Shown here piece by piece: positions 1 through 64,000 of a DNA stretch of 64,000 bases. Origin of the DNA: Candidatus Poribacteria bacterium (GTDB taxonomy: Bacteria; Poribacteria; WGA-4E; PCPOR2b); assembly GCA_022826645.1 (NCBI GenBank), contig JAJDUM010000063.1:11657-75656 (forward strand), given 5' to 3'. The translations under genes and the position numbers were made by a program. The notes under the pieces were generated by a model. That model was not told where the DNA came from. It made no database searches and saw nothing but the letters and a program-made list of their open reading frames with translations. Positions within the stretch are counted from its first letter, which is position 1. The number at the start of each line of letters is the position of its first letter.

Positions 1-1711
1 CAATCCGACTGCCGAGCGTGAGATCAACGGTTTCCAGTTCATTTTCCTGAGTGAGGATATAATCTATCTCCGGTCCCGCCTGAATTTCGCGAATCCCGAA
101 TTTGCGCGGTCGGGGTGTGTACTCCATCTGACTATGGAATCGACGGCTTCCCTGGTGTCGAACGTATCCAACTTTTGGGTCGAAGTTATCACCGATATCA
201 GTGTATCCAGCTGACAGATCAAAGAAATCTGCTTGCCAATTTGAACCAACATACCACGCGTCCCCGTTTCCGACATCCTCCGCTGAGTCCCATGTCCGTG
301 CCCAAAATCCACGGAGTTCGAGTCTGTCGGTTGGACGATACGAAAGGTCAAGCCCACCAGCGCGATTGTAGTTTTCGGAATCCTGCTTATTGACGGTGAT
401 TAATCCAACGCGAGAGCCAGTGAAAAGGTCGCGTGTCATCCTTAGCACAGAGTAGTTAGTGCGTGGCACATCAACAATTTCGTCGGGATCAGTAACCGAT
501 TCATCTGTGTGAAAATCGTTGGTGAACACATTGAGTAGTCCCACTCCGTAGGGTCCCATCTTGCCCGTGATCTTGCCACCCCCGAGAATTGGAATGGGAT
601 GTCCTTCTTCAATGCCGATACGACGGCTGTAGAAAAGGAGTAGTGGCGGTGGACGACGCCAACTGGGGCGCGGCACACCAAAATCGAAAAGGCCTGCTCC
701 TTCTAAAAAGAAAGGACGCTTCTCAGGGAAGAACAGACTAAAACGGGTGAGGTTGACCTGTTCCTCGTCCGCTTCGACCTGTGCGAAATCTGTGTTATAT
801 GTTAAATCTGCGATGAGGTTCGTAGTCAGGCCGTACTTGAGGTCTAATCCAACCTCGAACTCTCCATCGGTCTTATCGTCATCTTCGATTCGACTCACAC
901 CGGGTAAAACGTAAGGAAGAAACTCGATCTGTCTTTTCGGCTTGATCCCCTCTATGCCCACCAAACTGCCCATGTAGGCGGTGCGGTATTTTGCGCGACC
1001 ACCATACGATGAGGGAACCGGTGCCCAGGTGCCTTCCTCATTGGTTCGCCGGATGCCACGCGACAGGTTCAACCCCCACGTCATTTGTTCGCTCTCCTTG
1101 AAACGGAGTTGACCGAAGGGGATAGAAATTTCTGATGTCCAGCGGTCGGAATGGATGCGGCTTTGACAATCCACCACCGCATCCCAGTCCCGGTTGAAAC
1201 TATCGCCGCTGTTGGTTACGGCAGTATCCTGCACCGCCCCCAACGCATTAACACGGAACGCAACGCCGCTCCGTTTATCATTATAGGTATCGAGGATGAG
1301 AAAAACGTAGTCGTTTTCATGTAATTCACGGGCATCGCGTCGCATGTCGTTGGCGACTAACTTGGAAATATCTGAATCAAAACAGGTAAAGCCGAAGTAG
1401 ATATTCTCTTCATCATAGAGAATACGCACTTTGGTCGGTAGGGTCATTGGTTCTCCCGCATCCGGCTCGACCTGACTAAATCGTCCGACAGGTTTGGCTT
1501 CTTGCCAATCGGGCTCATTGAAATCGCCGTCAATCTCGATGCTGCCAAAGGTCCGATACGCCACTATTTGATAGTCACTGGCGTTTGTTGAGACTGCGTT
1601 GCCAGCGGAGGGAATTAAAATGACCAAATATACAAACAAACAGAGGAACAGGTAGATTTTGTAAGATTCTTCCTCCTGAGAAGAAGAATATCTCTGTGAT
1701 TGACAACCCAT
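1..1711 (-). CDS. DUF5916 / CBM9-like domain protein (partial; 3' end lies beyond window start)
   Basis: Manual translation of minus strand from ATG at 1711 gives a continuous ORF to position 1 (not in ORF track because no stop in window). N-terminal hydrophobic segment, then IEIDGDFNEPDW...KVRILYDEENIYFGF motif typical of CBM9-like/DOMON-like N-domain of DUF5916 proteins. Confidence 0.55.
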   Translation of the reverse strand, partial: MGCQSQRYSSSQEEESYKIYLFLCLFVYLVILIPSAGNAVSTNASDYQIVAYRTFGSIEIDGDFNEPDWQEAKPVGRFSQVEPDAGEPMTLPTKVRILYDEENIYFGFTCFDSDISKLVANDMRRDARELHENDYVFLILDTYNDKRSGVAFRVNALGAVQDTAVTNSGDSFNRDWDAVVDCQSRIHSDRWTSEISIPFGQLRFKESEQMTWGLNLSRGIRRTNEEGTWAPVPSSYGGRAKYRTAYMGSLVGIEGIKPKRQIEFLPYVLPGVSRIEDDDKTDGEFEVGLDLKYGLTTNLIADLTYNTDFAQVEADEEQVNLTRFSLFFPEKRPFFLEGAGLFDFGVPRPSWRRPPPLLLFYSRRIGIEEGHPIPILGGGKITGKMGPYGVGLLNVFTNDFHTDESVTDPDEIVDVPRTNYSVLRMTRDLFTGSRVGLITVNKQDSENYNRAGGLDLSYRPTDRLELRGFWARTWDSAEDVGNGDAWYVGSNWQADFFDLSAGYTDIGDNFDPKVGYVRHQGSRRFHSQMEYTPRPRKFGIREIQAGPEIDYILTQENELETVDLTLGSRI

Positions 1712-1886
1712 AGACATCTTTCCTTTCGTTTTCGGACACCTCGGATACACTGTCAGATAAGGTGTATAAGTTATTCACCGTGGGCAAGGTTATCACTGTT
1801 TTACTTAGAGTGGAGCACTTGGACTCTGTGGGCACTCTTGAGTGTCGAGAAACTGGGAAACAGGAATGGTAATTCTGACTGAGAGG

Positions 1887-3227
1887 TTATTCTCCTTGCA
1901 GGCGTTGGACTAACATCTCCCGCGTCACCGGTTGATCAAGAGACATCAGGTAAATTTGGAGATTACCGCTTCGGTCAGAGACAAAGGCAAGTTTCCTTCC
2001 ATCTGGTGAGAAGGTTGGCTGTACCGAGACACCGATGTCGCTGGTAATGCGTCGCTCATTCGTTCCATCTATATCCATCAGATAGATCTCGATGTCATCC
2101 ATCCGCCCAGAGACGAAGGCGATAGTTTCCCCGTCCGGGGCGATCACCGGGCTGTAACAGTCATAGGGGTTGGGATTCAAATGTTTTTCGTCGCTGCCGT
2201 CAAGATTGATAGTATAGATCTGATGCAGCGGTTTATTGCGACCGGGCGCTACACGGCGAGGCCCTGTGCCTTCTGGACCTGCCGACACAAAAGCCATTCG
2301 TTTTCCATCTGGAAAAAAAGTTGGACTACCTTCATCTGCCTCGCTGTCAGTGATGCGTATGGGCACAACTACTCTTTCTTTCAAGTTTTCCAGATCGATT
2401 TCGTTTAGATCCAGGGTGTATAAGTCTAAATTTCTGTCCCTGCTCGCCTCATAAACCACGCGCTTCGAATCTGGCGATAAACACGGCACACGGACCCCCA
2501 ATCCAAGTGGCAAAAGTTCCTGTGTTACCTTGCTATCGAGGTGAGTCAGATAAATACCGGTATAGACAGGTGTTGTTCCATCGCTTTGGAGAACGATCTG
2601 GACTTCGCTGGCACTTTTAGGTTCACGGCTATGTACTAAGTAAGGCGAGTCGTCCAGAAATCTCGGCGTATCTTCATTGAAATCCGGTGTGAACGTTATC
2701 TGTCGGAGGTTGCTTCCATCCACATCCATCAGATAAATTTCACTATTCTGTAGCCGGGACGATGCGAAGGCTATCTGTGTGCTATCAGGAGAGAAGTTTG
2801 GGGAGTAATTTTCTGGGTTCCCTTCCGTAATCTGAACCACCTGGTAGGCATCGCTGACAAGTCCTGCAACCTGTTGTATCACCGCGTTATCCGATGTGGA
2901 GTGAACAATCGCCCGTAGTTGATTGACCCCTTCCTTGCGAACCCCTAATCTTAGATAAATCTTTGCTAATTGGAGGCGTACCATCGCCCGCTCTTCGGGC
3001 TGGGCAACGTACAGTCGGATCGCAGCCTTGAATTGGGGTATCGCGCGATCGTAGTTTTCCAGCGCTTCATGTGCTTGCGCCATCAGGAGCCGCGCTTTGG
3101 GATTCCGTTCCTCCGCCGTGATGACCTGCGCTAATAGAGCAATCGCTTCATCATACCGGTTTGAGCTGATAAGCTCCTCACTCTGTCGCAGTGATTCGTC
3201 TGTCCCATCGCAACCGATGATCAACAA
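1887..3227 (-). CDS. TPR repeat + TolB-like (PD40/WD40-like) beta-propeller protein
   Basis: 446-aa ORF; N-terminal TPR-like helices; repeated SPxFSPDGxxIAFxS PD40 motifs (4+ copies). First canonical start is TTG at 3227; start uncertain (see finding). Confidence 0.75.
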   Translation of the reverse strand: MLIIGCDGTDESLRQSEELISSNRYDEAIALLAQVITAEERNPKARLLMAQAHEALENYDRAIPQFKAAIRLYVAQPEERAMVRLQLAKIYLRLGVRKEGVNQLRAIVHSTSDNAVIQQVAGLVSDAYQVVQITEGNPENYSPNFSPDSTQIAFASSRLQNSEIYLMDVDGSNLRQITFTPDFNEDTPRFLDDSPYLVHSREPKSASEVQIVLQSDGTTPVYTGIYLTHLDSKVTQELLPLGLGVRVPCLSPDSKRVVYEASRDRNLDLYTLDLNEIDLENLKERVVVPIRITDSEADEGSPTFFPDGKRMAFVSAGPEGTGPRRVAPGRNKPLHQIYTINLDGSDEKHLNPNPYDCYSPVIAPDGETIAFVSGRMDDIEIYLMDIDGTNERRITSDIGVSVQPTFSPDGRKLAFVSDRSGNLQIYLMSLDQPVTREMLVQRLQGE

Positions 3228-3422
3228 GAGTGGTAGAAAAGCGCAACATAGCGTGTGAAATGTGGGGCGTGATGCGTAGTGTGTAAAACGAGAGATCGTC
3301 TGCTTTGCCTCCTTCCTCCGACTTGTGGAAGGATTCCTAAAGAATATATAACCAGTTGAGGTAGGATGGGTTTAACCCAAATACCCAGAGATGCTTTTTT
3401 GACGCATCTGTGCTAAATTTGT

Positions 3423-4637
3423 TTACTCGTGTCTTAGCGCTTCAATCGGGGATAACTTCGCTGCCTTCCATGCAGGATATGCACCGAAGAAGATACCGAC
3501 CCACGCTGCAACGAAAAATGCTACTGCCGTATATATCGGTGAAATAACCGTCCGCCACCCCCAGAGCGAGGGCACCATTTTCGATCCGAAGATTCCAACG
3601 CCAATCCCAATCAAGCCACCGAGGATCGACAGCGTCATCGATTCGATCAGGAACTGAATCAGGATGTCATGACGTTTGGCGCCGACCGCTTTCCGTAAAC
3701 CTATCTCCCTCGTGCGCTCTGTCACCGACACCAACATGATATTCATTATCCCAATTCCGCCGACGATCAGCGATACCACTGCAATGCCCATAATCATGTA
3801 GGTGAATGTTTGTCCCGATTCTTCAAGCGTCTCAAGAAACTCTGTTTGATTCCGCACGTTAAAATCGAGTTCCTTGTTAGCAGGAAGTTTGTGTTGTTTG
3901 CGCAAGAGATTCTCGATTTCCGCTTCGGCTGGTTCCATCGCCTCGCTATTGACCGCCTGCGCACTGATACTTGATAGATAATCTCTGCCAAAAACCCGTT
4001 TCATCGCCGTTGATACCGGAATAAAGATTTGGTCATCCGGATTCCGCCAGCCGCTCGCCCCCTTCTCCTTCATCACACCCAGCACCCGGAAGTTGAGTCC
4101 CCGGATCTTGACTGTCTCGCCAATCGGATTTTTTTCGTTGCCAAACAATTCATCGACGACTGTTTTTCCCAACGTGCACACCCGGCGCCGAGTACGCACG
4201 TCGTTCTCAGTAAAAAATGCACCTTTCTCAACTGGAAAATTCGCTGTAATCTGGTACTCGGGTGTCGTACCGATAACCGTCGTATTGTGGTTTTTATTCC
4301 CGTGCTTGACCTGAGCGCGCGAAGATACTTCCGGTGTAACTAACAGAATATTTTCTGCGCGCTCCCTCAATACCATCGCATCTTCATACTTCAGACTCTG
4401 ACGATCCTGCCCTGAACTCCTTCCGCGCAAACGGCTCTGACCCGGACGGACTGCCAGGATGTTCGCCCCGAGCGTCTGGATGCGCTCCGTGATGTCAGCT
4501 TTCGCTCCCTCGCCGATGGAGGTTGTGGTCATAATCGCTCCCACACCGATAATCACACCAAGCATCGTCAGCGCCGATCGAAGTTTGTTTGCTAATAAAC
4601 CACGTAACGCGTTTGCTAAACTTTCGAGCATTCCCAT
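3423..4637 (-). CDS. MacB-like ABC transporter permease (FtsX family, periplasmic MacB domain; no fused ATPase)
   Basis: 404 aa; N-terminal TM helix, ~200-aa periplasmic domain, C-terminal FtsX-type 3-TM bundle (GIAVVSLIVGGIGIMNIMLVSVTERTREIGLRKAVGA). 24 bp downstream of MFP gene, so likely co-transcribed. Confidence 0.85.
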   Translation of the reverse strand: MGMLESLANALRGLLANKLRSALTMLGVIIGVGAIMTTTSIGEGAKADITERIQTLGANILAVRPGQSRLRGRSSGQDRQSLKYEDAMVLRERAENILLVTPEVSSRAQVKHGNKNHNTTVIGTTPEYQITANFPVEKGAFFTENDVRTRRRVCTLGKTVVDELFGNEKNPIGETVKIRGLNFRVLGVMKEKGASGWRNPDDQIFIPVSTAMKRVFGRDYLSSISAQAVNSEAMEPAEAEIENLLRKQHKLPANKELDFNVRNQTEFLETLEESGQTFTYMIMGIAVVSLIVGGIGIMNIMLVSVTERTREIGLRKAVGAKRHDILIQFLIESMTLSILGGLIGIGVGIFGSKMVPSLWGWRTVISPIYTAVAFFVAAWVGIFFGAYPAWKAAKLSPIEALRHE

Positions 4638-4661
4638 CTAAATAGGTTCCCCCCTCGTTTA

Positions 4662-6722
4662 TCAGCGACCGCCCCCTCTGCCACCGCCGGCGTTTCGCTG
4701 CATCCGTCTCATTGTAGAAGCTGGATTGCCCATCATACGTCGGAATCGTTCCATATCCCCGCCGCCTCTGCGCTCGAAACCGCCCACGGCGACGGCCTGC
4801 CCTTCATTTAGGCCTGAGATGATTTCTGTTCTGTCGAAACTACTCGCACCGGTCTCAACAGGTTGTGGACGCCCCGGCTGACCATCTTCGCCGATGACAC
4901 GAACCATTTTTCGGTTTCCAAAAGACAGAATCGCTTCATTCGGAAGGACTAATATATTTCGCTTACTCGTGGCAGCAATCTCAACAGTTGCATTCATCCC
5001 CGGCTTCAAGAACGGCGTATCTGTATCTTCCGATGGGGTTTCTTCAGGAGTTGGATCCACCGTCCCTGTGTCACCGAAAAAACTGTCCGCCATTGCCATC
5101 CACGGATCCGCCGCCTCCGCTGGTTCAGCAGCTGTTGAATCCTCGCTGGGAGTTTGGGCGTTCTCTGATGTCCCCTCTTCTTCTTGCCGCTGCCGACGCA
5201 TCTGTCGAAAGCGTTCCCGCTGTTCTGGTGTAAACTCACCTCCGCCCTCGCCTCGGCTGAAACCGCTGCCTTCACCGCGCCCTGCAAATCCACCGCCTCT
5301 CCCCCAACGTCCGCGTCCCCTTGGACGTGTATTCGTGATTTCAGTGATGACCTTGAATGTTGTTACATTTTGAACCACCTGCCCTTGCGGTGCGATGCGA
5401 AGCACCTCCCCTTGCAGCGGTTGGTCAGGATAGGCTTCGACGGTGATGGTCACCTGTTGACCGACCTTCACCTTGCCGATATCAGTTTCATCTACCTCTG
5501 TTGCGACAAATACCTTTTCGAGATCCGCCATCGTTACCAGCACCTGACCTTCGGACGAAACAGAGCCGCTCCTGCCGCCCCCACCAAAGCTGGAGACGAT
5601 TACCTGTCCTTCCTCCGCCTTCTTTTCGAGAATCGTTCCGGAAATGGGGGCACGGATAACCGTATCGTCATAGCTCTCTTTTGCAAGTTGCAGGGCGCTT
5701 GCACTGCGCATGAGTTGTGCGTTGGAACTTTCAAGATCCTTTTCCTTCAGATCGATCTGTTTTTTATTGGCAAGTGCCAACTCCAAAGCGTCCTTGGATT
5801 GTGTAACACGATGTTCCTGAATCTTTATCTCCAAGTCACGATACTTCTCTTTCTCGATCTGCTCATTCGCCGCATCAATGGCGTACTGTGCTCTCTGAAT
5901 CTCAGCCTCCGAGAGTTTTAACTCCGCTTCGCTTGCCGGTTGTTTAACTAACTCCAACTGCTGTTTAGCCGAGTCGTACTGTGCCTGTGCTGATTGAAGC
6001 TGCGTCCCAGCGGAGTCAAGATCCGATTTTGAGATGAACTGTTTATCGAAAAGTTGCTGTTTTCGGTCATACTCTTTTTTGGCAAGGTCGTGATTGGCTT
6101 TCGCTTGGTTCACGCTTGCTTCTGCACGTTTCTTATCTTCTTCCCGTACCGTCTCAGATGTCAGGAGTTTATATCGTAATCGCGCCATCTCGTGGCTATT
6201 GCTTGCATCGTTTAATTGGCGTTGGTTGGTTATTTTTTCTATCCGTATCTGTTCTGTGAGCTGCTCTAACTGTTTTTCTGCTTCAGCCAACTTTTCTTTC
6301 GCCTGTTGAATCTGAATCGCGGTCTGCTCTTTTTGCAATTCGATACTAATCTTCGATTGATCAAGGCGTGCCTGGGACGCGCTAAAGTCTGCTTGTGCCT
6401 GCTCCAGATCTGCTGCAACGTAGGTAGTTTCAATACGTGCAATAACAGCGTCCTGTTCGACGTAATCGCCTTCTTCTACGGTGATCTCTAAAATTTTACC
6501 GCTCGCTTTGGAACTTACCTCAACGATATTAAGCGGCTCAATGGTCCCGGTAGCATCAATTGTGACTTCAATATTGCCCCGCTCAACTGTGGCGGTCTTG
6601 ATTTCAGGGGTATTGTTAGCGTCCTCTTTGGTTGCTTTGGCGCGTTGTCCCCACAGCAGCAAACCGCCGGATACGAGGACCACGACAGCAATCACTATGA
6701 TAATGATCCATTTCTTCCCCAT
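4662..6722 (-). CDS. HlyD-family membrane fusion protein (efflux periplasmic adaptor) with long coiled-coil and RG-rich/acidic insertion
   Basis: 686 aa; N-terminal TM anchor, ~250-aa coiled-coil hairpin, beta-barrel/MP domains (VIRAPISGTI, VLVLPNEAI); ~107-aa low-complexity insert (aa ~466-572) and RGG C-terminal tail. Confidence 0.8.
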   Translation of the reverse strand: MGKKWIIIIVIAVVVLVSGGLLLWGQRAKATKEDANNTPEIKTATVERGNIEVTIDATGTIEPLNIVEVSSKASGKILEITVEEGDYVEQDAVIARIETTYVAADLEQAQADFSASQARLDQSKISIELQKEQTAIQIQQAKEKLAEAEKQLEQLTEQIRIEKITNQRQLNDASNSHEMARLRYKLLTSETVREEDKKRAEASVNQAKANHDLAKKEYDRKQQLFDKQFISKSDLDSAGTQLQSAQAQYDSAKQQLELVKQPASEAELKLSEAEIQRAQYAIDAANEQIEKEKYRDLEIKIQEHRVTQSKDALELALANKKQIDLKEKDLESSNAQLMRSASALQLAKESYDDTVIRAPISGTILEKKAEEGQVIVSSFGGGGRSGSVSSEGQVLVTMADLEKVFVATEVDETDIGKVKVGQQVTITVEAYPDQPLQGEVLRIAPQGQVVQNVTTFKVITEITNTRPRGRGRWGRGGGFAGRGEGSGFSRGEGGGEFTPEQRERFRQMRRQRQEEEGTSENAQTPSEDSTAAEPAEAADPWMAMADSFFGDTGTVDPTPEETPSEDTDTPFLKPGMNATVEIAATSKRNILVLPNEAILSFGNRKMVRVIGEDGQPGRPQPVETGASSFDRTEIISGLNEGQAVAVGGFERRGGGDMERFRRMMGNPASTMRRMQRNAGGGRGGGR

Positions 6723-6805
6723 CGGTTATCCTCCTTCGTTGGCGAAACAAAAAAAACTGGGGAGAATGGACGAATCCATATCTCCCCTTGTCTATATGTC
6801 GTGAT

Positions 6806-7291
6806 TTAGCGGCCTCTGTTGCCACCACCGCCTCTTCTACCACCACCTCGATTCATCATCTGCTGCATCCGCTTCTGTTGGTGTGTCTCGAGTTGGGCTA
6901 CCTGCTCTTCGGTCAAGACCGATTTCAAATCTTCCTTGAACTCACTGCCAATCTTCCCGAAGACTTCGCGCATTCCGCCTCGATCTCCGGATTCACGGGC
7001 TTCTTTGAGGATTTTCTGAAGACTCTCACGATGTTTCTGGTAAACTGGACGGGCTTTGATGAGTGTCTCATCATCGACCTTGAGAGAAAATGTAAGGTCT
7101 GTCCATGAGTTGTCAATGATTGAGGTGGGATTGAACCCACGCATTCCGCCACCACCACGTCTTTCGCCTCCGGCTCTCTCGCGCATTCCGTCGCGGTCTG
7201 GGCGCTGGGCTTGGGTAACTTGATTTGTGAGAAAAACGGTAACTGCTGCCATTGCGAGAATGGCGGTGAGTACGAACCATCTGCGTTTCAT
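6806..7291 (-). CDS. LTXXQ-motif (Spy/CpxP/ZraP-like) periplasmic protein with RGG-rich segments
   Basis: 161 aa; signal peptide MKRRWFVLTAILAMAAVTVFLTNQVTQA; LTEEQVAQLETHQQKRMQQMM motif characteristic of the CpxP/Spy LTXXQ family; Gly/Arg-rich low complexity. Confidence 0.55.
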   Translation of the reverse strand: MKRRWFVLTAILAMAAVTVFLTNQVTQAQRPDRDGMRERAGGERRGGGGMRGFNPTSIIDNSWTDLTFSLKVDDETLIKARPVYQKHRESLQKILKEARESGDRGGMREVFGKIGSEFKEDLKSVLTEEQVAQLETHQQKRMQQMMNRGGGRRGGGGNRGR

Positions 7292-7431
7292 GGTAAAGTC
7301 TCCTTCTTTCTTGTCGAATGAATGTTAGAATAGTGCCGAACCACGGATTTATAATCAATAATATGTAGGTTTCGGCTATAATTTTGTGTCTCTGCATCTT
7401 TGGGCAGATGAGTTTGAATTAAGTTCGCCTT

Positions 7432-7462
7432 TTTTTAAAGAAAAATGAAGGAACGTCCCTTC
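7432..7462 (-). terminator. candidate intrinsic terminator downstream of BNR-repeat gene
   Basis: Minus-strand GAAGG-GACGTT-CCTTC hairpin followed by AUUUUUCUUU; a CUGC-CGAA-GCAG tetraloop hairpin lies 15 nt upstream (7477-7488). Confidence 0.4.
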
Positions 7463-7569
7463 GGCTCGGTCTGGTACTGCTTCGGCAGCCGTCAGATTGG
7501 CATTGCAAAGGTTCGAGTTCCTACATATTTGTCGCCTCATTGGAGCTTTCTGTTAGTTCGTTAGTTTGT

Positions 7570-9633
7570 TCATTCTACAGGGCGCCAGCGAATTGCTTGG
7601 ACGCGTGGCATATACTTAAAACCGTCCGGTGTTGCAGGTCCTTCACTGCCCCAGTTTCTTTCCGATCGCTCGCCGACCAGCGTGAGAATCATCCCCGGCT
7701 TGCCATCGGCTAAGTGCGAGGGCAGTACGCAGCTGCCGGAATAGCCCGGGTACGAGGGCGTTGCGGTCATGAAATATAACTCATCGCACCAAGTTTTGCC
7801 TTCATCGTAGCTTACTTTTGCCCGCTCGCCGCCGCGATACGTCGGTCCACGGTGTGTATAAAGGAAGACGACTCGTCCGTCCGGTAACTGGATACCACCG
7901 CCGTGCATCTCTTCCAGCAGAAACGTTGCGGGACGCTGGCTATGCCACGTCTCTCCACCGTCATCTGATTCTGCCAGAGTGACCCGTTTCGTGTAGGAAG
8001 AAAGACTCCGCGCGCCTTGAAAACGCTGCCACAACCGCCACGGTTCTTCATTGCGGAATGGGCGTTGTAGGTCGCTGGACGGAACCCGTGGATTGTTGCG
8101 GCAGAAGGCGAGTAGCCGCCCCGATTGTAATTCGAGGAGTTGTGGCTCACCCCCCGGGCAGATTGGTGATCCCGCTGACCATGTTTTGCCTCCGTCGGTT
8201 GAGCGAAATGAGTGTACGGTCAGGGGACCTGCGGCTGTTTGCGAGCTGATAATGCCGACCGGTATAATCAGTGACCCATCGCGCAGCTGTTCAATCCCCC
8301 CGACCTGCGGGTGTTCGGATGACTCGATTTCTCCGAGCGGCTGCCATGTTCTTCCCTGATCGCTTGACCGTGAGACATGCAACAACCTGCCCTTCGGCTC
8401 TACAGCCAAAAACGTCCCATCGTATAACACAGTGTTAATCGACTTGGTTACCTGTAGATTGTCCCAAGTTTGTCCACCGTCACGGGTACACATCACCGTA
8501 TGTCCATCGCTCATCTGTGCGTGAATCTTATCGTCATCGGTAACGATTAGCGTCGCTTGTGTATCGGCATACCAGTTACGGTCATTGGTCCACGGCAGCA
8601 CACTCCGTTCAGCAGGTATTTCATGCACGGCACTGTGCCTTGTGTACATCACACCCTGATATGTTTCCTCGAAGACTGGATAGTTGACGAAGATATAATC
8701 TTCGGGACTAATCTGTTCACCGGCTGCTGCGAGAACCCGAGCGCGGAACTCACCGATGAACGGAAAGTCCAGCGAGAGGCTGCGTTCATTTCGACCAGGA
8801 CCGATAGGATCCACGAGCGTATAGCTGAAAATTACACGTCCTCCAACAAGCTCCCGGACTTCCATCGTAATTGGTTCATTGACCGTTTTATCCGTCTGAT
8901 TGTATGTTGTCAGAGAGAGCTTGAGAGGTCCATCGTTAAGGTGGATCAGAGAGCTGTCCCGTCGCCCCTGATTAGGACGAGAGTCAGGACTGCCCACAAC
9001 TGCTGCTTCAACACTCCGGCGTGGTTGGAACTCCGTTGCTTGAGGTGCTTGCTCCAACTGTGCTGCGTCGAACCAAACGACTGCTCCCGCTTTATCTGCC
9101 GTAACCTTGAGGTCAACGACAGCGCGTTCCTCCAGTTCGTCCGTGCAGCAGGTAAACGTAAAACGCTGCCATTCCGTCGAAAGCGGCATCTCATAACTGA
9201 GCGAATCTGCGTCCTCTGTGAAGTCTACCGCCCTCGTCCACAACCCGATCTCCAGTTTTGCCGACGGTTCATCGCTCCGCGCATAGACCGAAATCGTATA
9301 CGGTGTGCAAGGAACAACATTCACCAGAGGTGAGAGCAGGTGTCCGACAGCAGTACCGCTGCGTTCGCCCACCTCATCGGAATTCAAGGCAGTCTCTGTC
9401 TCAACCCGCGCTACACGCTCGCCATCAACAGCCTCACCGATGACTTCACTGCACGGCGGCACCTGCGGCACTTGAGTCGTCCCTGCTTCATCGGGGTTCA
9501 AATCGAGATGCAACCGTAACGTCAACTCGTTCTGCGTGTCGCCCCAGTTCGTCGGGACGGTATCACCGAAGTCGAGTTCAAAACTGGCGTTGGGTAGCAG
9601 ATTTTTTGAGAACATATTTGGACCGACCCCCAC
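7570..9633 (-). CDS. BNR/Asp-box repeat (sialidase-like) protein with N-terminal carbohydrate-binding-like domain
   Basis: 687 aa; multiple S-x-D-x-G-x-T-W Asp-box motifs (STDGGKTWS, SDDGGETWH, SDQGRTWQ, DGGQTWD); N-terminal NLLPNASFE...WG beta-sandwich-like region. Confidence 0.65.
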   Translation of the reverse strand: MGVGPNMFSKNLLPNASFELDFGDTVPTNWGDTQNELTLRLHLDLNPDEAGTTQVPQVPPCSEVIGEAVDGERVARVETETALNSDEVGERSGTAVGHLLSPLVNVVPCTPYTISVYARSDEPSAKLEIGLWTRAVDFTEDADSLSYEMPLSTEWQRFTFTCCTDELEERAVVDLKVTADKAGAVVWFDAAQLEQAPQATEFQPRRSVEAAVVGSPDSRPNQGRRDSSLIHLNDGPLKLSLTTYNQTDKTVNEPITMEVRELVGGRVIFSYTLVDPIGPGRNERSLSLDFPFIGEFRARVLAAAGEQISPEDYIFVNYPVFEETYQGVMYTRHSAVHEIPAERSVLPWTNDRNWYADTQATLIVTDDDKIHAQMSDGHTVMCTRDGGQTWDNLQVTKSINTVLYDGTFLAVEPKGRLLHVSRSSDQGRTWQPLGEIESSEHPQVGGIEQLRDGSLIIPVGIISSQTAAGPLTVHSFRSTDGGKTWSAGSPICPGGEPQLLELQSGRLLAFCRNNPRVPSSDLQRPFRNEEPWRLWQRFQGARSLSSYTKRVTLAESDDGGETWHSQRPATFLLEEMHGGGIQLPDGRVVFLYTHRGPTYRGGERAKVSYDEGKTWCDELYFMTATPSYPGYSGSCVLPSHLADGKPGMILTLVGERSERNWGSEGPATPDGFKYMPRVQAIRWRPVE

Positions 9634-9685
9634 GTTTGGAATGGCAGCATCTTATGTATACTACCTTTAGTTGATCATTTGACTT

Positions 9686-12298
9686 TTAATCGGCAGCCAT
9701 CTTATCTTCTGCAGCCGGTTCGGTCACAGTGAATGTCAGCGCATCACTGTTTGCATCAATCAGCAGATGATCCCCGTCACGCACCTCGTTCTGAATTACC
9801 TGCATTGCCAGCGGATCAATGATCTGCTGCTGAATGACCCGTTTAAGAGGGCGCGCACCGTAGGCAGAATCATACCCTTCCTGAATGAGGAGATCCGTCG
9901 CTCCATCGGTCATATCAATCGAGATGTCTCGTTTGGCGAGCAACTGACGGACGTTGCCGAGTTGAATTTTAGCAATTTGACGAATATGTTCGCTTTCCAG
10001 ACGATGGAAAAATACCACTTCGTCAACTCGGTTCAGAAACTCTGGACGGAAATGCTCGCGAAGCGCGACCTTCACTTGCTCACGCATTGCTTGGTCGTTT
10101 GTGATGTTCAGAATCGAGTCGCTGCCAATGTTGCTGGTCATGATGATGACCGTATTTCGGAAGTCAATAGTTCGCCCTTGACCGTCGGTAAGGCGACCAT
10201 CATCGAGTACCTGTAGGAAGACGTTGAACACTTCCGGATGCGCCTTTTCGATTTCGTCGAACAGCACGACGCTATACGGACGACGTCGGATGGCTTCGGT
10301 TAGCTGACCGCCCTCGTCATATCCCACATATCCCGGCGGTGCACCGATTAAGCGGGCTACAGTGTGTTGTTCCTGATACTCGCTCATATCAATCCGCACC
10401 ATGTTCTGTTCATCATCGAACAGGAATTCCGCCAATGCACGGGCAAGTTCGGTTTTTCCCACACCCGTCGGTCCCAAGAAGATAAACGAACCGATCGGAC
10501 GATTCGGATCTTGCAAACCTGAACGACTGCGCCTGACCGCTCGCGCCACCGCTTCGACGGGACCGTCCTGTCCAACGATTCGATTGTGCAGCCGTTTTTC
10601 CATCTGAACCAGCTTTTCAATCTCACCTTCCAACAGTTTGCTCGCTGGAATCCCAGTCCACTTACTGATAATGGCAGCGATATCTTCGGAGTCCACCTCT
10701 TCCTTTAACAATGCACCGTCACCCTGAAGTTGAGCAAGTGCCGCTTCAGCATCAGTAAGCTCGTTCTCCAATTGACGGAGATGGCCGTAGCGGAGTTCGG
10801 CAGCTCGCTGTAAATCGGTCTGACGTTCCGCTTCCTCAATTTGCTGGTTAACTTGGTCAATCTGCTCACGGATACCGCGTACCTTCTCAATGGCAGTGGT
10901 CTCTGCTTGCCACCGCACAGACAGTTGTGTGCTTTTCTCTTCGAGGTTGGCGAGCTGTTCTTCAATCTTTGCCAACCGCTCTTTGCTCCCCGCGTCCTTT
11001 TCTTTTCTCAAGGCCTCCCGCTCGATCTGTAACTGCATAACCTCTCGATCGACCGTATCCAATTCCGCTGGCTTACTGTCAATTTCGGTGCGGAGTCGAC
11101 TCGCAGCCTCATCTACAAGGTCGATTGCCTTATCCGGTAGAAAACGATCACTGATATAGCGATGGCTCAGCGTTGCAGCAGAGATCGCTGCGCTATCGGT
11201 GATGCGGACACCGTGATGCACTTCATACCGCTCTTTGAGACCACGTAGGATGCTGATAGTATCCTCAACGGAAGGTTCATCGACGTAGACCGGCTGAAAG
11301 CGGCGTTCGAGTGCTGCATCTTTTTCGATATGCTTCCGGTATTCGTCGAGCGTTGTTGCACCGATGGCGTGGAGTTCGCCGCGCGCCAGCATCGGCTTGA
11401 GCATGTTGGACGCATCCATCGCGCCTTCGGCTGCCCCGGCACCAACGAGGGTGTGCATCTCATCGATGAAGAGAAGGATCTGTCCTTCGGCACTCTGAAT
11501 CTCTTGCAACACTGCCTTGAGTCGTTCCTCAAACTCACCTCGATATTTTGCGCCGGCGACTAACGCGCCAAGGTCAAGTGCGACGAGTCTTTTCTCCTTC
11601 AAACCGAGCGGCACATCGCCCCGCACAATTCGCTGCGCGAGCCCTTCAACTACAGCGGTTTTGCCCACTCCCGGTTCACCGATAAGTACCGGATTGTTTT
11701 TTGTGCGCCGATTCAGAATCTGAATTGTACGCCGAATCTCTTCGTCCCGACCAATTACCGGATCAAGCTTCCCCTTACGGGCTTCCTGCGTCAAGTCACG
11801 TCCATACTTAATTAACGCTTCATACTGGTCTTCGGGGGTTGGGCTGCTAACCCGCTGGGAGCCGCGAATGCCCATCAAGGCGTCCATGATACTCTTTTCG
11901 TCTACCCCGAAGGCCGCCAGCAACTCGTTGACCGTGGCTACTTTCGCCTGCACCATCGCCAACAGAATATGCTCGGTGGAGGTGTAGTCATCCTTCATCT
12001 TATCGACGATTGTCTCTGCACCGTCGAGAACACTAACGAGATCTTGGTCCATTCCAACTTGGACCGATGCACCTGTAGCGCGTGGCATACGATCCAAAGT
12101 CTCATCAATCCGTTGTCCCAACAGATCGGTATCCACACCAATCCGTTTGAGAACCGATGGCACGACCCCGCCTTCTTGCTCAACCAGTGCTTTGAGCAGA
12201 TGCTCCGTTTTGACTGCCGGATGGTTGTAGTTTTGTGCTAAATTCTGCGCTTCTATAAGCGCCTCTTGGCCCTTTTGTGTAAATTTGTCAATGCGCAT
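9686..12298 (-). CDS. clpB: ATP-dependent chaperone ClpB
   Basis: Two AAA+ modules with Walker A GEPGVGKT and GPTGVGKT, middle coiled-coil domain, Clp N-domain; start chosen at [10 protein letters not shown] (ATG 12298) with AGGAGG SD 7 nt upstream. Confidence 0.95.
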
Positions 12299-12475
12299 AA
12301 CTGTTCCTCCTGATGTGTATTGCATGAAATATCAATCGGAATTGAATCAGCAAATGACATGCCAAGATAATTCTTTTTGTCTCTATTTGGCTGCAATGCG
12401 CGCCATGCGTAGTTAATCAGGTTTTCGACAGGTATTAGAGCATACTCGCTGCAGAGCTTTAGCGCATCTGCACTA

Positions 12476-12488
12476 TGTCAAATTGACA
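12476..12488. promoter_or_regulatory. 13-bp palindrome TGTCAAATTGACA upstream of clpB (candidate operator)
   Basis: ~180 bp upstream of clpB start codon on the transcribed side; contains TTGACA on both strands. Confidence 0.3.
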
Positions 12489-12555
12489 CATTAATCGTTT
12501 CTCTTATGTCAAGACAACACGCTTTGACTCTGGGATTTTACCAAAGATTTCCGCA

Positions 12556-13851
<1,296 letters not shown>

Positions 13852-14066
13852 TCAAATCCAGTTGGAAGAACAGACTTCCACTTGTCATGATGAAAATAGT
13901 CGTTCATATAAAATTAACCTAAGTTGCTTAGTTATAGAAAACGTTGCAAACTGAACGAATGAAAGCTATATTGAATCAATTACCGCCCCGATAAATCGGG
14001 ATTCAAAGCAACTCGCAGTGGATTGACAAATCCACTGCATACGTACAAAGATGGCTCCGTTCCGCC

Positions 14067-14083
14067 TGTCCCGCCTGTCCCGA
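14067..14083. repeat. small palindromic repeat GTCCCGATCCATCGGG(G)
   Basis: Identical 16-mer at 16329-16344; related CCCGATAAATCGGG at 13987-14000; adjacent 9-bp tandem GCCTGTCCC x2 (14054-14071). Confidence 0.7.
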
Positions 14084-14230
14084 TCCATCGGGGATCTTAT
14101 CGGGGAGAGTCCGAGACTTGGAAATGTCTATCCAAGCCGAGCGGGTGTGACAAATAGCAACTTGCGTTAAAATTAACTGCTTGAGAAGTTTCGGAGTTGA
14201 ACGCTCAAAGCCTTGTAGTTTAGCGATTCA

Positions 14231-15148
14231 TCATGAGGCCATCGAGCGTTTTTCAAGCTGCCAATTCAGAACCTCAAACAGCGTTGCAGATAGGATTATG
14301 TGATAGAGTACCATCCACATCCAGACAGGTGTAATGCTGAGACCGACGTAGGCATCAGATTTTACAATAGCAATCAGCGCACACAAGGGACTCAACACTC
14401 GCAGCAATTCTATCAAGATCTTTGGAAAAGTTATCATCGGTGTCAATGCAGGAATGATAAGTGGAGTGAAAGTCAGCAATAGCACCACGGCGTAACTGCG
14501 TCCTCGTGCGTGATCCGGGCATCCTAACAGAGCAAAACATGCCCCAATTAAGAAAAAGGCAATAAATCCGATAATGGATACCAGTCCGCACAAAAACAAC
14601 TGACGCATCTCCAATCCGCCTGTGTAAACCGAAATTCCAAAGAGTGGAATCGTCAACCCGATACACCACAGTAGTGCCAAAACCGCTCCTATCAGTTTAC
14701 CAAGCAGGAACTTTCGATGCCCGATAGGTGTGAGATTAAGTATATCCCAGTTGGATCCGCGTCTCTCAATCTGAAACGATTCAACAGCTTGCAGCGGGAT
14801 AAACAAGCCGAGTAATAGACAAAAAAACAGTGATATTAGGACGACGTAAATGCTTTCGCCGACAAGAATTTGTGGTCGTCCACGGCTTAACGCAAATCCC
14901 TCAAATGCTGTGACAAACAGGGCGAAAGCGAGAGTACATAGAATGATAAATTGTGTGCGGCGATACTTTGGTTGGTACGCGTAAAAACGCGACTCTTTAA
15001 GGATTAGGGCAATCATGACTTCATCGCAGATTTCATGGAACCTCGAAGGTGTAGTATCCTTGTCGCAATTCAGATGGAGATAATTATAACCGATTCGCAT
15101 CCCGTGGGCAAGACTAAGCTGTTGGGTCTTCCAAAAATGCTTGAACAT
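14231..15148 (-). CDS. polytopic membrane protein, ABC-2-type permease-like
   Basis: 305 aa with ~60-aa cytoplasmic N-terminus followed by 6-7 hydrophobic helices; resembles ABC-2/NosY-like permeases; no ATPase nearby. Confidence 0.45.
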   Translation of the reverse strand: MFKHFWKTQQLSLAHGMRIGYNYLHLNCDKDTTPSRFHEICDEVMIALILKESRFYAYQPKYRRTQFIILCTLAFALFVTAFEGFALSRGRPQILVGESIYVVLISLFFCLLLGLFIPLQAVESFQIERRGSNWDILNLTPIGHRKFLLGKLIGAVLALLWCIGLTIPLFGISVYTGGLEMRQLFLCGLVSIIGFIAFFLIGACFALLGCPDHARGRSYAVVLLLTFTPLIIPALTPMITFPKILIELLRVLSPLCALIAIVKSDAYVGLSITPVWMWMVLYHIILSATLFEVLNWQLEKRSMAS

Positions 15149-15245
15149 TACAAGTAGATGTGTTAATCTATTGATATCTTGTTGCCTTGGTGCGACTTGT
15201 CCTCACAACGGTTCTGCCCAAACATATATTAGGAGATTAAGTCAG

Positions 15246-16220
15246 ATGAAAAAGCGTGTTTTTTGTGCATTGAAGATTCTATCAGCGATACTTGCTCTCA
15301 TTGCAATTTCACTCAACCCACTTCATGCGAATTACAACGGGGAATGCTGGGTCGTCAGTGGTGGCGATACGGTCTATAAACTTAATGCAGATGGCCTGGC
15401 AGATCCAACGATCATACCCGGTCTCACGCAGGCACAAGCTGCCGTGGTTGATCCGAAGAGCGGTATTGTTTGGATCGCTGTTTCTGCTGCAAATGCGGTC
15501 TATAGATTTAACCCTGCAGAGCAAGATCCAAACTTACAATTCATCACACTTCCGCCGATTGAGCGGCCCCATGCTGTTTCAGTCAATCCAACGGATGGGA
15601 CTGTTTGGGTTGGTGGAATTAATTCGGTACAAAAGTTCTCAGCCGACGGCAAGCAGGTACTTGCGACGGTTACTGGCGTGCACGAACCAACAGTTGCGGT
15701 CAATAGCACTGACGGTAGCTGCTGGGTCACAGATTCCCGCGGAACGATTGCTCGGTATAGTGCAGCCGGCGCAGCCGCTGCGACCTCTCCGGTAAAACTG
15801 AAAGAACCCAAATATGTCAGTGTCAATTCCACATCTGGCAATGCGTGGGTGACAGATCCACATGGCAATGTCATCGTCAAATTGAGTCCAGGCGGCCAAG
15901 AATTGCTCAGAGTTACCGAACTCAAACTACCCAGCTCGCCGAGTGTCAACCAGCGGGATGGCAATCTGTGGGTTGTTGCCGACGGTAATACCCTTGTTAA
16001 ATTGTCTGCAGCTGGTCAGAAATTGCTGGAAGTACCTGCCGGGATGGCGGTTCTTTCTATCTGTGCCAGTTCCCAAGATGGCGGAGTATGGGTCGCTGAT
16101 CAGTTTGGATCGACATTTCAGGGCGGCGTCAGTAAGTTCTCTGCGGATGGACAGCAGTTGTTTGAAAACCCGATACCGCAGCCCTCTTTCGTCTCTGTTG
16201 GAAACTGGGCGGGGCAATAA
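15246..16220 (+). CDS. secreted 7-bladed beta-propeller repeat protein (Vgb-lyase/NHL-like repeats)
   Basis: Start at MKKRVFCALKILSAILALIAISLNPLHA signal peptide (AGGAG SD upstream); seven ~40-aa repeats with xDGxxWVxDxxGxxxxKxSxxG pattern. Confidence 0.6.
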   Translation: MKKRVFCALKILSAILALIAISLNPLHANYNGECWVVSGGDTVYKLNADGLADPTIIPGLTQAQAAVVDPKSGIVWIAVSAANAVYRFNPAEQDPNLQFITLPPIERPHAVSVNPTDGTVWVGGINSVQKFSADGKQVLATVTGVHEPTVAVNSTDGSCWVTDSRGTIARYSAAGAAAATSPVKLKEPKYVSVNSTSGNAWVTDPHGNVIVKLSPGGQELLRVTELKLPSSPSVNQRDGNLWVVADGNTLVKLSAAGQKLLEVPAGMAVLSICASSQDGGVWVADQFGSTFQGGVSKFSADGQQLFENPIPQPSFVSVGNWAGQ

Positions 16221-16328
16221 TACGCACATAACCGTAGAGATAAATGGGTATACCGAATACCTGTCCATTTGCTGGCTGGCCATCTTTAATTCGCTATTAC
16301 TGATTTTCTCAACCTTTCTTCCCAACCC

Positions 16329-16344
16329 GTCCCGATCCATCGGG
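16329..16344. repeat. small palindromic repeat GTCCCGATCCATCGGG (second copy)
   Basis: 20 bp upstream of start of CARDB gene at 16364. Confidence 0.7.
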
Positions 16345-16363
16345 ATAAAAAAGGGGTATTCGT

Positions 16364-18841
16364 ATGTGCAGGTTTCGCATGCTTTTCGTTCTGATACTGC
16401 TCCTCGCTGTATCTCACGTGCAAGCTCAACAGCCACTGTTGCCGGACTTTGAGGTGGACAGCACCAGTTTTGTGTTTTCCAACCCCTCTCCGCTTGAGGG
16501 AGAGGAGATCACGGTTTACGTCACTGTCAATAATGTGGGACAGGCTGCGCCGACGATGAATGAAGATCTGATTGTCAATCTTTACGAAGGCGATCCGGGG
16601 ACAACCCCGCTGCAGATTATGTGCAGAGACGTGATTTTGGGGCTGGGGGTTGGCGAATCAAAAAGGGTCAAAACGCAATGGCGACCACCGCCCGGAACAA
16701 CGGAAGTGTATGCCGTTGCCAATCCGGCTGGAGACGATAAGGAGATTCAAGAAGCCAATCGCAGCAACAACATCGCGCACACCTCTTTTACTGCAACCCG
16801 GCGTGCGTTTCCCAAGGCAACCCCTGACCAGATCCAAAACGCAATTCAAAGAGGGGTGGAATGGGTGAGAGCGCAACAGGGTCGGCATAATCGCACCTGC
16901 TTACAATGTGGTTCCGAAAATCAGCTTATCTCGATCTGCGTCATCTGTGGTGCCACCCTTAAAGGGCTGCCCGAAGATCTGTTGCCCGGTCCAGCATGGG
17001 ATCTGGGGGAAGATAGTAAGCAAGAAACTGCGCTCGCACTGCTTGCTCTCCTGTCGGCGGGGGTGCCTGCGTCAGATCCTGCTGTGCAGCGAGGGCTGAA
17101 TTTTCTCATGCAGCAGGATTGGAACTCCTTCGATGTCTACGTTCATTCTATTGTTTTGCCAGCACTCGTTACTGCCAACCTGCCGGAATACCGCAAACGC
17201 GCCCAATTTTCAGTGAATCAACTTGTTAAAAGTCAGTTGCCATTTGGTGGGGAGGAATTCTCAGATCCAAGAGATTTTGGCGGCTGGGGCTACGGTGCGA
17301 CAGCCGATGGAGCGCACTTTAACTGGGTTATCTATGCCCTATACGCTGCAAAACAGTGGGGGCTTGATGTCCCGTCGGAGACTTGGCAGCGGGCAGAGGA
17401 GTGGATTCGCAGCAATCAGACAGATACCGGTGGATGGCTCTATAATCGAGTCGAACACGGTTCGCCTTGGGCGGAAGGTGTCTACGGCAGCATGACGGCG
17501 ACGGGACTGTGGACGCTCCGTGCATTTGGCGTTCCTGTTCAAGATCCGCAGGTGCAAAAGGGGTTGGAATGGATCAAAAAGCACTGGTCGCTCACCCGCA
17601 ATCCCGGAGCAAACTCTTGGCATCACTACTACTTTGTGACATTACAGCGTTTCTGTGACATCCCGCCGAAACAGGATACACTCGTCGGACATGATTGGTA
17701 TCAGGATATCGCCAGTATGTTCGTTGCAGAGCAGCAACCTGATGGACGTTGGATCGATCACGAGGACTATTTCCCCACAACCTGTTTCGCGCTGATGTTT
17801 CTGACCCGTTCCTTGCCGAAACCGATGCAGCCAGACCTTGGTGCGATAAACCGCAGTCTTCGTTACTCTCCACCATCACCGCGGGTTGGTGACCCTGTAC
17901 GAATCAGTGTCACACTGGCAAATACCGGTGCACCGATTGAATCTACCGTTGCAGTAGATTTTTACGACGGAAATCCAGCACAAGGTGGGAAAAAGATCGA
18001 TTCTCAAGAGGTGCTCTTTAACACAAACCTCGACGAAACGACCACCGGGGTTAATTGGACCCCAAGTGAGGAGGGCGATTATACGCTCTATGTTGTTGTT
18101 GATCCAAACGCGGCGATTGAGGATCTGGATCGCAGTAACAATACCACATCGCAGCAATTGACTATCCGCCCAGAGTCTGCCGCTGCAATTTCCCCAGATT
18201 CTGCTATCCAAAAAATCGGCGACGGTGTACTTCAAATTGGAACGGTCACTGTCGATGTTAACAACCATGAAGTCATAATGAACGGTGAGATTAATGTTAT
18301 CAGTCAGGAAACCATCTTGGAATTTTTTGCGGTCGGCAAGCTGGGAAAAACACATGAAAGCCTCATTATGCTTGATGCGGAACCGATGCACATCCAACTT
18401 GCGCTGCTTCGCCTGAACCTAAATCCGGGCATGAACCTTACTGTGGAAGGTGACCCCCATCTACCCAGAGGCGATCCAGTCGAGTTGTGGGTAGAATGGA
18501 AACGTGGGGAGCAGGTCGTTCGACATCGTGCCGAAGAGATGGTCTGGAATACGATGACTAAGCAGCCAATGCAGCAAACCCATTGGGTGTTCACCGGCGC
18601 GCGGGTTATACGTAATCAATTCACCGCACAACTGTTCCACAATATTATTGCTGTCTACCGCGATCCAGATTCTATCTTCAACCATCCGCTGCCCGGCGGC
18701 ACAGATGATCGAACCTACCGCGTTAATACAGATGTTGTTCCCGCCAAAGCAACGCCGGTAAGAATTATTGCCCGACAAATACAGACTGATGCACAGGGTA
18801 ATCGTCGCAACGAACCCACCAATCAGCAGATGGGCGGATAG
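16364..18841 (+). CDS. secreted multidomain protein: CARDB domains + prenyltransferase/squalene-oxidase-like alpha/alpha-toroid repeats + Cys4 zinc ribbon
   Basis: 825 aa; signal peptide MCRFRMLFVLILLLAVSHVQA; CARDB-like EITVYVTVNNVGQAAP and VRISVTLANTGAP; QQDWNSFD/GGWGYG/DTGGWLY prenyltransferase-like repeats; CLQCGSENQLISICVICG. Confidence 0.6.
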   Translation: MCRFRMLFVLILLLAVSHVQAQQPLLPDFEVDSTSFVFSNPSPLEGEEITVYVTVNNVGQAAPTMNEDLIVNLYEGDPGTTPLQIMCRDVILGLGVGESKRVKTQWRPPPGTTEVYAVANPAGDDKEIQEANRSNNIAHTSFTATRRAFPKATPDQIQNAIQRGVEWVRAQQGRHNRTCLQCGSENQLISICVICGATLKGLPEDLLPGPAWDLGEDSKQETALALLALLSAGVPASDPAVQRGLNFLMQQDWNSFDVYVHSIVLPALVTANLPEYRKRAQFSVNQLVKSQLPFGGEEFSDPRDFGGWGYGATADGAHFNWVIYALYAAKQWGLDVPSETWQRAEEWIRSNQTDTGGWLYNRVEHGSPWAEGVYGSMTATGLWTLRAFGVPVQDPQVQKGLEWIKKHWSLTRNPGANSWHHYYFVTLQRFCDIPPKQDTLVGHDWYQDIASMFVAEQQPDGRWIDHEDYFPTTCFALMFLTRSLPKPMQPDLGAINRSLRYSPPSPRVGDPVRISVTLANTGAPIESTVAVDFYDGNPAQGGKKIDSQEVLFNTNLDETTTGVNWTPSEEGDYTLYVVVDPNAAIEDLDRSNNTTSQQLTIRPESAAAISPDSAIQKIGDGVLQIGTVTVDVNNHEVIMNGEINVISQETILEFFAVGKLGKTHESLIMLDAEPMHIQLALLRLNLNPGMNLTVEGDPHLPRGDPVELWVEWKRGEQVVRHRAEEMVWNTMTKQPMQQTHWVFTGARVIRNQFTAQLFHNIIAVYRDPDSIFNHPLPGGTDDRTYRVNTDVVPAKATPVRIIARQIQTDAQGNRRNEPTNQQMGG

Positions 18842-18909
18842 GCGAATCTGCTGACGCAAGGCCCCCGATGCTTCAGCGAGGGTTCAAAGTAACTTGAGAA
18901 GGGCTAAGG

Positions 18910-19860
18910 GTGAACATTCACGATAGCGGATACAAGAAACTTTTTTCAAATCAGACTATATTTCGGCAACTGCTTGAAACCTTCGTCAATCAAGAATGGG
19001 TCAATCAACTCGATTTTTCAACTGGTGAAACGCTTGATAAATCATTCATTTCTCAACACTACCGGGAAACCGAGAGTGACTTGATTTACAAAGTCCAGTT
19101 GCTCAACCATGAGGTTTATATCTACATCCTCATTGAGTTTCAATCTACCGTTGATCCGTTCATGGCGTTACGGGTACTCAATTACATCACCAACTTCTAC
19201 ATGGACTATATTGCCAATCACAAACAGGTTAAGAAACTCCCCGCGGTTTTTCCTATCGTGCTATACAATGGAGAGGACCGCTGGACAGCACCAATTAACC
19301 TTTCCGATTTAATTGAACAAACACCGTCATTGGGTACGTTTACGTTAGCTTTTCGATATTTCTTAATTGCTGAAAACCAATATAGCCAACAAGCCCTACT
19401 AAAAATCCGAAACATCGTCTCCACGCTGTTCTTAGCAGAATCGCATTATGATGTAGATGTGTTGGAGACAGAATTGCTGAATCTGTTTTCATCGGAGACG
19501 GACAAGGGAGCGGTTAGCCTGTTCTTAAACTGGTTCAAGCAGTTGGCACTCCACGGACGGATTGCCACTGAGGATTATGAGTCATTGGAAACCATTTATC
19601 GAAACGAAGAGGAGGTAAGGACCATGTTAATTACCGCATTAGAAAAAGAGAAGCAACAAATCTATCACAATGGGCACCTTGAAGGCAAGAGAGAAGGGCA
19701 CCTTGAAGGCAAGAGAGAAGGGCACTTTGAAGGCAAGATTGAGGCCGCACAAGCGATGTTTGCAAAGGGAATGGAGATTGAACTCATTGCTGAAATTACA
19801 AATCTCCCAGAAGCACAACTAAAAACCCTTCTTTCTATCAAAGGCAAGTTGTATCAATGA
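18910..19860 (+). CDS. Rpn/YhgA-like PD-(D/E)XK recombination-promoting nuclease (putative transposase family)
   Basis: 316 aa; N-terminal HDxxYKxLF, SDLIYKV...YIYILIEFQS core typical of Rpn/YhgA family; C-terminal tandem GHLEGKRE repeats. GTG start. Confidence 0.8.
   Translation: MNIHDSGYKKLFSNQTIFRQLLETFVNQEWVNQLDFSTGETLDKSFISQHYRETESDLIYKVQLLNHEVYIYILIEFQSTVDPFMALRVLNYITNFYMDYIANHKQVKKLPAVFPIVLYNGEDRWTAPINLSDLIEQTPSLGTFTLAFRYFLIAENQYSQQALLKIRNIVSTLFLAESHYDVDVLETELLNLFSSETDKGAVSLFLNWFKQLALHGRIATEDYESLETIYRNEEEVRTMLITALEKEKQQIYHNGHLEGKREGHLEGKREGHFEGKIEAAQAMFAKGMEIELIAEITNLPEAQLKTLLSIKGKLYQ
19672..19743 (+). repeat. in-frame 24-bp tandem repeat (3 copies) inside Rpn-like gene
   Basis: gggcaccttgaaggcaagagagaa x2 plus a diverged third copy; encodes GHLEGKRE-GHLEGKRE-GHFEGKIE. 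Confidence 0.9.
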
Positions 19861-19891
19861 CAAGGCTTTCAAAAAAATAAGGACAAAGTGT

Positions 19892-20950
19892 ATGGCACAA
19901 ATCAATCCTAAAGAACATAAAATGGTCATTCTTGCCGAAGGTTCATTCGGCATATTGGAATCAAAGGCAGCGACGGTGTTGGTGCGCTATCATACCGAGA
20001 ACGTCGTCGCCGTTATTGACAGCGAACAAGCCGGTAAAGATGTCAGCGAAGTCATTGAAATCGGCGAGGGAATTCCGGTCCTTGGCAGCCTCGCGGAAGC
20101 GATGGAATTGAACCCAACGATGCTCGCGATCGGAATTGCCCCACCGGGTGGTGAATTACCTGAAACGTGGACAGCAATTTTGAAAGAAGCTATCGGACAC
20201 GGTCTGCACGTCATGAGTGGGCTCCACCGATTCCTGAGTGATGATCCACAACTCGCGGATCTCGCCGAACGCAACAACGTTACGTTGTGGGATGTTCGGA
20301 AACCGCCCGCAGACCTTCCTATTGCCACGTGCAAAGCTGACGAGGTCGATCAAACGGTGATCCTAACTGTCGGATCGGATTGTCGGATCGGCAAGATGGT
20401 GACAGCGATTGAACTCGCAGACACAGCGCAGAATCGCGGATTGGACGCGGAATTTTGCGCGACCGGTCAGAACGGCATCATGATCTCTGGATGGGGCATT
20501 GCCATTGATGCGGTGGTCTCGGACTTTACCGCAGGCGCGTCAGAGGAAATTGTGCTTGAAGGTGCGACGAAGGCGCGCGACCTCCTGATTGTCGAAGGGC
20601 AGGGCTCGCTCGTTCACCCCGGCTATTCAGGTGTTACCTTGAGTCTCCTGCACGGTTCCATGCCCGATGCTATAATCTTCTGCCATCAACCTTCACGTAA
20701 AATTGTTGCTCGGTACACCGTACCACTCCCACCGGTGCCAGAACTAATCCGTCAATATGAGATGCTCGCCCATCCCATTAAACCCGCCAAAGTTATTGGG
20801 ATTGGTCTCAACTGCTTTGATCTCACCGAAGAAGAAGCCCTTCAAGCCGTTGAAGATACAGAGCGAGAGACGGGTCTACCCGCCACGGACGTCATCCGCT
20901 TCGGAGCAGATAAGCTGGTCGATGCGATTCAGAATTTTCGTTCAACTTAG
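19892..20950 (+). CDS. DUF1611 domain protein
   Basis: 352 aa; N-terminal KMVILAEGSFG...KAATVLVRY motif characteristic of DUF1611 family; AAGGA SD 8 nt upstream. Confidence 0.65.
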   Translation: MAQINPKEHKMVILAEGSFGILESKAATVLVRYHTENVVAVIDSEQAGKDVSEVIEIGEGIPVLGSLAEAMELNPTMLAIGIAPPGGELPETWTAILKEAIGHGLHVMSGLHRFLSDDPQLADLAERNNVTLWDVRKPPADLPIATCKADEVDQTVILTVGSDCRIGKMVTAIELADTAQNRGLDAEFCATGQNGIMISGWGIAIDAVVSDFTAGASEEIVLEGATKARDLLIVEGQGSLVHPGYSGVTLSLLHGSMPDAIIFCHQPSRKIVARYTVPLPPVPELIRQYEMLAHPIKPAKVIGIGLNCFDLTEEEALQAVEDTERETGLPATDVIRFGADKLVDAIQNFRST

Positions 20951-20988
20951 TGCAGCTGCCTACTTTTCCCCTAATTGATGATTTCCCG

Positions 20989-21762
20989 TCAATGAGTCGG
21001 CGTAAATCGGCAGACCCTATCGAATGAGATCCGCAACCTCGGCAGTGCTTCATAAGGCCAAGGATTGAAAGACTGGGGAATATAGTGGCACGCGAAACTG
21101 TGTCGAAACGCCCCCTGCTCCAAAATGGGACCCCCGCGATGGATGAGCCTGCCGTGAAAAAATACCACGTCTCCTTTTGAGGCTTCGACAGCGACCTCTG
21201 GAAGCCCGTTACGCTCGAACAGGGCATCAAACGCGTCTTCGTGCTCCCAGCCATGCCAAGCCCCCGGGTTACCCTCCTCATCGGTCCTAAAATCTTTCTT
21301 GTCGATAAGCTGCCCTTTGTGAGAACCCACTTGGACATGGATACTTCCGTTCCATGCACCGACCTCCTGAAGCGCAATCCACGCCGACATACAGCCCGGA
21401 AGATGGTATGCATCCTGATGCCGACGCTGTTCCGAACCGACATAGAAATACATACTCTGCACCGCATCCGGCTCATCGCCGAGGAGGGTCTGCAACGGTT
21501 CGTACAGTCTCGTATCCAGCATCCATTCTAACCCCACAGGTTCATGCAGAGAACGGTTATGTGTCCGCCGCCAGTCGTCCGGCTCCCGTGGGGGATAACC
21601 TTCGACGGTTTTGCGCCCTGCGTGCAGGTCCATCATATATTCGATAAACCGGTCGCACTCCTCTGGACCGAACGCACCTTTGGCGATAGTATAACCGTCC
21701 CGCTCATACGCTTCTTTTTGTACCGATGTCAGTTGTATATCCATGAAAACCTCACTGAGCAA
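20989..21762 (-). CDS. phytanoyl-CoA dioxygenase (PhyH) family Fe(II)/2OG oxygenase
   Basis: 257 aa; N-terminal LTxxQxxxYxxDGY motif, HQD ... H iron-binding arrangement. Confidence 0.8.
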   Translation of the reverse strand: MLSEVFMDIQLTSVQKEAYERDGYTIAKGAFGPEECDRFIEYMMDLHAGRKTVEGYPPREPDDWRRTHNRSLHEPVGLEWMLDTRLYEPLQTLLGDEPDAVQSMYFYVGSEQRRHQDAYHLPGCMSAWIALQEVGAWNGSIHVQVGSHKGQLIDKKDFRTDEEGNPGAWHGWEHEDAFDALFERNGLPEVAVEASKGDVVFFHGRLIHRGGPILEQGAFRHSFACHYIPQSFNPWPYEALPRLRISFDRVCRFTPTH

Positions 21763-21780
21763 TCTTGTAAGAGGGATCTT

Positions 21781-22641
21781 CTATACACCCTCTAAAACAG
21801 CCTCAAGTTCTGCGACACTGGCGACAGCTACCAAAGCAGTGCTCACCCCTTGGTTCTCAAGCACCCACGACAACGCCTTCCCGGTCGGTGAAATTTCTTC
21901 CCGCGATGCAGCCAATTCACTCCAAGGACCAGCGGTAAAAGAATAGACAAGCGACAATTCGTTTCGCATACTTTCGCCGAGCGGTGAGAGCTGCACCAGA
22001 GTTTCCTCCGTCGCTTGGGTCCAGTCCGTTCCGGTTTTATGTCCCCAACTCAAATACTGGCCGCCGAGTGCCTTCATTACCAAGACACCCTTTCCAGCTT
22101 TGGACGACGCCCGAATACCCGATGCCTGACCACGACAGACATAATTGTAGATAACCAAGTCTGCGTCTGCCCCTTTTTCTGGTCCCCGTGTTACATAGGC
22201 GTCTTGGTCCTCCTCGAAATGGCGGATCGTACAGAGTGATCGTACCTTCCCCATCTGTTTGAGATCGGTGATCCTTTTTCTCAACTCGGGGTCCTTCATA
22301 TAGGCGTAATAGTGTACACGGAGGATATCGATCGCATCTCTTTGCAGATTCGTGAGATGCTGGTCAACTATGCCTTCTAAGTCTGCTGCTGCGGGCGCGC
22401 CGACTTTCAGGGAGAAGTAACGCTCGGCCGTATTTCCCTTCAATTCCTCCGGGATATGAACTTCATCCCCGTAGCCCATGTCAAATAGGTTTATCCCGGC
22501 TTCGGCTGCCCGCAGGTATATTCTCCGCTTCTCTTCGGGCGGTGGGTGACCAGACTCTCCTTCCCAATAGTGCGCGAGGAGACCCCCCGTCCCTATAACA
22601 CTCAACCGCAGCCCTGTTCTTCCAAATTCACGATATTCCAT
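21781..22641 (-). CDS. aldo/keto reductase
   Basis: Start at MEYREFGRTGLRLSVIGTG (classic AKR N-terminus; ATG 22641, AAAGG SD); alternative GTG start at 22662. Confidence 0.8.
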   Translation of the reverse strand: MEYREFGRTGLRLSVIGTGGLLAHYWEGESGHPPPEEKRRIYLRAAEAGINLFDMGYGDEVHIPEELKGNTAERYFSLKVGAPAAADLEGIVDQHLTNLQRDAIDILRVHYYAYMKDPELRKRITDLKQMGKVRSLCTIRHFEEDQDAYVTRGPEKGADADLVIYNYVCRGQASGIRASSKAGKGVLVMKALGGQYLSWGHKTGTDWTQATEETLVQLSPLGESMRNELSLVYSFTAGPWSELAASREEISPTGKALSWVLENQGVSTALVAVASVAELEAVLEGV

Positions 22642-22761
22642 AATATACCTTTCTGATAACACTCATGTAAGAAATTGTAAAGGCGAGGTAACCTGCCCGT
22701 GCCTTCTATAAGTACCTAAGTTGCTAGGGCGTGTTGACATTTGCGTAAAACTGCTCGTAAT

Positions 22762-22785
22762 CGTAGGGGCGAGGTTGCCTCGCCC
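22762..22785 (+). repeat. REP-like element (CGTAG + GGGCGAGG-TTG-CCTCGCCC hairpin); degenerate second copy at 22679-22708
   Basis: Perfect 8-bp stem; related sequence AAGGCGAGGTAACCTGCCCGTGCCTTCT 85 bp away in same orientation. Confidence 0.55.
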
Positions 22786-22799
22786 GTGCTTTCTGTGGA

Positions 22800-23615
22800 C
22801 TATCCGTCATCGTCGGTCGGTGTGCTTCGGAAGTTTAATGTGAACATCCGTCTGCCCACGCGTCCTCCGAACGATGCATGCCAAAGCTGATGACTGAAGA
22901 ATACGACATCACCCGGCTCAGATTCGATGGGGAAACTTGGAATATCGCACGGCGCTACTCCAAAGTGATTCGTATTGGGGTCCGACAGGAATCGTTCCGC
23001 ACCTTCCTTATCACCGGTCGCCTGTTCCCACATCTCAAGGAGTTTTGGACGCACATTCTCGAACCTGTAGGTGTCATCTTCGGATACTGCGGCAGGGACA
23101 TTCAGATGGAGCGACCACAGCTGATCGTGGTACGGGTTCCGATGTGCGCCCGGTATAACACGCAGGCATCCGCTATCCTTGCCGACCGAATCTAAATAGA
23201 ATGCAACCTTAATACTCGGATGATAGTGATACCGCCACGCTCCGATATTTTTGTTAGGGTCGCTTTGACCCTCCGGGATATGTGGATCCCACCCCATGTC
23301 CGGATGCCAGACAGTATCTCCCACATAAAAGTTCCCGTCGTTCCCCTGCTTAAATGTATAGCCGGGTCCCAGTAATTGCTCAATTGGCTCCCAGATGCGT
23401 TCGCTATCAATCAGCAATTCAGCACAAGGTCGTCCAAGATACCAGTCGTTTACTTGTTGGCGTGTCTTACCATCGAACGGTTCACCATCTCGGTCTTCAA
23501 GCATTGCCGCTTCAAAGTCTCGGATCACGATAGCCATTTCGTCCGGCGAAAACAGTTGCCGAAGCACGAGAAATCCGAACACATCAAAATGCTGCTGCTG
23601 TTGTTTGGTAAGCAT
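22800..23615 (-). CDS. phytanoyl-CoA dioxygenase (PhyH) family oxygenase
   Basis: 271 aa; LTKQQQQHFDVFGFLVL N-terminus; WHPD ... WHASFGG His motifs. Confidence 0.8.
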   Translation of the reverse strand: MLTKQQQQHFDVFGFLVLRQLFSPDEMAIVIRDFEAAMLEDRDGEPFDGKTRQQVNDWYLGRPCAELLIDSERIWEPIEQLLGPGYTFKQGNDGNFYVGDTVWHPDMGWDPHIPEGQSDPNKNIGAWRYHYHPSIKVAFYLDSVGKDSGCLRVIPGAHRNPYHDQLWSLHLNVPAAVSEDDTYRFENVRPKLLEMWEQATGDKEGAERFLSDPNTNHFGVAPCDIPSFPIESEPGDVVFFSHQLWHASFGGRVGRRMFTLNFRSTPTDDDG

Positions 23616-23683
23616 CTTTCCCTCCGCGTCTGTCTATCCACAAGTGATTGACATCATGTCATGGTCAATTCAGATCGCTTCTA

Positions 23684-24676
23684 TTACAAAGAAATCATCG
23701 TTTTTTTATGATGAGAATCGAGTATGGCGTGCGAGACCTTGAGGGCTGCCAAGCCGTCAGCACCCGTAATTGTCGGAGGCAGATCGTTCGCAACACAATC
23801 AAGGAAATGCCGATTTTCCAGCTCGTAGGAATCTGAAGTGGCATAGGAATCGTTGATCACTTCGATATGTTCGTTTGTCATCTCACAGGTCTTCCAGCGG
23901 AAATGTCTTCCATCCCAGAGTCCCGGACCGTCCACAACCGCTGTGCCGAGAGTTCCAATCACTCCACGAGTGTTCATACCGAGGTGAGAAGACCAGCTGG
24001 CATGAATTACGGCTGTCCCTCCATTGGAGAGGGTCAGAACTACATGTGCATTGTCATCAAAGCCCCTTAGATCCGGGTTGGAGGCAACAATATTTGCGCG
24101 GACATCGACAATCTCTCCCGCTATCCAGCGAATAAGATCAATATCGTGCGAAAGGGATTCAATACTCATGCCGCACATCAGTTGCGGATCGGTCCGCCAG
24201 TTGTACCCTTGAGAGATTCCCTGTCCAATCCGTTGGCTCCACATATTGACGATTTTGCCCAATGTACCGGAGTTAGCCATTTCCCTGAGACGATTAAACC
24301 CTTTTCTAAACCGATTGTTAAAGGCAATCATCAGTTTTACATCTGCCTGTTTAGCTGCTCGTACCATGGCTTCAGCATCGTCCAAGGAGATGGAGATCGG
24401 CTTTTCACAAACGACATGCTTTCCAGCGTTAATCGCTGTCAGTGCCAATTCCCGATGGGTAGAAGGCGGCGTGAGGATGTACACCACATCGGCCCTATCC
24501 ACACAATCCTCTAAGTGCTTATAAGTCGACGCTCCAGCCGCACTGGCAAGGGTTTCAGCCCGCTCCTCATTCGGGTCAACAACCCCAACGATATTTGCAC
24601 CGGGGATACGCATCAGTGCACCACTATGTGTTCTGGAAATCCCTCCGGCACCGACCATTACAATGTCTACCATCAT
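23684..24676 (-). CDS. Gfo/Idh/MocA family oxidoreductase
   Basis: 330 aa; N-terminal Rossmann VDIVMVGAGGISRTH, EKP motif (VVCEKPIS), C-terminal alpha/beta domain. Confidence 0.85.
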   Translation of the reverse strand: MMVDIVMVGAGGISRTHSGALMRIPGANIVGVVDPNEERAETLASAAGASTYKHLEDCVDRADVVYILTPPSTHRELALTAINAGKHVVCEKPISISLDDAEAMVRAAKQADVKLMIAFNNRFRKGFNRLREMANSGTLGKIVNMWSQRIGQGISQGYNWRTDPQLMCGMSIESLSHDIDLIRWIAGEIVDVRANIVASNPDLRGFDDNAHVVLTLSNGGTAVIHASWSSHLGMNTRGVIGTLGTAVVDGPGLWDGRHFRWKTCEMTNEHIEVINDSYATSDSYELENRHFLDCVANDLPPTITGADGLAALKVSHAILDSHHKKTMISL

Positions 24677-24959
24677 TGGATCCTCTTTTGACTTGGGCGT
24701 GACTGAATTTATGCAAATTCAGGGAGTAATTCGGACTCTGGAGAGACAAACTATGCAAGGTCCAGCGCCCGTTATACTGCGTGACTTTTCCGCTTGACAG
24801 TGTGCCCACAAGGTGCTAAACTGCAATGAGATACTATCATTATCAGTCGGACAAATCAAGGACATAATCTCCTTGAATGATCTAAACTCTAAAGTTAATA
24901 TTACGCCAACCGGATTTGCTTAGAAAATCCGATCGTAGTTTTTGGAAGAGAGATCGGTT

Positions 24960-26189
24960 ATGAAGAAAACCACGGCATCTCCTGATTCTGCCCCCACACT
25001 GCCACAGAACCCACTCCTCGCCCCCGATGCGTCAAATCCGACGCTCACCCGTCTCCTGCTGCGCTCAACCGACGAACTTGCAGACGCCACCCGTCCCAGC
25101 TTACTCGCCAATCAACACTCACCTGTGCACTGGTCTCCCAGTGATTGGGACGGGTTAGAGTCCAATCGTGAACCTCTATTCGACATGTCAGCGGTTACCG
25201 CGCAATTCGACCATGCAAGTTTTTTGAGGGATGGATATGCGGTGCTGAGAGAAGTTATGACACCCAAAACGGTCGAAGCGTGGACAGCGGCGCTGAAATA
25301 TGGTCAGGAACTCAACGACAGATTGCTCAAGTCAGACTGGTCAGAAATCGACTGGGAGGTCCTCGGTCGAACGCCACCAACAAAATCTCTCACCGTTGAG
25401 GAGATTAATAACGCGCTCGGAGGGAGCCAGAAGGCACCGCAGTCAGACGATGAGGCAGGTGTGAAAACATTGCGGCAGCACAGTGTTTTTGCCGAGTATT
25501 TTCCGGCAGGTCATGTTCCGTACTTAATGAACGTCCTCACACATCCGCAGATGCTCCAATTGCAGCGGATGAGCCTTGGCAGCGATGACATCTATTTCGA
25601 TCACAACCAGTTATTAACCAGGCCCCCAGGCTATCCCGGTGGTGCGTGGCATAGTCATAAAATCGGTGCTGGGGCGGATAACTGCGGCGTAGCCAGCTTG
25701 TCGGAATACCAGGCACAGCCGAATTTCAACCTCACGCTCTGTTACCCTCAAGGCTTTGAAGCCGAGGACGATGGAGGGTTGAAGATCATTCGGGGTAGCC
25801 ATCTCTTTCGAGATCCGGGAGGGTGTTGGGCTGATACCGACGATGGGATACAGCAGCAGTGGTTGGCTGGACGGGTGCATCCCGTGACCTCCGAGCCGCT
25901 TCAGATTGAACATCTCTCAATTCCGCCGGGAACGGTTGTCTGCTGCCTGTCGCACGCCGCCCATGCGGTGTCGCCCAAAGCCTTGGACAAGGATACCCGT
26001 TGGTGTTCGCTTTTCTGCTACAAGAAGCCGAGCGATGTAACCGGTTACGCCCAGCCATCGCATTCGATTCCGCCAATATGGGCGATGAAGGCACATCGAG
26101 GCGAGCTGCCATCCCTTCTCACCGAGCTATTTCGACCGAGCTACGACAAGGAGTTGACGGGCGGACGGACCGTGGATTCAGAGCTTTGA
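24960..26189 (+). CDS. PhyH-like dioxygenase, long form (paralog of 26194-27318)
   Basis: 409 aa from ATG 24960; FLRDGYAVLREVMTP...EYFPAGH...HLSIPPGTVVCCLSHAAH; paralogous to convergent neighbour. Confidence 0.7.
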   Translation: MKKTTASPDSAPTLPQNPLLAPDASNPTLTRLLLRSTDELADATRPSLLANQHSPVHWSPSDWDGLESNREPLFDMSAVTAQFDHASFLRDGYAVLREVMTPKTVEAWTAALKYGQELNDRLLKSDWSEIDWEVLGRTPPTKSLTVEEINNALGGSQKAPQSDDEAGVKTLRQHSVFAEYFPAGHVPYLMNVLTHPQMLQLQRMSLGSDDIYFDHNQLLTRPPGYPGGAWHSHKIGAGADNCGVASLSEYQAQPNFNLTLCYPQGFEAEDDGGLKIIRGSHLFRDPGGCWADTDDGIQQQWLAGRVHPVTSEPLQIEHLSIPPGTVVCCLSHAAHAVSPKALDKDTRWCSLFCYKKPSDVTGYAQPSHSIPPIWAMKAHRGELPSLLTELFRPSYDKELTGGRTVDSEL

Positions 26190-26193
26190 TAGG

Positions 26194-27318
26194 TTAGTTA
26201 AGAGGGTTGTCCGCTTCAAACACACGGCGCTCCGCATCGGAAAGTTTTCCTGCCTCCGCAGTACGCTCTACCCAATGCCTCGGCATGCCACCTGTCCACT
26301 TGGCTGGATCGGCATCGGGGTCTGGGGTCCTATACGCCATTAACAATCCCCACCGAGTCGGTGCCCCCGGTGGACGGCGTTGAACGTGATGCGGCATATG
26401 GTGAACAAATGAAACCATGCTTCCGGGCGGTATTGATAGATGTACAATCTCCAACGGCTTGCCTGTGATCGCGTGGATCTTTCCCTTCAGCCAGTTTGTT
26501 TGCATGTCGGCGTCTTCATCGAGTCGCTCTGTGTTCCACTTAAACGGGATGCGGTAAAGATGGGATCCCGGGATAATGCCAAGTTCCGCTCCATCTCCGC
26601 TCTCTGCCCCTTCTGGGTAGCATAGCGTCCGGATACATTGCTGCTGTAGAAACTCAGAGGTTAACGCCTTACCGGTGCCGATAGGATCTTCAACCTCATA
26701 CTGTCCCTCGCGATACTGGTGAGCGTGCCAACGTCTTCCTCGCGAGTTCGCCGCCCGGTTGAGCATTAAACAGTGATCAAGCACGAAACGGTCACCGAAA
26801 AGTTTTATAAAGAGATTCATCATCTGCGGATGGGCGGTGGTGACATCCATAATAAAATCATCGTATCCTGCTGGGAAATATTCCGGCATCACACCCAGCG
26901 ACTCGTATCCGCGTGTGACCAATGCAGGTCCGGGATCGAGGAGTCCGTGCTCGTGCATGTATGCACGCACCTCTGATCTGAGGAAACCGGGCATCTGTTC
27001 TGATCCACCACAACAACTCTCCAAGAACTCCGGGGTGATTTGCTCCGGCGGAGGCGGCGGCAATCCACGACTCTCAAAATCGATGGAAGCCCAGTCTGTG
27101 TCCGTGAGGATACAGTCGTTCATGTGCTGTAGTTTCTGTAGGCTGGCGGTGAACTGCTTTTGACCTTCCTCGGTCAGTATGCCCTCCCACACCCAAAATC
27201 CTTCCTGCTCGAAGGTGGTGCGGTCAAAGGCGTCCAACACCTCCGGACGCAGCAGATTATCCACGCGAGCTGCTCGTGCAGGATCATCGGTTTGTTTCTG
27301 GTCCTTTGAGTTCTTCAT
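26194..27318 (-). CDS. PhyH-like dioxygenase, long form (paralog of 24960-26189)
   Basis: 374 aa; FEQEGFWVWEGILTEEG...EYFPAGY...VHLSIPPGSMVSFVHHMPHH. Confidence 0.7.
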   Translation of the reverse strand: MKNSKDQKQTDDPARAARVDNLLRPEVLDAFDRTTFEQEGFWVWEGILTEEGQKQFTASLQKLQHMNDCILTDTDWASIDFESRGLPPPPPEQITPEFLESCCGGSEQMPGFLRSEVRAYMHEHGLLDPGPALVTRGYESLGVMPEYFPAGYDDFIMDVTTAHPQMMNLFIKLFGDRFVLDHCLMLNRAANSRGRRWHAHQYREGQYEVEDPIGTGKALTSEFLQQQCIRTLCYPEGAESGDGAELGIIPGSHLYRIPFKWNTERLDEDADMQTNWLKGKIHAITGKPLEIVHLSIPPGSMVSFVHHMPHHVQRRPPGAPTRWGLLMAYRTPDPDADPAKWTGGMPRHWVERTAEAGKLSDAERRVFEADNPLN

Positions 27319-27467
27319 TGTCGCTTTTCCCTCAATTTTGTATACTTAACAGGCAACAAATGGATAGTTTCGCAGAAGACATTTTCATCGTAACACAGCC
27401 ACAGGCAACCTGTCAACGGATTTAACGCTACGTCCGGCGCGTTGATATTGACCGAGAGGAAAACCAA

Positions 27468-28997
27468 ATGGAAATGCATCCAGGAAAACAGGCATTTATA
27501 GACGATTTCTTCATTGAATCAATGGTCGGAGTGCATCGTGTGCTCAATTGCCCGGAAAAAATTACCATTGACGAACCGCTTCACGTAGTTAATCCAGACC
27601 GACCGTGGGAGAGTGAACCCGTTCGCGGCCCAATCATCTACGACGAGAAAAATAACACCTTTCGAATGTACTATCCGGGTGTAGACTCCACGGTGTGCGT
27701 TGTGGAGTCTAGCGATGGGATTCATTGGGAACGGCCTAATTTGGGGGTCGTCGAGTTTGAAGGTTCCAAAGACAATAACATTATCATTTGGCCCAGCGAC
27801 TGCCCATCACTTGGACACATCCTGTGCGACCCGCATGAAACGGACGAAACCTATCGCTGGAAGCGGATAACCACTATGCCCCATGACGGCGTCTGGCAAG
27901 CACTCTACTCTGCCGATGGATACAACTGGTGCCACTACCCCTCCGGTCCTCACAATCATCAGAAACAACTCTTCGCCTTCGGTTCTCCCGCAGAAACCTT
28001 CGGCGGTATCATCAATCCCGACGCGCCCTACATACTCTATGGCCAACGTGGCTCAAGCCGTCGAACCCGCGTTCTCGGACGGCGCGATAGTCAAGACTGC
28101 CTCAATTGGTCCGGCCTGCGCACAGTCATTGATCAAGACCTCAATGACCCACCGGGGAGTGAGTTTTACGCCGCGGGCCATGATATGGCAAACCGGACAG
28201 ATGGCGGATTACATATCATCATGCTTAATGTCTTTTTTACTGATCTGACCGAACCATACGCCATCGAGCAACCGGATCTCTACTGGGGAAATGTCGGGGG
28301 ATCGCCGGCATTGGCAGCGCGGGTGGACGGAGTGGTTGAGCCGCAACTAGCGGTAAGCCGTGATACGGTCTCATGGAACAGATACCGCGAGCCATTTATT
28401 CCGCGTGGCAAACCCGGCGCATGGGATTGGGGGTCCATGTATGTCTCTGGTCCCATTCATCACAATGGGATGCTTTGGTTCTACTACAACGGGGTCGGTT
28501 TAACTCACAACAACCGCACACCACAATTGCACCATGCGCTTAACCCAAAAGAACGTCAGACAGGAATCGGGGTTGCCCAACTCCGCCCCGATGGTTATGT
28601 CAGCGTGGAAGCGGATTCATATGCGCCGGGGGTTCTGACCACGCATCGGTTCCGTCAGGAGTCAGGAGGAAGGGTGACGGTTAACGTGGACGCTACGGCA
28701 GGCGAGCTACGATATGAGGTGTTAGAAGACACCGGCGCGCCCATTCCCGGCTTCACCGTCGCCGATTGCGATCCTATCCGCGGCGATACCCGTGAAGGCG
28801 TGTTATCGTGGAATGGGGTTTCCAGCTGGCCCGGTGTGAACGAGGAACGTCAAGCGAGTTACCCCAATCTGCCCAAAAGAGAGTTCTACATCAAGTTGCG
28901 ATTTTATATCTCTCCGGGAGCCAAATTCTACTCCTTGACCCTAGATCCGCCGGAGGTTACGATGTGGCTGGTTCCCTCACAGTCGGTCCCGGAATAG
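27468..28997 (+). CDS. hypothetical protein, glycoside-hydrolase-like beta-propeller/beta-sandwich fold (family not assignable)
   Basis: 509 aa; no signal peptide; Trp/Gly-rich repeats consistent with 5-bladed propeller GH (GH43/GH32/GH130-like); assignment by gestalt only. Confidence 0.35.
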   Translation: MEMHPGKQAFIDDFFIESMVGVHRVLNCPEKITIDEPLHVVNPDRPWESEPVRGPIIYDEKNNTFRMYYPGVDSTVCVVESSDGIHWERPNLGVVEFEGSKDNNIIIWPSDCPSLGHILCDPHETDETYRWKRITTMPHDGVWQALYSADGYNWCHYPSGPHNHQKQLFAFGSPAETFGGIINPDAPYILYGQRGSSRRTRVLGRRDSQDCLNWSGLRTVIDQDLNDPPGSEFYAAGHDMANRTDGGLHIIMLNVFFTDLTEPYAIEQPDLYWGNVGGSPALAARVDGVVEPQLAVSRDTVSWNRYREPFIPRGKPGAWDWGSMYVSGPIHHNGMLWFYYNGVGLTHNNRTPQLHHALNPKERQTGIGVAQLRPDGYVSVEADSYAPGVLTTHRFRQESGGRVTVNVDATAGELRYEVLEDTGAPIPGFTVADCDPIRGDTREGVLSWNGVSSWPGVNEERQASYPNLPKREFYIKLRFYISPGAKFYSLTLDPPEVTMWLVPSQSVPE

Positions 28998-29232
28998 ATC
29001 TGTCCACAACGTTGAGGGGTTCGAGAGGCTACTGCGAGCCGTATAAAATTCGATTGGCATTAGGTTAGTCAAAATGGTAGAATGTGAGCTATTCGGGTAG
29101 GAGAGTGGCGCGTGGGAGACCCTACCGGTATCTACAATAATGGGGTTAGTCAGTCCTTGCGCTACATCTGTTTGTCCGAATGGATTCGTATAGATTATAG
29201 TAAATTACTACAGGACAGGAGTTTATAACATT

Positions 29233-30261
29233 ATGCAAACTGACAAGAAACGCTGCGTCGTATTCGTATCACTCACCGGCGACGAGCAGATAAAATGCTA
29301 CGACATGGATCCTGATTCGGGTGCGCTACAGCTTCGATCGACCAGTAACGCCCACGGTCCCTCGGGCGCGCTCTGTCTCCACCCATCTGGAGAGATAATG
29401 TATGATGGTCATGTGGGATCAACCACATTAGCCAGTTTTCGCCTTGACACCAGTTCGGGCGAACTCACCCTTATCAACAAGGTAGACACAGGCGTCGATA
29501 TTCCTGCACACCTTACCACAGACAGGAACGGTCGCTTCCTGCTCACCGCGTACTACGGCGGTGGTGGCGTAACCGTGCATCGGCTGGGCGACGACGGTGC
29601 AATCGGGGATCTGGTGCAATATGTGGATACCGGTGAGAAGGCGCACGCAATCCTCGCTATGACCGAAGATCGGTTCGTCTTCGTGCCCCATGTCTGCCCA
29701 AATAACAGGACCTTTCAATTCCGATTCGATAGCGAGTCGGGGCAACTCACGCCCAATGATCCCGCCGAACTCGCACCACCCGACGACGAAACGGGTCCTC
29801 GCCACATCTGTTTTCGACCCGAAGGGGATGTTGCCTATATCGTCAATGAACAGGGTAACACAGTAACCGCCCACCGCTACCACCCCGAAAAGGGGACACT
29901 TGAGATCTTCCAAAACATCTCAACCTTGCCACCGGACTACACCGAAGGTGGGGCGACCGCCCACGTGGAAGTGCACCCGAATGGAAAGTGGGCGTATGCG
30001 TCCAATCGAGGTCACGACAGCATTGTCGGGTTTAACGTTGCTGTCGATGGATCGCTTAGTACATTCGGACATTTTCCTATCTCAGAAAGTCCACGGTCAT
30101 TCAATATCGACCCGACAGGCACCTATCTGTACGGTGCCGGTGAAGCGGCAGACACCATGACCTGCTATCGTGTAGACGGTGCTACCGGCGAACTGCAGCC
30201 GCTCCAAGACTACGCCGTTGGGAGTCAACCGTTTTGGGTTATGGTCACCCCGTTGGATTAG
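29233..30261 (+). CDS. lactonase, 7-bladed beta-propeller (6-phosphogluconolactonase/carboxy-cis,cis-muconate cyclase-like)
   Basis: 342 aa; repeated blade motifs (HPSGE, HLTTDRNGRFLLTAYYGGGGV, FRPEGDVAYIVNEQGNTV, HPNGKWAYASNRGHDSI, DPTGTYLYGAGEAADTM). Confidence 0.7.
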   Translation: MQTDKKRCVVFVSLTGDEQIKCYDMDPDSGALQLRSTSNAHGPSGALCLHPSGEIMYDGHVGSTTLASFRLDTSSGELTLINKVDTGVDIPAHLTTDRNGRFLLTAYYGGGGVTVHRLGDDGAIGDLVQYVDTGEKAHAILAMTEDRFVFVPHVCPNNRTFQFRFDSESGQLTPNDPAELAPPDDETGPRHICFRPEGDVAYIVNEQGNTVTAHRYHPEKGTLEIFQNISTLPPDYTEGGATAHVEVHPNGKWAYASNRGHDSIVGFNVAVDGSLSTFGHFPISESPRSFNIDPTGTYLYGAGEAADTMTCYRVDGATGELQPLQDYAVGSQPFWVMVTPLD

Positions 30262-30352
30262 GTCCGATTGAATTTGTTGTATTAATTATCGGTTGTGCCG
30301 AAACCAGATTTCAATTGACGGTGTCGCATCTTTACGCCGCCGAATAACTAAC

Positions 30353-30470
30353 ATCGCTCATGTTAAGAATTAGTGCAACAGCACCGACTTGCCTCAACAA
30401 CCGTAGGCGGGGCATCTTGCCCCGCTCTTAACGCTTTCACCGTAACTGCACTCTGTTTTTACATGAGCCA
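30353..30470 (+). repeat. 118-bp intergenic repeat element copy A (8-bp terminal inverted repeats GCTCATGT/ACATGAGC; internal REP-like hairpin)
   Basis: ~95% identical to 42659-42776 (6 mismatches); contains CCGTAG-GCGGGGC-ATCTT-GCCCCGC hairpin. Confidence 0.85.
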
Positions 30471-30497
30471 CTAACATATTATACAAGGAGAATAACA

Positions 30498-30815
30498 ATG
30501 GTTTATGAACTTCGTACCTATAGAATTCCAGAAGGCAAAATGCCGAACATTCTCAGTCGATTCGAGAATATCACCTTTGGTCTTTTTGAAAGACATGGCA
30601 TAGAATGTGTCGGATTCTGGACGCGATCTGATGCCAACGAATTGGTGTATATCTGTAGATATGAAAGTGAAGCAGCGATGGAAGCGGCATGGGAGGCTTT
30701 CCGTGCAGATCCCGAATGGCTTAAGGCTCGTGAAGTAACCGAGGCAGATGGACCAATTGTCGAGGAAGTCTTCTCGAATACCCTCATTCCGACCTCCTTC
30801 TCACCGATCCAGTGA
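30498..30815 (+). CDS. NIPSNAP family protein
   Basis: 105 aa; MVYELRTYRIPEGK N-terminus typical of NIPSNAP/dimeric alpha-beta barrel; AAGGAG SD. Confidence 0.8.
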   Translation: MVYELRTYRIPEGKMPNILSRFENITFGLFERHGIECVGFWTRSDANELVYICRYESEAAMEAAWEAFRADPEWLKAREVTEADGPIVEEVFSNTLIPTSFSPIQ

Positions 30816-30962
30816 AGGTTAGGCCTATCGAAGATTAGTTACAACAAAGTATCGTAGGTTGGGTTGAACGGCTGCAAGTGTCTTGCTATCAAGGGCAATA
30901 AAGGTTCTACTTTTTGACACTATGTTCTTAATAGATGACGAGGTAAAACCCAACACCGCACC

Positions 30963-30986
30963 CGTAGTTCGGGCATCTTGCCCGAA
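30963..30986 (+). repeat. REP-like element (CGTAG + 7-bp stem, ATCTT loop)
   Basis: cgtag-TTCGGGC-atctt-GCCCGAA; same head and loop as hairpin inside 118-bp element but compensatory stem sequence. Confidence 0.6.
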
Positions 30987-31010
30987 CTCAGCGATCCAAC
31001 GAAGTTAATT

Positions 31011-31045
31011 CGTAGGGAACGCAGATCTGCGTTCCGTTTCTTCTT
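31011..31045 (+). terminator. REP-like hairpin with U-tract, likely intrinsic terminator downstream of NIPSNAP gene
   Basis: cgtag-GGAACGC-agatct-GCGTTCC followed by GTTTCTTCTT. Confidence 0.5.
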
Positions 31046-31070
31046 ACTTGGGTCAACGTAGAATACTGCT

Positions 31071-32039
31071 ATGATAAATGTTGGACTCGTCGGTTTTGGC
31101 AAATGGGCTCGCCAAGCCTATACACCGCTGCTTGGCGAGTTTCCACAAGTCCGGGTTACAGCTATCTCTGCGCACAGTGATACCACAAGATCGCTGGCGA
31201 AACAGACATTTGGTGCAGAGACGAAGACGTTTGCGGATTACCACGATCTGTTGAACGATTCAACCGTCGATGCTGTTTTAATCGCACTCCCCAATTCCCT
31301 GCACGCGCCGGTCCTTCAAGCAGCATCAACATCCGGTAAGCATCTATTTTTTGAACCCCCCGTTGCAGAAGACCCGGAAACAGCCACGCACGTACTGGAC
31401 GCATTGGCGGCAAGTGAATGCGTGGTTCAAGCCGATTTGGAACTCCGATACCTCCCGGTAATGGACCAAGTTTTAGGAGTTCTCCAGTCCGGCACGATTG
31501 GCGAACCGTTGATGGCGAAGATCCGTCTATGGTGTAACTGGGGCTATGGGGGCGGTGAGTGGTATGACGAAGTTCAAGGACAAAGCTTCTTCCTTTGGCT
31601 GGGCTGTTGGTATCTTGATGCTCTGAATTGCGTCTTTACGCAGAGTACAACGCAAGCGTCTGTGGTGGGAGGACACTATAGTAACGGCACACTGATGGAT
31701 GCCGGTTGGGCGTCGCTGTTTTATCCTAACGGAGGAATCGGTCAGTTGGAATTTAACTTGGTGCTGCCACAAGAGACCGTCATTGAGCTGACCGTTGCCT
31801 GCCGGTCAGGAGAAATTGTCGCAGATTTACAGACGGGGGAATGGCGATGGCATGGGGAGACGGGCGATTGGCATCTCAAACACGCACCCGCATCGACACC
31901 CGCCTACGGATTCGTAGGTATGCGCGAAAGCCTGCAAGGATTCTTTGATGCCATTCGTGCCGATGGTCGTCCCCGTGCGAATGTTGATGTGATGCGCCGT
32001 ATTCAACACGCTGCACAACTCTGTGCGGATGCCGAGTGA
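31071..32039 (+). CDS. Gfo/Idh/MocA family oxidoreductase
   Basis: 322 aa; INVGLVGFGKWARQAY Rossmann N-terminus, FFEPP (EKP-like) motif. Confidence 0.85.
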   Translation: MINVGLVGFGKWARQAYTPLLGEFPQVRVTAISAHSDTTRSLAKQTFGAETKTFADYHDLLNDSTVDAVLIALPNSLHAPVLQAASTSGKHLFFEPPVAEDPETATHVLDALAASECVVQADLELRYLPVMDQVLGVLQSGTIGEPLMAKIRLWCNWGYGGGEWYDEVQGQSFFLWLGCWYLDALNCVFTQSTTQASVVGGHYSNGTLMDAGWASLFYPNGGIGQLEFNLVLPQETVIELTVACRSGEIVADLQTGEWRWHGETGDWHLKHAPASTPAYGFVGMRESLQGFFDAIRADGRPRANVDVMRRIQHAAQLCADAE

Positions 32040-32084
32040 AAGCATCATGGCAACACCACTGAGTATCTCTTTGAAAGGATCGAT

Positions 32085-32336
32085 ATGAGTTGGCTGGATG
32101 TTATCCAAATTGGACACGATTTGAAGGTGTGTCCCGACTGCGATCGCGAATATGAGTTGATGGATGAGTTTCTAGCAAAGAGGGATGAACCGCCGATCGG
32201 GGATGATTGGCTTGATGAGATGTTCAGCGAAGAGTATTACATCGCACTTCGGTGCCCGCAGTGTCTGGAAACACGAAATCTGCGCCTCAAATCGCTTACG
32301 CAAAAGCAATATGAAACAGCACGAGAAGAAAACTGA
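32085..32336 (+). CDS. small acidic zinc-ribbon protein (CxxC...CxxC)
   Basis: 83 aa; CPDC ... CPQC pairs; no homolog recognised. Confidence 0.4.
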   Translation: MSWLDVIQIGHDLKVCPDCDREYELMDEFLAKRDEPPIGDDWLDEMFSEEYYIALRCPQCLETRNLRLKSLTQKQYETAREEN

Positions 32337-32590
32337 CACCACCGAATCCAGCGAATAGTAACCAGCCCACCCGTGAATACTCACAAATGCAGCCCGATTG
32401 TGCCTCCTAAAATAATTGCCCTCCCATAGCCTAGTCTCTCTCTCAACCAAACTGATATTTTTGCGTCTAACACAGATCGAGTCCAATAAATTGATTTGAG
32501 TTCTATTTTTGAGTTAACCTGTTAATCGTTATTTGTTGGGAATGCAAGAAAATCCCAAAGTAGTATTCAAGCAATCGTAGGGGGAAATGC

Positions 32591-35500
32591 GTGCGAATTA
32601 TCAAAACTTCAAAACAACACCGTCCGTACCCGAAAAAAACATCGCTTTCTACACTATTTTCTAAAAACGGGTGCCGTTTAGCCATCCTTATTCTGCTGTT
32701 CCAATTTTTCCCGTCTCTCTTTTTTATGCAAGGCGGATCACTCGTTTGGGCGTTAAGGTTTCAGACCGCACCGAAGGTATTTGATGATGTCGATGAGGAT
32801 AATGTTTTTAGCCCAAATGGAGATGGTGTACAAGATACCCTCCTTATCAGTTTTGTTACCGATGGAGATCTCGGTGATTTCCGGATTATCATTGATACCC
32901 ATGGTCCGAGTGGGGTTGGCAGGCCCGATAATCAATTTCGCGTTGATGAGGATTGGGTAATAACAGGAGAGCTCGGTCCCGGAATTCATGAGGATGACCA
33001 TCCTAAAGCGATTCGTGAAGCGTGGGATGGACATGACTTTTCCAGACAGCAAGAGGAGAAGAATCCGCATCCACTCAGCGATGGAAGGTATCGAATTAGG
33101 ATCGAAATTGATGCTGTTCCCAACGGGGAAGTGAGTCGTGCGGAATCAGAATACGTTGCAGTTCAGCTTTCGGCGGTAATTGACAATGAGCCACCGCAAC
33201 TATCAGCTACGGTTTCCCAACGGGAATTGTCACCGAATGATGATACTATCATAGATGAAATACAGATCGCCTATGGACTTTCCGAGGATTTGGTGGAGCT
33301 TGAGTTGCAATTTACGAACCCATCAGATCGACCCCCAGTCACTCTAACCCGACTTACGGAAGATAACCACTCATTTACTTGGCGAGGGGATGATGGTTTA
33401 GGCACGCTACTAAGTGATGGTGACTATACCGCTCAACTGCACGGAAGCGACAAGGGCGGCAACACAGTAACTTTTGGACTTGGTACTTTCCAAATTGACA
33501 CAGAGCCTCCCACCATTGCCCAGTTGACGCCAAATCGCAACTCATTTCGGAATACACCGATTGAACAGATTGAGGTGATATTCGACATAGGAGATGGAAG
33601 TCTGATTGATGTTGATTCAACCTTCACGGAGATTGTCTTAGAGGATGCAACCGGTACACGAGCTAACGGGGTTCTTAATCATGATGAAAATGAAGGTCGC
33701 ATGACGCTGACGCTTGATAAGCCACTAGATTCGAGTGGCGAGAACGGAGTTTACAGAATCAGTATTTCTGCTGCAGACAAAGCTGGTAATATTGTCGTAG
33801 ATGAAGTTAGTTTCACCTTTGATAACGTTGCACCGACGATTGCAAGCATTGCTACTGATGCCGGTGAATTGACTCCCGATGCCAGTACCACCAAGAAATT
33901 TACTTTCCTTGATGTGACCTTGGCAGATAACATCGATTCTAGGGTCAATACTTCTTCAACGATTCGCTTGAGTAGGTCTGAGGGAACTGCAGTAGCTGGA
34001 GTTCAGAGTCAAGTTGGAGAAAACGGTCTCCGTTGGACACCGGGATTTCCGCTAGCGACAGATGGTTTTGACGACGGGAACTATACCATCACGGTGCAGT
34101 CTCGAGACCGGGCGGGAAATGAGGTTGAGATTCAGATCCCTTTCATCTACGATACCCAAGCCCCTGAATTAGCTTCACTCACCTCGCAGACAGGGATGCA
34201 GCTCAACTCTTCGGTAGGCGGAAAAACCTTCCTTAACAGTTCTCTGTCCGTGATAACAGCAATTGTTGATGATGAAAACGGGGGCGGCGTTGACTTCAGT
34301 AAAACATCTATTGCGATGCTTGGTGTCACCCAGGTGGCTGGGATAGAAATTCCAGCAGCCATTCAAGGGACACTAACGTCTGATGAAGATAATGACACGC
34401 TAGAATTTCGACTGGACGAGCCACTTGAACACCGTGACGGAAGTCAGGACAGCACCTATCGTATTCAGGTGAGATTGACGGACAAAGCGGGTAATACACA
34501 GACTGAGTTTTTTGATATCGCTTATGATACGCAAATTCCTGCTATTATTTCAACAACCCCGGCTGAAAATGAGACCGTTTCATCCCTGTCACAAGTGTCA
34601 GTTGTCCTGAATGTCGACAGCGGGATTGATTTTTCTGCTTCCGGCGTCAGATTACTCCGTGCGGATGGAAGTGAAGTGAACACCCAGGTACACGACAACG
34701 GCAGAGACACAGTTTCTCTCACCTTGGCGCAACTGTTGGCAATTGACGGATCAGAGGACGGTGCATATACCATTGAAATCACCCCCGTAGATGGTGCAAA
34801 CAACGCGGGACCAACCGTTCGACGCCAATTTTTCATCGCATTGCGGATGCCGGAAATTCGCCTGAATATCCCCACTGAAGCCCGAATCAATGACTTAACA
34901 ACCGTTGATGCGCAGCTGTTTAACTACATCGGTCCGGGGCTTAATTTTGCTGAATCAGAGTCAACAATAACAGTTAGCAGGAATGGGGTAACTGTAGAAG
35001 CAAAACCCGTGATGGCAGATGAAGACAGTATGCGTCTGGTCTGGAGCATCGACAGATCCCTTTCTCGAGATGGTTCGGCGGACGGCGAATACACCGTCAG
35101 CGTCCAATATACGGATCTCATCGGCGAAACGCTTACAGAGGATTTTATTCTGACCTTCGACAGCCAGCCCCCAACAATCGCCGCTGACTCCCATCCCCAA
35201 ATCGCAAATCCCCTTACTACAGAGCGAATTGAAGTTCAATTTGAGGTGACTGATGACTTTGCAGGTGTACAGGGAAGTGGATTTGACGCTGCCACCTCAA
35301 CCTTTGAGTTGTTTGATGTAAACGGTGCTACGGTTGACGGTGCACAAACAAGCGATGGTACCGGTAGATTTGCGTTTCGCTCTCGTGTGCTTCCAGAGGG
35401 TGGCATGTATATCCTCGTTATTACGCTAGCGGATCGGGCGGGCAACCGCAGCATCCCACTGCCGCTTATCTACGATGCCGAAGAGCCTACCATTGAAACA

Positions 35501-38500
35501 GTAAGTCACATTGATCTGACCGCAACTGTCTCCAATGTGAGTGAATTTCTGATGCGAGTGGAAGCGACCGTTAGCGATGTTGGCACAGGTATTGATTTCG
35601 ATCGATCTCTAATTCAGTTGTTGGATGCCACGGGTGAGGCAGTCCCCGGTACACCATATCACGATGATGAAGCCATAATTGGGTGGGAGTTGGCAACCCC
35701 ACTCACCCGTGAAGGCAATTTTGACGGTCTCTACTCACTCCGCGTCAGTGCTGTTGACAAAGCCGGATACGTCGAGGAAAAAACCTTTGCTGTGCGTTAC
35801 GACACGCAGGTGCCCTCTATCCAAACTGCTTTTGCTACAAAAAAGGATGGCACACCTGTAGAACTATCCGAAGCAGAAGCCCCACTGGTTACTTCTCCAA
35901 TTAATCGAGTTACTGTGAGATTCTCTGATGGGGCGGGCAGCGGTATGGATGTTTTACGAACAGCGCTAAGCCTTATCGGGCCAGATGGAGAGCCAATTGG
36001 CACGAACCAGAGTGATAACGAGGTAGATACAGTTTCCCTTTCGTTCAATGCGTTGCGCGCAGATGGATCCGACGATGGGGCTTACCGGATTCAGGTAACC
36101 CCCACCGATTTAGCAGGTAACACCCTCACAAGCCCGGTTGAAATCCTATTTTTCTACGGTACGCGCCAGCCAGAAGTTCTTTCTACAACACCGGCTGAAT
36201 TTGCAGCCGTCACCCATCTCACCGAAGTCAGTGCGATGCTGCAAGACCATAGCAGCGAGGGCATTGATTTTGATCGTGCGTCAATTCGCTTAATTGCTCC
36301 AGACCAATCGGCAATTCTTGGCTATCAAACGGTAGACGAAGCACAATCATCAATTACTTGGCAACTAAACCAACCACTATCACGGGACGGTTCAGCGGAT
36401 GGTGAATACACTATTCAACTATTGCCTGTTGATAAAGCAGGGAACAGTGCAGATATCGAGCATACATTCGTCTACGACACACGGATTCCGACCGTTGTTT
36501 CCGTGACAGCGAACACCAATCCGCTAACAGTTATTCCACCAAATGAATCAACTGCCATTGGCAGTTCCTTTAAAGGATTGACCATCCAGCTTTCTGATAC
36601 AAATGGCGCAACGACACAGGTAAGTGGGGTAGATCTGGTGGGCACCGATGTCCAACTAATCGGTCCCGGTGATACGTCGCTCGGTATCAACACCCGCGAT
36701 GATGGGGTAGATACCATTATAGTCAGTTTCGCTTCGTTGTATCAGTCCGGAACTTACACGCTCGAAATCATACCGCGGGACATGGCAGGTAATGTCTCAA
36801 TTCACCCCATCGAGTACGAATTCGGCTTGGAGCTTGGACACAGTACTGTTTCCGCCGTAACAATTGGTGGTCGAATGGTGCCGGTTGAATTTGTGAACCG
36901 GTTGGACGAAATCGTTGCAACGCTTGAAGATGTTAGTGCTACCGGTTTGAACTTGGCATCAGATGGCTCAACCATTACCGTAATGGGGCCCGATGGCGAG
37001 GTTGAAGGGGTTCAGACCTCACGCGGAGGAAACCAGATTGTGTGGAGACCACTACAGCACACCACAGATGGTTCTGCTGATGGCGTCTACACCGTAACAG
37101 TTACCCCTGTAAATAGTGGTGGTAGATTGGGGATACCTGCTCGGTATCAATTCACGCTTGATACACAGGAACCTGAAGTGGCTTCGGTAACGCCAATCGA
37201 TTTGACGCAGCCGCTGTCCTACATCAGTCAGCAGATTATCCAAATTGCAGCTCAGGTTGAGGATGTGGGACCCGCGGGCTTGGAGGTTAATGACCAACGT
37301 CTTGAACTTCGTGATCCAAGAGGGAATGTTGTGCCAGCGGTGCAGTCCAACGATGGGCAAGCTCAGATTTTCCTAACACTCTCGCAACCCCTTACAGCCG
37401 ATGGAAGCGATGATGGACGATATACCGTCAACCTAGACCTAACAGACAAAGCCGGTAATATTAATCCACTTACCCATCAACTCGTCTACGACACTCAAGC
37501 CCCAACGCTTGTCAGCACTGATCCAACCGATGGCGATCTCCGTAGCGACGATATTACCATAATTACAGCCAATCTGAGAGACCCTGGCAATAGCGGTATC
37601 GATTTTACCGCTTCTGCGTTGACGCTGTTAGATCCAACGGGGACTTCAATTAGCGGTGTACAGAGCAACGATGGGAATCGAAAGCTGGCATTGCAAATCA
37701 ACGGTCTTATAGCGGACGGCACTTACACAATCCGTGTAGATGCAATTGATCGTGCCGGCAACGGATTAAACACCCCGTTTGAAACGCACTTCACCTATTC
37801 ATCCGGTATGCCCGTTGTGGTTTCAACTGTTCCGATAACTACGCCCGCGGAGGAAGCATTTACAAATGAACCGCTCCGTCAAGTTGAAGCCGAATTCCAA
37901 TCGAGTGATGGGGATGTTAATCGCTCTACTATTGCATTGCTTGCCCCCAATGGTACGACTGTTCCAGGACAGCAGGTGCGTCAAGGAAAAATGTTGATTT
38001 ATCGACTCTTGCGCGAACTCGCTACCGATGGATCCGACGATGGTACTTATACCATTGTGGTAGTACCTGTCAATAGCGCAGGGCGACAAGGTGCCCCGCA
38101 GCAGTTTACCTTTGTTTATGACACGGTTGCACCCGAAGTGGAGCCGGGCTCAATTCAACTGATCGTTGCTGAACCGGATGTCAATAATTCGCTGGTTTCG
38201 CTCGGTGCGCTCATCACAGATGACGAACCCGGTTCCGGAGTGGATTGGGATAACCTCGATCTGTCATGGATTACGTTTGATGATATCAGTCGAAAGCGGA
38301 AAATTGACGGGACCCTTGCTACCGATGAAGAACAAGCACTCGTGATAAACCTGATTATGCCACTCGCTAGCGATGGAAGTCAAGATGGTATATATCAGTT
38401 GACGCTTGCCCCCAAGGATCGTGCGGGAAATGTTACTCCAGCGGTTGAATACCTGTTTTTCTACGACACACGTCCGCCGGCGATCGACACTGAATCCTTA

Positions 38501-39526
38501 TTCATTGATGGGCAGCCTTTATTCACTGACTCAAACGATCCGTATTATCCTTCGGCGACCAGTATGGGCGGTGGTGTTACCATTGATGCGAAGTTCTCCG
38601 ATGTCAATCCGGATGGCAGCCCAGGTCTTGGGCCTGATCTAGTCAATTCGTCGATTACTGTGCGTTCCCCTGCTGGAGACGAGATCAGCGGGACCACAAC
38701 ACAGAACGGCACTGACAGCATCCGCTTCAAATCTGGACCGCTCGATGAACAGGGACTTTACCAGGTGACGATTACCAGTGTCGGTTTGGACATTGCAAAT
38801 CTCGGATTCCAACCGACCGATTCGGTCACGACACAATTTCTCTTTGAAACTACAAAGCCAGTTGTTGAGTTGACGGATTTAGTTGGGGAAACAACCTTTG
38901 AGGATGAACCATTACCACTACAAGGCACTGCACGCGATCCATCGGAGGCTGATATCCCCGCATCTGACGTCGCGCTGGTTGAAGTTGTTGGTATCGGGCC
39001 CGATGGTTTTCCGATTGAGCCGGTTGCTGCAAAAGATGAAAGCGAAGGGGAGGAAGATCCTTGGACGCGTTGGTCGGTTGATTTTCTGCCTTCTCAATCT
39101 GGTGAATACAACCTCGATATTCGCGTCACCGATCGTGCTGGTAATGCCGGTATTTACGATGCCGTGACTGTCAATTTTTCAGTGTCACTTATCTTCAAGG
39201 GGCCAACATATGTTTGGCCCAATCCACTCAGCCTGTCAAGACGTTCAAACGACGAAATGGCTCACTTCTCCTTTGAAGTCAATGTTCCCGGTGGCGAAGG
39301 GGCGCGGATTGTCCTAAGTATCTATGACTTTTCTGGCGACTTGGTGTACGAAAAGGAATATAATGACTTGGGGGCCGGCAGGAGCGATAATGAAGTGAGG
39401 TGGGATTTAACCAATCAGGTCGGTACTGATGTTGCCCGTGGAATTTATATTTTCCGCTTAGAAGCGGAGGATATTGTAACGAGCAACCGCACCAATGCGG
39501 TTGGAAAGATTGTCGTGGTGGAGTAG
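32591..39526 (+). CDS. giant surface protein: signal peptide, N-terminal FlgD-Ig-like domain, ~19 SbsA/Big_5-like Ig repeats, C-terminal FlgD-Ig/T9SS-CTD-like sorting domain
   Basis: 2311 aa from GTG 32591 (GGGGGA SD); FSPNGDGVQDTL ... AWDGHDF (FlgD-Ig) at N-term; ~19 repeats ending in DGxYTxxVxxxDxAGN; C-terminal WPNP...IYDFSGDLVYE...WDLTNQVG...GIYIFRLEAED...KIVVVE. Confidence 0.85.
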   Translation: MRIIKTSKQHRPYPKKTSLSTLFSKNGCRLAILILLFQFFPSLFFMQGGSLVWALRFQTAPKVFDDVDEDNVFSPNGDGVQDTLLISFVTDGDLGDFRIIIDTHGPSGVGRPDNQFRVDEDWVITGELGPGIHEDDHPKAIREAWDGHDFSRQQEEKNPHPLSDGRYRIRIEIDAVPNGEVSRAESEYVAVQLSAVIDNEPPQLSATVSQRELSPNDDTIIDEIQIAYGLSEDLVELELQFTNPSDRPPVTLTRLTEDNHSFTWRGDDGLGTLLSDGDYTAQLHGSDKGGNTVTFGLGTFQIDTEPPTIAQLTPNRNSFRNTPIEQIEVIFDIGDGSLIDVDSTFTEIVLEDATGTRANGVLNHDENEGRMTLTLDKPLDSSGENGVYRISISAADKAGNIVVDEVSFTFDNVAPTIASIATDAGELTPDASTTKKFTFLDVTLADNIDSRVNTSSTIRLSRSEGTAVAGVQSQVGENGLRWTPGFPLATDGFDDGNYTITVQSRDRAGNEVEIQIPFIYDTQAPELASLTSQTGMQLNSSVGGKTFLNSSLSVITAIVDDENGGGVDFSKTSIAMLGVTQVAGIEIPAAIQGTLTSDEDNDTLEFRLDEPLEHRDGSQDSTYRIQVRLTDKAGNTQTEFFDIAYDTQIPAIISTTPAENETVSSLSQVSVVLNVDSGIDFSASGVRLLRADGSEVNTQVHDNGRDTVSLTLAQLLAIDGSEDGAYTIEITPVDGANNAGPTVRRQFFIALRMPEIRLNIPTEARINDLTTVDAQLFNYIGPGLNFAESESTITVSRNGVTVEAKPVMADEDSMRLVWSIDRSLSRDGSADGEYTVSVQYTDLIGETLTEDFILTFDSQPPTIAADSHPQIANPLTTERIEVQFEVTDDFAGVQGSGFDAATSTFELFDVNGATVDGAQTSDGTGRFAFRSRVLPEGGMYILVITLADRAGNRSIPLPLIYDAEEPTIETVSHIDLTATVSNVSEFLMRVEATVSDVGTGIDFDRSLIQLLDATGEAVPGTPYHDDEAIIGWELATPLTREGNFDGLYSLRVSAVDKAGYVEEKTFAVRYDTQVPSIQTAFATKKDGTPVELSEAEAPLVTSPINRVTVRFSDGAGSGMDVLRTALSLIGPDGEPIGTNQSDNEVDTVSLSFNALRADGSDDGAYRIQVTPTDLAGNTLTSPVEILFFYGTRQPEVLSTTPAEFAAVTHLTEVSAMLQDHSSEGIDFDRASIRLIAPDQSAILGYQTVDEAQSSITWQLNQPLSRDGSADGEYTIQLLPVDKAGNSADIEHTFVYDTRIPTVVSVTANTNPLTVIPPNESTAIGSSFKGLTIQLSDTNGATTQVSGVDLVGTDVQLIGPGDTSLGINTRDDGVDTIIVSFASLYQSGTYTLEIIPRDMAGNVSIHPIEYEFGLELGHSTVSAVTIGGRMVPVEFVNRLDEIVATLEDVSATGLNLASDGSTITVMGPDGEVEGVQTSRGGNQIVWRPLQHTTDGSADGVYTVTVTPVNSGGRLGIPARYQFTLDTQEPEVASVTPIDLTQPLSYISQQIIQIAAQVEDVGPAGLEVNDQRLELRDPRGNVVPAVQSNDGQAQIFLTLSQPLTADGSDDGRYTVNLDLTDKAGNINPLTHQLVYDTQAPTLVSTDPTDGDLRSDDITIITANLRDPGNSGIDFTASALTLLDPTGTSISGVQSNDGNRKLALQINGLIADGTYTIRVDAIDRAGNGLNTPFETHFTYSSGMPVVVSTVPITTPAEEAFTNEPLRQVEAEFQSSDGDVNRSTIALLAPNGTTVPGQQVRQGKMLIYRLLRELATDGSDDGTYTIVVVPVNSAGRQGAPQQFTFVYDTVAPEVEPGSIQLIVAEPDVNNSLVSLGALITDDEPGSGVDWDNLDLSWITFDDISRKRKIDGTLATDEEQALVINLIMPLASDGSQDGIYQLTLAPKDRAGNVTPAVEYLFFYDTRPPAIDTESLFIDGQPLFTDSNDPYYPSATSMGGGVTIDAKFSDVNPDGSPGLGPDLVNSSITVRSPAGDEISGTTTQNGTDSIRFKSGPLDEQGLYQVTITSVGLDIANLGFQPTDSVTTQFLFETTKPVVELTDLVGETTFEDEPLPLQGTARDPSEADIPASDVALVEVVGIGPDGFPIEPVAAKDESEGEEDPWTRWSVDFLPSQSGEYNLDIRVTDRAGNAGIYDAVTVNFSVSLIFKGPTYVWPNPLSLSRRSNDEMAHFSFEVNVPGGEGARIVLSIYDFSGDLVYEKEYNDLGAGRSDNEVRWDLTNQVGTDVARGIYIFRLEAEDIVTSNRTNAVGKIVVVE

Positions 39527-39604
39527 GTGCGAGTATCCCATTTGAATATAGGTCAAGAGTTAAGGCATTCATTTATGAACCAAAATAAAGAATTGGAGAA
39601 ACGG

Positions 39605-40576
39605 ATGTCCCTAAAACAGAATTTGAAGTTATTCTGCGTCATAGTTTTTGCGATTATTGCTTTTCCCGCTTTTGCCGCAGATATTCACGATGATGCTGGC
39701 ACAGTGGGTGCTGCATTTCTCAAGATTGAGGCTGGGAGCCGTCCCGCTGGTATGGGGGGCGCGTTCGCAGGATTGGCTAACGACGTCAATACCATATACT
39801 GGAATCCCGCTGGCTTGGCAGCGGTCAGCGGACGGCAATTTACTGCGATGCAGAATTTTTCGATTGCAGATATTAGTAACCAATTCCTTGGCTATGCAAA
39901 TAAATTCAGCGAAAAAGCCACTTGGGGAGCGAGTTTCCTCGGTGCGTTTACAGAGATTGAACGCCGTCGTCGACCAACGGAGGAGCCTGATAGCACTGCC
40001 ACAGTTGGAGGTTTTGCTGCGGGCGTGTCTATCGGATATATCTTATCCCCACATTTGTCAGTTGGAGCCACAGCGAAAACAATTTCGCAACAGCTCGACG
40101 TCGAGGACTCAATAGGTGGTGCTGCCGATGTTGGGCTGCTGTTACGAATGCTAGACAATCGACTTGGCCTGGGATTCGCCGCACAAAACTTAGGTTTTCT
40201 GGATACAGGAGAAAATCTGCCGATGAATGTACGGACTGGCATCGCTTACCACGTCCGCACTAAACCTAATGCTGAGGCTGCTAAGCAGCCGCAAGACCTT
40301 TTAGCATTAGCTGCGGACATCAACTACCCTATTGTTGGCGGGTTCCCCACCTTTCATTTAGGTGCGGAGAATTGGCTCTATAACATGCTTGCCCTTCGCG
40401 TTGGATATAGTTTTAGTCAAGGAGAGAATCCCAAAAATGGATTGACCGCCGGGTTTGGATTGCGTCGACTTGGGGAAGCCTCTCTGGAAAATGTCAATTT
40501 TCAGTTGGACTATGCCTTTGTTCCGGATCAAGCGGTCGGAAATGCTCACCGAGTCTCTCTCCTCCTGCGATTCTAA
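39605..40576 (+). CDS. outer-membrane beta-barrel protein, PorV/PorQ/FadL-like (UPF0164-like) family
   Basis: Start at MSLKQNLKLFCVIVFAIIAFPAFA signal peptide (GGAGAAA SD); GSRPAGMGGAFAGLANDVNTIYWNPAGLA hallmark motif; C-terminal F residue. Upstream part of track ORF (39527) overlaps giant gene stop. Confidence 0.55.
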   Translation: MSLKQNLKLFCVIVFAIIAFPAFAADIHDDAGTVGAAFLKIEAGSRPAGMGGAFAGLANDVNTIYWNPAGLAAVSGRQFTAMQNFSIADISNQFLGYANKFSEKATWGASFLGAFTEIERRRRPTEEPDSTATVGGFAAGVSIGYILSPHLSVGATAKTISQQLDVEDSIGGAADVGLLLRMLDNRLGLGFAAQNLGFLDTGENLPMNVRTGIAYHVRTKPNAEAAKQPQDLLALAADINYPIVGGFPTFHLGAENWLYNMLALRVGYSFSQGENPKNGLTAGFGLRRLGEASLENVNFQLDYAFVPDQAVGNAHRVSLLLRF

Positions 40577-40638
40577 ACGTCAATCGCTTCTACTCGCTAA
40601 ACAAATTTAGACGTGCCTACCCCAACTGGAGCATTCCA

Positions 40639-41673
40639 ATGAACATTATCTGCACAGGAATCAGTTGTTCAGGACGAAAAGAATTGATGGGAGAGTTTAA
40701 AGCACTCTGCCGCGATAAAGGAATCCGGATTGGGTTTTTCAACGTCGGCGATTTTATGCACAACGCGGCTGCAGCTTCCGGCATCCAATTCACGGACAAA
40801 GTGCTTGACTCGGATCCCGCTGTCCTTTCGTTGGCACGCCGATCGGCTTTCTATGAAATAGCCAATATCGCGCATGACTATGATCATACCTTCGTTGGTT
40901 TGCACGCTTGCTTCCGCTGGAATGGAAAACTGGTTGAAGGTGTCTCGTTCAAGGATATGCAGGGTTTCCCGGGCGACGTGTTCGTCAATGTGGTCGACAA
41001 TCTTGCCGACATTGCTCAACGTATGGACGATAATCCGCAGTGGACGGGTATGCGACGCGATGAAATTAATGTCTGGCTCGATGAAGAAGAATTCCTGACC
41101 AAACAATTTGCGAACCTCAAGGAAAAAAATCACTATACTGTTGCTCGACAGCACAATCTGGAAAACTTCTATGACCTGCTTTTTTCAAAGAAGAAAAAAT
41201 TCTACTTGAGCTATCCGATCACACTTCTTCGCCAAGACGCACCGGATCAGATTCAAAGCATCCGTGAGTTTGGCTCAAAGATGCGGAAAAACTTTATCAT
41301 ATTTGATCCGCTCGATATTGCAGATATGGACCTGATTCATTCCACGGAATCACCTCAGGAGGAGACAACTGACGGGGAAATTCCAACTGTAAGTGATATC
41401 GATCAAGATTTCAATGTGCAGATTAAGACACGCACCATCTCCAGAGACTACCAATTCATCCATCAGAGCGATTTTGTTATTGTTATCTATCCAACCGACA
41501 AACTCTCCCCCGGTGTCTTGAGTGAAATGAACTTTGCTTCCCGCTATAATAAACCGGTTTATGCTGTATACTCCCATGCGCGTAGTCCATTTTTCGAGCA
41601 TCTGTGTGAACGAATCTTTGATTCCATTGAGGAACTCGAAACTTTTTTGGAAGATCAGCAGATGCGACTTTAG
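40639..41673 (+). CDS. hypothetical two-domain protein: N-terminal kinase-like domain with degenerate P-loop + C-terminal nucleoside 2-deoxyribosyltransferase-like (NDT/DNPH1-like) domain
   Basis: 344 aa; TGISCSGRKE near N-term; C-terminal KFYLSYPITLL ... SDFVIVIYPTDKLSPGVLSEMNFASRYNKPVYAV matching NDT-like Rossmann fold pattern. Confidence 0.45.
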   Translation: MNIICTGISCSGRKELMGEFKALCRDKGIRIGFFNVGDFMHNAAAASGIQFTDKVLDSDPAVLSLARRSAFYEIANIAHDYDHTFVGLHACFRWNGKLVEGVSFKDMQGFPGDVFVNVVDNLADIAQRMDDNPQWTGMRRDEINVWLDEEEFLTKQFANLKEKNHYTVARQHNLENFYDLLFSKKKKFYLSYPITLLRQDAPDQIQSIREFGSKMRKNFIIFDPLDIADMDLIHSTESPQEETTDGEIPTVSDIDQDFNVQIKTRTISRDYQFIHQSDFVIVIYPTDKLSPGVLSEMNFASRYNKPVYAVYSHARSPFFEHLCERIFDSIEELETFLEDQQMRL

Positions 41674-41759
41674 TGGAGGGGCGACCGTAGGACCGCGAAA
41701 CGTGCGGTTTGGTAAGCATTGGCACAATCCAACAAGGTCAGGATATAGTCTATACCAGC

Positions 41760-42653
41760 ATGAAAATTGGCATCATCTCCTTTGGTACGCAAAACCATGC
41801 TACACGACGCTTGGTTGAAGCGACCCTCGCAGCCGGACACATACCGAAAGTTCTCAACCCTTTTGGATTCTATCTGCATATCGGCAGTTTAGGGGCGTCT
41901 ATCTACTACGAAGAAACCCCTGCCACAGATTTCGATGTCGTACTCCCGCGTCTGAGTGCTGCAACTGCACGATATGGCGAGGAGGTGGTAGCACATCTTG
42001 AGTGGAATGACACACCGGTAGTCAATCGATCATACGCGATTGTAAACGCCCGAAATAAGTTCCGTACCCTCCGTATCCTTGCCCAGCATGGCTTACCTGT
42101 CCCACCCAGCTTTGCTGCAGGTTCAGCTCGTCATGTGGATCGATCTGCAGAGCAGACCGGCGAATACCCTTTCATAATGAAACCCTTCGAGGGAACCCAC
42201 GGCAATGCAATTTTGCTGCTCGACACGCCGGGTTCTCTGACATCGGCGATTGATGCAATGTGTGATCTCCACCAAGACTATGTCATCCAACCTTTTATCG
42301 AAGAATCGGCGGGGAACGATCTGCGCGTGATTGTCGTCGGGGGAAGGGTTGTGGCTGCCATGAGAAGGACGGCACAGGAAGGCGAGTTCCGAGCAAACGT
42401 TCATCGCGGTGGACAAGGACATCCTGTGGAGCTTCACGGCGAATATATTGATACCGCAATCCGGGCTACCGAAGCGATGGAATTAAGTATTGCGGGGGTA
42501 GATCTGTTGGAGACACAAGCGGGACCCATGGTGTTGGAGGTCAATCCCTCGCCGGGGTTTGAAGAAATTGAAGCGGTTACCGGAATCAAAGTCGCAGAGG
42601 CAATGATTGCGTTTGCTGTCGAATATTCTCAGGCTGCAAGAAAAATACGCTAA
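41760..42653 (+). CDS. RimK-family ATP-grasp ligase (alpha-L-glutamate ligase-like)
   Basis: Start at MKIGIISFG (ATG 41760; track ORF begins at TTG 41709); ATP-grasp motifs FIMKPFEGTHGNAILLL, YVIQPFIEESAGNDLRVIVVGGRVVAAMRR, VDLLETQAGPMVLEVNPSPGF. Confidence 0.8.
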   Translation: MKIGIISFGTQNHATRRLVEATLAAGHIPKVLNPFGFYLHIGSLGASIYYEETPATDFDVVLPRLSAATARYGEEVVAHLEWNDTPVVNRSYAIVNARNKFRTLRILAQHGLPVPPSFAAGSARHVDRSAEQTGEYPFIMKPFEGTHGNAILLLDTPGSLTSAIDAMCDLHQDYVIQPFIEESAGNDLRVIVVGGRVVAAMRRTAQEGEFRANVHRGGQGHPVELHGEYIDTAIRATEAMELSIAGVDLLETQAGPMVLEVNPSPGFEEIEAVTGIKVAEAMIAFAVEYSQAARKIR

Positions 42654-42658
42654 TTTTT

Positions 42659-42776
42659 ATCGCTCATGTTAAGAATTAGTGCAACAGCACCAACTTGCCT
42701 CAAAAACCGTAGGCGGGGCATCTTGCCCCGCCCTCAACGCTTTCACCGTAATTGCACTCGGTTTTTACATGAGCCA
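42659..42776 (+). repeat. 118-bp intergenic repeat element copy B
   Basis: ~95% identical to 30353-30470; begins 6 bp after RimK-like stop codon. Confidence 0.85.
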
Positions 42777-42924
42777 TTTTTATTACTGATGAGCCAATAT
42801 AGTACGGTATGAGTAGAAAGAGGGTTTAAAGTTTAACCAACGTACACTTGCAGCTTGGTGCAGATTAGCAGGGATTCGATAGCTAAATTGCTACATGATA
42901 TAACGTTAGAGGGTTAGGATACCC

Positions 42925-43782
42925 ATGATCATTGACTGTCATACCCATTTCTGGCGATATCCGGGGGAACTCACCGAGGAACTCGCCCGCGAAACTTACA
43001 TCATGCGTCAACAAGAGGTTGATTTGGACATCACACCGGAGATGCATGCCTCCGCTGTGGCAAAAGCAGACCGTGCCATTGTGTTTGGACTGCGCGCACC
43101 GCTTACTGGATTCCTTACAGTCAACGACACCGTAGCCGAATATATCCGCACGGATCCGAAGAAACTGATAGGCTTTGCAGCAATCTGCCCAACTGAAGAT
43201 CACGCACTTGAGGAGGTGGACCGGGCTGTTCAAAAGTTGGGGCTTCGTGGGCTGAAGATGAGTCCAATCTACGGTGGCTGGGATCCGCTGGACCCACGTG
43301 CCCTGAAAATCTTTGCGCGCGCTGAGGAGCTTGGGCTGCCAATCATGTTACATCAAGGCACAACCTATCCCCGGAAAGCGCCGCTCAAGTACGCCAATCC
43401 GGTTCTCCTCGAAGATATCGCACTGCGTTACCCTGATCTGAAGATGATCATCGCCCATATCGGACACCCTTGGGAAGCCGAAGCCATTGTCCTTATCCGC
43501 AAGCAACCCAATGTTTTCGCCGATATCTCCGCCCTATTCTACCGTCCTTGGCAATACTACAACTCGCTACGGTTGGCGGTCGAATACGGTGTCGCCGACA
43601 AGCTGCTTTTCGGCACCGATTATCCTATAACCACTTTCGATGAATCCGTCAAGGGCCTACACGATGTTGTTAAACTCTCCCAAGAGATGCGACTACCTCC
43701 TCTGCCGGAAGATCTGCCAGCCCAGATCTTGCATCGTGATACATTGGGACTTCTGGGCCTTGATGATCCCGCCTCCCTCTAA
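42925..43782 (+). CDS. amidohydrolase-2 family TIM-barrel metal-dependent hydrolase
   Basis: 285 aa; MIIDCHTHFW N-terminus (His pair), FGTDYP near C-term; PF04909-like. Confidence 0.75.
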   Translation: MIIDCHTHFWRYPGELTEELARETYIMRQQEVDLDITPEMHASAVAKADRAIVFGLRAPLTGFLTVNDTVAEYIRTDPKKLIGFAAICPTEDHALEEVDRAVQKLGLRGLKMSPIYGGWDPLDPRALKIFARAEELGLPIMLHQGTTYPRKAPLKYANPVLLEDIALRYPDLKMIIAHIGHPWEAEAIVLIRKQPNVFADISALFYRPWQYYNSLRLAVEYGVADKLLFGTDYPITTFDESVKGLHDVVKLSQEMRLPPLPEDLPAQILHRDTLGLLGLDDPASL

Positions 43783-43873
43783 AAAATCGGACTGACGTAG
43801 CTATAAACAGCCAGTTCAACCCCCACTCCACTGGATATGGAAGATTGCCGTGCCTTAATATCCTTAAGGTATG

Positions 43874-45277
43874 CTAAAACTTCCGCCACGCCCCTTCGGT
43901 AGCAGCGTTAATAAGTGCCCGTTCTTTCTGGCTGCGTTGTATCCGTTGCTCTAAATCAACCGGGTCCCAGTCAGATAGCAGCCGTGCCTGTAGGTCTTTG
44001 AGGATTGACTGATAGGTGCTATCCTCGGCGAGATCTTGGAATTCATTCGGATCGGTTTCAACGTCGTAGAGTTGGGGCGGGTCGCCCAAGCTATAGATAA
44101 GTTTATATCTACCCCGCCGAAGCATCGCGACCGGACGTTGCACACCGTGCGCCAGGTATTCGGAAAAGGCTTCGTCCTTCCACCCCTCCGCTTCTCCACG
44201 CATTAAAGGAAGCAGGCTATCGCCATCCAGAGGCGTGATAGGTGTTGCACCTGCGATCTCAACAATGGTGGAAATAAGGTCTACAAGCGATACAACCTCA
44301 TCAACCCGATGTCCGGCAGGCAAATGTCCGGGCCAAGCAATTTGAAGTGGGACACGAGCGGAGGCTTCATAGAAGTTAGACTTCCGCCACATGCCGTGCT
44401 CACCGTTCATTTCACCGTGATCGCTGGTATACACAATTACAGTGTTATCCAACTGCCCAGTCTCTTCGAGGGCTTCAAAAAGACGACCGATTTTTTCGTC
44501 GAGGTAGGTAATGAGACCGTAGTAACCTGCACGTCCTCTCCGGACCAATTCTTCAGGAAAATCAACGCAACCAAACATACTCCGCATCCGCTTGAAGACA
44601 GGATGCTGGTTTTCCAAATGTCCCTCCGGAATCTCTGGAAGGTCAATCTCATCCAGAGGGTACAGATCCCAAAATCGTTGCGGCACCACGAGTGGGAAAT
44701 GAGGTGCGATGAAAGAGACGTTGAGTGCCCAAGGCTGATCCTTGCGTGCCGGATCGCGGAGGTAGGTCAATGCTCGTTCCTCAGCCAGATCGTCTACTTC
44801 GATTTCCGTGGTGGTTCCCGGACCTGCCTCCTCAAGCCCATACCATGGACGGTTTGCAGCAGGAGTGCCGTTTTCCCAATCAAGGATACCGTGATCGTTC
44901 TCGGCGTGGAGGTCACGGGCAAGTTGGGAGCGGAATCCGTGAAGTTGGTCTAGTCCTTCGAAGTGCTGCTTTCCAGACAGGACTGCATCGTAACCGACGC
45001 CGCGCAACAGATGTGCCCAAGTGACAGTATCAGACGGGAGCGGGGTTGCGTTGTCCCAAGCACCGATGTGATGAATGTAACGACCTGTCATGAAGGACAT
45101 CCGTGAAGGCATACAGAGGGGAGAGTTGCAGTAGGCGTTACTGAATGTAACACCGTCGGCAGCGAGGCGATCCAGATGCGGGGTCTTGACCAAAGGATGT
45201 CCGTAAGGACCACTGTACATCGGGGCATGTTCGTCGGACATGATGAGCAGGATATTGGGCAGATTTGAGGTGTTCAT
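43874..45277 (-). CDS. sulfatase (Cys-type, formylglycine-dependent), no signal peptide
   Basis: 467 aa; ILLIMSDEHA metal-binding N-term, CMPSR (C-x-P-x-R) FGly motif, GKQH lysine-histidine motif. Confidence 0.9.
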   Translation of the reverse strand: MNTSNLPNILLIMSDEHAPMYSGPYGHPLVKTPHLDRLAADGVTFSNAYCNSPLCMPSRMSFMTGRYIHHIGAWDNATPLPSDTVTWAHLLRGVGYDAVLSGKQHFEGLDQLHGFRSQLARDLHAENDHGILDWENGTPAANRPWYGLEEAGPGTTTEIEVDDLAEERALTYLRDPARKDQPWALNVSFIAPHFPLVVPQRFWDLYPLDEIDLPEIPEGHLENQHPVFKRMRSMFGCVDFPEELVRRGRAGYYGLITYLDEKIGRLFEALEETGQLDNTVIVYTSDHGEMNGEHGMWRKSNFYEASARVPLQIAWPGHLPAGHRVDEVVSLVDLISTIVEIAGATPITPLDGDSLLPLMRGEAEGWKDEAFSEYLAHGVQRPVAMLRRGRYKLIYSLGDPPQLYDVETDPNEFQDLAEDSTYQSILKDLQARLLSDWDPVDLEQRIQRSQKERALINAATEGAWRKF

Positions 45278-45484
45278 GGAAGGACTCCTTTATAATTGAA
45301 GTAAGGGATAAACACTAAGGTTTCTACCTGCTATAGTGTCTACATTGTAACACGGTTTGATCGAGAGGACATAGTGATTTTATTTGACCTATCATGAGGA
45401 ACTAAGGTAAAATAAAGACAACTAGCCTCTTTCCACTAATGGGTTGAAGCGAGGAAGTTTTTTTATACGAGAAAGGAATCTTTC

Positions 45485-45997
45485 ATGGCAACAAGATCAA
45501 TCACAATCCGCGAATACCTTCCACCAGAACATGACTTGGATTTATCAGCTGAGGCGCCCGATGATATCGCTTCTTATAAAGTGATGGGCTTAGCCGATCC
45601 CTTGTCAAGTGCGGAGGTGCAAATCGCGGTTGATACGTGGCGTCAGATCCAACGTCAAAAAGCAACAATTCAAATCGTTGATGTCGATACTGACCTCATC
45701 GCACTCTCATCGGTTCAGTTACGTCAAATACTTGAGGAACTCATCGAGCGAAACACGATGAAAGTGATCGTAAATCTCAGTAGGAGTCGTCGAATTGATA
45801 GCTCAGGATTAGGCATCTTGGTCAGCAAATCTAATGAATTGAGACAAAACGGCGGTGACCTCAAGGTCTACGGGTTATCTGAAACACTCACACGCATTTT
45901 CAATCAATTAGGCGCATCGAATCTGGAGAAGTTTATCTACCAAAACGAACGAGACGCCCTCGCGGATTTTGAGTTAGATAGGGATACAGGTGTATAA
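45485..45997 (+). CDS. STAS-domain protein (anti-sigma-factor antagonist-like) with ~70-aa N-terminal extension
   Basis: 170 aa; C-terminal VNLSRSRRIDSSGLGILV...GGDLKVYGLSETLTRIFNQLG typical SpoIIAA-like STAS. Confidence 0.7.
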   Translation: MATRSITIREYLPPEHDLDLSAEAPDDIASYKVMGLADPLSSAEVQIAVDTWRQIQRQKATIQIVDVDTDLIALSSVQLRQILEELIERNTMKVIVNLSRSRRIDSSGLGILVSKSNELRQNGGDLKVYGLSETLTRIFNQLGASNLEKFIYQNERDALADFELDRDTGV

Positions 45998-46044
45998 CTT
46001 GGTTTTAACGGTCATGTTGTCTTTCGTTGTTACCCGCGAAAACC

Positions 46045-46704
46045 ATGCTACCTCGCTTAGGTGTTCACGATGACTTTATGGATACCCCATTCGAATTGAC
46101 GCCCACCCTCGTTGGGTTTTCAGGCGGAAGTGGATCTGGCAAAACAACACTTGTCGCAGCGATTCAAAAACGGCTCGGCGAGCATAGATCCGTCGTATTG
46201 AGTCTAGATGCCTATTACAAAGATCTCAGTCACCTTTCCCTTAGAGAGCGGGCAGAGGTAAATTTTGATCATCCGGACGCGTTGGACGTCCAGTTATTGA
46301 CTCAACAGATACGCCAACTCAGATGTGGACAGGCTGTTGAGGTGCCACGCTACAACTTCACGACGCACACGCGCCGCCCTGAAACCCGCACGCTTCAGCC
46401 CAAGGCGCTCGTCCTGATCGAAGGAATTCTGCTGTTCACATTTGACTCTATCCGGCCACTGCTCGATCTGAAAGTATTCGTCGACGTGCCTCCTGATATC
46501 CGATTTATCCGTCGATTGGTGCGCGACATCCAAGAACGTGGACGCACGGTGGATTCGTGCATCCAGCAGTATTATGCAACGACGCGGCCTATGCACTTTG
46601 CTTGGGTTGAACCGAGCGAGAAATTTGCAGATGTGAGCGTTTCGAGTGAAGAGAAGGTTGAAATCCTTGCGACACTTCTCATTGAGCGTATTGAACGTTT
46701 GTAG
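46045..46704 (+). CDS. udk: uridine kinase
   Basis: P-loop GFSGGSGSGKTT, PRK/UDK family motifs (LDAYYKD, DHPDALD, EGILLF); start uncertain (TTG 46027 / ATG 46045 / ATG 46078). Confidence 0.85.
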   Translation: MLPRLGVHDDFMDTPFELTPTLVGFSGGSGSGKTTLVAAIQKRLGEHRSVVLSLDAYYKDLSHLSLRERAEVNFDHPDALDVQLLTQQIRQLRCGQAVEVPRYNFTTHTRRPETRTLQPKALVLIEGILLFTFDSIRPLLDLKVFVDVPPDIRFIRRLVRDIQERGRTVDSCIQQYYATTRPMHFAWVEPSEKFADVSVSSEEKVEILATLLIERIERL

Positions 46705-46813
46705 GTGCTCCGACTTCCGCCTGCCGACCTACGCAACGTCTCAGAGTTTATCTAGCGGAGGCTTGAGATTCACAATGATTGGGAATCTCACTTAAGACTT
46801 AGGAGAAAATTCC

Positions 46814-47689
46814 ATGGACAGCAATAAATTTGTCATGTCCGATGAGGAAAAGTACTTTTTCGACCTCACGGGCTACCTCGTCGTTCGTGGTGCGCTGACG
46901 CCAGAAGAGGTTGACGTATGTAATGCCACAATTAACCACTATGCCGAGAAAATTCGAGCCCGTTCGGTTGATGATGGTGGGCTTGCCCGCGGATCATCAA
47001 CACTTCAGGGACAAACAGGACGATTGGAACTGACGGGGATGTTAGGGTGGGAGAAACCCTATCGAGAACCTTTCCGCGATCTACTCGTCCATCCGGTCGT
47101 TGTCTCCCGCCTAAACGGAATGTGCGGGAAAGGGTTTCGGCTTGATCATGGACCGTTGATGATTGGGGCGACAGCGGGAACGGAAGGGCATCAACTACAT
47201 GGAGCGGGCGAACCGTTCAGCGCGGCTGTCTGGTATCATCAGCAGAACGGAACTATCTACTGTCGGGGTGTTACTGTGGCATGGCAACTCACTGACGTCA
47301 ATGAAGGTGATGGAGGGTTTGCAGTGGTTCCCGGAAGCCACAAATCCTGTGAACCCACACCTGAAAGTGTCCGGAGCGTGGAAGACGACATGGGACTGGC
47401 TGTGCAACCGGCGATGAAGGCAGGGGATGTCCTCTTTTTTGCAGAAACTGCCACCCACGGCACGCTCCCTTGGACGGGTAAGGGTGAACGGCGCTCCATA
47501 CTCTACAAATATGCATCCCGCGGCGTTGCCCGCGCGGTTGGTCGATTTTTTACCCCTGAAGCACGCTTTGGCGACTGGACGAAAACCCTCTCGCCTGAAC
47601 AGTATGCCGTACTTTACGGTCCGGGTGTTCATACAGGGGGCGACCTTCCATTGCTTAAATCTGACGGAAAGAAAACTTGGGTTGCATAG
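46814..47689 (+). CDS. PhyH family dioxygenase (tandem paralog 1)
   Basis: 291 aa; FFDLTGYLVVRGALTPEEV N-terminus. Confidence 0.8.
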   Translation: MDSNKFVMSDEEKYFFDLTGYLVVRGALTPEEVDVCNATINHYAEKIRARSVDDGGLARGSSTLQGQTGRLELTGMLGWEKPYREPFRDLLVHPVVVSRLNGMCGKGFRLDHGPLMIGATAGTEGHQLHGAGEPFSAAVWYHQQNGTIYCRGVTVAWQLTDVNEGDGGFAVVPGSHKSCEPTPESVRSVEDDMGLAVQPAMKAGDVLFFAETATHGTLPWTGKGERRSILYKYASRGVARAVGRFFTPEARFGDWTKTLSPEQYAVLYGPGVHTGGDLPLLKSDGKKTWVA

Positions 47690-47748
47690 TAAAACCGAGT
47701 CAACACAGTTGCCGCACGGATATAACCCGCGAAATAGAGAGAGGCAAA

Positions 47749-48609
47749 ATGGACAAACGTGAACGCTACTTCTGGGACCTTACCGGATACCTTATCCTCA
47801 GAAATGTACTGACCGCCGATGAAATTGCGGCAGCCAATGAAGCGATAGATCACTGTGCCGATCAAATTTATGTTGGTGGCTCCAACGAGGGGGCCCGGGA
47901 TTCTCAGGCTCTGAGAGGCACCGAAGCGCGCACCCTCCACAGTCTACTTGAACTGGAAGAACCGTATTGTGATCCTTTCCGCAAGATGCTCGTGCATCCA
48001 CAGATCATCATGCGCCTCAATGTAATGTGTGGAACAGGCTTCCGTTTCGATCACGGTCCTTGGGTGACCGATAGTGTGAAAGGTACCGAAGGGCTGACCC
48101 TGCACGGGCAGGGCGAACCGCACAGACCCTACGTCGCCTACCATCATCAGAATAATAGGATGCACTGCGGTGGAGTGACTGTAACTTGGCAGCTCACTGA
48201 TATCAACGCGGGTGATGGGGGATTCGCCTGCGTTCCCGGTAGCCACAAATCGAGATTTGCCATGCCCCATGGCGTGCGAACCTGCGACGACGATATGGGG
48301 GTGGTCATCCAACCGGAACTGAAGGCGGGGGACGTGATTTTCTTCATGGACGGTGCCCAAACGCACGGCACACTCCCTTGGCGCGCTGAACATCGTCGGC
48401 GATCGGTGCTCTTCAAATACGCTGACCGAACCTCTGTACGGACAGGTGCAGCCCGGGAAATAGCACCTCCGGAAATCTATTGGGGAGAGGAACTTGTGGA
48501 AGGTATGACAGAAGCGCAACGTGCCGTTATGCATGGACCTTGTTCATCACTCCACTCCAGCAAGCTCGCGGTGGACGCAGACGGCACCGTTCGTGTCGAG
48601 GATGATTAG
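47749..48609 (+). CDS. PhyH family dioxygenase (tandem paralog 2)
   Basis: Start at MDKRERYFWDLTGYLILRNVLTADEI (GAGAGG SD); track ORF starts upstream at 47677 overlapping previous gene. Confidence 0.8.
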   Translation: MDKRERYFWDLTGYLILRNVLTADEIAAANEAIDHCADQIYVGGSNEGARDSQALRGTEARTLHSLLELEEPYCDPFRKMLVHPQIIMRLNVMCGTGFRFDHGPWVTDSVKGTEGLTLHGQGEPHRPYVAYHHQNNRMHCGGVTVTWQLTDINAGDGGFACVPGSHKSRFAMPHGVRTCDDDMGVVIQPELKAGDVIFFMDGAQTHGTLPWRAEHRRRSVLFKYADRTSVRTGAAREIAPPEIYWGEELVEGMTEAQRAVMHGPCSSLHSSKLAVDADGTVRVEDD

Positions 48610-48783
48610 GCTGGTCCAAATAGAAATTTTGCGCCGGTTATAAAAAATATAGGAGGGGAGAAAGTCCAACATATCTGTTTTTGAAACGGTTTTCTCTGGT
48701 TGAACGTTCTAATGTATTGAGTGGCCTTCGTAAACCCGTATAGTGTCAATCGGCATTAATGGGTTGCAAGAGTTAGCTCAACA

Positions 48784-49089
48784 TTGATGTTACACCAGGA
48801 GAGAACGATGTCTCTGATACAAGCAGTACTATCTCGCTACAGCGCAATCAACCCGTTAGTAGGGCTTTCCTCAACAGCGCTGCGTTTATATGGTGCGCTG
48901 GAGGTTTTTCGCGATACCTATCAATCTCCAATGAAGGATGGTTGGTTCCGGGCGCCTCAGTTAGATAAACGGCTGCAACAGATCAGTCTGTCCAAGTGGG
49001 AAATTGAGAAAGGATTCACAGAACTGATAGATGCCGGATTGCTCCAGATACGGACCGAACGCAACACCCGGTGGTTTCAACTTAAATGA
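48784..49089 (+). CDS. hypothetical small protein (possible winged-helix)
   Basis: 101 aa; KWEIEKGFTELIDAGLLQIR resembles wHTH recognition region; weak. Confidence 0.3.
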   Translation: MMLHQERTMSLIQAVLSRYSAINPLVGLSSTALRLYGALEVFRDTYQSPMKDGWFRAPQLDKRLQQISLSKWEIEKGFTELIDAGLLQIRTERNTRWFQLK

Positions 49090-49694
49090 TTGAAAGCCCC
49101 CAATCGGATAATACCCTCCCCAATATCATCCTTGCGTCAGAATCGCCACGCCGTGCAGATTTGCTCAAGCAAATTGGGCTTGAATTTGAAGTATCCCCCA
49201 GCGAAATAGAAGAGCCACAAATTACAGCGTCTCCAACAATTGCTGTCCAGGAACTTGCCATTCTAAAAGCAAGAACGGTCGCTGCCAAGTTCGATGCAGG
49301 GATCGTGATCGGCGCGGATACCGTTGTCGTCATTGATGGGCAGCCAATCGGCAAGCCGGAGAATGATGCACACGCTATCCAAATCTTAAGGCGACTCAGC
49401 GGAAACCAGCATGAGGTAATCACCGGCGTTGCGTTAATTGATATCAAAAGAAAAAACGAAGTGGTATGGGCAGAACAGACAGCCGTTTATTTTAGGACAT
49501 TGCATGAATCAGAAATCGTAGCATATATCCGCAGCGGCGAACCGTCCGATAAGGCCGGAGCTTACGGTATACAAGGCAGGGCTGGTGCTTTCGTTGAGCG
49601 AATCGAGGGCTGCTACTTCAACGTGGTGGGGCTTCCGTTAGCAAGTCTGACTGTACAGCTACGGAAACAGCTTGAAAGCCATTCAGACTGCTAA
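49086..49694 (+). CDS. maf: Maf-like nucleoside triphosphate pyrophosphatase
   Basis: 202 aa; IILASESPRRADLL, GADTVV, AGAYGIQG motifs. Confidence 0.85.
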   Translation: MIESPQSDNTLPNIILASESPRRADLLKQIGLEFEVSPSEIEEPQITASPTIAVQELAILKARTVAAKFDAGIVIGADTVVVIDGQPIGKPENDAHAIQILRRLSGNQHEVITGVALIDIKRKNEVVWAEQTAVYFRTLHESEIVAYIRSGEPSDKAGAYGIQGRAGAFVERIEGCYFNVVGLPLASLTVQLRKQLESHSDC

Positions 49695-49825
49695 CAAAAG
49701 AATCGATCAGAAAACGTACGTGATGAACTAAAAAGGCAGTTATAGCCTTTCAAACGGACACAGATGCCCACACCATTCTGAGTTTCTGATAGTGTTTGGC
49801 GATGGTCGCTAATGGCGCTTTGATC

Positions 49826-50488
49826 ATGAAAATTCTTGGCATTGATACATCAACCCCTATCGGCAGCGTCGGTTTGATTGATGGAGAGCGTTTCGTCGCT
49901 GAACATACACTCAGTATCGTGAAAGCCCATTCATCAAGGCTCATGCCCGCTATAGACCAGATTTTAAAGTGGGCGGATCTTACCGCACACGATCTTGACG
50001 CATGTGCTGTTGGGATAGGACCAGGATCATTTACGGGCATCCGAATCGGGGTAGGCACAGTTAAATCGCTCTGCTACGCTCTCAAGAAACCGATTATCGG
50101 CGTCTCAACGCTGGAGGCAATTGCATATAACCTCCGCTACACCGGCAAGTTAATCTGCCCGATCCTCGATGCGCGGAAAGATGAGGTGTACGGTGCGGTC
50201 TTTCGTGGGGGAAAAAATCTCGTGCGACAGTCGGATGATCTCTGCGTACCGATTGAAACGCTGCTGAGTAAGATCGACGACGCTGCAATTTTTGTTGGCG
50301 ATGGTTTGCAGCGATACGCCCCCGTTGTTAAGGAACAATTGGGTGATAACGTGCCCCTTGCTGATCCAATCTTTAACGTGCCGCGTGGTGCAAGCATCGC
50401 ACGAATTGGCTACAACCAATTGCTCAACGGGAGATCTGACAATTACTTTTCACTGACACCTAACTATGTCCGCGACAGCGTTACGTAG
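49826..50488 (+). CDS. tsaB: tRNA threonylcarbamoyladenosine biosynthesis protein TsaB
   Basis: Start at MKILGIDTST; GIGPGSFTGIRIGV motif of inactive Kae1/YeaZ homolog. Confidence 0.85.
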   Translation: MKILGIDTSTPIGSVGLIDGERFVAEHTLSIVKAHSSRLMPAIDQILKWADLTAHDLDACAVGIGPGSFTGIRIGVGTVKSLCYALKKPIIGVSTLEAIAYNLRYTGKLICPILDARKDEVYGAVFRGGKNLVRQSDDLCVPIETLLSKIDDAAIFVGDGLQRYAPVVKEQLGDNVPLADPIFNVPRGASIARIGYNQLLNGRSDNYFSLTPNYVRDSVT

Positions 50489-50579
50489 ATCGTCTGGTGC
50501 GTTGTATGACGCTACCTGAACTAAACATCACCGTCCTTCCTGTCGCACTCAAAGCATCATTATCGTCCATCTATTGAAT

Positions 50580-51545
50580 ATGCCCCAAGTTAGATTCTTT
50601 ACTTTTCTATCTCCAGAAATAACGCCCCTCCTTACCCAATATGCCCCACCCGGTTTTGAGGTCAGCGTACACAGGAGCGATCTACCAGATGAGGAGAAAG
50701 TCTCGCTCGTACAGGATGCGGACTTTCTGATTCTCTTTCCCGGCCAAATTTCAGAACGGGTCCTACGATCCGCTCCGCGCCTCAAGCTAATTCAGTTAGT
50801 CGCTGCGGGCTATGATAGCATGGACGTGAGCCTGTGCAAGGCGCTTGGCATTCCTGTTGCCAACAATGGGGGCACAAATTCCATTGATGTCGCAGAGCAT
50901 ACTATCGGCCTCATACTCGGATTTTATCGCCGTCTGATAGCGTTAGATCGCAATGTCCGGGGGGATCGATGGCGTGATATTGACACAGGATCGTCGACAT
51001 ACACTATCAACGGAGAGACGGTCGGAATTGTAGGGCTTGGGAACATCGGAAGGCGCGTCGCCCACCTGTTGCGTGCCTTTGGGGCGCGCCTCCTCTACTA
51101 TGATCAGTATCCACCTGCACCGAACATAGAATCCGAACTTGGTGTAACCCGCATGGCACTGGAAGATCTGCTTCGAGAAGCAGACATTGTGACGGTGCAT
51201 CTGCCTCTTACACACGAAACCCGTGGTATTATCGGCAGGCATGAGCTTTCTTTGCTGAAACCCACAGCCGTACTCGTCAATACTTGTCGGGGTCCCGTTG
51301 TAGACGAAGTTGCCTTGACAGAAGTCTTGAGCGAAGAGCGCATCCTCGGAGCCGCCCTTGATGTTTTGGAGCAAGAACCACCGGTCCCGGACAATCCCCT
51401 GCTGAAGTTGGATAATGTGCTCCTCACGCCGCACGTCGCGGGTGTAACCTACGATACGTGGACACGAAGGGGCGAATTTGTGTTCCAGAATCTTCAGCGG
51501 GTATGGGCAGGCGAGCCGCCATTGGCGATCGTGCGGGAAGAGTAA
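50580..51545 (+). CDS. D-isomer-specific 2-hydroxyacid dehydrogenase
   Basis: NAD-binding GIVGLGNIGRRVA, catalytic R/E/H arrangement (NTCRG, LDV); TTG 50574 alternative start. Confidence 0.85.
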   Translation: MPQVRFFTFLSPEITPLLTQYAPPGFEVSVHRSDLPDEEKVSLVQDADFLILFPGQISERVLRSAPRLKLIQLVAAGYDSMDVSLCKALGIPVANNGGTNSIDVAEHTIGLILGFYRRLIALDRNVRGDRWRDIDTGSSTYTINGETVGIVGLGNIGRRVAHLLRAFGARLLYYDQYPPAPNIESELGVTRMALEDLLREADIVTVHLPLTHETRGIIGRHELSLLKPTAVLVNTCRGPVVDEVALTEVLSEERILGAALDVLEQEPPVPDNPLLKLDNVLLTPHVAGVTYDTWTRRGEFVFQNLQRVWAGEPPLAIVREE

Positions 51546-51645
51546 TGGCGGCAGGCGAATCCTACGATCTTGACACTATTAGAACACCAGCAGCTGTCAG
51601 TTGGGGTAGCGTCTAAAAGAAACAAATCCATTATCGGGAGCCGAT

Positions 51646-53037
51646 ATGAATCAAAAAAACCCATATTTACAGATGGATCAACAGATGGTTGGCGACATTT
51701 ATACATCGCAGGAGGTGATGGACAACCTCACCGTGTTGTGCGACGACTTCGGATCACGGTTCGCAGGTACGCCAGACGAGCGCAGGGCTGCAGATTTTAT
51801 CTGCGAGACTCTTAACCGTTACGGTCTCAAAGATGCTCGATTGGAGTCATATTCCTACGCAGGGTGGTCACGAGGTACAGCAACGTTGGAAGTCGTCGAG
51901 CCGATCCAAAGGTCGCTTCACTGTATCTCGCTGCCCTACTGTCCTGCTGACGACACTACAGCAGAATTGATCTCCGTCGGTTACGGCAGCCCTGCAGAGT
52001 ACGAGGGCTTAGGTGATGCGATGAAAGGTCGAATCGTAATGGCAGGCAGCGCGTCGCCCCCTGACTTAGGACGATGGGTGCATCGCAAGGAAAAATATGA
52101 ACGATCTGTCTTGGGCGGTGCCAGTGCCTTCATTTTTATCAGCGAAAGCCCCGGCGTCGGACCCGAAACGGGAAGCCTACAGAACGACCAACCTGCCCCG
52201 ATTCCAGGCATCTCGATATGTAAAGAGGATGGTGAATTTCTGACGCGGTTGATGGAGCGGAAGGGCACGGTTAAACTACGTCTTAATACAACCGATGTCA
52301 ACGAGCCCCGCACCTCGTGGAACGTCGTTGCCGATCTGCCGGGAAAGGAGAACTCCGAAGAGATGGTAATTCTGGGTTGTCATTATGACGGTCATGACAT
52401 CTCACAGGGGGCTGTCGATCCGGCGTCGGGTATGGTACTCGTTATCGAGGCTGCACGCGTACTTGCTTTATATGCCGGTGAGCAGCTCAAGCGAACGGTT
52501 CGATTTGTCGGCTTCGGTACCGAGGAAATTGGCTTAACCGGTGCATTTCGCTATGCGGACGCCCATGAAGGTGAACTGGATAACCTCCGCTTCATGTATA
52601 ATCTTGATGCGGCAGGCGGTGCGAGCCGAAAAGGTGTGGTGCTGCATCGTTGGCCAGATTTAGTACCGTTCTTCCAGGATACCGCTAAAGAGCTTGCAGC
52701 TAACGTACCTGTCGGTCAACAGCTGCATCCGTATTCCGATCACTTCCCCTTTGTCCTAAAAGGTGTTCCGACAGGCCACATGGGTGACGCCGAAGCCCCG
52801 CCTTCGGGCAGAGGTTACGGACACACGGCGTATGATACACTGGACAAAGTGGAGTTGGAAAACCTGCGAAAAGGGAGTGCGGTGGCGGCACGGCTGGCAT
52901 TGCGGATCGCCAATACTGATAACTTTCCCGCCCAACGCCGAAGTGCTGAAGCTGTTCAGACACTCCTCGACACGGATCCGGGCTTGGAAGGGTACCGCGT
53001 GTCGCTGGAGTTGCGGAAGGGGCATCAAACCTCGTAG
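51646..53037 (+). CDS. M28-family aminopeptidase with PA domain
   Basis: 463 aa; VILGCHYDGHD, FVGFGTEEIGLTGA, HTAYDT zinc-ligand motifs. Confidence 0.8.
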   Translation: MNQKNPYLQMDQQMVGDIYTSQEVMDNLTVLCDDFGSRFAGTPDERRAADFICETLNRYGLKDARLESYSYAGWSRGTATLEVVEPIQRSLHCISLPYCPADDTTAELISVGYGSPAEYEGLGDAMKGRIVMAGSASPPDLGRWVHRKEKYERSVLGGASAFIFISESPGVGPETGSLQNDQPAPIPGISICKEDGEFLTRLMERKGTVKLRLNTTDVNEPRTSWNVVADLPGKENSEEMVILGCHYDGHDISQGAVDPASGMVLVIEAARVLALYAGEQLKRTVRFVGFGTEEIGLTGAFRYADAHEGELDNLRFMYNLDAAGGASRKGVVLHRWPDLVPFFQDTAKELAANVPVGQQLHPYSDHFPFVLKGVPTGHMGDAEAPPSGRGYGHTAYDTLDKVELENLRKGSAVAARLALRIANTDNFPAQRRSAEAVQTLLDTDPGLEGYRVSLELRKGHQTS

Positions 53038-53060
53038 AAAAAATTACGAGTTGAAGCTAT

Positions 53061-54269
53061 TTAAGTCCGGTAGTCCGCGTTGATGCTAATATAATCGTAG
53101 GAATAGTCGCATGTCCACATGGTGACCGAGGCGTCGCCGGCATTCAGATCGACGGTAATCGTCACGGTGTCTTCGGAAAAGAGTTCTGTTGCCTTATCCT
53201 CATCAAACCCCGCGTCCATTCCATCCTTAACCAGTTGATAACCGCTGAGCCAGACATTCACCTGATACGGATCGAATTCCGCGCCCGATTTCCCAGCTGC
53301 CATCATAATGCGTCCCCAGTTTGCATCTGTCCCGAAAACAGCGGTCTTCACGAGCGGGGACTCTGCGATTGCGCGGGCTGCCATCTCCCCTTCCACTTCA
53401 TCCTTCGCACCGGTCACGACCACTTCGACCAGTTTTGTAGCGCCCTCTCCATCTCGTGCAATTTTCTTCGCCAGCTCAATGCACGCAAAATCTAACCCCT
53501 CACGGAATGCTTCGTAGGCATCGCCGGTTGTGTCGGAAATTTCTGGATTCCCTGCTGTGCCGGTTGCCATGATTAGCACTGTGTCGTTTGTACTGCTATC
53601 CGTATCAATCGTCATACGATTAAAGGATTTCGCGGCAGACTCGCGTAACGCTTGCTGTAGCGGCTCACTGGCAATGTTCACATCTGTCGCTAGAAAAGCG
53701 AGCATCGTGGCAAGATTCGGAGCAATCATTCCCGCCCCTTTCGTCATCCCACCAATCCTTGCGGTTTTCCCCCCAACTTCAAACTCCGCAGCGATCTCTT
53801 TCGGGACCGTATCCGTTGTCATGATTGCGAGGGCGGCATCATGTCCGCCATCTGGCTCCAAAGCTGGCGCAGCGAGACGGATGCCGTAACTGATTTTATC
53901 CATCGGCAGCTGCTGCCCGATGACTCCTGTCGAAGCCACCAATACGAGACTTGGGTCTATACCGAGCGATTCCCCCACCAACGAGGCCATCTGTCGTGCG
54001 TTCTTCATGCCAACCTCGCCGGTACATGCGTTGGCGTTCTTACTGTTCACGACAATTGCTTGTGCCCTACCATCACTTATATTTTCACGGCACACCAAAA
54101 CAACTGGCGCACAAACACGATTTTTCGTGAAGACACCCGCTGCAACTGCTGGTGCGTCTGCGGCTATCAGTGCGACATCCTTCTCGTTATCTGGTTTTAG
54201 CCCGGCGTGGATACCGGTCGCTTTCAAGCCCGGCACTGCCGTTATTCCGCCATCAATCTGTTTCATCAC
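53061..54269 (-). CDS. argJ: bifunctional glutamate N-acetyltransferase / amino-acid acetyltransferase ArgJ
   Basis: 402 aa; ATMLAFLATDVNI autoproteolysis site (T), GVTAPKGF-like N-term; GGAG SD 7 nt upstream of ATG 54269. Confidence 0.9.
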   Translation of the reverse strand: MMKQIDGGITAVPGLKATGIHAGLKPDNEKDVALIAADAPAVAAGVFTKNRVCAPVVLVCRENISDGRAQAIVVNSKNANACTGEVGMKNARQMASLVGESLGIDPSLVLVASTGVIGQQLPMDKISYGIRLAAPALEPDGGHDAALAIMTTDTVPKEIAAEFEVGGKTARIGGMTKGAGMIAPNLATMLAFLATDVNIASEPLQQALRESAAKSFNRMTIDTDSSTNDTVLIMATGTAGNPEISDTTGDAYEAFREGLDFACIELAKKIARDGEGATKLVEVVVTGAKDEVEGEMAARAIAESPLVKTAVFGTDANWGRIMMAAGKSGAEFDPYQVNVWLSGYQLVKDGMDAGFDEDKATELFSEDTVTITVDLNAGDASVTMWTCDYSYDYISINADYRT

Positions 54270-54429
54270 AGTTCTCCATTACGCAAATATTTGGTTTCCT
54301 TGTCCGCTCCTTATGCAGCCCGAATTAGTAGGTCAATTATAGCGAGTCATGGCGGAATTGTCAATTCTCAATTCTGGATGCCCCTTGTGAATCAGAAATC
54401 TAGCGATTAATGGCAAGCTCCATTTTCAA

Positions 54430-54458
54430 TTGTTTGCGAATAGCTTTAGTGGTATAAT
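54430..54458 (+). promoter_or_regulatory. candidate sigma70 promoter with extended -10 (TTGTTT-N17-TGgTATAAT)
   Basis: Perfect TATAAT at 54453-54458 with TG at -15/-14; ~100 nt upstream of cupin gene at 54563. Confidence 0.4.
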
Positions 54459-54562
54459 GCGCCTAAAATATGTAGGGCGCAATCAAGACCGCCTAATCAC
54501 GACAAGCGTTATAATACCCCCTGTGTTGAGTATCGGGAAGAGCTACCTCAATCATCAGGCAA

Positions 54563-55210
54563 ATGAGCAGATCAGAAACAGACCTCTACAAAAAATACAA
54601 ATCGGATACAGGATATACTCGAATTATTGAAAACGGCGAGCGGGGAATAACGGACATTGAGTTCGGTATCCTCAATCTTGAGGTTGGTGAATCTTTCTTT
54701 GAAGACACCGCAGATAACGAGGTTATGTTGGTTCTACTCGGAGGTCGGTGCGAACTGCTTGTTGGGCATAACGGGAATAAAGCCCACGGCCTCATTGGCG
54801 AGCGTGCAGATGTCTTTGGCGGCGAAGCATATCGTGCATCTATCCCCTATCGGACAACCTACGAGATTCTTGCGCACGACGAGCCTGTCGAGGTTGCCGT
54901 TTGTAAAGCCCCCTCTTTCCTCGAAACGGCAGCTGTCATCCTCGATCCGGGCGACGATTTCAACCGTGACGAACATGCGCTGCTCATCAATGAAACACCG
55001 ACTCACTCAATTTCTGGTGAAGCGATCTGTTTCTACCGTTTTGCGCCCCCGGAAGGGCACGCATCTCAACGTATCTACAGTGAGGCAGGTCCGTTTGAAC
55101 AGTCCGTGAAGGTCCGTCACAATAACGTACTCGTGCTGCCTAAAGGCTACCATGCCGACCTTGTGAGATCGCAGGCTCAGTTGTATTGTCTTCAGATTTG
55201 TCGCTTGTAA
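54563..55210 (+). CDS. cupin-fold protein (KduI/IolB-like sugar isomerase family, tentative)
   Basis: 215 aa; two beta-barrel halves; gestalt similarity to 5-deoxy-glucuronate isomerase/KduI. Confidence 0.45.
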   Translation: MSRSETDLYKKYKSDTGYTRIIENGERGITDIEFGILNLEVGESFFEDTADNEVMLVLLGGRCELLVGHNGNKAHGLIGERADVFGGEAYRASIPYRTTYEILAHDEPVEVAVCKAPSFLETAAVILDPGDDFNRDEHALLINETPTHSISGEAICFYRFAPPEGHASQRIYSEAGPFEQSVKVRHNNVLVLPKGYHADLVRSQAQLYCLQICRL

Positions 55211-55234
55211 TCCATAAAAGGAGATGAAGCAATT

Positions 55235-56002
55235 ATGGAGATTACCACAGCACAGATGAATCATTTTCAGGCACACGGGTTTTTCTTTATCCCTAATCCG
55301 TTTGGTGAAGAACGGATGCGCCAAATTGAGCGGATCGCTGCGGAAAATGTGGAGAAGTGGACGAGCACAGATTGGCCAGATGGACTCAATAAACTTGCCT
55401 GCCAATTTCTTATGGTAGGAGAGCCAATCCTCCAGATTGTGGAGCAACCACAACTCGTTGAAACCGCTAAATGCCTACTGGAATGTGATCAGGTGCATGT
55501 AGGGGCGTGCGGATTGGGTGATGCGCTAAAGGTTATCTCCGAAAGTCAAGGTACACCCCCGCAAGTTCATTGGCACGCCGATGGAGGTCCCGATGTGAAA
55601 CAGGTGTCGTTCCGGACGGGACTGGACCGACACGACCCGACGAATGCACCACTGCGTGTTTTGCCGGGCAGTCATCTGCGAGCTAAGGAAGAGGTTTGGG
55701 AAGAACTGTTACAGTTAGAAATCGCTACAGGACAACACAACCTCCCGCCGAAGGAACTTTACGCGAAGCACCCCACCGAGGTTGAAGTCCTCCTCGACCC
55801 ACGCTGGACATTGGTCTGGACGCCGAGCTGCTGGCATGCCACAGGCATAAAGACAGCTGCCGGTCCCCGCCGAGCGATGGGTTGGAACTACTTTCCCGCC
55901 GGAGGCAGAAAGCGTGATTCGGAGGCGTTGAAGTATATTTTTGCTGACAAATTGGATGACTGGAGTGACGAACGAAAACAACTCTGGGGACTGCTGGACT
56001 GA
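55235..56002 (+). CDS. PhyH family dioxygenase
   Basis: 255 aa; ITTAQMNHFQAHGFFFIPN N-terminus; VHWHADGG. Confidence 0.75.
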   Translation: MEITTAQMNHFQAHGFFFIPNPFGEERMRQIERIAAENVEKWTSTDWPDGLNKLACQFLMVGEPILQIVEQPQLVETAKCLLECDQVHVGACGLGDALKVISESQGTPPQVHWHADGGPDVKQVSFRTGLDRHDPTNAPLRVLPGSHLRAKEEVWEELLQLEIATGQHNLPPKELYAKHPTEVEVLLDPRWTLVWTPSCWHATGIKTAAGPRRAMGWNYFPAGGRKRDSEALKYIFADKLDDWSDERKQLWGLLD

Positions 56003-56112
56003 AACTGGATAACACCAGAATGGCGAGGATCAACATCGCCCGATTGTTTCCAAGTGACGTGCACCTCTGAAGCGATCTCTTGATGAGCAAGAACAAATTC
56101 CGCATAGAATTT

Positions 56113-57363
56113 TTATCGAGGTGAGTAGTGACGTGGGCTATTCCTGCCTCTGCTGGCACGAACATAGTTTCGCTTGTGATGTGATCGTGTCTTTTGTCGA
56201 GGCTTCGAATGGTTCTTCTGGAACTGGCTTTCTGGCACGAAACCACCATAATCAAAATCAGGTACCCGCCGCCGTTCGATTGGTGTCCCCAGCAGCTTTT
56301 CAATATCTCGTATCATCTGCTCATCTGCTTTTCCAGCAAGTGTGAATGCTTCACCAGATCGATGAGCGCGCCCGGTACGACCGATGCGGTGAGTGTAGGC
56401 ATCAACAGTATCGGGGATATCGAAGTTGATTACGTGTGATATTTCCGATACGTCTATGCCACGTGCAGCAACATCAGTAGCCACGAGAACGTCATATCTC
56501 CCATCGCGAAAGCCATTAATCGCTTGCTGTCGCTGATTCTGCGACATGTTACCTTGTAGTGCTGCCGCGTGATAACCACGCTTTTCCATCTTGCGTGCCA
56601 GATTACGAGCGCGAAACTTGGTGCGGGTAAAGATCAAGACGCGGCCGGTGGGTGTCTGTTGCAACATTGCCAACAGAAGATCTTCCTTCAGGCTATTGGG
56701 CACCGGATAGAGCGCGTGTGAAACGGTCTTCACTGGAGCAGTCTTACCTACTTGAACGGTGACCGGATCTTTGAGGATACTATCTGCCAATTTGCGGATC
56801 TCTTTTGGCATTGTGGCTGAGAAGAAAAGCGTCTGGCGTTCGGTCGGTAGCATCTTGAGGAGGCGACGAATATCGGGGAGGAAGCCCATATCGCACATGC
56901 GATCCGCTTCGTCCAACACCAACACCTCTACGTGTGATAGATCGATATCGCCGCCGTAAATGAGGTCGAGTAGGCGACCAGGACAGGCAATAACGATCTC
57001 TACGCCACTCCGCAGCCGCGAGACCTGAGAAACTTTGCTCACACCGCCGTAGACGGATACGCTGTTCACTCCGGTATTTTTGCCAAGGTCAAGACCCATC
57101 TGGTAAATCTGTTCCGCGAGTTCGCGCGTGGGGGCAACGATGAGGGCACGTACGCGACGGAGCGGGCCTTTGGTTAACCGCTGCAGAATAGGCAGCATGA
57201 AAGCTGCGGTTTTACCGGTGCCGGTATGGGCCAAACCCATCACATCGTGCCCTTCAAGCACCATGGGAATAGCTTGCTGCTGAATCGGGGTGGGTGTGTC
57301 GTAACTGGCTGCTTTAATTCGGGCGACGATGCGTTGATCGAAAGAAAATTGTTCAAAATTCAC
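56113..57363 (-). CDS. rhlE: DEAD-box ATP-dependent RNA helicase (RhlE-like)
   Basis: 416 aa; Q-motif, AHTGTGKT, DEAD (VLDEADRM), SAT, HRIGRTGR; basic C-terminal tail. Confidence 0.9.
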   Translation of the reverse strand: MNFEQFSFDQRIVARIKAASYDTPTPIQQQAIPMVLEGHDVMGLAHTGTGKTAAFMLPILQRLTKGPLRRVRALIVAPTRELAEQIYQMGLDLGKNTGVNSVSVYGGVSKVSQVSRLRSGVEIVIACPGRLLDLIYGGDIDLSHVEVLVLDEADRMCDMGFLPDIRRLLKMLPTERQTLFFSATMPKEIRKLADSILKDPVTVQVGKTAPVKTVSHALYPVPNSLKEDLLLAMLQQTPTGRVLIFTRTKFRARNLARKMEKRGYHAAALQGNMSQNQRQQAINGFRDGRYDVLVATDVAARGIDVSEISHVINFDIPDTVDAYTHRIGRTGRAHRSGEAFTLAGKADEQMIRDIEKLLGTPIERRRVPDFDYGGFVPESQFQKNHSKPRQKTRSHHKRNYVRASRGRNSPRHYSPR

Positions 57364-57454
57364 TGGAAGTACTCCTTCAGTCTGTTGAGCCGAGTTGCAC
57401 TCTCAGCTCGATAATGTTTTGCTAATTCCTTTGCTAACTATGCGGCAAATTGAT

Positions 57455-57468
57455 TGTTTGTACAAACA
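57455..57468. promoter_or_regulatory. perfect 14-bp palindrome TGTTTGTACAAACA upstream of rhlE
   Basis: ~95 bp upstream of rhlE start; followed at 57480-57498 by CTGACGTT direct repeats spaced 11 bp. Confidence 0.35.
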
Positions 57469-57988
57469 GGACCTTTTGGCTGACGTTGAACTGACGTTAT
57501 CACGACTCGCCAATCATTTTTTGATAGCGGCTAGGGCTTCAGAAGTGCCAATCTTTGCTAGGTGATTGAACTAATTCTGACGCACCTTGAGGCGATTTAG
57601 GACAGTCTCCTTGGTTTTTGGCGAGTAGCACGATGATTACATCGTTTCCTGAATTCGCGATGGTAAAATGTCAGCAAGTCCTAATGCCTTGACCGCTTTC
57701 TCGCAAACACGATATTCATTGATTCCCATTGTCAAAGCTGTCTCTCTAATGCTGGGTTCACGTTCGAGTCCTCTGGCGATTCGGGTTTCCATTTTCGTGA
57801 TGAATTGCCGTGTAGATCTGATGTACTCGAAAAGCCGCATCGTGCGGCTTTGCTGAGTCGATGCCTGTCGAATCCCTTGCCGGCTCCACCAATAAGAACA
57901 CCAACATGAATCGCTAAGTATTTGTTACCAACAGTCTTAGTGACATCTCCAAGATAAGCCACTGACATTTTATCTCCGTCTTTCGGGT

Positions 57989-58552
57989 TTACTCTGAATC
58001 ATCTTGAACTGCATTGGCAAGAGCGTCCTCGGTGACCTCAGAGATCTCCCTGCTGACAAGCATCGGTGCGGCATCAAGATCTTTCACTTCCATCATCGAG
58101 GCGACCCTTTGAAGGGAGGAAAGTAATGAGGTTTGTTCCCAATTCTCGAGTTTCTCGAATGCTTTCACGAAACGGTCATGGAGTAGCGATGGGGCATTCG
58201 CAAGTGCCTTTTTGCCCAAATCGGTAAGTTTTACAAGGACACGGCGCTTATCCTCGTCGTCGCGTCTCCGCTCTATCAAGCCGCGCTTTGAAAGCCGGTC
58301 CAGTATTCCGGTGACCGTTGCATTGCTAAGACTGACGTTTTCCGCCAGCTGACCCGCTGTTATATTCCCCGACCGTGAAATTTCACCTAGGGCGATAAGT
58401 TGAGGCGTGGTCAAGCCGTGATAGTACGCGAGATAACTCGAATGGAGATCGGTTGCCCGCATGATGCGTCTGAGTGCCATAAGCACTTCATCCTGTATGT
58501 CTGTTCGATCTAGAGCCATTGTGAGCCTTTCCCATAAAGAAAGAATAGGCAA
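57989..58552 (-). CDS. MarR-family transcriptional regulator
   Basis: 187 aa; wHTH TTPQLIALGEISRSGNITAGQLAENVSLSNATVTGILDRLSKRGLIERRRDDEDKRRVLVKLT. Confidence 0.85.
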   Translation of the reverse strand: MPILSLWERLTMALDRTDIQDEVLMALRRIMRATDLHSSYLAYYHGLTTPQLIALGEISRSGNITAGQLAENVSLSNATVTGILDRLSKRGLIERRRDDEDKRRVLVKLTDLGKKALANAPSLLHDRFVKAFEKLENWEQTSLLSSLQRVASMMEVKDLDAAPMLVSREISEVTEDALANAVQDDSE

Positions 58553-59842
58553 CGAAATTATACGGAGTAAAGATTTTGAGAGTTTTCACGTAAGGAGAGA
58601 TAAAGTCATCTGCTGGTAGCGGGAACATCTTCGGAGGTCTGGCGAAGCGAACCACAACTGGATCTAATTTGTCCACTTTCTTTTTGTGAGCAGGACTATG
58701 CGTAAATCTATCTACAAGTGTACATTCTCAAGATTTTGTTATTCATTTAGTATGCTAAATAATAACATGTGAAAATTCGTAAGTCAAGAAGAAGCATGAA
58801 TACTGCGAAGTTTGAATTGTTAGGGGGATATTACGGGAGAAGGTTTTGAAGGACATTAAGCGAAAAACATTAGCGTACAAAATACCTATTGTTCATAGAA
58901 ATTGGTTCGGCCACTCACGCCAAGCTTAGGCATGTGATCTTGGCCAGGCCCCTGAAATCTTCACAATAGAATTTAGGCGATCGAGAAAGGTTATTTCACA
59001 TGGGCATCCTGTCAGTTATAATCTCAGAAACAGGTTAAGAAGAGTATTGGGGGTTCGTATACGGAAAGGAATTAAGGGATTGAGATGCGAGGTTGAAGAA
59101 TTGTTCGACAATCCGTGCCATTCGGGTAACACCATGAAGTTTTCTGTTGACCCCAAATCGAAGCCATGATATAAAAAGTGACGAACAGTATCGGCGCCCA
59201 TTCACCACCTATCCCAGAACTCGGAACCGGGGGTCAAAGTCAAATTGTACAACTTGAAAAGTGATGTCGTACAGTGGGATTGGTTCTCGGACGAGCACGG
59301 ATCGCCCACTTATGCCTTTAGGCACCTACCATCGTTGAGTGAGTAGGCTGCCCGCGTTGCAGCATAAAGGATAGTGTAACCTCCAAGTCGTGAGACTGCG
59401 CTATCAGTTACATCGAAAGGAGCGCGTTGTGGACAAGCAGGTCATCGAGGATTGGTAGATGATTGATTATCGAGATGCACCACGGACGGACAGCGCCTAT
59501 GCCCGCTGGTTTTCAGACCATTAACAGGAGGTCGGTTCTTTGCATAAGGCTGGGAACGGTACTGGACACTGATTGACCGAAGCGCATTGGTTACTTCCCG
59601 GAGGATCTACCTCAAGCGGATGCGGTACAGATGGTAGGACACCAGCCGTGACAACGAAGTACTTGGTTGGGAGGTGGTCGGTCCGTTGGATAATTTCTAT
59701 CTCAATGAATTCCGCTACGGAATACAACAAAAAAATATCTGTCTCACTGGCATTTTGAACGCAGTAACCAATCTCTATGGCGGAAAGAGATCCTTCACAA
59801 AGCCTCAAGATGACATAGCCCAAGTGAGGAGAGAAAGATGTT

Positions 59843-61039
59843 ATGAATATCAATCCTATTGTTATCGGCATGATCGGTGCCGGCTTTTCCGCAACATTCC
59901 ATGTCGAGAATTATCGACGCGTCCCCGGTATCGACTTACGGATTAAGGGGGTGACTGCGCGGAGCCAAGAGAGTGCCACCGCCTTCGCCGCAGAACATAA
60001 TCTGGAAACGGTTTATCCCACAGTTGAAGCCCTTTTTGCGGATGACGAAATAACTGTCGTCGATCTTTGTGTTCCCAACTATCTACACTATCCGCTAACC
60101 ATTCAGGCAGCCGAAGCAGGGAAACACATCATCTGTGAAAAGCCCTTGACAGGCTATTTTGGTGATGGTGGGGAGACGCTTGTGGGGCGTGAGACCTCCC
60201 GGCGCACAATGTTTGAAGCCGCGCTAAAGGCAGCGGATGAGATGGTAGATGCTGTTAAACGCAACGGCGTAACGTTCTGCTACGGGGAAAATTGGGTGCA
60301 CGCACCAAGCATACAGAAAGCAAACGACATCCTCGCACAGAGTGACAACACTATCCTCCGTATTATTGCCGAGGAGTCGCATAGCGGGTCGCATTCCGAT
60401 TACGCAAAGGAATGGCGTTACTCCGGGGGCGGTGCGCTTTACAACAAGGGGTGTCACCCCGTTGGTGGGACACTCTATCTCAAATACAACGAAGGGCAAC
60501 GGAAATATGGAAAACCCATCAAGCCCAAGAGTGTTGTCGCAGAGGTCGCAAACCTGACCCATATCGAAAGCTTTGTCAATGAGGACGAGAAGTGGATCAA
60601 GGAAGGTTGGAAGGATTGCGAAGACTGGGGATCTATGATCATCACGTTTGATGATGATACCATCGCACAGATCACCGCGTCAGATATTGTGCTTGGAGGT
60701 ATCCAGAACGTCCTGACGGTGTATTCAAGCAAGGCGGTGGTGCAGTGCAACATCAATCCTAACACTGGGATGTTGACGTACACGCCGAATGATCACGTTT
60801 TGGGCGATACCTATATTCGGGAGAAAGTAGAGACCCGCGCTGGCTGGCAGCTGACCAATCCTGACGAGGACTGGATGAACGGTTTTCCACACGAGCTTAC
60901 TGACTTCTGCGAGGCGATCGCTTGCGGACGACCTCCCAAGAGCACAGTAGAGTTGGGACGCGACATTCTCGCTGTGTGCTATGGGGCGTATATTTCGGCT
61001 GAAACGGGTGAGCGGGTTGACCTCTCTGAGTGGATGTAG
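59843..61039 (+). CDS. Gfo/Idh/MocA family oxidoreductase
   Basis: 398 aa; VIGMIGAGFSATFH Rossmann start, ICEKPL motif; AGGAGAG SD. Confidence 0.85.
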   Translation: MNINPIVIGMIGAGFSATFHVENYRRVPGIDLRIKGVTARSQESATAFAAEHNLETVYPTVEALFADDEITVVDLCVPNYLHYPLTIQAAEAGKHIICEKPLTGYFGDGGETLVGRETSRRTMFEAALKAADEMVDAVKRNGVTFCYGENWVHAPSIQKANDILAQSDNTILRIIAEESHSGSHSDYAKEWRYSGGGALYNKGCHPVGGTLYLKYNEGQRKYGKPIKPKSVVAEVANLTHIESFVNEDEKWIKEGWKDCEDWGSMIITFDDDTIAQITASDIVLGGIQNVLTVYSSKAVVQCNINPNTGMLTYTPNDHVLGDTYIREKVETRAGWQLTNPDEDWMNGFPHELTDFCEAIACGRPPKSTVELGRDILAVCYGAYISAETGERVDLSEWM

Positions 61040-61124
61040 AAGATTCGGTGGGACCAAATACCCAACGTTGCCTCTATAGTGTAATCTAATCGGAAACAAC
61101 CAATAACTTTCTGAGGAGCTACCC

Positions 61125-61526
61125 ATGAAATACATCGTAAAAACCAAAGAGATGCCATGGAAGCCGAAGTTCTTTCCCGGGGAAGAGAAACAGTATGGCG
61201 ACTTCAAACCACTATGGGAGGAACACGCTGCGGAGCAGTTTGAAGTCCGGCTGACACGAATTCCAGCAGGCGAAACAAATACGAAATACCATACCCATAC
61301 AAAAGAGGAGGAATGGTTCTACGTACTAAGCGGTTCGTGCCATATCCACATTGAAGGGGAGTGGTATCACATCGAGCAGGGTGATTCTGTTTTTAAGCCA
61401 ACCGGTGCCTACCACATCTTTAGGAACTTCGGAACAGAACCTTGTGAACTAATCATGTTGGGGACCAATGTGGAAGGAAGCGAGGTTCATCGTTTGCCGG
61501 AGCCGGAACCCCCAGAAACGGTATAA
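61125..61526 (+). CDS. cupin domain protein
   Basis: 133 aa; two-His cupin motif HTHTKEEEWFYVLSG ... GAYHIFRN. Confidence 0.7.
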   Translation: MKYIVKTKEMPWKPKFFPGEEKQYGDFKPLWEEHAAEQFEVRLTRIPAGETNTKYHTHTKEEEWFYVLSGSCHIHIEGEWYHIEQGDSVFKPTGAYHIFRNFGTEPCELIMLGTNVEGSEVHRLPEPEPPETV

Positions 61527-61550
61527 ATTAGGGATTATTTCTTCTCTCGC

Positions 61551-62375
61551 CTAAACCGCAGTATCCTCCCTGAAACGAAATGCGGTTTCTCCGGTGAATA
61601 CTGTGGAGGTGATCGTCGGGCACAAGTGCTTTTCAATGTGTTCGACGATCAAATCCGTTCCGCGGAAGTGACTAAAATTGAGCGACGTGGGCTGAAAAAA
61701 CGAATCCGTCAAGTCACGGCATAGCACCACATTTTTTCCGTGGTAGACCATCTGCCTCAGACCGAAAGGGCGACCGGAAACGCAGATATTGGTATGGACG
61801 CCCATCAATATGACGTTGTCAATGTCGCGCTCCTGCATCAGATTATAAACCTCTTGACCCTCATCGCTAATCGCATCCTTAGAAGCAATTTCGATAGTCT
61901 CAATCTGCCGGGTCCAAGGCACCTTTCCGCCCTTCCACTGCCGAACCCCATCGTCATCAGCAACCCAACCCGAACACGGTTCGATGCAGCCGCATCCACC
62001 GTTCTGTATAAAAGGTAGTGGTTCCCCTTCCCGTTCAGGATCCCAATAATTCCACTGGATTTCTACCGAAGATTCGGCAAACAGTGCTTCAATGGCACGG
62101 TGACGCTGTGGGGTCTCCTTGTAAAAGTCCATCGTACCGCTCGGCGCATGAATGATGAGTACCCCGGCCTCCCGCGCTGCTGACACGGTTCGATTCATCG
62201 TTGGCACCATCTCCGCGACCCGTTGAGCCGCATTCTTGCACGTATGGTCATCCCACATATCGCAGATAATAAGCCCAGTTTGGCGAGGATTCCACTGGAC
62301 AGTCTCCAGAAGTTCTTGGTCTTTGCGCCTACTGCGTTGTTCAAGGACGAGATTCTTCTGTTCTTGGTTGGTCAT
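61551..62375 (-). CDS. isochorismatase-family cysteine hydrolase
   Basis: 274 aa; LIICDMWDDH (Asp), K, and NVILMGVHTNICV (catalytic Cys) triad pattern. Confidence 0.8.
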   Translation of the reverse strand: MTNQEQKNLVLEQRSRRKDQELLETVQWNPRQTGLIICDMWDDHTCKNAAQRVAEMVPTMNRTVSAAREAGVLIIHAPSGTMDFYKETPQRHRAIEALFAESSVEIQWNYWDPEREGEPLPFIQNGGCGCIEPCSGWVADDDGVRQWKGGKVPWTRQIETIEIASKDAISDEGQEVYNLMQERDIDNVILMGVHTNICVSGRPFGLRQMVYHGKNVVLCRDLTDSFFQPTSLNFSHFRGTDLIVEHIEKHLCPTITSTVFTGETAFRFREDTAV

Positions 62376-62482
62376 TGTTTTCTACCTGTCCATTGTAACT
62401 GACGTAAGAGGTTGGAAGAATGGAAGGACTTGTTGCTTCCATTCTTCCGCTCAGATGGAAAATTTATTTCTACAGCACACAC

Positions 62483-63481
62483 CTACTCTTCGAATGCCGA
62501 ATCAAATGCACGTGCGGATGGTTCAAAGTCATAGCCCTTGACTGCGGCACAGGCTTCGCGTGCCCCGTGCTCTCGATCCATACCGCTGTCCTCCCATTCG
62601 ATGGAGAGCGGTCCTTCATATTCTATGTTATTGAGTGCACGAATGATTTCCTCGAAATCGATATTCCCACGACCAATTGACCGGAAATCCCAATAGCGTC
62701 GAGCATCACCAAAATCCAGGTGCCCACCAAACACGCCGGAGAGACGCGGGGTTGATGACCACCATACATCCTTCATGTGGGCGTGATAGATCCGATCGCT
62801 AAACCGCTCAATGAATGCGACATAATCAACGCCTTGATAGCCAAGATGGCTTGGATCGTAATTGAACCCGAACGTCTCACGTCCGTTGACCGCTTCGATG
62901 GCGCGTTCTGAACTCACGATGTCGAAAGCAATTTCGGTCGGATGGACTTCAAGCCCGAACTTAATTCCGACCTCATCAAACACATCGAAGATTGGATTCC
63001 AACGGTTAGCGAAATCTTCAAACCCTGCATCAATTTGCGTTGGGTCGTTCGGCGGGAAAGAATAGAGCAGGTGCCAGATACTGCTGCCGGTAAATCCATT
63101 GACAACGCTCACGCCAAGTCTTGCTGCAGCGCGGGCGGTGTTTTTCATCTCTTCCGCAGCACGTCCACGGACCCCTTCGGGATTGCCATCACCCCAGATA
63201 GCGGGCGACAAGATGGCTTCGTGCCGACTGTCAATATTGTCACAAATCGCCTGTCCAACAAGGTGATTACTAATCGACCATACCTTTAGTCCATATTTTG
63301 CTAAGAGGTCATGTCGTCCTTGGCAGTAGCTATCATCTTCAAGGGCTTTGTCGACTTCAAAATGATCTCCCCAACATGCCAACTCCAGTCCATCATATCC
63401 CCAATCGCTGGCTTTTTGCGCTAATTCTTCAAGTGTTAAATCTGCCCACTGCCCCGTGAATAGTGTTACCGGTCTTGCCAT
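62483..63481 (-). CDS. sugar phosphate isomerase/epimerase (xylose-isomerase-like TIM barrel)
   Basis: 332 aa; [22 protein letters not shown], metal-binding E/D/H/E pattern. Confidence 0.85.
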
Positions 63482-63569
63482 CTTATTCCTCCTTGTATTA
63501 GGTCATAAAAAGTAAGGGGTTGGTAAGAAATCTGCCAACCCCGTAGGATAATAGATATTACATTTCACT

Positions 63570-64000
63570 TTATGCTGGTGGTGCGTAGCTCGCGTCTACC
63601 CATCCCCGTTTATTTCCACTTTCTACCGCTTTGTGGATGAAATGGACACCTCGTGCGCCATCCTGTACGGTTGGATAATCTGTATCGAACGCGTTTGGTA
63701 TTTCACCGGACAGTTTTGCAGCAAGCGTGCGTGCAGCGTTGACATAGACATTTGCAAACGCCTCTATGAACGCTTCTGGATGTCCAAACGGTAGGCGTGA
63801 GTTGTGCGCCGCAATCGGGGCAACGTAATCATTACCGCGCTTATACACATGTTCAGGACCATCGGGGTAACGGACAGAGAGATAATTCGGATTCTCCTGA
63901 TGCCATTCAAGCGAGGCTTTCGTACCATAGACGCGGATGCGAAGATTGTTCTCTTCGCCAACAGAAATTTGCGATGCGTACAGCACCCCTCGCGCACCGC
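63570..64000 (-). CDS. Gfo/Idh/MocA family oxidoreductase, C-terminal part (5' end beyond window)
   Basis: Reading frame open to window end; C-terminal alpha/beta domain sequence (GHPEAFIEAFANVY, GVHFIHKAVESG). Confidence 0.65.
   Translation of the reverse strand, partial: GARGVLYASQISVGEENNLRIRVYGTKASLEWHQENPNYLSVRYPDGPEHVYKRGNDYVAPIAAHNSRLPFGHPEAFIEAFANVYVNAARTLAAKLSGEIPNAFDTDYPTVQDGARGVHFIHKAVESGNKRGWVDASYAPPA

Follow-up and report, generated by a model that had tools for sequence, protein, structure and literature searches.

The closest described counterpart of the locus reported here is the tripartite exporter MacAB–TolC of E. coli (PDB 5NIK, 9QGY). Both have an adaptor composed of lipoyl, α-hairpin, β-barrel, and membrane-proximal domains, an RLS motif, and a permease with MacB_PCD and FtsX domains, and the operons of relatives of our locus also carry an ATPase and an OEP. 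Unlike in MacAB–TolC, the ATPase is a separate polypeptide that is not adjacent in the lineage studied here, the adaptor bears a 105-aa disordered insert in its β-barrel domain along with an Arg/Met/Gly C-terminal tail, and the operon starts with a dedicated small periplasmic protein. Precedents for small, long-overlooked partners of tripartite pumps are AcrZ and YbjP, an outer-membrane lipoprotein that binds TolC (PMC13082787, PMC13095208); in contrast to YbjP, the small protein here is soluble or anchored, helical, periplasmic, and the product of an adaptor-linked gene, and the two sequences are unrelated. A low-complexity extension on a pump component is found in Bucl8, a TolC-like OMF whose collagen-like region and low-complexity tail are described in section 6.2 of PMC8277102. 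As presented in that section, the extension is extracellular and on the OMF, whereas the one described here is periplasmic and lies within the adaptor β-barrel domain.

We analyzed a 64 kb stretch of DNA (the window) from Candidatus Poribacteria, a sponge symbiont. Its minus strand encodes a small secreted protein (6806–7291), an adaptor (4662–6722), and a permease (3423–4637), and all ORFs, coordinates, and peptide strings named in a preliminary description of this DNA were found. The observation made there is real and its interpretation is partly supported. As had been proposed, the three genes belong together as a conserved module, seen in 22 of 22 Poribacteria species loci examined. The small protein opens the module in every Poribacteria locus where the permease adjoins the adaptor, and it is the constant operon partner of the adaptor in distant Poribacteria lineages too. 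On balance, we lean toward viewing the locus as a whole as parts of a MacAB–TolC-like type VII ABC exporter equipped with a disordered docking collar and a dedicated small partner.

HMM matches (RND_mfp/HlyD_D23/HlyD_3), the AF2 model, and fold matches identify the 686-aa product of 4662–6722 (minus strand) as a MacA-type periplasmic adaptor, or membrane-fusion protein. It is anchored by an N-terminal TM segment and contains a lipoyl domain, a very long α-hairpin (helices 100–187, 194–226, 232–260, and 265–352), a β-barrel, and a membrane-proximal domain. The hairpin arms span ~120 residues in the model, and those of MacA are shorter. The best fold matches are to MacA within MacAB–TolC (9qgy_G, 8e-25; 5nik_D, 8e-22). 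The TolC-binding RLS motif (R220-x3-L224-x6-S231) is intact, with R220 and L224 invariant and S231 nearly invariant across 74 adaptor orthologues.

The 404-aa permease (3423–4637, minus strand) is of the MacB type (type VII ABC), with MacB_PCD and FtsX domains and no fused ATPase; its alignment to MacB (E 6e-84) is confined to the permease half. Its identity is 91–99% across close species loci, where adaptors are 78–97% identical, and 77–83% in the three most divergent loci (L019, L020, and L023). Within the 64 kb window, no ORF with Walker A and LSGGQ motifs was present, and neither a MacB-type ATPase nor an OEP from Poribacteria gave a match as a tblastn query; likewise, no ABC ATPase occurs within ±10 kb in the 22 species loci. 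The preliminary description was thus right that an ATPase is neither fused nor adjacent, but this is not a property of the system. Poribacteria orthologues that lack the insert keep a full operon of small protein, adaptor, LolD/MacB-type ATPase, permease, and TolC-like OEP, arranged as small–adaptor–ATPase–permease–OEP in L027 and as small–OEP–adaptor–ATPase–permease in L031 and L032. Of 51 related metagenome loci from other bacteria, 49 have the ATPase gene flanked by those for the adaptor and the permease. In the lineage of the window, neither the ATPase nor the OEP gene still adjoins the module. Because of these arrangements, the missing gene most probably reflects a lineage-specific operon break and not an ATPase-less pump. 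The permease itself points the same way: its cytoplasmic segment TERTREIGLRKAVGAKR (residues 306–322; 3672–3722, minus strand), which we take from general knowledge of MacB and LolC to be the ATPase-coupling helix, differs from that of the L027 permease, whose ATPase is adjacent, by two conservative substitutions in 17 residues and thus seems intact. Since both this segment and the RLS motif are retained, the pump would be expected to rely on genes elsewhere for its ATPase and its outer-membrane duct.

The insert occupies a loop of the adaptor β-barrel domain, between a strand ending in VTTFKVITEITN and the sequence PFLKPGMNATV. It spans residues 465–569 (5016–5330, minus strand) and is supported by its absence in shorter orthologues, the AF2 model, and conservation; the insertion noted earlier is real, with ends that differ from the ~5007–5327 first given. 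Orthologues of 575–586 aa lack it, as do 124 of 134 related cluster representatives. Conversely, an adaptor of the same length as the one in the window occurs in at least 120 protein clusters (78–100% identity) drawn from independent NCBI, ENA, Logan, and JGI assemblies, complete 5–7 Mb chromosomes among them, which excludes an assembly artefact, and the plan of the insert is common to all long orthologues.

That plan runs from an RG-rich part through a basic helix, an acidic stretch, and an acidic-aromatic DPW helix to a second acidic stretch, and AF2 predicts disorder apart from the two short helices. The RG-rich part (residues 465–496; 5235–5330, minus strand) has a net charge of +4 and contains W and F. 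The basic motif FTPEQRERFRQMRRQRQEE (residues 497–515; 5178–5234, minus strand), supported by AF2 and the orthologue pattern, is modeled as a helix over 499–515, and residues 501–510 form the best-predicted block of the insert (mean pLDDT ~77); all long Poribacteria adaptors share the pattern (T/S)PEQRER..MRRQR. The acidic half (residues 516–569, net charge −15) houses the acidic-aromatic motif DPWMAMADSFFGD (residues 539–551; 5070–5108, minus strand), supported by conservation and by an AF2 helix at 540–549, in which six divergent orthologues all retain D539, P540, W541, M544, and D546. Two insert-bearing adaptors (L029 and L033) are solitary, with no adjacent small-protein or permease gene; the insert therefore needs no adjacent partner gene.

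One alternative is that insert and tails lack a specific function, being low-complexity expansions tolerated at structurally permissive sites, and that the two proteins resemble each other through shared mutational or compositional drift. The insert position is indeed an insertion hot spot in several adaptor lineages, as unrelated low-complexity inserts occupy it in 9 of the 134 representatives and in L037 and L038. When conservation was scored as the mean fraction of 120 sequences carrying the window residue in each 20-residue block, the insert ranged from 0.58 to 0.93, with its acidic part the least conserved (0.58–0.67), and the adaptor tail from 0.86 to 0.96. Against drift, the three linear motifs of the insert remain invariant or nearly so down to 63–69% overall identity, and all long orthologues preserve its plan. 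The C-terminal tail of the adaptor, GFERRGGGDMERFRRMMGNPASTMRRMQRNAGGGRGGGR (residues 648–686; 4665–4781, minus strand), recognized by conservation and by related tails, behaves similarly: orthologues with as little as 63% identity keep its MERFRRMM-NPASTMRRM motif unchanged. Nearly every basic residue in all of these disordered segments is Arg. Disordered parts of the adaptors hold 2676 Arg and 6 Lys (~450:1), compared with 2743 Arg and 4461 Lys (0.6:1) in the folded parts; for the small proteins, the counts are 635 Arg and 0 Lys in disordered parts and 249 Arg and 384 Lys in the core. Genome-wide compositional bias is also excluded for the sampled ORFs, since, of the 150 open frames in the window, only those of the two proteins contain R/G runs and R[FM]xxM motifs, and, bar one unrelated exception, this also holds for 749 ORFs of 23 related loci. 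Purely neutral expansion is in our view unlikely.

The likeness of the two proteins' tails, once described as near-identity, was overstated. Their local alignment score of 45 does stand out from the other ORFs of the window (≤28), but 58 of 1000 shuffled adaptor tails reach the same score, so the likeness is mostly compositional, as drift would have it, and at the DNA level it is weak. Tail composition co-varies in cognate pairs across eight lineages (cosine 0.85 against 0.73, permutation p = 0.0005), in a comparison that ignores phylogeny and that two lineage groups of differing composition may explain. Arg/Met/Phe/Gly-rich C-terminal tails are widespread among related adaptors, including insert-less orthologues and other lineages, and the small partner gene is absent from 53 of the 55 separately sampled metagenome loci of related adaptors with upstream DNA; none of 80 metagenome loci of related adaptors, mostly Arg/Gly/Met-tailed, has a homologue of the small protein. 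For these reasons, the Arg/Met/Gly tail is native and ancestral to the adaptor clade, which speaks against the proposal that chaperone motifs were grafted onto the adaptor.

The small protein itself (161 aa; 6806–7291, minus strand), defined by its ORF, AF2 model, and conservation as the first gene of the module, belongs to a Poribacteria-specific, four-helix family with an invariant LTxxQ. A signal peptide (residues 1–28) with an invariant cleavage site between TQA and QRP precedes a disordered R/G/M segment, QRPDRDGMRERAGGERRGGGGMRGFNP (residues 29–55; 7127–7207, minus strand; pLDDT <50), that contains 7 Arg and 0 Lys. The helical core follows (57–69, 74–101, 107–122, and 128–148; pLDDT >90), and the protein ends in a disordered R/G/M tail, RMQQMMNRGGGRRGGGGNRGR (residues 141–161; 6809–6871, minus strand), with 6 Arg and 0 Lys. 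The LTEEQ motif (residues 126–130; 6902–6916, minus strand) stands out in family conservation, with L126, T127, Q130, and L134 (LTxxQxxxL) invariant across 20 diverse members.

Such a protein resembles Spy, CpxP, ZraP, and CnrX (Pfam LTXXQ PF07813, Metal_resist PF13801) in being small, Sec-exported, and all-helical with LTxxQ at a helix start. The Gly/Met-rich C-terminal tail of ZraP is similar to its own. The preliminary description took it for an LTXXQ-family protein and proposed an envelope-stress or export module whose adaptor had received chaperone-like motifs. In the envelope-stress version, these would be Spy/CpxP motifs, and the pump would work without a dedicated ATPase. The invariant LTxxQ fits this picture, as do the resemblance of FTPEQ in the insert to LTEEQ and the name "Spy/CpxP family protein refolding chaperone" that JGI gives to some relatives. 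Fold searches returned weak matches to STV, CpxP, and CnrX. In Foldseek, STV, a protein of the LTXXQ type, ranked first (E 0.18, probability 0.91), and CpxP reached E 2.2. However, Pfam and NCBIfam searches gave the window protein no LTXXQ-family assignment; the Pfam LTXXQ model matched 4 of 55 relatives, all at E ≥ 0.02, and a PDB profile search found neither Spy nor CpxP. Spy/CpxP membership is thus not demonstrated. Unlike the proteins that it resembles, the small protein has a single canonical LTXXQ, long Arg-only disordered ends and a fixed place in a MacAB-type pump operon. Together with an adaptor tail that is older than the insert and independent of the small protein, and with an ancestral operon that has an ATPase and a coupling segment that is kept, these data make the envelope-stress module quite improbable.

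The small protein could instead be cargo, entering the periplasm by Sec and then being expelled by the MacAB-like pump, with its Arg/Met tail as the recognition signal and the adaptor tail as a pseudo-substrate. Such expulsion has been reported for enterotoxin STII by MacAB and for dispersin by the Aat system. The conserved signal peptide and cleavage site, the first position of the gene wherever the module is intact, and the shared tail chemistry would suit a substrate, as would its faster divergence than the pump parts (34% identity versus 57% for the permease in the same lineage pair). However, most adaptors of the 80 metagenome loci have Arg/Gly/Met tails in the absence of any such homologue, and a folded four-helix protein of 15 kDa would probably be large for the periplasmic cavity of MacB. 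We regard the cargo role as doubtful.

A metal relay is less probable still, and indeed hardly likely. Here, the Met/Gly tails and the ZraP/CnrX/Spy-like small protein would relay a metal such as Cu(I) or Ag(I) to the pump, much as the periplasmic metallochaperone CusF hands Cu(I) to the disordered Met-rich tail of CusB. As in that system, the genes of a small periplasmic protein and of an adaptor with a disordered Met-containing segment lie together, and Met residues are spaced as MxxM and MxM in the tails and in DPWMAMAD. M/G/P-rich tails also end many related adaptors, and in L081, an unrelated MacA-type operon, the upstream protein has weak Metal_resist and LTXXQ matches. In contrast to CusF–CusB, the pump is of the ABC and not the RND type, and no Met/His/Trp metal site is conserved: His and Cys are not conserved at all, and orthologues have Phe, Leu, Asp, or Trp at the Met positions. 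The segments are strongly cationic and Arg-only, so cation binding is disfavored. MacB-type pumps are not known to export metals, and the fold matches of the small protein are not significant.

Under the docking-collar reading that we favor, the locus would supply three parts of a tripartite exporter: the Sec-exported four-helix accessory protein, the MacA-type adaptor, and the MacB-type permease. The insert would project outward from the hexameric adaptor ring, because the lumen around MacB would be too small for six loops of 105 aa, and the inserts and adaptor C-terminal tails may together make up, near the inner membrane, a multivalent polyampholyte collar. The small protein, with tails of like chemistry, could dock on this collar or on the site used by the adaptor tail. 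As a periplasmic partner dedicated to the pump, it would there hold an anionic or amphipathic substrate or deliver it to the MacB bellows. The disordered segments would then serve for docking or for capturing ligands on a pump of the MacAB kind that has a dedicated accessory protein.

The TolB-like and DUF5916 genes downstream, previously counted in the module, are linked to it solely by synteny in a single lineage. By HMM domain matches, the first (1887–3227), downstream of the permease, encodes a TPR and PD40 protein, and the second, truncated by the window start, a CBM9_1 and DUF5916 protein.

The locus supplies half of a MacAB-TolC-like pump, namely its periplasmic and membrane parts, together with a phylum-specific fourth component. 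The first transcribed of three ORFs, all on the minus strand, encodes a small protein of 161 aa (6806-7291), followed 83 bp downstream by the 686-aa adaptor ORF (4662-6722) and, after a further 24 bp, by the 404-aa permease ORF (3423-4637). Beyond a gap of about 195 bp from the permease, the same strand carries a TPR + PD40 (TolB-like) ORF (1887-3227) and a CBM9_1 + DUF5916 ORF (1-1720), which runs off the window start and is full length in the related locus L001 (6367-8625). Every peptide string given in the preliminary description was found in the window, and its observation is correct overall; its interpretation is right only in part, and the proposal of chaperone motifs grafted onto the adaptor is not supported.

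The adaptor matched TIGR01730 (RND_mfp) with 148 bits against a cut-off of 94.9, as well as HlyD_D23 and HlyD_3. Its AF2 model, built on an alignment of 74 sequences (mean pLDDT 75), contains the lipoyl, α-hairpin, β-barrel, and membrane-proximal domains in addition to an N-terminal TM helix (residues 5-26), which places everything else in the periplasm. The modeled hairpin is unusually long (helices 100-187, 194-226, 232-260, and 265-352), and in Foldseek the model came closest to MacA as found in MacAB-TolC (9qgy_G, 8e-25; 5nik_D, 8e-22). An RLS motif, R220-KQQ-L224-FDKQFI-S231 (R-x3-L-x6-S), is located at the hairpin tip, with R220 and L224 invariant and S231 nearly so in 74 orthologues. 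Where PMC3391258 and Fig. 35 of PMC8277102 treat this motif, it is the adaptor docking element for TolC-type ducts; docking to a TolC-like duct is accordingly its predicted role in the window adaptor. The permease follows the MacB-type plan, with a large periplasmic MacB_PCD domain (PF12704, 9.7e-51) separating TM1 from TM2 and, at the C-terminus, an FtsX domain (PF02687, 5.3e-22), and it aligns with residues 255-648 only of the MacB model NF007826, the permease half of E. coli MacB. The pairing of adaptor and permease genes is kept in 22 of 22 Poribacteria species loci.

The preliminary description presented the cluster as lacking an ATPase. For the 64-kb window, the absence of an ATPase was borne out: none of its ORFs carries Walker A and LSGGQ, and tblastn of the window with a Poribacteria MacB-type ATPase and OEP yielded zero matches. 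An ABC ATPase was likewise found within ±10 kb in none of the 22 window-related species loci. As a property of the system the absence is not supported, because orthologous operons carry the ATPase. Around Poribacteria orthologues whose adaptor lacks the insert, the order is small protein (137), adaptor, ATPase (224), permease (404), and OEP in L027; small protein, OEP, adaptor, ATPase, and permease in L031 and L032; and small protein, adaptor, permease, and, further along, OEP in L025. Across 80 metagenome loci of related adaptors, 51 hold both adaptor and permease, and the ATPase lies between the two in 49. The window permease and its L027 counterpart, whose ATPase adjoins, share 57% identity, and the cytoplasmic segment TERTREIGLRKAVGAKR/MLVSVTERTREIGLRKAVGAKR is almost unchanged between them; by comparison with MacB/LolC, we take this segment to be the ATPase-coupling helix. 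The most plausible account of the missing ATPase and OEP is that the operon has fragmented in the window lineage, not that the machine is ATPase-less. Near the module in L016, a related Poribacteria locus, lie another two MacB-type permease paralogues and an additional adaptor (1557-4067, minus strand, and 15127-16746, plus strand); this adaptor has 539 aa and no RG motifs, and a span of 22 kb contains no ABC ATPase. The phylum may commonly have orphan MacB permeases.

The fourth component is the small protein. It carries a signal peptide, whose TQA|Q-x-P site is invariant; four confidently predicted helices (residues 57-148); and two segments predicted to be disordered, an Arg/Gly/Met N-terminal stretch and the tail. 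Homologues form the first module gene in every Poribacteria lineage with an intact module, including those whose adaptor has no insert, and the L027 homologue is still recognizable (34% identity, E 3e-22). By BLAST, no homologue was found near related non-Poribacteria adaptors in the 80 metagenome loci. MacAB-type pumps are usually described as having three components with fully folded adaptors; relative to that picture, the Poribacteria phylum keeps a dedicated fourth gene for a small helical periplasmic protein. In a less likely rival reading, this protein would itself be the cargo.

The preliminary description assigned this protein to the LTXXQ family of Spy/CpxP chaperones, an assignment that our searches did not sustain. 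One canonical LTEEQ (residues 126-130) is invariant, as are L126, T127, Q130, and L134 of the LTxxQxxxL pattern; Spy and CpxP carry two LTXXQ motifs, and in the first half of the small protein the V-D-D-E-T-L helix start is only loosely LTXXQ-like. Pfam LTXXQ (PF07813) returned nothing for the window protein at E ≤ 10, matched 4 of 55 relatives (best E 0.02), and gave no match for any of six more divergent ones. Neither Spy nor CpxP was retrieved when PDB sequences were searched with a profile, and hhalign against two LTXXQ-like proteins encoded upstream of other MacA-type genes gave a 10-30% probability. By structure, the top Foldseek match was the LTXXQ-type STV (E 0.18), CpxP scored E 2.2, and nothing reached E ≤ 0.001. 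We rejected a sequence link to Spy, CpxP, or ZraP, as Pfam, NCBIfam, and the PDB profile search were all negative. An unrelated LTXXQ-like ORF lies upstream of the adaptor in 2 of 55 metagenome loci: in L046 (1155-1724) and L081 (446-1114), which are unrelated MacA-type operons, the upstream protein is membrane-anchored or secreted and has two LTXXQ-like motifs, and that of L081 weakly matches Pfam LTXXQ (2e-4) and Metal_resist (1e-3).

The adaptor combines ancestral tails with a lineage-specific, conserved insert that is Arg-only and acidic, both of them predicted to be disordered. The insert (residues 465-569) interrupts the β-barrel domain between the strand ...VTTFKVITEITN and PFLKPGMNATV. 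Its pLDDT is below 50 in the AF2 model except for a helix at 499-515 (TPEQRERFRQMRRQRQE, about 77 over 501-510) and a weaker helix at 540-549 (PWMAMADSFF), and it is thus predicted to be disordered apart from these two helices; the adaptor tail contains a short modeled helix at 657-664. The insert is a polyampholyte, with net charges of +4 in the RG part, +2 in the basic helix, and −15 in the acidic part, and the tail has a net charge of +7. In 120 close adaptors, whose related sequences make the counts non-independent, the disordered parts contain 2676 Arg and 6 Lys and the folded parts 2743 Arg and 4461 Lys. For the small proteins, Arg and Lys number 635 and 0 in the disordered ends and 249 and 384 in the core, counts that are non-independent for the same reason. 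The Arg bias is equally present in divergent long orthologues, and the contrast between Arg and Lys inside each protein is extreme despite sequence kinship. Upstream of the β-barrel strands, disorder is likewise predicted for a Gly/Ser-rich loop, FGGGGRSGSVSSEG (residues 380-390; window 5553-5585, minus strand; pLDDT about 36), which is kept in orthologues.

An assembly artefact was ruled out as the origin of the insert. The exact window adaptor is also recorded in NCBI, ENA, and Logan assemblies, and an adaptor of the same length occurs in at least 120 independent protein clusters at 78-100% identity. The window-related loci come from 22 species-level genomes, all Candidatus Poribacteria, and many of these are complete chromosomes of 5-7 Mb. 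Neutral low-complexity expansion is a less likely alternative, in which the segments would simply be tolerated. The acidic part of the insert varies as such a reading would allow, with identity to the window protein of 0.58-0.67 in 20-residue blocks, rising to 0.93 at its end. Block identity is 0.85 in the RG part and 0.73-0.81 around FTPEQRERFRQMRRQ; the C-terminal tail has values of 0.86-0.96. Some motifs are invariant even where orthologues share no more than 63-69% identity: F-x-PEQ-x-E-x-FR...MR-x-Q and DPW-x-AM-x-D in the insert and MERFRRMM-x-NPASTMRRM in the tail. Given the spread across clusters, the block identities, and the invariant motifs, the insert is neither an artefact nor drifting junk. 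The preliminary description had also allowed for RGG tails scattered through the genome by compositional bias; the small protein and the adaptor are the only two of the window's 150 open frames to contain R/G runs and R[FM]xxM motifs. The same restriction applies, with one exception, to 749 ORFs in about 480 kb of related loci, which rules out a genome-wide RGG bias for the available DNA.

An exhaustive HMMER search with adaptor residues 340-686 recovered only about 15 closely related clusters (clustering at 50% identity) and, beyond them, generic adaptors, mostly as two-piece matches without the insert. Both flanks are present in 134 representatives: the insert loop has 0-3 residues in 124 of them, and nine, the Poribacteria one included, have 11-121 residues of unrelated low-complexity sequence, Arg/Gly-rich in several. 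The loop is an insertion hot spot of the β-barrel across adaptor lineages. Two metagenome loci, L037 and L038, hold a 130-aa RG-rich insert in the same loop ('RPRGEGGGFDP...MRR'), and a further related adaptor (P0353) has 'PRGEGGFAPRDRE' where the window has 'SRGEGGGEFTPEQRERFRQMRR'; a 'RGEGGGF-x-P' stretch is common to all of these inserts and the Poribacteria one, in a low-complexity alignment that makes their homology no more than possible. The L037 (6001-7722) and L038 (6001-7707) adaptors are MacA-type, from outside Poribacteria, with an insert that includes 'RPRGEGGGFDPAAMRR'; ATPase, permease, and OEP genes follow the adaptor in L037, and the shorter L038 contig holds the adaptor only. 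Within Poribacteria, orthologues of 572-586 aa at about 50% identity lack the insert. Two insert-bearing adaptors, L029 8001-10139 (712 aa) and L033 6001-8112 (703 aa), are solitary, with no small protein, permease, ATPase, or OEP in the surrounding 6-8 kb.

The tails bear on the preliminary proposal that Spy/CpxP-like motifs were grafted onto the adaptor, which drew on the likeness of the two protein ends. Related adaptors from many lineages mostly end in Arg/Met/Phe/Gly/Pro-rich tails (e.g., ...QRMQRFTGLPGVKKQ, ...NMMRGMMGGGGGGRR, and ...GGMPPMGGPMMRR). Because such tails are common in related adaptors, the tail is native to the adaptor clade, of which it is an apparently undescribed feature so far, and a graft from a chaperone is contradicted. 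The tails were also called near-identical. They are alike, with a local alignment score of 45 against at most 28 for other ORFs of the window, but shuffling the adaptor tail reproduces this score in 58 of 1000 trials, so the resemblance consists mainly of composition plus a short 'RMQ...GGGR' order. A recent gene conversion or duplication, whether between the two tails or between the insert helix and the tail, was rejected, as the DNA alignments are weak (a score of 24 against 15.4 ± 2.6 for shuffles, and no more than 14 matching nt, for ERFR). Tail composition is closer in cognate than in non-cognate pairs (cosine 0.85 vs 0.73, permutation p = 0.0005; 8 lineages, no phylogeny correction). In L025, L027, L031, and L032, for example, each of the two tails contains Pro, and in the window lineage both lack it.

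Our literature searches yielded no account of the small-protein family or of comparable inserts in adaptors. There is current interest in accessory partners of tripartite pumps (YbjP; PMC13082787, PMC13095208). On the adaptor hexamer, the insert would point outward and would combine with the tails into a multivalent collar by the inner membrane. The like-tailed small protein would dock at this collar or at the same site, serving as a pump-dedicated partner in substrate delivery or holding. A Met-based metal relay is an unlikely rival suggested by the Met content of these segments; no conserved His or Cys of a CusF/CusB-like metal site was found in the small protein or the disordered adaptor segment, and orthologues replace Met with F, L, D, or W in the insert and, outside the close insert-bearing lineage, in the tail. 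Our boldest reading, which we consider improbable, is that the Arg-only RG/Met disordered segments (the insert and tail of the adaptor and the two ends of the small protein) constitute a new periplasmic docking system: a multivalent, condensate-like polyampholyte collar at the base of a MacAB-type pump would recruit polyanionic ligands and/or the dedicated small helical protein, the latter as chaperone or cargo, with ATPase and exit duct shared in trans with other orphan MacB permeases of the genome. In contrast to the fully folded adaptors of the usual MacAB picture, one Poribacteria lineage has fixed a disordered, Arg-exclusive loop at a site of low-complexity inserts elsewhere. If the segments mediate docking or substrate capture, disordered short-motif interactions would enter the assembly logic of tripartite pumps and offer a testable handle on MacB-type exports in uncultured symbionts. 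If they are tolerated expansions only, the locus amounts to a regular MacAB pump whose operon has broken up.

Several minor features accompany the module. In a PCPOR2b MAG (L013), a 418-aa ORF (12163-13419, minus strand) lies between the adaptor and permease genes and splits the module; it resembles an IS200/IS605-type TnpB in its CxxC...CxxC motifs near the C-terminus. The true start of the TolB-like ORF is probably upstream of the listed TTG (3227-3300, minus strand), where the in-frame peptide ...FHTLCCAFLPLLLIIGC resembles a lipobox-containing lipoprotein signal. The stretch between the stop codon and this peptide contains no ATG, GTG, or TTG, and the orthologue in the related locus L005 has 465 aa and an ATG start. 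For the 752-aa CBM9_1 + DUF5916 protein, a search for a solved relative found none; its alternating β-strand-like patterns and aromatic C-terminus (...KMTYWWNP) would fit an outer-membrane β-barrel. Its gene follows the pump genes in 18-19 of the 22 loci of the window lineage, occupying the position held by the OEP gene in other Poribacteria.

Follow-up and report, generated by a model that had tools for sequence, protein, structure and literature searches.

We conclude that two copies of a repeat in a 64,000-nt stretch of Candidatus Poribacteria DNA (hereafter the window) are very probably recent insertions of one non-coding, 115-bp MITE that is derived from the IS1595 family and carries a nested REP. 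The element is a well-supported but ordinary type of mobile DNA, a MITE of Ca. Poribacteria, which is an uncultivated sponge-symbiont lineage. The evidence comprises the anatomy of the element, its target-site duplications, empty sites, multi-copy dispersal, subfamilies, and IS1595-family elements that have matching ends and 8-bp duplications of their own.

The repeat was described in the sequence-only reading as a 118-bp element, and direct repeats of that length (30353–30470 and 42659–42776) were present as claimed, 95% identical with 6 mismatches. There were no other copies in the 64-kb window, where the 25-mer CCGTAGGCGGGGCATCTTGCCCCGC occurs exactly twice versus 0 times expected from shuffles. 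The true repeat unit, however, is 115 nt (copy A, 30355–30469; copy B, 42661–42775; both on the plus strand), because the edge bases beyond it (AT on the upstream side, A on the downstream side) belong to two differing 8-bp target-site duplications and agree only by chance. The start and end sequences given in that reading, GCTCATGT and ACATGAGC, both exist but begin 3 nt inside the limits assigned to them, and the terminal inverted repeats, which had been taken as 8 bp, are ~24 nt long and imperfect (18/24 complementary, counted from the sequences), with the form GGCTCATGT…GTGCAA. All four of these ends are annotated on the plus strand. In copy A they lie at 30355–30378 (left, CGCTCATGTTAAGAATTAGTGCAA) and 30446–30469 (right, CTGCACTCTGTTTTTACATGAGCC); in copy B they lie at 42661–42684 (left, placed by the sequence and by comparison with IS ends) and 42752–42775 (right, TTGCACTCGGTTTTTACATGAGCC).

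Both copies occupy intergenic spacers between called genes. Copy A is found between a lactonase gene (end 30261) and a NIPSNAP gene (start 30498), with its right end 28 nt upstream of the NIPSNAP ATG. Copy B is found between a RimK-like ATP-grasp gene (end 42653) and an Amidohydro_2 gene (start 42925). As first described, the copies share one orientation between co-directional genes, and they are 12.3 kb apart.

Each copy is bounded by its own perfect 8-bp direct repeat, right outside GCTCATGT…ACATGAGC plus one base per side. The repeat is ACTAACAT for copy A (30347–30354 and 30470–30477) and ATTTTTAT for copy B (42653–42660 and 42776–42783); thus, a check for target-site duplications found them at both copies, with different sequences. 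Copy B's left duplication overlaps the TAA stop codon of the RimK-like gene by one base, its first base being the last of the codon. Perfect duplications of 8–10 bp also surrounded 10 further family members at Poribacteria loci (L001, L014, L037, L039, L045, L090, L093, L100, L105, and L111).

Empty sites were found for both insertions. The copy A site was empty in five metagenome contigs (L112–L116) in which the NIPSNAP protein is identical; these contigs read …GAATAACTAACATATTATACAAGGAG… with a single ACTAACAT, and their lactonase-NIPSNAP spacer was 110–113 nt versus 236 nt in the window. The copy B site was empty in two contigs (L120 and L121) whose RimK-like proteins are 96–97% identical; here a single ATATTTAT was present, and the spacer was 147–148 nt versus 271 nt in the window. 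The length difference was exactly 123 nt (115 + 8) in L120 at copy B and in all but one of the five contigs compared at copy A. This presence and absence among strains points to transposition as the origin of both copies.

The element is not limited to the window, and a check for dispersed copies showed a multi-copy family across Ca. Poribacteria assemblies. Four more full-length 115-nt copies (87–97% identical) were located in three Poribacteria chromosomes, and subfamilies of 91, 104, 110–114, 172, 185, and 197 nt had common ends, such that the inverted ends of the 115-nt element were conserved in all subfamilies. The family was present in no fewer than 10 species-level assemblies of Poribacteria. 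All 19 family copies that were scored were intergenic; relative to the flanking ORFs, 6 were same/same, 6 opposite/opposite, and 5 mixed, and 2 had one flank scored.

Complete insertion sequences (IS) with matching ends were 975 bp (L157), 985 bp (L198–L209), and 986 bp (L210) in length. All start with GGCTCATGT and finish with ACATGAGCC, with the exception of L209, whose last base is G. Each of the 985/986-bp copies has a single 307-aa ORF, assigned to DDE_Tnp_IS1595 by precomputed Pfam annotation. The L157 copy is frameshifted; its frameshift-corrected translation passed the cut-offs of both Pfam PF12762 DDE_Tnp_IS1595 (59.8 bits versus 27) and NCBIfam NF033547 transpos_IS1595 (98.5 bits versus 75). 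Perfect 8-bp duplications were observed at 8 of 11 copies of the 985-bp IS, and no clean 8-bp duplication surrounded the L210 copy. The right end of the L210 IS, when reverse-complemented (GCTCATGTTAAGAGTTAGTGCAA), was identical to the left end of the window element at 22 of 23 positions (GCTCATGTTAAGAATTAGTGCAA in copy A), and the other IS copies showed 20–22/26 identity to the window element's ends. In reverse complement, copy B's right end agrees with the 985-bp IS copies at their left end over its first 14 nt (GGCTCATGTAAAAA) and in a later GTGC. The window element therefore resembles IS1595-family IS (ISApl4, PMC12561309; L157, L198–L210) in its GGCTCATGT…ACATGAGCC ends, up to 22/23 over one end, and in its 8-bp, mostly A/T-rich target duplication; A/T-rich 8-bp direct repeats are reported for ISApl4 itself (PMC12561309). 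Unlike these IS, the window element is 115 bp long, has no transposase gene, and has an interior without obvious similarity (by eye) to the IS interior.

In the mechanism that we propose, the non-coding element would be mobilized by an IS1595-family DDE transposase supplied in trans by an IS of ~985 bp with matching ends. The transposase would bind the ~24-bp imperfect terminal inverted repeats, GGCTCATGT(T/A)AA(G/A)A…GTGCAA, and put the element into mostly A/T-rich intergenic DNA, duplicating 8 bp of the target. The window subfamily would also have gained a central 23-nt GTAG-tagged REP hairpin, carried as a passenger. An IS1595-type transposase within the window's own genome probably moved both copies. 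Searches of the 64-kb window and of the 111 Poribacteria loci sampled turned up no intact IS with such ends, and the sole IS1595-like gene seen in those loci (L060) is distant (26% identity), with no matching terminal inverted repeat found around it. The L210 transposase (P0122) falls in the same 90%-identity cluster as MCZ6676462.1, 'IS1595 family transposase [Candidatus Poribacteria bacterium]', and the apparent link of the IS to Poribacteria rests on this one cluster annotation.

The hairpin at the center of each copy, GTAG-GCGGGGC-ATCTT-GCCCCGC (plus strand; copy A, 30403–30425; copy B, 42709–42731, from sequence and fold), consists of an unpaired GTAG preceding a short G+C-rich stem-loop. 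This GTAG tag bore out the earlier description of a REP-like internal hairpin; the hairpin is a GTAG-tagged REP, a separate repeat module nested in the MITE. More than 111 stretches matched the REP hairpin, and 106 of the 111 listed were from Poribacteria. Among the matches listed, 118 of 128 instances of the searched 20-mer were preceded by GTA, though GTA lay outside the search pattern, and 125 REP instances formed 38 flank clusters, 29 of them singletons. Each window copy has a single REP, and the 91-nt subfamily has no counterpart to it. Within the MITE family the REP has its junction beside GAAACC on either strand (three subfamilies carry it forward and one in reverse), and in L005 a third small palindromic element splits the REP. 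We regard the REP as a nested passenger because its hairpin turns up in Poribacteria within many repeat contexts that are unrelated to one another. Conceivably, though we hold this to be doubtful, the GTAG hairpin spreads as a module in its own right and has repeatedly moved into the palindromic centers of unrelated Poribacteria MITE families, yielding 'Russian-doll' nests of non-autonomous elements.

The GTAG tag defines the largest REP superfamily, which is RAYT-associated and has an unpaired GTAG plus a stem of 6–13 bp (PMC3733652). The Poribacteria repeats resemble that superfamily (Di Nocera et al. 2013, PMC3733652) in their unpaired GTAG, G+C-rich stem of 7–8 bp, and short loop, and in being high-copy and extragenic with several stem variants in one genome; the same paper also reports that REPs regularly occur inside larger palindromes, such as the GTAG-15 dimers of A. 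variabilis. In contrast to that superfamily, the REP here is single and sits inside a transposase-bounded MITE, the Poribacteria clusters are mostly head-to-tail arrays whereas head-to-head dimers are common elsewhere, and neither the window nor the 111 loci (~0.9 Mb of REP-flanking DNA) yielded a RAYT-like gene when searched by tblastn with an approximate E. coli RAYT query and by a motif scan. If Poribacteria have no RAYT, then REPs would spread mainly by hitch-hiking on transposase-mobilized MITEs. To our knowledge, this route of REP propagation is undescribed.

The sequence-only reading had allowed for a terminator or attenuator, and we considered whether the element is a cis-regulatory RNA (attenuator, terminator, or mRNA-stabilizing stem-loop) kept for its effect on the flanking plus-strand transcripts. 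The predicted plus-strand fold is highly stable, at −41.6 and −45.4 kcal/mol (z ~ −6.5 versus shuffles for both copies). However, the minus strand also gave z = −3.2 (copy A) and −6.6 (copy B), and inverted ends plus an internal palindrome would lead any element to fold better than shuffles on both strands. The shared orientation of the window copies between co-directional genes would suit a regulatory role, as would reports that MITEs and REPs of other bacteria change mRNA stability (background of PMC3733652), but orientation relative to neighboring genes was mixed among the 19 family copies. Rfam gave no match at gathering score across the whole window (best sub-threshold score 18.5 bits versus a cut-off of 49.9). 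Neither copy had a terminator-like site on the plus strand, and no U-run followed any hairpin on the gene strand; one weak terminator-like site was seen on the minus strand of copy B only. A covariance check for RNA structure gave no support, with compensatory changes at none of 40 predicted pairs in six copies, though this is a low-power test. The element was missing in strains with identical or 96–97% identical flanking proteins, and its outer helix is the pair of putative transposase-binding ends that also occurs on coding IS. We therefore consider a cis-regulatory RNA of this kind very improbable. A secondary effect on the NIPSNAP or Amidohydro_2 transcripts is possible; that is, the structured insert may change the mRNA of neighboring genes.

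The earlier reading had also called the element 'MITE/REPIN-like'. The MITE half of that label agreed with the inverted ends, 8-bp duplications, empty sites, dispersed copies, and IS1595 relative, whereas the REPIN half did not agree with the one REP and the target duplications. In the REPIN case, the 115-nt unit would be moved as single-stranded DNA by RAYT via the GTAG hairpin, without a DDE transposase. We judged this very unlikely, even though the central hairpin carries the tag that defines RAYT-associated REPs (PMC3733652) and the unit is able to fold as one long hairpin. REPINs (Bertels and Rainey 2011, PMC3116915) are likewise small, non-autonomous, and built around REP hairpins, with a whole unit that can form a long hairpin, but a REPIN consists of a pair of inverted REPs, a short spacer apart, that RAYT moves (PMC3116915), whereas the window unit has only a single REP, and its inverted ends and 8-bp target duplications are of the DDE type. 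REP-less 91-nt copies are bounded by the same ends; thus, the REP is dispensable for the MITE family. The lack of a RAYT-like gene in the window and in ~0.9 Mb of REP-flanking Poribacteria DNA, a weak negative given the approximate query, also argues against REPIN movement. Target duplications of 8 bp are typical of DDE transposition, and single-strand transposition of the IS200/IS605 type is not known to make them.

That only two copies occur in the window, 12.3 kb apart and in one orientation, might suggest that they are what is left of a segment duplicated locally inside this 12-kb region, an origin to which we assign next to no probability. Similarity between copies A and B halts at the element ends, aside from 1–2 chance bases; the 8-bp flanking duplication differs between copies; and both sites are empty in sister strains. 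Moreover, copies occur in other Poribacteria genomes, and copy B is 97.4% identical to the one in L001, from a different species-level genome, against 94.9% to copy A. The scenario of a local duplication with two copies only, which the sequence-only reading had raised against its own proposal, was excluded by the distinct duplications, the empty sites, and the copies in other genomes.

The IS1595-derived MITE thus joins known bacterial MITEs (RUP, NEMIS/Correia, ERIC, Nezha; PMC3733652), which are 70–300 bp, non-coding, and equipped with 15–30-bp terminal inverted repeats and target-site duplications, and which are multi-copy, intergenic, often beside coding sequences, able to form a strong hairpin, and related to autonomous IS with the same ends. 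It differs from them in its host (Ca. Poribacteria), its parent family (IS1595), and its mosaic center with a nested REP. We found no description of MITEs or REPs in Ca. Poribacteria in the literature searched. With this mosaic of MITEs, GTAG REPs, and other small palindromes, the range of REP-type repeats grows to include another PVC-related lineage, and studies of how REPs spread gain material; current understanding is not overturned by any of these findings.

Insertion polymorphism among strains with identical or 96–97% identical flanking proteins implies that transposons were recently active in this uncultivated sponge symbiont; both polymorphic insertions are usable as strain markers. Because copy A puts a highly stable hairpin just 28 nt ahead of a start codon, comparing strains with and without it would be a natural test of whether such insertions change expression. 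In annotation of Poribacteria genomes, such elements should be masked as mobile DNA and not labeled as small RNAs or attenuators. They also disrupt short-read assemblies: two contigs from one sample (L117 and L118) stop within or just short of copy B.

The repeat proved to be a genuine mobile element: a MITE derived from an IS1595-family insertion sequence (IS), carrying a nested GTAG REP hairpin and inserted twice in the window. The sequence-only reading had described a 118-bp repeat, and its two copies (30353–30470 and 42659–42776) did align without gaps at 95% identity, with 6 mismatches and with similarity ending at the repeat edges. Once the flanks were read, however, the true unit was 115 nt, at 30355–30469 (copy A) and 42661–42775 (copy B), and each copy was bounded by an 8-bp direct repeat, or target-site duplication (TSD): ACTAACAT for copy A (30347–30354 and 30470–30477) and ATTTTTAT for copy B (42653–42660 and 42776–42783). 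The 3 surplus bases of the 118-mer were chance identities between the two TSDs. Likewise, the terminal inverted repeats, taken before to be 8 bp, were ~24 nt and imperfect, with (C/G)GCTCATGTTAAGAATTAGTGCAA as the left end and TTGCACTC(G/T)GTTTTTACATGAGCC as the right end. Both strands of both copies folded far better than shuffled controls (−41.6 and −45.4 kcal/mol on the + strand, z about −6.5). A third copy was absent from the window, whether as the whole unit or as its ends. Right after the copy B TSD, at 42784–42800, lies TACTGATGAGCCAAT, which resembles the element terminus ACATGAGCC and is kept in relatives without the element; the motif ATGAGCCAAT at this place was considered as an old element end and rejected, as no related repeat was found elsewhere.

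Related-strain contigs, found by exact-protein look-ups, contained empty sites for both copies. Five contigs (Tara and Logan assemblies) coding for the identical NIPSNAP protein had a lactonase–NIPSNAP spacer of 110–113 nt, versus 236 nt in the window, and their alignment showed a single ACTAACAT and no element. At the copy B site, two contigs with RimK-like proteins 96–97% identical had a spacer of 147–148 nt, versus 271 nt, and a single ATATTTAT; in one more distant species the spacer at this locus was 46 nt. Relative to contig L120 at copy B, and to all but one of the five copy A contigs, the window surplus was exactly 123 bases (115 + 8). Two short-read contigs of run SRR16351679 stopped at copy B from opposite sides, L117 (1–28) within the copy and L118 (3395–3429) at its first base. 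These stops are repeat-induced assembly breaks, as expected for a dispersed repeat, and they indicate that the sampled population carries copy B. We concluded that both copies are insertions gained, or precisely lost, within a shallow clade. The same results excluded segmental duplication, and with it the alternative that the two copies are leftovers of a local duplication.

The sequence-only reading had proposed that further copies be counted by BLAST and inspected for TSDs. When the 20-nt core of the hairpin was searched as an exact match, with one genome per GTDB species, at least 111 stretches were returned; among the matches listed, 106 of 111 came from Candidatus Poribacteria MAGs, where a single chromosome often had many of them, in either strand. 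The window proteins clustered with proteins of those genomes, the RimK cluster including one on OZ241983.1 (6,153,685 nt). Among the 111 loci listed, BLAST revealed four more full-length 115-nt copies at 87–97% identity (L001, L014, L045 and L090, on three chromosomes), and partial or variant copies were matched as well; the element had no BLAST match in collections of plasmids and phages. When the family was delimited by collecting every GCTCATGT/ACATGAGC end pair, termini were constant and interiors variable. A 91-nt form had its own central palindrome, GAAACCGAGTTTT…AAAACTCGGTTTC, without the G+C-rich hairpin; 104-nt and 115-nt forms had that hairpin in forward orientation and 110–114-nt forms in reverse, and forms of 172, 185 and 197 nt held further nested inserts, as did a copy in L017 (insert in the first ~370 nt). 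Perfect 8–10-bp duplications flanked ten family copies from other genomes, the target sequences were mostly A/T-rich, and all 19 copies scored were intergenic. At L014:5549–5760, a 115-nt element had inserted into an older copy of the 91-nt type, within its right inverted repeat, and the insertion duplication, TTCTTAAC, derived from that inverted repeat; the L014 motif similar to ATGAGCCAAT is a genuine MITE-in-MITE insertion.

The degenerate end pattern GGCTCATGTNAARAANNNGTGCAA was searched in JGI metagenomes and gave 69 stretches, mostly 91–196-nt elements of this type. We discarded six matches on viral contigs and several from freshwater, which lay inside long ORFs, as coincidental coding matches. 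One JGI stretch, L157, held an element of 975 bp that has these ends as its termini, with a frameshifted ORF that, once corrected, scored 59.8 bits for Pfam DDE_Tnp_IS1595 and 98.5 bits for NCBIfam transpos_IS1595, both above the curated cut-offs. Homologues of this transposase were intact 307-aa proteins, three of which led to eleven genomic IS copies. All eleven were 985 bp and started with GGCTCATGT; the right end was ACATGAGCC in ten and ACATGAGCG in the other (L209), and eight had perfect 8-bp duplications directly outside the termini. In one of these genomes, 3.3 kb separated the IS from a MITE of 91 nt that has an 8-bp duplication. The second-best homologue, P0122, was encoded within a 986-bp IS in L210 whose reverse-complemented right end, GCTCATGTTAAGAGTTAGTGCAA, was identical to the window element's left end at 22 of 23 positions, and the 90%-identity cluster of P0122 included MCZ6676462.1, a protein whose annotation names it a Candidatus Poribacteria transposase of the IS1595 family. 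One member of this family reportedly generates 8-bp direct repeats that are A/T-rich (PMC12561309). We therefore assign the window element to the IS1595 family as a non-autonomous derivative. An intact IS partner was found neither in the window nor in the 111 loci listed, and we infer its presence in the window's own genome.

Other candidate partners were rejected. Solitary element ends in the listed Poribacteria loci, considered as ends of a full-length IS, all turned out to belong to MITEs that either held nested inserts or had a decayed second end. An IS1595-like gene (288 aa) on the Poribacteria contig L060, with reported coordinates of 5668–6534 and 6680–7987 for it and its neighbour, had only 26% identity to the IS described here, and its surroundings yielded no matching inverted repeat; the GGCTCATGT ends were absent from both L060 genes. 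The adjoining 435-aa ORF was read as putatively transposase-like. A separate ~196-nt element shared the same first 24 nt, GGCTCATGTCAAGAACGAGTGCAAGGGGAAGCGGGTC…, and occurred in L132, L133, L141, L155, L159, L164, L166, L173, L177, L178, L180, L186 and L190. Its abundance in two metagenome series, Ga0302046 and Ga0299906, shows that this end type is not confined to Poribacteria.

The central 23-nt module of the element, GTAG-GCGGGGC-ATCTT-GCCCCGC, had been called REP-like, and it does fit the definition of the GTAG-tagged REP superfamily: an unpaired GTAG, a 6–13-bp stem, a short loop and high copy number (PMC3733652). The superfamily is known from several phyla, the PVC group among them (PMC3733652). 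Among the matches listed, GTA stood directly before the 20-mer in 118 of 128 instances even though the query did not contain it, usually with CC or CT ahead of the GTA, and the module occurred in at least nine recurrent flank types plus 29 unique ones. Several recurrent contexts were bounded by other inverted repeats. Head-to-tail arrays of the module also occurred, with periods of 66–141 nt at L067:242–637 (also in L008, L075 and L048), and in L067 the REP units were interleaved with another type of GTAG hairpin, GTAGGGTGGGCACTGCCCACC. In most REP families, dimers of this head-to-tail kind are said to be rare (PMC3733652). In forward-orientation subfamilies the REP abutted GAAACC and in the reverse-orientation subfamily its complement, GGTTTC, which is the same junction on either strand of the palindromic centre. 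Acquisition of the REP by simple insertion was rejected, since the old central palindrome has lost a part. In a 115-nt-subfamily copy at L005:5480–5662, the REP was itself interrupted by a further small palindromic element (GTAGG / about 70 nt / TTGCCCCGC), giving three nesting levels.

The repeat had been proposed to be MITE/REPIN-like. The MITE part stood, on the evidence of ends, TSDs, empty sites and further copies. A REPIN, by contrast, is an inverted REP pair moved by a RAYT transposase, and this mechanism does not fit the whole 115-nt unit, which has a GTAG REP but only a single one, belongs to a family with a REP-less subfamily and makes 8-bp duplications. Nor was a credible RAYT match obtained in the window or the 111 loci listed (tblastn with an approximate E. 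coli RAYT query, and an ORF scan for HUH/Y motifs), a weak negative.

A structured cis-regulatory RNA, terminator or attenuator, had been offered as the other explanation. Both copies do lie between plus-strand genes, as stated then: copy A between a lactonase-family and a NIPSNAP gene, and copy B between a RimK-type ATP-grasp and an Amidohydro_2 gene. A strand-specific regulatory RNA was nevertheless not supported. Pattern scans detected neither a sigma-70-like promoter nor an intrinsic terminator on the + (gene) strand of either copy; Rfam gave no match at gathering score in the whole window, and only chance-level matches at E≤10 on copy A. Family copies had mixed orientations relative to neighbouring ORFs (of 19, 6 same/same, 6 opposite/opposite, 5 mixed and 2 with one flank), and the element was polymorphic among near-identical strains. 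The covariation check that had been suggested showed compensatory change in 0 of 40 predicted pairs across six copies, a comparison of low power, and the outer helix is the pair of putative transposase-binding ends that are also found on the coding IS. A secondary effect on mRNA is possible. With copy A in place, the NIPSNAP start codon is preceded, at a distance of 28 nt, by a hairpin with a folding energy of about −41.6 kcal/mol.

No earlier description of REPs or MITEs in Poribacteria was found in the literature searched. It is the nested mosaic of small repeats in Poribacteria that might repay further work. The window held three further GTAG hairpins with different stems, all on the + strand. 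Two, GTAGTTCGGGCATCTTGCCCGAAC (30958–30990) and GTAGGGAACGCAGATCTGCGTTCC (31006–31040), lay in the NIPSNAP–GFO_IDH_MocA spacer, which is 255 nt and equal in length in the Tara relatives; GTAGTTCGGGCATCTTGCCCGAAC had the loop of the nested REP and a different, fully compensated stem. The third, GTAGGGGCGAGGTTGCCTCGCCC (22757–22790), was flanked by minus-strand genes on both sides. The GTAG hairpins detected in the window, five in all, were on the + strand whatever the gene direction; a replication-strand bias could be behind this, five being too few to tell. The GFO_IDH_MocA oxidoreductase gene itself (31071–32039) is a single 322-aa ORF, and in Tara relatives without copy A (L112:3574–4542) it was called as two ORFs of 156 and 114 aa, a split that could reflect a frameshift, pseudogene formation or misassembly. 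Lastly, an intergenic stretch at 13915–14169 contained palindromes of the CCCGAT(N2-4)ATCGGG type and a GCAGTGGATTGACAAATCCACTGC hairpin; it was similar (78–94%) to L100:1615–1780, and the CCCGAT…ATCGGG motif was also nested in the MITE copies of L005 and L059.

Follow-up and report, generated by a model that had tools for sequence, protein, structure and literature searches.

A window of 64,000 nucleotides from a Candidatus Poribacteria genome contains the gene of a giant Ig-repeat protein, directly followed by a gene for a barrel protein. This arrangement raises the question of whether the two products act together at the cell surface, and whether they do so in the manner of the T9SS, in which C-terminal domains (CTDs) of exported proteins are handled by PorV-like barrels.

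The giant protein and its C-terminal domain

Both open reading frames exist as the preliminary description had placed them (Table 1). A terminator scan of the spacer between them (39527–39604) found no terminator-like site or hairpin. Neither a further CTD copy nor a further PorV-like gene lies in the window, nor does one lie up to 10 kb from the barrel gene at any locus. The 344-aa gene that follows at 40639–41673 was considered as a third component and rejected, as it is linked to the barrel gene in only 23 of 80 loci; its product looks cytosolic, with weak Pfam matches to AAA_17 and nucleoside 2-deoxyribosyltransferase-like families.

Table 1 Features of the giant–barrel locus, in window coordinates
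Feature	Position	Strand	Details and basis
Giant Ig-repeat protein gene	32591..39526	+	GTG start, TAG stop, 2311 aa; ORF list, translation, Pfam
Signal-like region, giant residues 1–54	32591..32752	+	Read from translation; start of orthologue P0134 alike
Variable N-terminal (distal) domain, giant residues 56–191	32756..33163	+	FSPNGDGVQDTL motif; partial CHU_C match
18 tandem Ig-like modules, giant residues 192–2188	33164..39154	+	Self-HMM, motif scan, Pfam Big_13/Big_5
C-terminal beta-sandwich (CTD), giant residues 2202–2311	39194..39523	+	WPNP...FSF...IYDFSGDLV...W(D/N)L...ARGIYIFRLEA...GKIVVVE
Spacer between giant gene and barrel gene	39527..39604	+	78 bp; GGAGA 5 nt 5′ of ATG
PorV/PorQ-family barrel gene	39605..40576	+	ATG start, 323 aa; NF033709 match

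The giant protein begins with a basic n-region and a hydrophobic core, LAILILLFQFFPSLFF, followed by ...LVWA (identified by eye rather than with a signal-peptide predictor). A self-built HMM resolved its central region into 18 modules of ~100 aa (E-values 1e-11 to 6e-34), many of which end in the signature DGxYxxxVxxxDxAGN in a motif scan, and Pfam assigned Big_13 (182 bits), Big_5 (76.8), Big_3_2 (69) and Big_3_3 (46.7), all above their cut-offs. The Ig-repeat array reported earlier is therefore real, with 18 modules in place of the ~19 first counted. The N-terminal FlgD-Ig domain that had also been proposed holds at the level of the motif and not at that of the family: isolated residues 56–203 gave a partial CHU_C match over FSPNGDGVQDTL alone (E 1e-3), and FlgD_ig was not found on them. 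A FlgD-type NCBIfam model matches residues 259–303, in module 1, and it may be in this module that the second FlgD_ig stretch of the whole protein lies (50.8 bits in two stretches, the best at 2224–2293; Pfam).

Giant orthologues in Poribacteria measure from 2080 to >3460 aa and vary in module number. Distant orthologues share ~50–59% identity in the last third, ~30–47% in the first and middle modules, and 34–56% in the N-terminal domain, for which BLAST often returned no match. This gradient, from a conserved C-terminal third to a variable N-terminus, fits a C-terminal anchor and an exposed, variable tip.

The family assignment of the tail was addressed with the isolated 110-aa CTD. It lies above the gathering threshold of FlgD_ig (PF13860; 27.8 bits against a cut-off of 27), a membership that is fold-level only, with no flagellar context. 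It lies below the cut-offs of CHU_C (PF13585; 21.2 against 27, with the whole giant protein reaching 27.8) and of the type A models Por_Secre_tail (PF18962; 15.1 against 27) and TIGR04183 (18.2 against 23, with orthologous CTDs at 14.9–18.4 bits), and TIGR04131, the type B sorting domain, gave no match to it. In NCBIfam, the CTD matches best to the C-terminal ends of two models, PorU (38.3 bits) and PorZ, and its profile matched a single PDB entry, Porphyromonas gingivalis PorU (residues 1060–1154 of 1156, E 2.3e-6). An AF2 model of the CTD is a beta-sandwich (pLDDT 72.6), for which FlgD is the second-best structural neighbour; both by sequence and by fold, the PorU CTD is the sole significant solved relative of the tail.

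The tail thus has the features by which a T9SS CTD of ~80–100 aa is recognized, namely a beta-sandwich at the extreme C-terminus of a Sec-type exported protein with homology to known T9SS CTDs. It falls between FlgD_ig and the T9SS sorting domains, and to call it a hybrid of a T9SS CTD and FlgD-Ig, as had been done from the sequence, is a fair description in view of its FlgD_ig and PorU scores. In P. gingivalis, the PorU CTD is uncleaved and stays docked on PorV, and the PorZ CTD likewise on PorQ. The tail of the giant protein is closer to the retained PorU CTD than to a cleaved cargo CTD, which makes a role as a stable anchor at least as likely as one in shuttling.

A word-indexed homologue search with the CTD gave only 8 fragments, and an exhaustive profile search of 1.84 billion proteins was used instead, of which the best 150 matches were analysed. 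Among these, matches with E <1e-20 are almost all giant orthologues, and the giant's CTD on this basis forms a subfamily of its own. In 65 of the proteins the domain occurs in 1–2 copies, and in 64 of these 65 it sits at the extreme C-terminus. The other 85 carry it as internal tandem repeats, with 3–33 copies in many proteins, and the domain type is therefore not exclusively a sorting tag.

These tandem copies bear on a different reading, in which the CTD would be a further Ig/FlgD-like domain with a structural role, in a repeat protein that is periplasmic, secreted or part of an S-layer, and would make no specific contact with the barrel; the adjacency of the two genes would reflect co-regulation of envelope genes. 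FlgD_ig as the best Pfam match of the CTD and the rank of FlgD among its structural neighbours point the same way, as does a giant protein in Wallbacteria that has a related tail and no barrel adjoining. We nevertheless consider this reading quite improbable, because no part of the giant protein is better conserved than the CTD, which is always its last domain, because the one solved protein to which it is significantly related by sequence is the PorU CTD, which binds PorV, and because Rhodothermales independently have a CTD paired with a PorV-family barrel (see below).

The barrel and its linkage to the giant gene

The product of the downstream gene has a signal peptide at residues 1–24, ending in ...AFA (again by eye, with no predictor), a conserved N-terminal motif, GSRPAGMGGAF...WNPAGLA, and phenylalanine as its last residue. 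It matches the PorV/PorQ family NF033709 with 141.6 bits (cut-off 90) across residues 34–323 and profile positions 2–326 of 326, and exceeds no other curated NCBIfam cut-off. The equivalog models for PorV (NF033710; 47.3 bits against 250) and PorQ (NF033711; 72.8 against 220) both fail and align with the N-terminal two-thirds only. In Pfam, UPF0164 passes (30 bits against 21.4) and Toluene_X/FadL remains below its cut-off (19.4 against 29.7), while a phmmer search of PDB sequences returned F. johnsoniae PorV as the sole match (E 1.1e-8). An AF2 model, made from 22 Poribacteria sequences that are all at least 57% identical, is all-beta with ~14 long strands; its confidence is low (mean pLDDT 53, pTM 0.59) and it was used for coarse fold ranking only, in which Foldseek placed PorV (8gl6_F and 6h3i_F) first, followed by FadL and TodX. 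The family score, the PDB match and this ranking support the PorV/PorQ/FadL-like barrel of the preliminary description. Across the HMM searches of both proteins, the PorV/PorQ family, FlgD_ig and Big_5 passed, with Por_Secre_tail below its cut-off.

In 75 of 80 species-level Poribacteria genomes, the gene immediately 5′ of the barrel gene, on the same strand, encodes a CTD-bearing giant, and the computed gap between the two is at most ~300 nt in 72 of those 75 (the giant was scored by the CTD-coding end of its ORF, which exceeds 2000 codons wherever the locus extends far enough). Barrel identity across these genomes runs from 98% down to 55%, and deeply divergent Poribacteria also retain the pair, whereas neighbouring genes recur in just 13–23 of the 80 loci. 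One clade (loci L027, L029, L031 and L032) has an intact barrel gene and no adjoining giant gene. Of the earlier proposal of a dedicated cargo/barrel pair, functional coupling is thus a prediction that synteny strongly supports; "dedicated" is unproven, because this clade keeps the barrel without the giant and because other CTD proteins exist in the phylum.

Could the barrel be a channel for hydrophobic compounds, of the FadL/TodX type, with no functional relation to the giant protein? The Toluene_X/FadL match, weak as it is, and the position of FadL and TodX as the next-best folds after PorV would agree with this, as would the retention of the barrel without the giant in one clade. The Pfam assignment to UPF0164 would agree as well, a family defined in Treponema, a genus that is not known to have a T9SS. 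A channel of this kind is nonetheless highly unlikely, since synteny with a CTD gene persists in 75 of 80 genomes while the other surroundings change, and since PorV provides both the sole NCBIfam cut-off passed and the sole PDB sequence match.

A second possibility is that Poribacteria have a complete, undescribed T9SS with the barrel as its general PorV, which would serve all CTD cargo and merely lie beside the gene of its largest or most abundant cargo. Consistent with this, each Poribacteria locus has a single barrel orthologue, with no paralogue within 10 kb on either side, and the clade without an adjoining giant keeps its barrel intact. Poribacteria also have other proteins with T9SS-type-A-like CTDs, among them a 617-aa protein that passes TIGR04183 (L024:8764-10614; 29.5 bits, cut-off 23) and a dockerin protein with a T9SS-type-A-like tail (L054:19486-20976). 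On the other side, the barrel fails both equivalog models, porV genes are not arranged in tight, phylum-wide linkage to one ordinary cargo, and the giant's CTD stands as its own subfamily. T9SS core genes have also not been demonstrated in Poribacteria. We regard a general PorV as possible but doubtful.

In the window, no T9SS core component (SprA/Sov, PorK/L/M/N, PorU or PorZ) was matched among the 40 ORFs scanned, a set that leaves out a few ORFs of 150–230 aa; this agrees with the initial reading of the window as free of such genes. A survey of 1.65 Mb of Poribacteria loci for ORFs of 700 aa or more gave none above 1443 aa apart from the giants; SprA measures ~2400 aa. A 1431-aa protein of locus L006 with a faint PorZ_N match was considered as a PorZ and rejected as a glycosylhydrolase-like protein. 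The literature searched contained no report of a T9SS or of PorV in Poribacteria.

A counterpart in Rhodothermales

On pRMAR01 of Rhodothermus marinus, a CTD protein of ~1135 aa is followed by a PorV/PorQ family protein (RMAR_RS14115/RS14110), and such a pair is kept in other Rhodothermales. The CTDs of R. marinus and Poribacteria are 32% identical (E 3e-10) and the barrels 27% identical (E 3e-18); the R. marinus barrel scores 215.9 bits with NF033709 and, like its Poribacteria counterpart, qualifies as an equivalog of neither PorV nor PorQ. The two genes are adjacent or overlapping and stand in the order found in Poribacteria. The passenger, in contrast, is unrelated to the Poribacteria giant, having no Ig modules and no Pfam matches, and the pair belongs to a larger cluster, whose further genes encode an FG-GAP CTD protein, a CarboxypepD_reg-Plug outer-membrane protein and an Amidase_2 protein. 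Rhodothermota is a phylum of the FCB group, and canonical type A CTD proteins with Por_Secre_tail matches are present in the Rhodothermota loci examined. The upstream R. marinus protein was also considered as PorU, which would make the pair porU-porV; this was rejected, as the protein has no C25 domain and no Pfam matches and reaches the PorU model through its tail only. HMMs support both folds proposed in the preliminary description, and a similar cargo/barrel pair exists elsewhere.

A candidate surface-display module and its known relatives

Together, these results favour a reading, to which we assign a probability of roughly 55%, in which the giant protein as cargo and the barrel as its cognate partner make up a surface-display module of the T9SS kind, best understood as an analogue of PorU-PorV, PorZ-PorQ and SprB-SprF. 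In such a module the giant protein would be exported by Sec, its last 110 residues would fold into the T9SS-type beta-sandwich, and this domain would be recognized at the outer membrane by the PorV/PorQ-family barrel encoded next to it. Most probably the CTD would then remain bound to the barrel without a covalent link, in the way that PorV and PorQ hold the uncleaved PorU and PorZ CTDs, respectively, and the barrel would therefore act as the membrane anchor of the giant protein, possibly also as the shuttle that receives it. The conserved C-terminal third would serve as a stalk and carry the variable N-terminal modules away from the cell, where they would act as an adhesin or form a surface layer. 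Crossing of the outer membrane would need a SprA/Sov-like translocon. The analysis itself establishes which domains are present, that the tail is homologous to the PorU CTD, to which family the barrel belongs and that the gene pair is conserved throughout the phylum; we infer the binding of the CTD by the barrel, its retention there, the position of the giant protein at the surface and its passage through the outer membrane.

Should Poribacteria have no T9SS translocon or motor, the two genes, for the giant protein and its PorV-like barrel, would suffice by themselves for surface display, as a CTD/PorV module, minimal or ancestral, that has no need of SprA/PorKLMN and in which export might be assisted by BAM or mediated by the barrel and followed by non-covalent anchoring. 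We consider such a system unlikely. If it were real, CTD–PorV recognition would predate the T9SS machine or be separable from it. The locus raises the question of whether a genome that lacks the T9SS core could have a CTD–PorV module.

Poribacteria live in sponges as abundant, uncultivated symbionts and meet their host through the cell surface. With its variable tip and varying module number, the giant protein is probably their largest conserved surface protein, the barrel is the outer-membrane protein most likely to hold it in place, and the pair is a candidate for adhesion to the host matrix or for a surface layer. The locus combines a distinct PorV/PorQ subfamily with a CTD that resembles that of PorU, and does so in a phylum that is not part of the FCB group and for which no T9SS has been reported.

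Among known systems, S-layer proteins and adhesins with Big_5/SbsA-type and Big_13 domains share with the giant protein the tandem Ig-like modules and their DGxYxxxVxxxDxAGN signature; these families are generic building blocks, and membership in them is silent on export or anchoring. FadL/TodX channels and Treponema UPF0164 resemble the barrel in that a FadL-type fold ranks second after PorV and that UPF0164 passes. They differ in that the FadL HMM stays below its cut-off, with sequence and fold closer to PorV, and in that a conserved partnership with a CTD-bearing protein is no FadL feature.

Genes for type B cargo are usually clustered with those of PorP/SprF barrels, which have been proposed as anchors, and in Flavobacterium johnsoniae SprF is needed for secretion of SprB and is its proposed surface anchor (PMC10202324). 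The Poribacteria locus resembles SprB-SprF in that the gene of a giant repeat protein, a candidate adhesin, is clustered with that of its own PorV-like barrel. Unlike there, the CTD is not of type B (no TIGR04131 match; CHU_C at 21 bits for the domain alone), and the barrel belongs to the PorV/PorQ family, with no PorP/SprF model among its matches. Relative to PorU-PorV and PorZ-PorQ of the P. gingivalis T9SS attachment complex, the giant protein lacks the C25 peptidase and PorZ propeller domains, the barrel falls short of the equivalog models of both PorV and PorQ (47 and 73 bits against 250 and 220), no further T9SS component turned up among the window ORFs scanned, and the host lies outside the FCB group (NCBI taxonomy). 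The pair described here would thus extend to Poribacteria a principle seen in the PorU-PorV, PorZ-PorQ and SprB-SprF pairs of Bacteroidota, that of a CTD protein with a PorV-like barrel of its own.

Architecture of the gene pair

The Ig-repeat protein (the giant) and the PorV/PorQ-family outer-membrane protein (the barrel) are encoded on the same strand, and a terminator scan of the spacer found no terminator-like hairpin between the two genes. Residues 1–54 of the giant, judged by eye, are signal-like, with a basic stretch, a hydrophobic core and the end ...LVWA. Residues 192–2188 comprise 18 tandem modules of ~100 aa (E 1e-11 to 6e-34 with an HMM built from the protein's own units), with matches to the Pfam families Big_13 (182 bits), Big_5, Big_3_2, and Big_3_3. 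The tandem Ig-like array of the preliminary description therefore stands, although with 18 modules by the self-built HMM rather than about 19, while its N-terminal FlgD-Ig domain is supported only at the level of an FSPNGDG motif. A whole-protein Pfam scan reported a second FlgD_ig stretch besides the one at the C-terminus, which may lie in module 1.

The last 110 residues (the CTD, residues 2202–2311) follow the pattern WPNP...FSF...IYDFSGDLV...WDL...ARGIYIFRLEA...GKIVVVE. In isolation, this domain passes FlgD_ig (27.8 bits, cut-off 27) and scores below the cut-offs of CHU_C (21.2 bits, cut-off 27), Por_Secre_tail (PF18962; 15.1 bits, cut-off 27), and TIGR04183 (18.2 bits, cut-off 23). Its best NCBIfam match is the C-terminus of the PorU model (38.3 bits), followed more weakly by that of the PorZ model (19.6 bits). 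A profile of Poribacteria tails has a sole significant PDB sequence match, to P. gingivalis PorU at residues 1060–1154 of 1156, which constitute the PorU CTD (E 2.3e-6), and the AF2 model is a six-to-seven-strand beta-sandwich (pLDDT 72.6). Given these scores, the PorU match and the predicted fold, it was accurate to call the tail a hybrid of a type IX secretion system (T9SS) CTD and FlgD-Ig. Its closest known relative is the CTD of PorU, which is uncleaved and stays bound to PorV (PMC10202324).

The barrel starts with a classical signal peptide (...AFA), and its last residue is Phe. The full-length protein passes NCBIfam NF033709 'PorV/PorQ family' (141.6 bits, cut-off 90) and fails the equivalog models of both PorV (47 bits, cut-off 250) and PorQ (73 bits, cut-off 220); a Pfam scan returned UPF0164 (30 bits), with PorV and FadL matches below threshold. 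In the PDB, F. johnsoniae PorV alone is related to it by sequence (E 1.1e-8), and for the low-confidence all-beta barrel predicted by AF2 (pLDDT 53), Foldseek ranks PorV (8gl6_F, 6h3i_F) first, then FadL and TodX; 8gl6 is a structure of PorV with the RemA CTD. The family match, the PDB relative and the Foldseek order bear out the PorV/FadL-like barrel proposed earlier, and the protein belongs to a distinct PorV/PorQ subfamily.

Coordinates of the gene pair, other window genes, and features of the compared loci (L-numbers)
Feature	Position	Strand	Remarks
Giant ORF	32591-39526	+	2311 codons, GTG start
Barrel ORF	39605-40576	+	323-aa product; ATG 78 bp past giant ORF, preceded by GGAGA
83-aa ORF	32085-32336	+	254 bp upstream of giant gene
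344-aa protein gene	40639-41673	+	immediately 3' of barrel gene
825-aa CARDB/terpene-cyclase-like protein	16364-18841		
YhgA-like putative transposase	18910-19860	+	Transposase_31, E 6e-32
Choline-sulfatase-like sulfatase	43874-45277		
ORF, 305-509 aa group	14231-15148	-	
ORF, 305-509 aa group	24942-26189	+	
ORF, 305-509 aa group	26194-27318	-	
ORF, 305-509 aa group	27468-28997	+	
ORF, 305-509 aa group	47677-48609	+	
Split giant reading frame	L036:1-8362		
369-aa ORF	L036:8555-9661		between giant gene and barrel
Giant in three ORFs	L002:3018-9952		2x low-coverage contig
617-aa protein, DUF7482-like region	L024:8764-10614	-	passes TIGR04183 (T9SS type A sorting), 29.5 bits, cut-off 23
Dockerin/EF-hand protein	L054:19486-20976	+	
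Rhodothermales five-gene cluster	L089:5989-17564		plasmid pRMAR01

Elsewhere in the window, the putative transposase gene lies between the gene for the 825-aa protein and a DUF1611 gene. None of the five ORFs of 305–509 aa has an NCBIfam match at E up to about 1e-3, and the first four listed lack Pfam matches too (E thresholds 1e-4 or 0.01). Together with the sulfatase, several GFO/IDH/MocA oxidoreductases, PhyH dioxygenases, a BNR sialidase-like protein, a xylose-isomerase-like TIM barrel, and a lactonase give a gene content consistent with the carbohydrate-degrading lifestyle described for Poribacteria.

Conservation across Poribacteria

Homologues of the barrel carry the name Candidatus Poribacteria. 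The one on the complete chromosome OZ244825.1 (6.35 Mb) shares 98% identity with the barrel of the window, and OZ241983.1 and OZ240244.1 are further complete Poribacteria chromosomes. In 80 loci from a species-representative genome collection, all Poribacteria MAGs with one locus per contig, there is a single barrel gene per locus and no paralogue within 10 kb. The CTD-coding end of a giant gene lies upstream on the same strand in 75/80 loci, the computed gap being no more than about 300 nt in 72 of those 75, and the giant ORF exceeds 2000 codons wherever the locus is long enough to show it. The window's upstream 83-aa and GFO genes are present in 16/80 and 13/80 loci, respectively, and the downstream 344-aa gene is linked to the barrel in 23/80; independent look-ups found that neighbours of the pair differ clade by clade. 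The gap reaches 1.2 kb in L028, and the ORF interposed in L036 is rich in AAARRKAEA-type repeats. Divergent giants, those with an assigned name being from Poribacteria, also precede a barrel orthologue, directly in L094 and with one gene between in L093. The pair is conserved phylum-wide.

The three-way split of the giant in L002 is probably due to sequencing frameshifts. Orthologues of the 83-aa ORF share 82–98% identity in 16 closely related loci, and the one in L001 has no Pfam match on record. The 344-aa protein, whose matches to AAA_17 and nucleoside 2-deoxyribosyltransferase/SLOG-like families are weak, is probably cytosolic and unrelated to the pair.

Giant orthologues range from about 2080 to >3460 aa. 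Distant ones are about 50–59% identical in the C-terminal third and about 30–47% in the first and middle modules, and the N-terminal domain is often without a match, a gradient expected from C-terminal anchoring with an exposed, variable tip. Were the tail a structural Ig domain only, or the barrel a FadL-type transporter as its lower-ranked Foldseek matches might suggest, neither the synteny nor the specific similarities to the PorU CTD and to PorV would be readily explained, and we disfavour both readings. The best-supported interpretation, by analogy, is that giant and barrel form a cognate module of a CTD protein and a PorV-family barrel. The barrel would receive the giant's CTD, which would probably stay docked on it and thereby anchor an Ig-repeat adhesin or surface layer.

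Specificity of the tail and the T9SS question

Searching 1.84 billion representative proteins with the CTD profile gave 2170 matches at E <=1e-3 and only 32 at E <=1e-30. Strong C-terminal matches are nearly all giant orthologues or fragments thereof, with 3–29 of the same Ig modules. Among the best 150 of the 2170 matches, 65 proteins hold the domain once or twice, 64 of these at the extreme C-terminus; the other 85 are generic FlgD_ig repeat proteins with 3–33 internal tandem copies. Two small database entries, P0126 (144 aa; a lipoprotein-like signal directly followed by a giant-type CTD) and P0128 (198 aa; the final 46 CTD residues attached to an unrelated N-terminal part), could be genuine CTD proteins or assembly or gene-calling artefacts.

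The main rival to a cognate module is that the barrel serves more than one cargo. One Poribacteria clade with smaller genomes of 4.7–4.9 Mb (L027, L029, L031, and L032; OZ240245.1, OZ245030.1, OZ242326.1, and OZ242351.1) keeps an intact barrel and the ~350-aa downstream gene, and has unrelated genes at the giant's usual place (locus positions about 8400–12100). In addition, 1.65 Mb of Poribacteria DNA encodes two further proteins, in L024 and L054, with a more canonical tail (NFPNPFNPETWIPYQL...GVYFYTL...); the phylum therefore encodes T9SS-type-A-like CTD proteins besides the giant. Because the barrel is kept without the giant and other CTD proteins exist, it may have additional cargo. The gene pair first described stands, and its proposed reading as a secretion and anchoring pair is supported, subject to reservations about its being dedicated and about its reliance on a T9SS.

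As initially noted, no T9SS core genes (SprA/Sov, PorK/L/M/N, PorU) occur among the window ORFs scanned, and the Poribacteria loci compared contain no non-giant ORF >1443 aa. Poribacteria lie outside the FCB group in the NCBI taxonomy, and the literature searched held no report of a T9SS in them. That giant and barrel constitute a self-sufficient, T9SS-independent CTD/PorV display module is improbable in our estimation. What is new is the PorV/PorQ subfamily, the PorU-like tail, and the phylum-wide pair, in a host phylum outside FCB for which no T9SS report was found.

Comparison with known systems

Among plasmid sequences the barrel has a single match, annotated 'PorV/PorQ family protein', on Rhodothermus marinus pRMAR01 (27% identity, E 3e-18); by the NCBIfam models this protein, too, fails to qualify as PorV or PorQ at equivalog level. 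The gene upstream, overlapping it, specifies a hypothetical protein of 1132 aa whose tail is homologous to the giant's (32% identity, E 3e-10). This passenger is not PorU, as it matches no C25 or PorU model other than through its tail, and it has no Pfam matches. This arrangement is kept in other Rhodothermales (L090 and L091), within a shared five-gene cluster that encodes an FG-GAP protein with a T9SS type A tail, a CarboxypepD_reg-Plug outer-membrane barrel, the ~1135-aa CTD protein, the PorV/PorQ-family barrel, and an Amidase_2/peptidoglycan-recognition protein. A CarboxypepD_reg-Plug outer-membrane protein is likewise encoded next after the barrel in Poribacteria L006. In Wallbacteria, a giant whose tail is related lacks a neighbouring barrel gene.

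Compared with type A and type B T9SS CTDs, the giant's tail is PorU-like and scores under both thresholds. In PorU-PorV and PorZ-PorQ, the CTD is retained and barrel-bound, and type B cargo genes cluster with PorP/SprF barrels, as in SprB-SprF; these pairs are precedents for the giant CTD/barrel module (PMC10202324).
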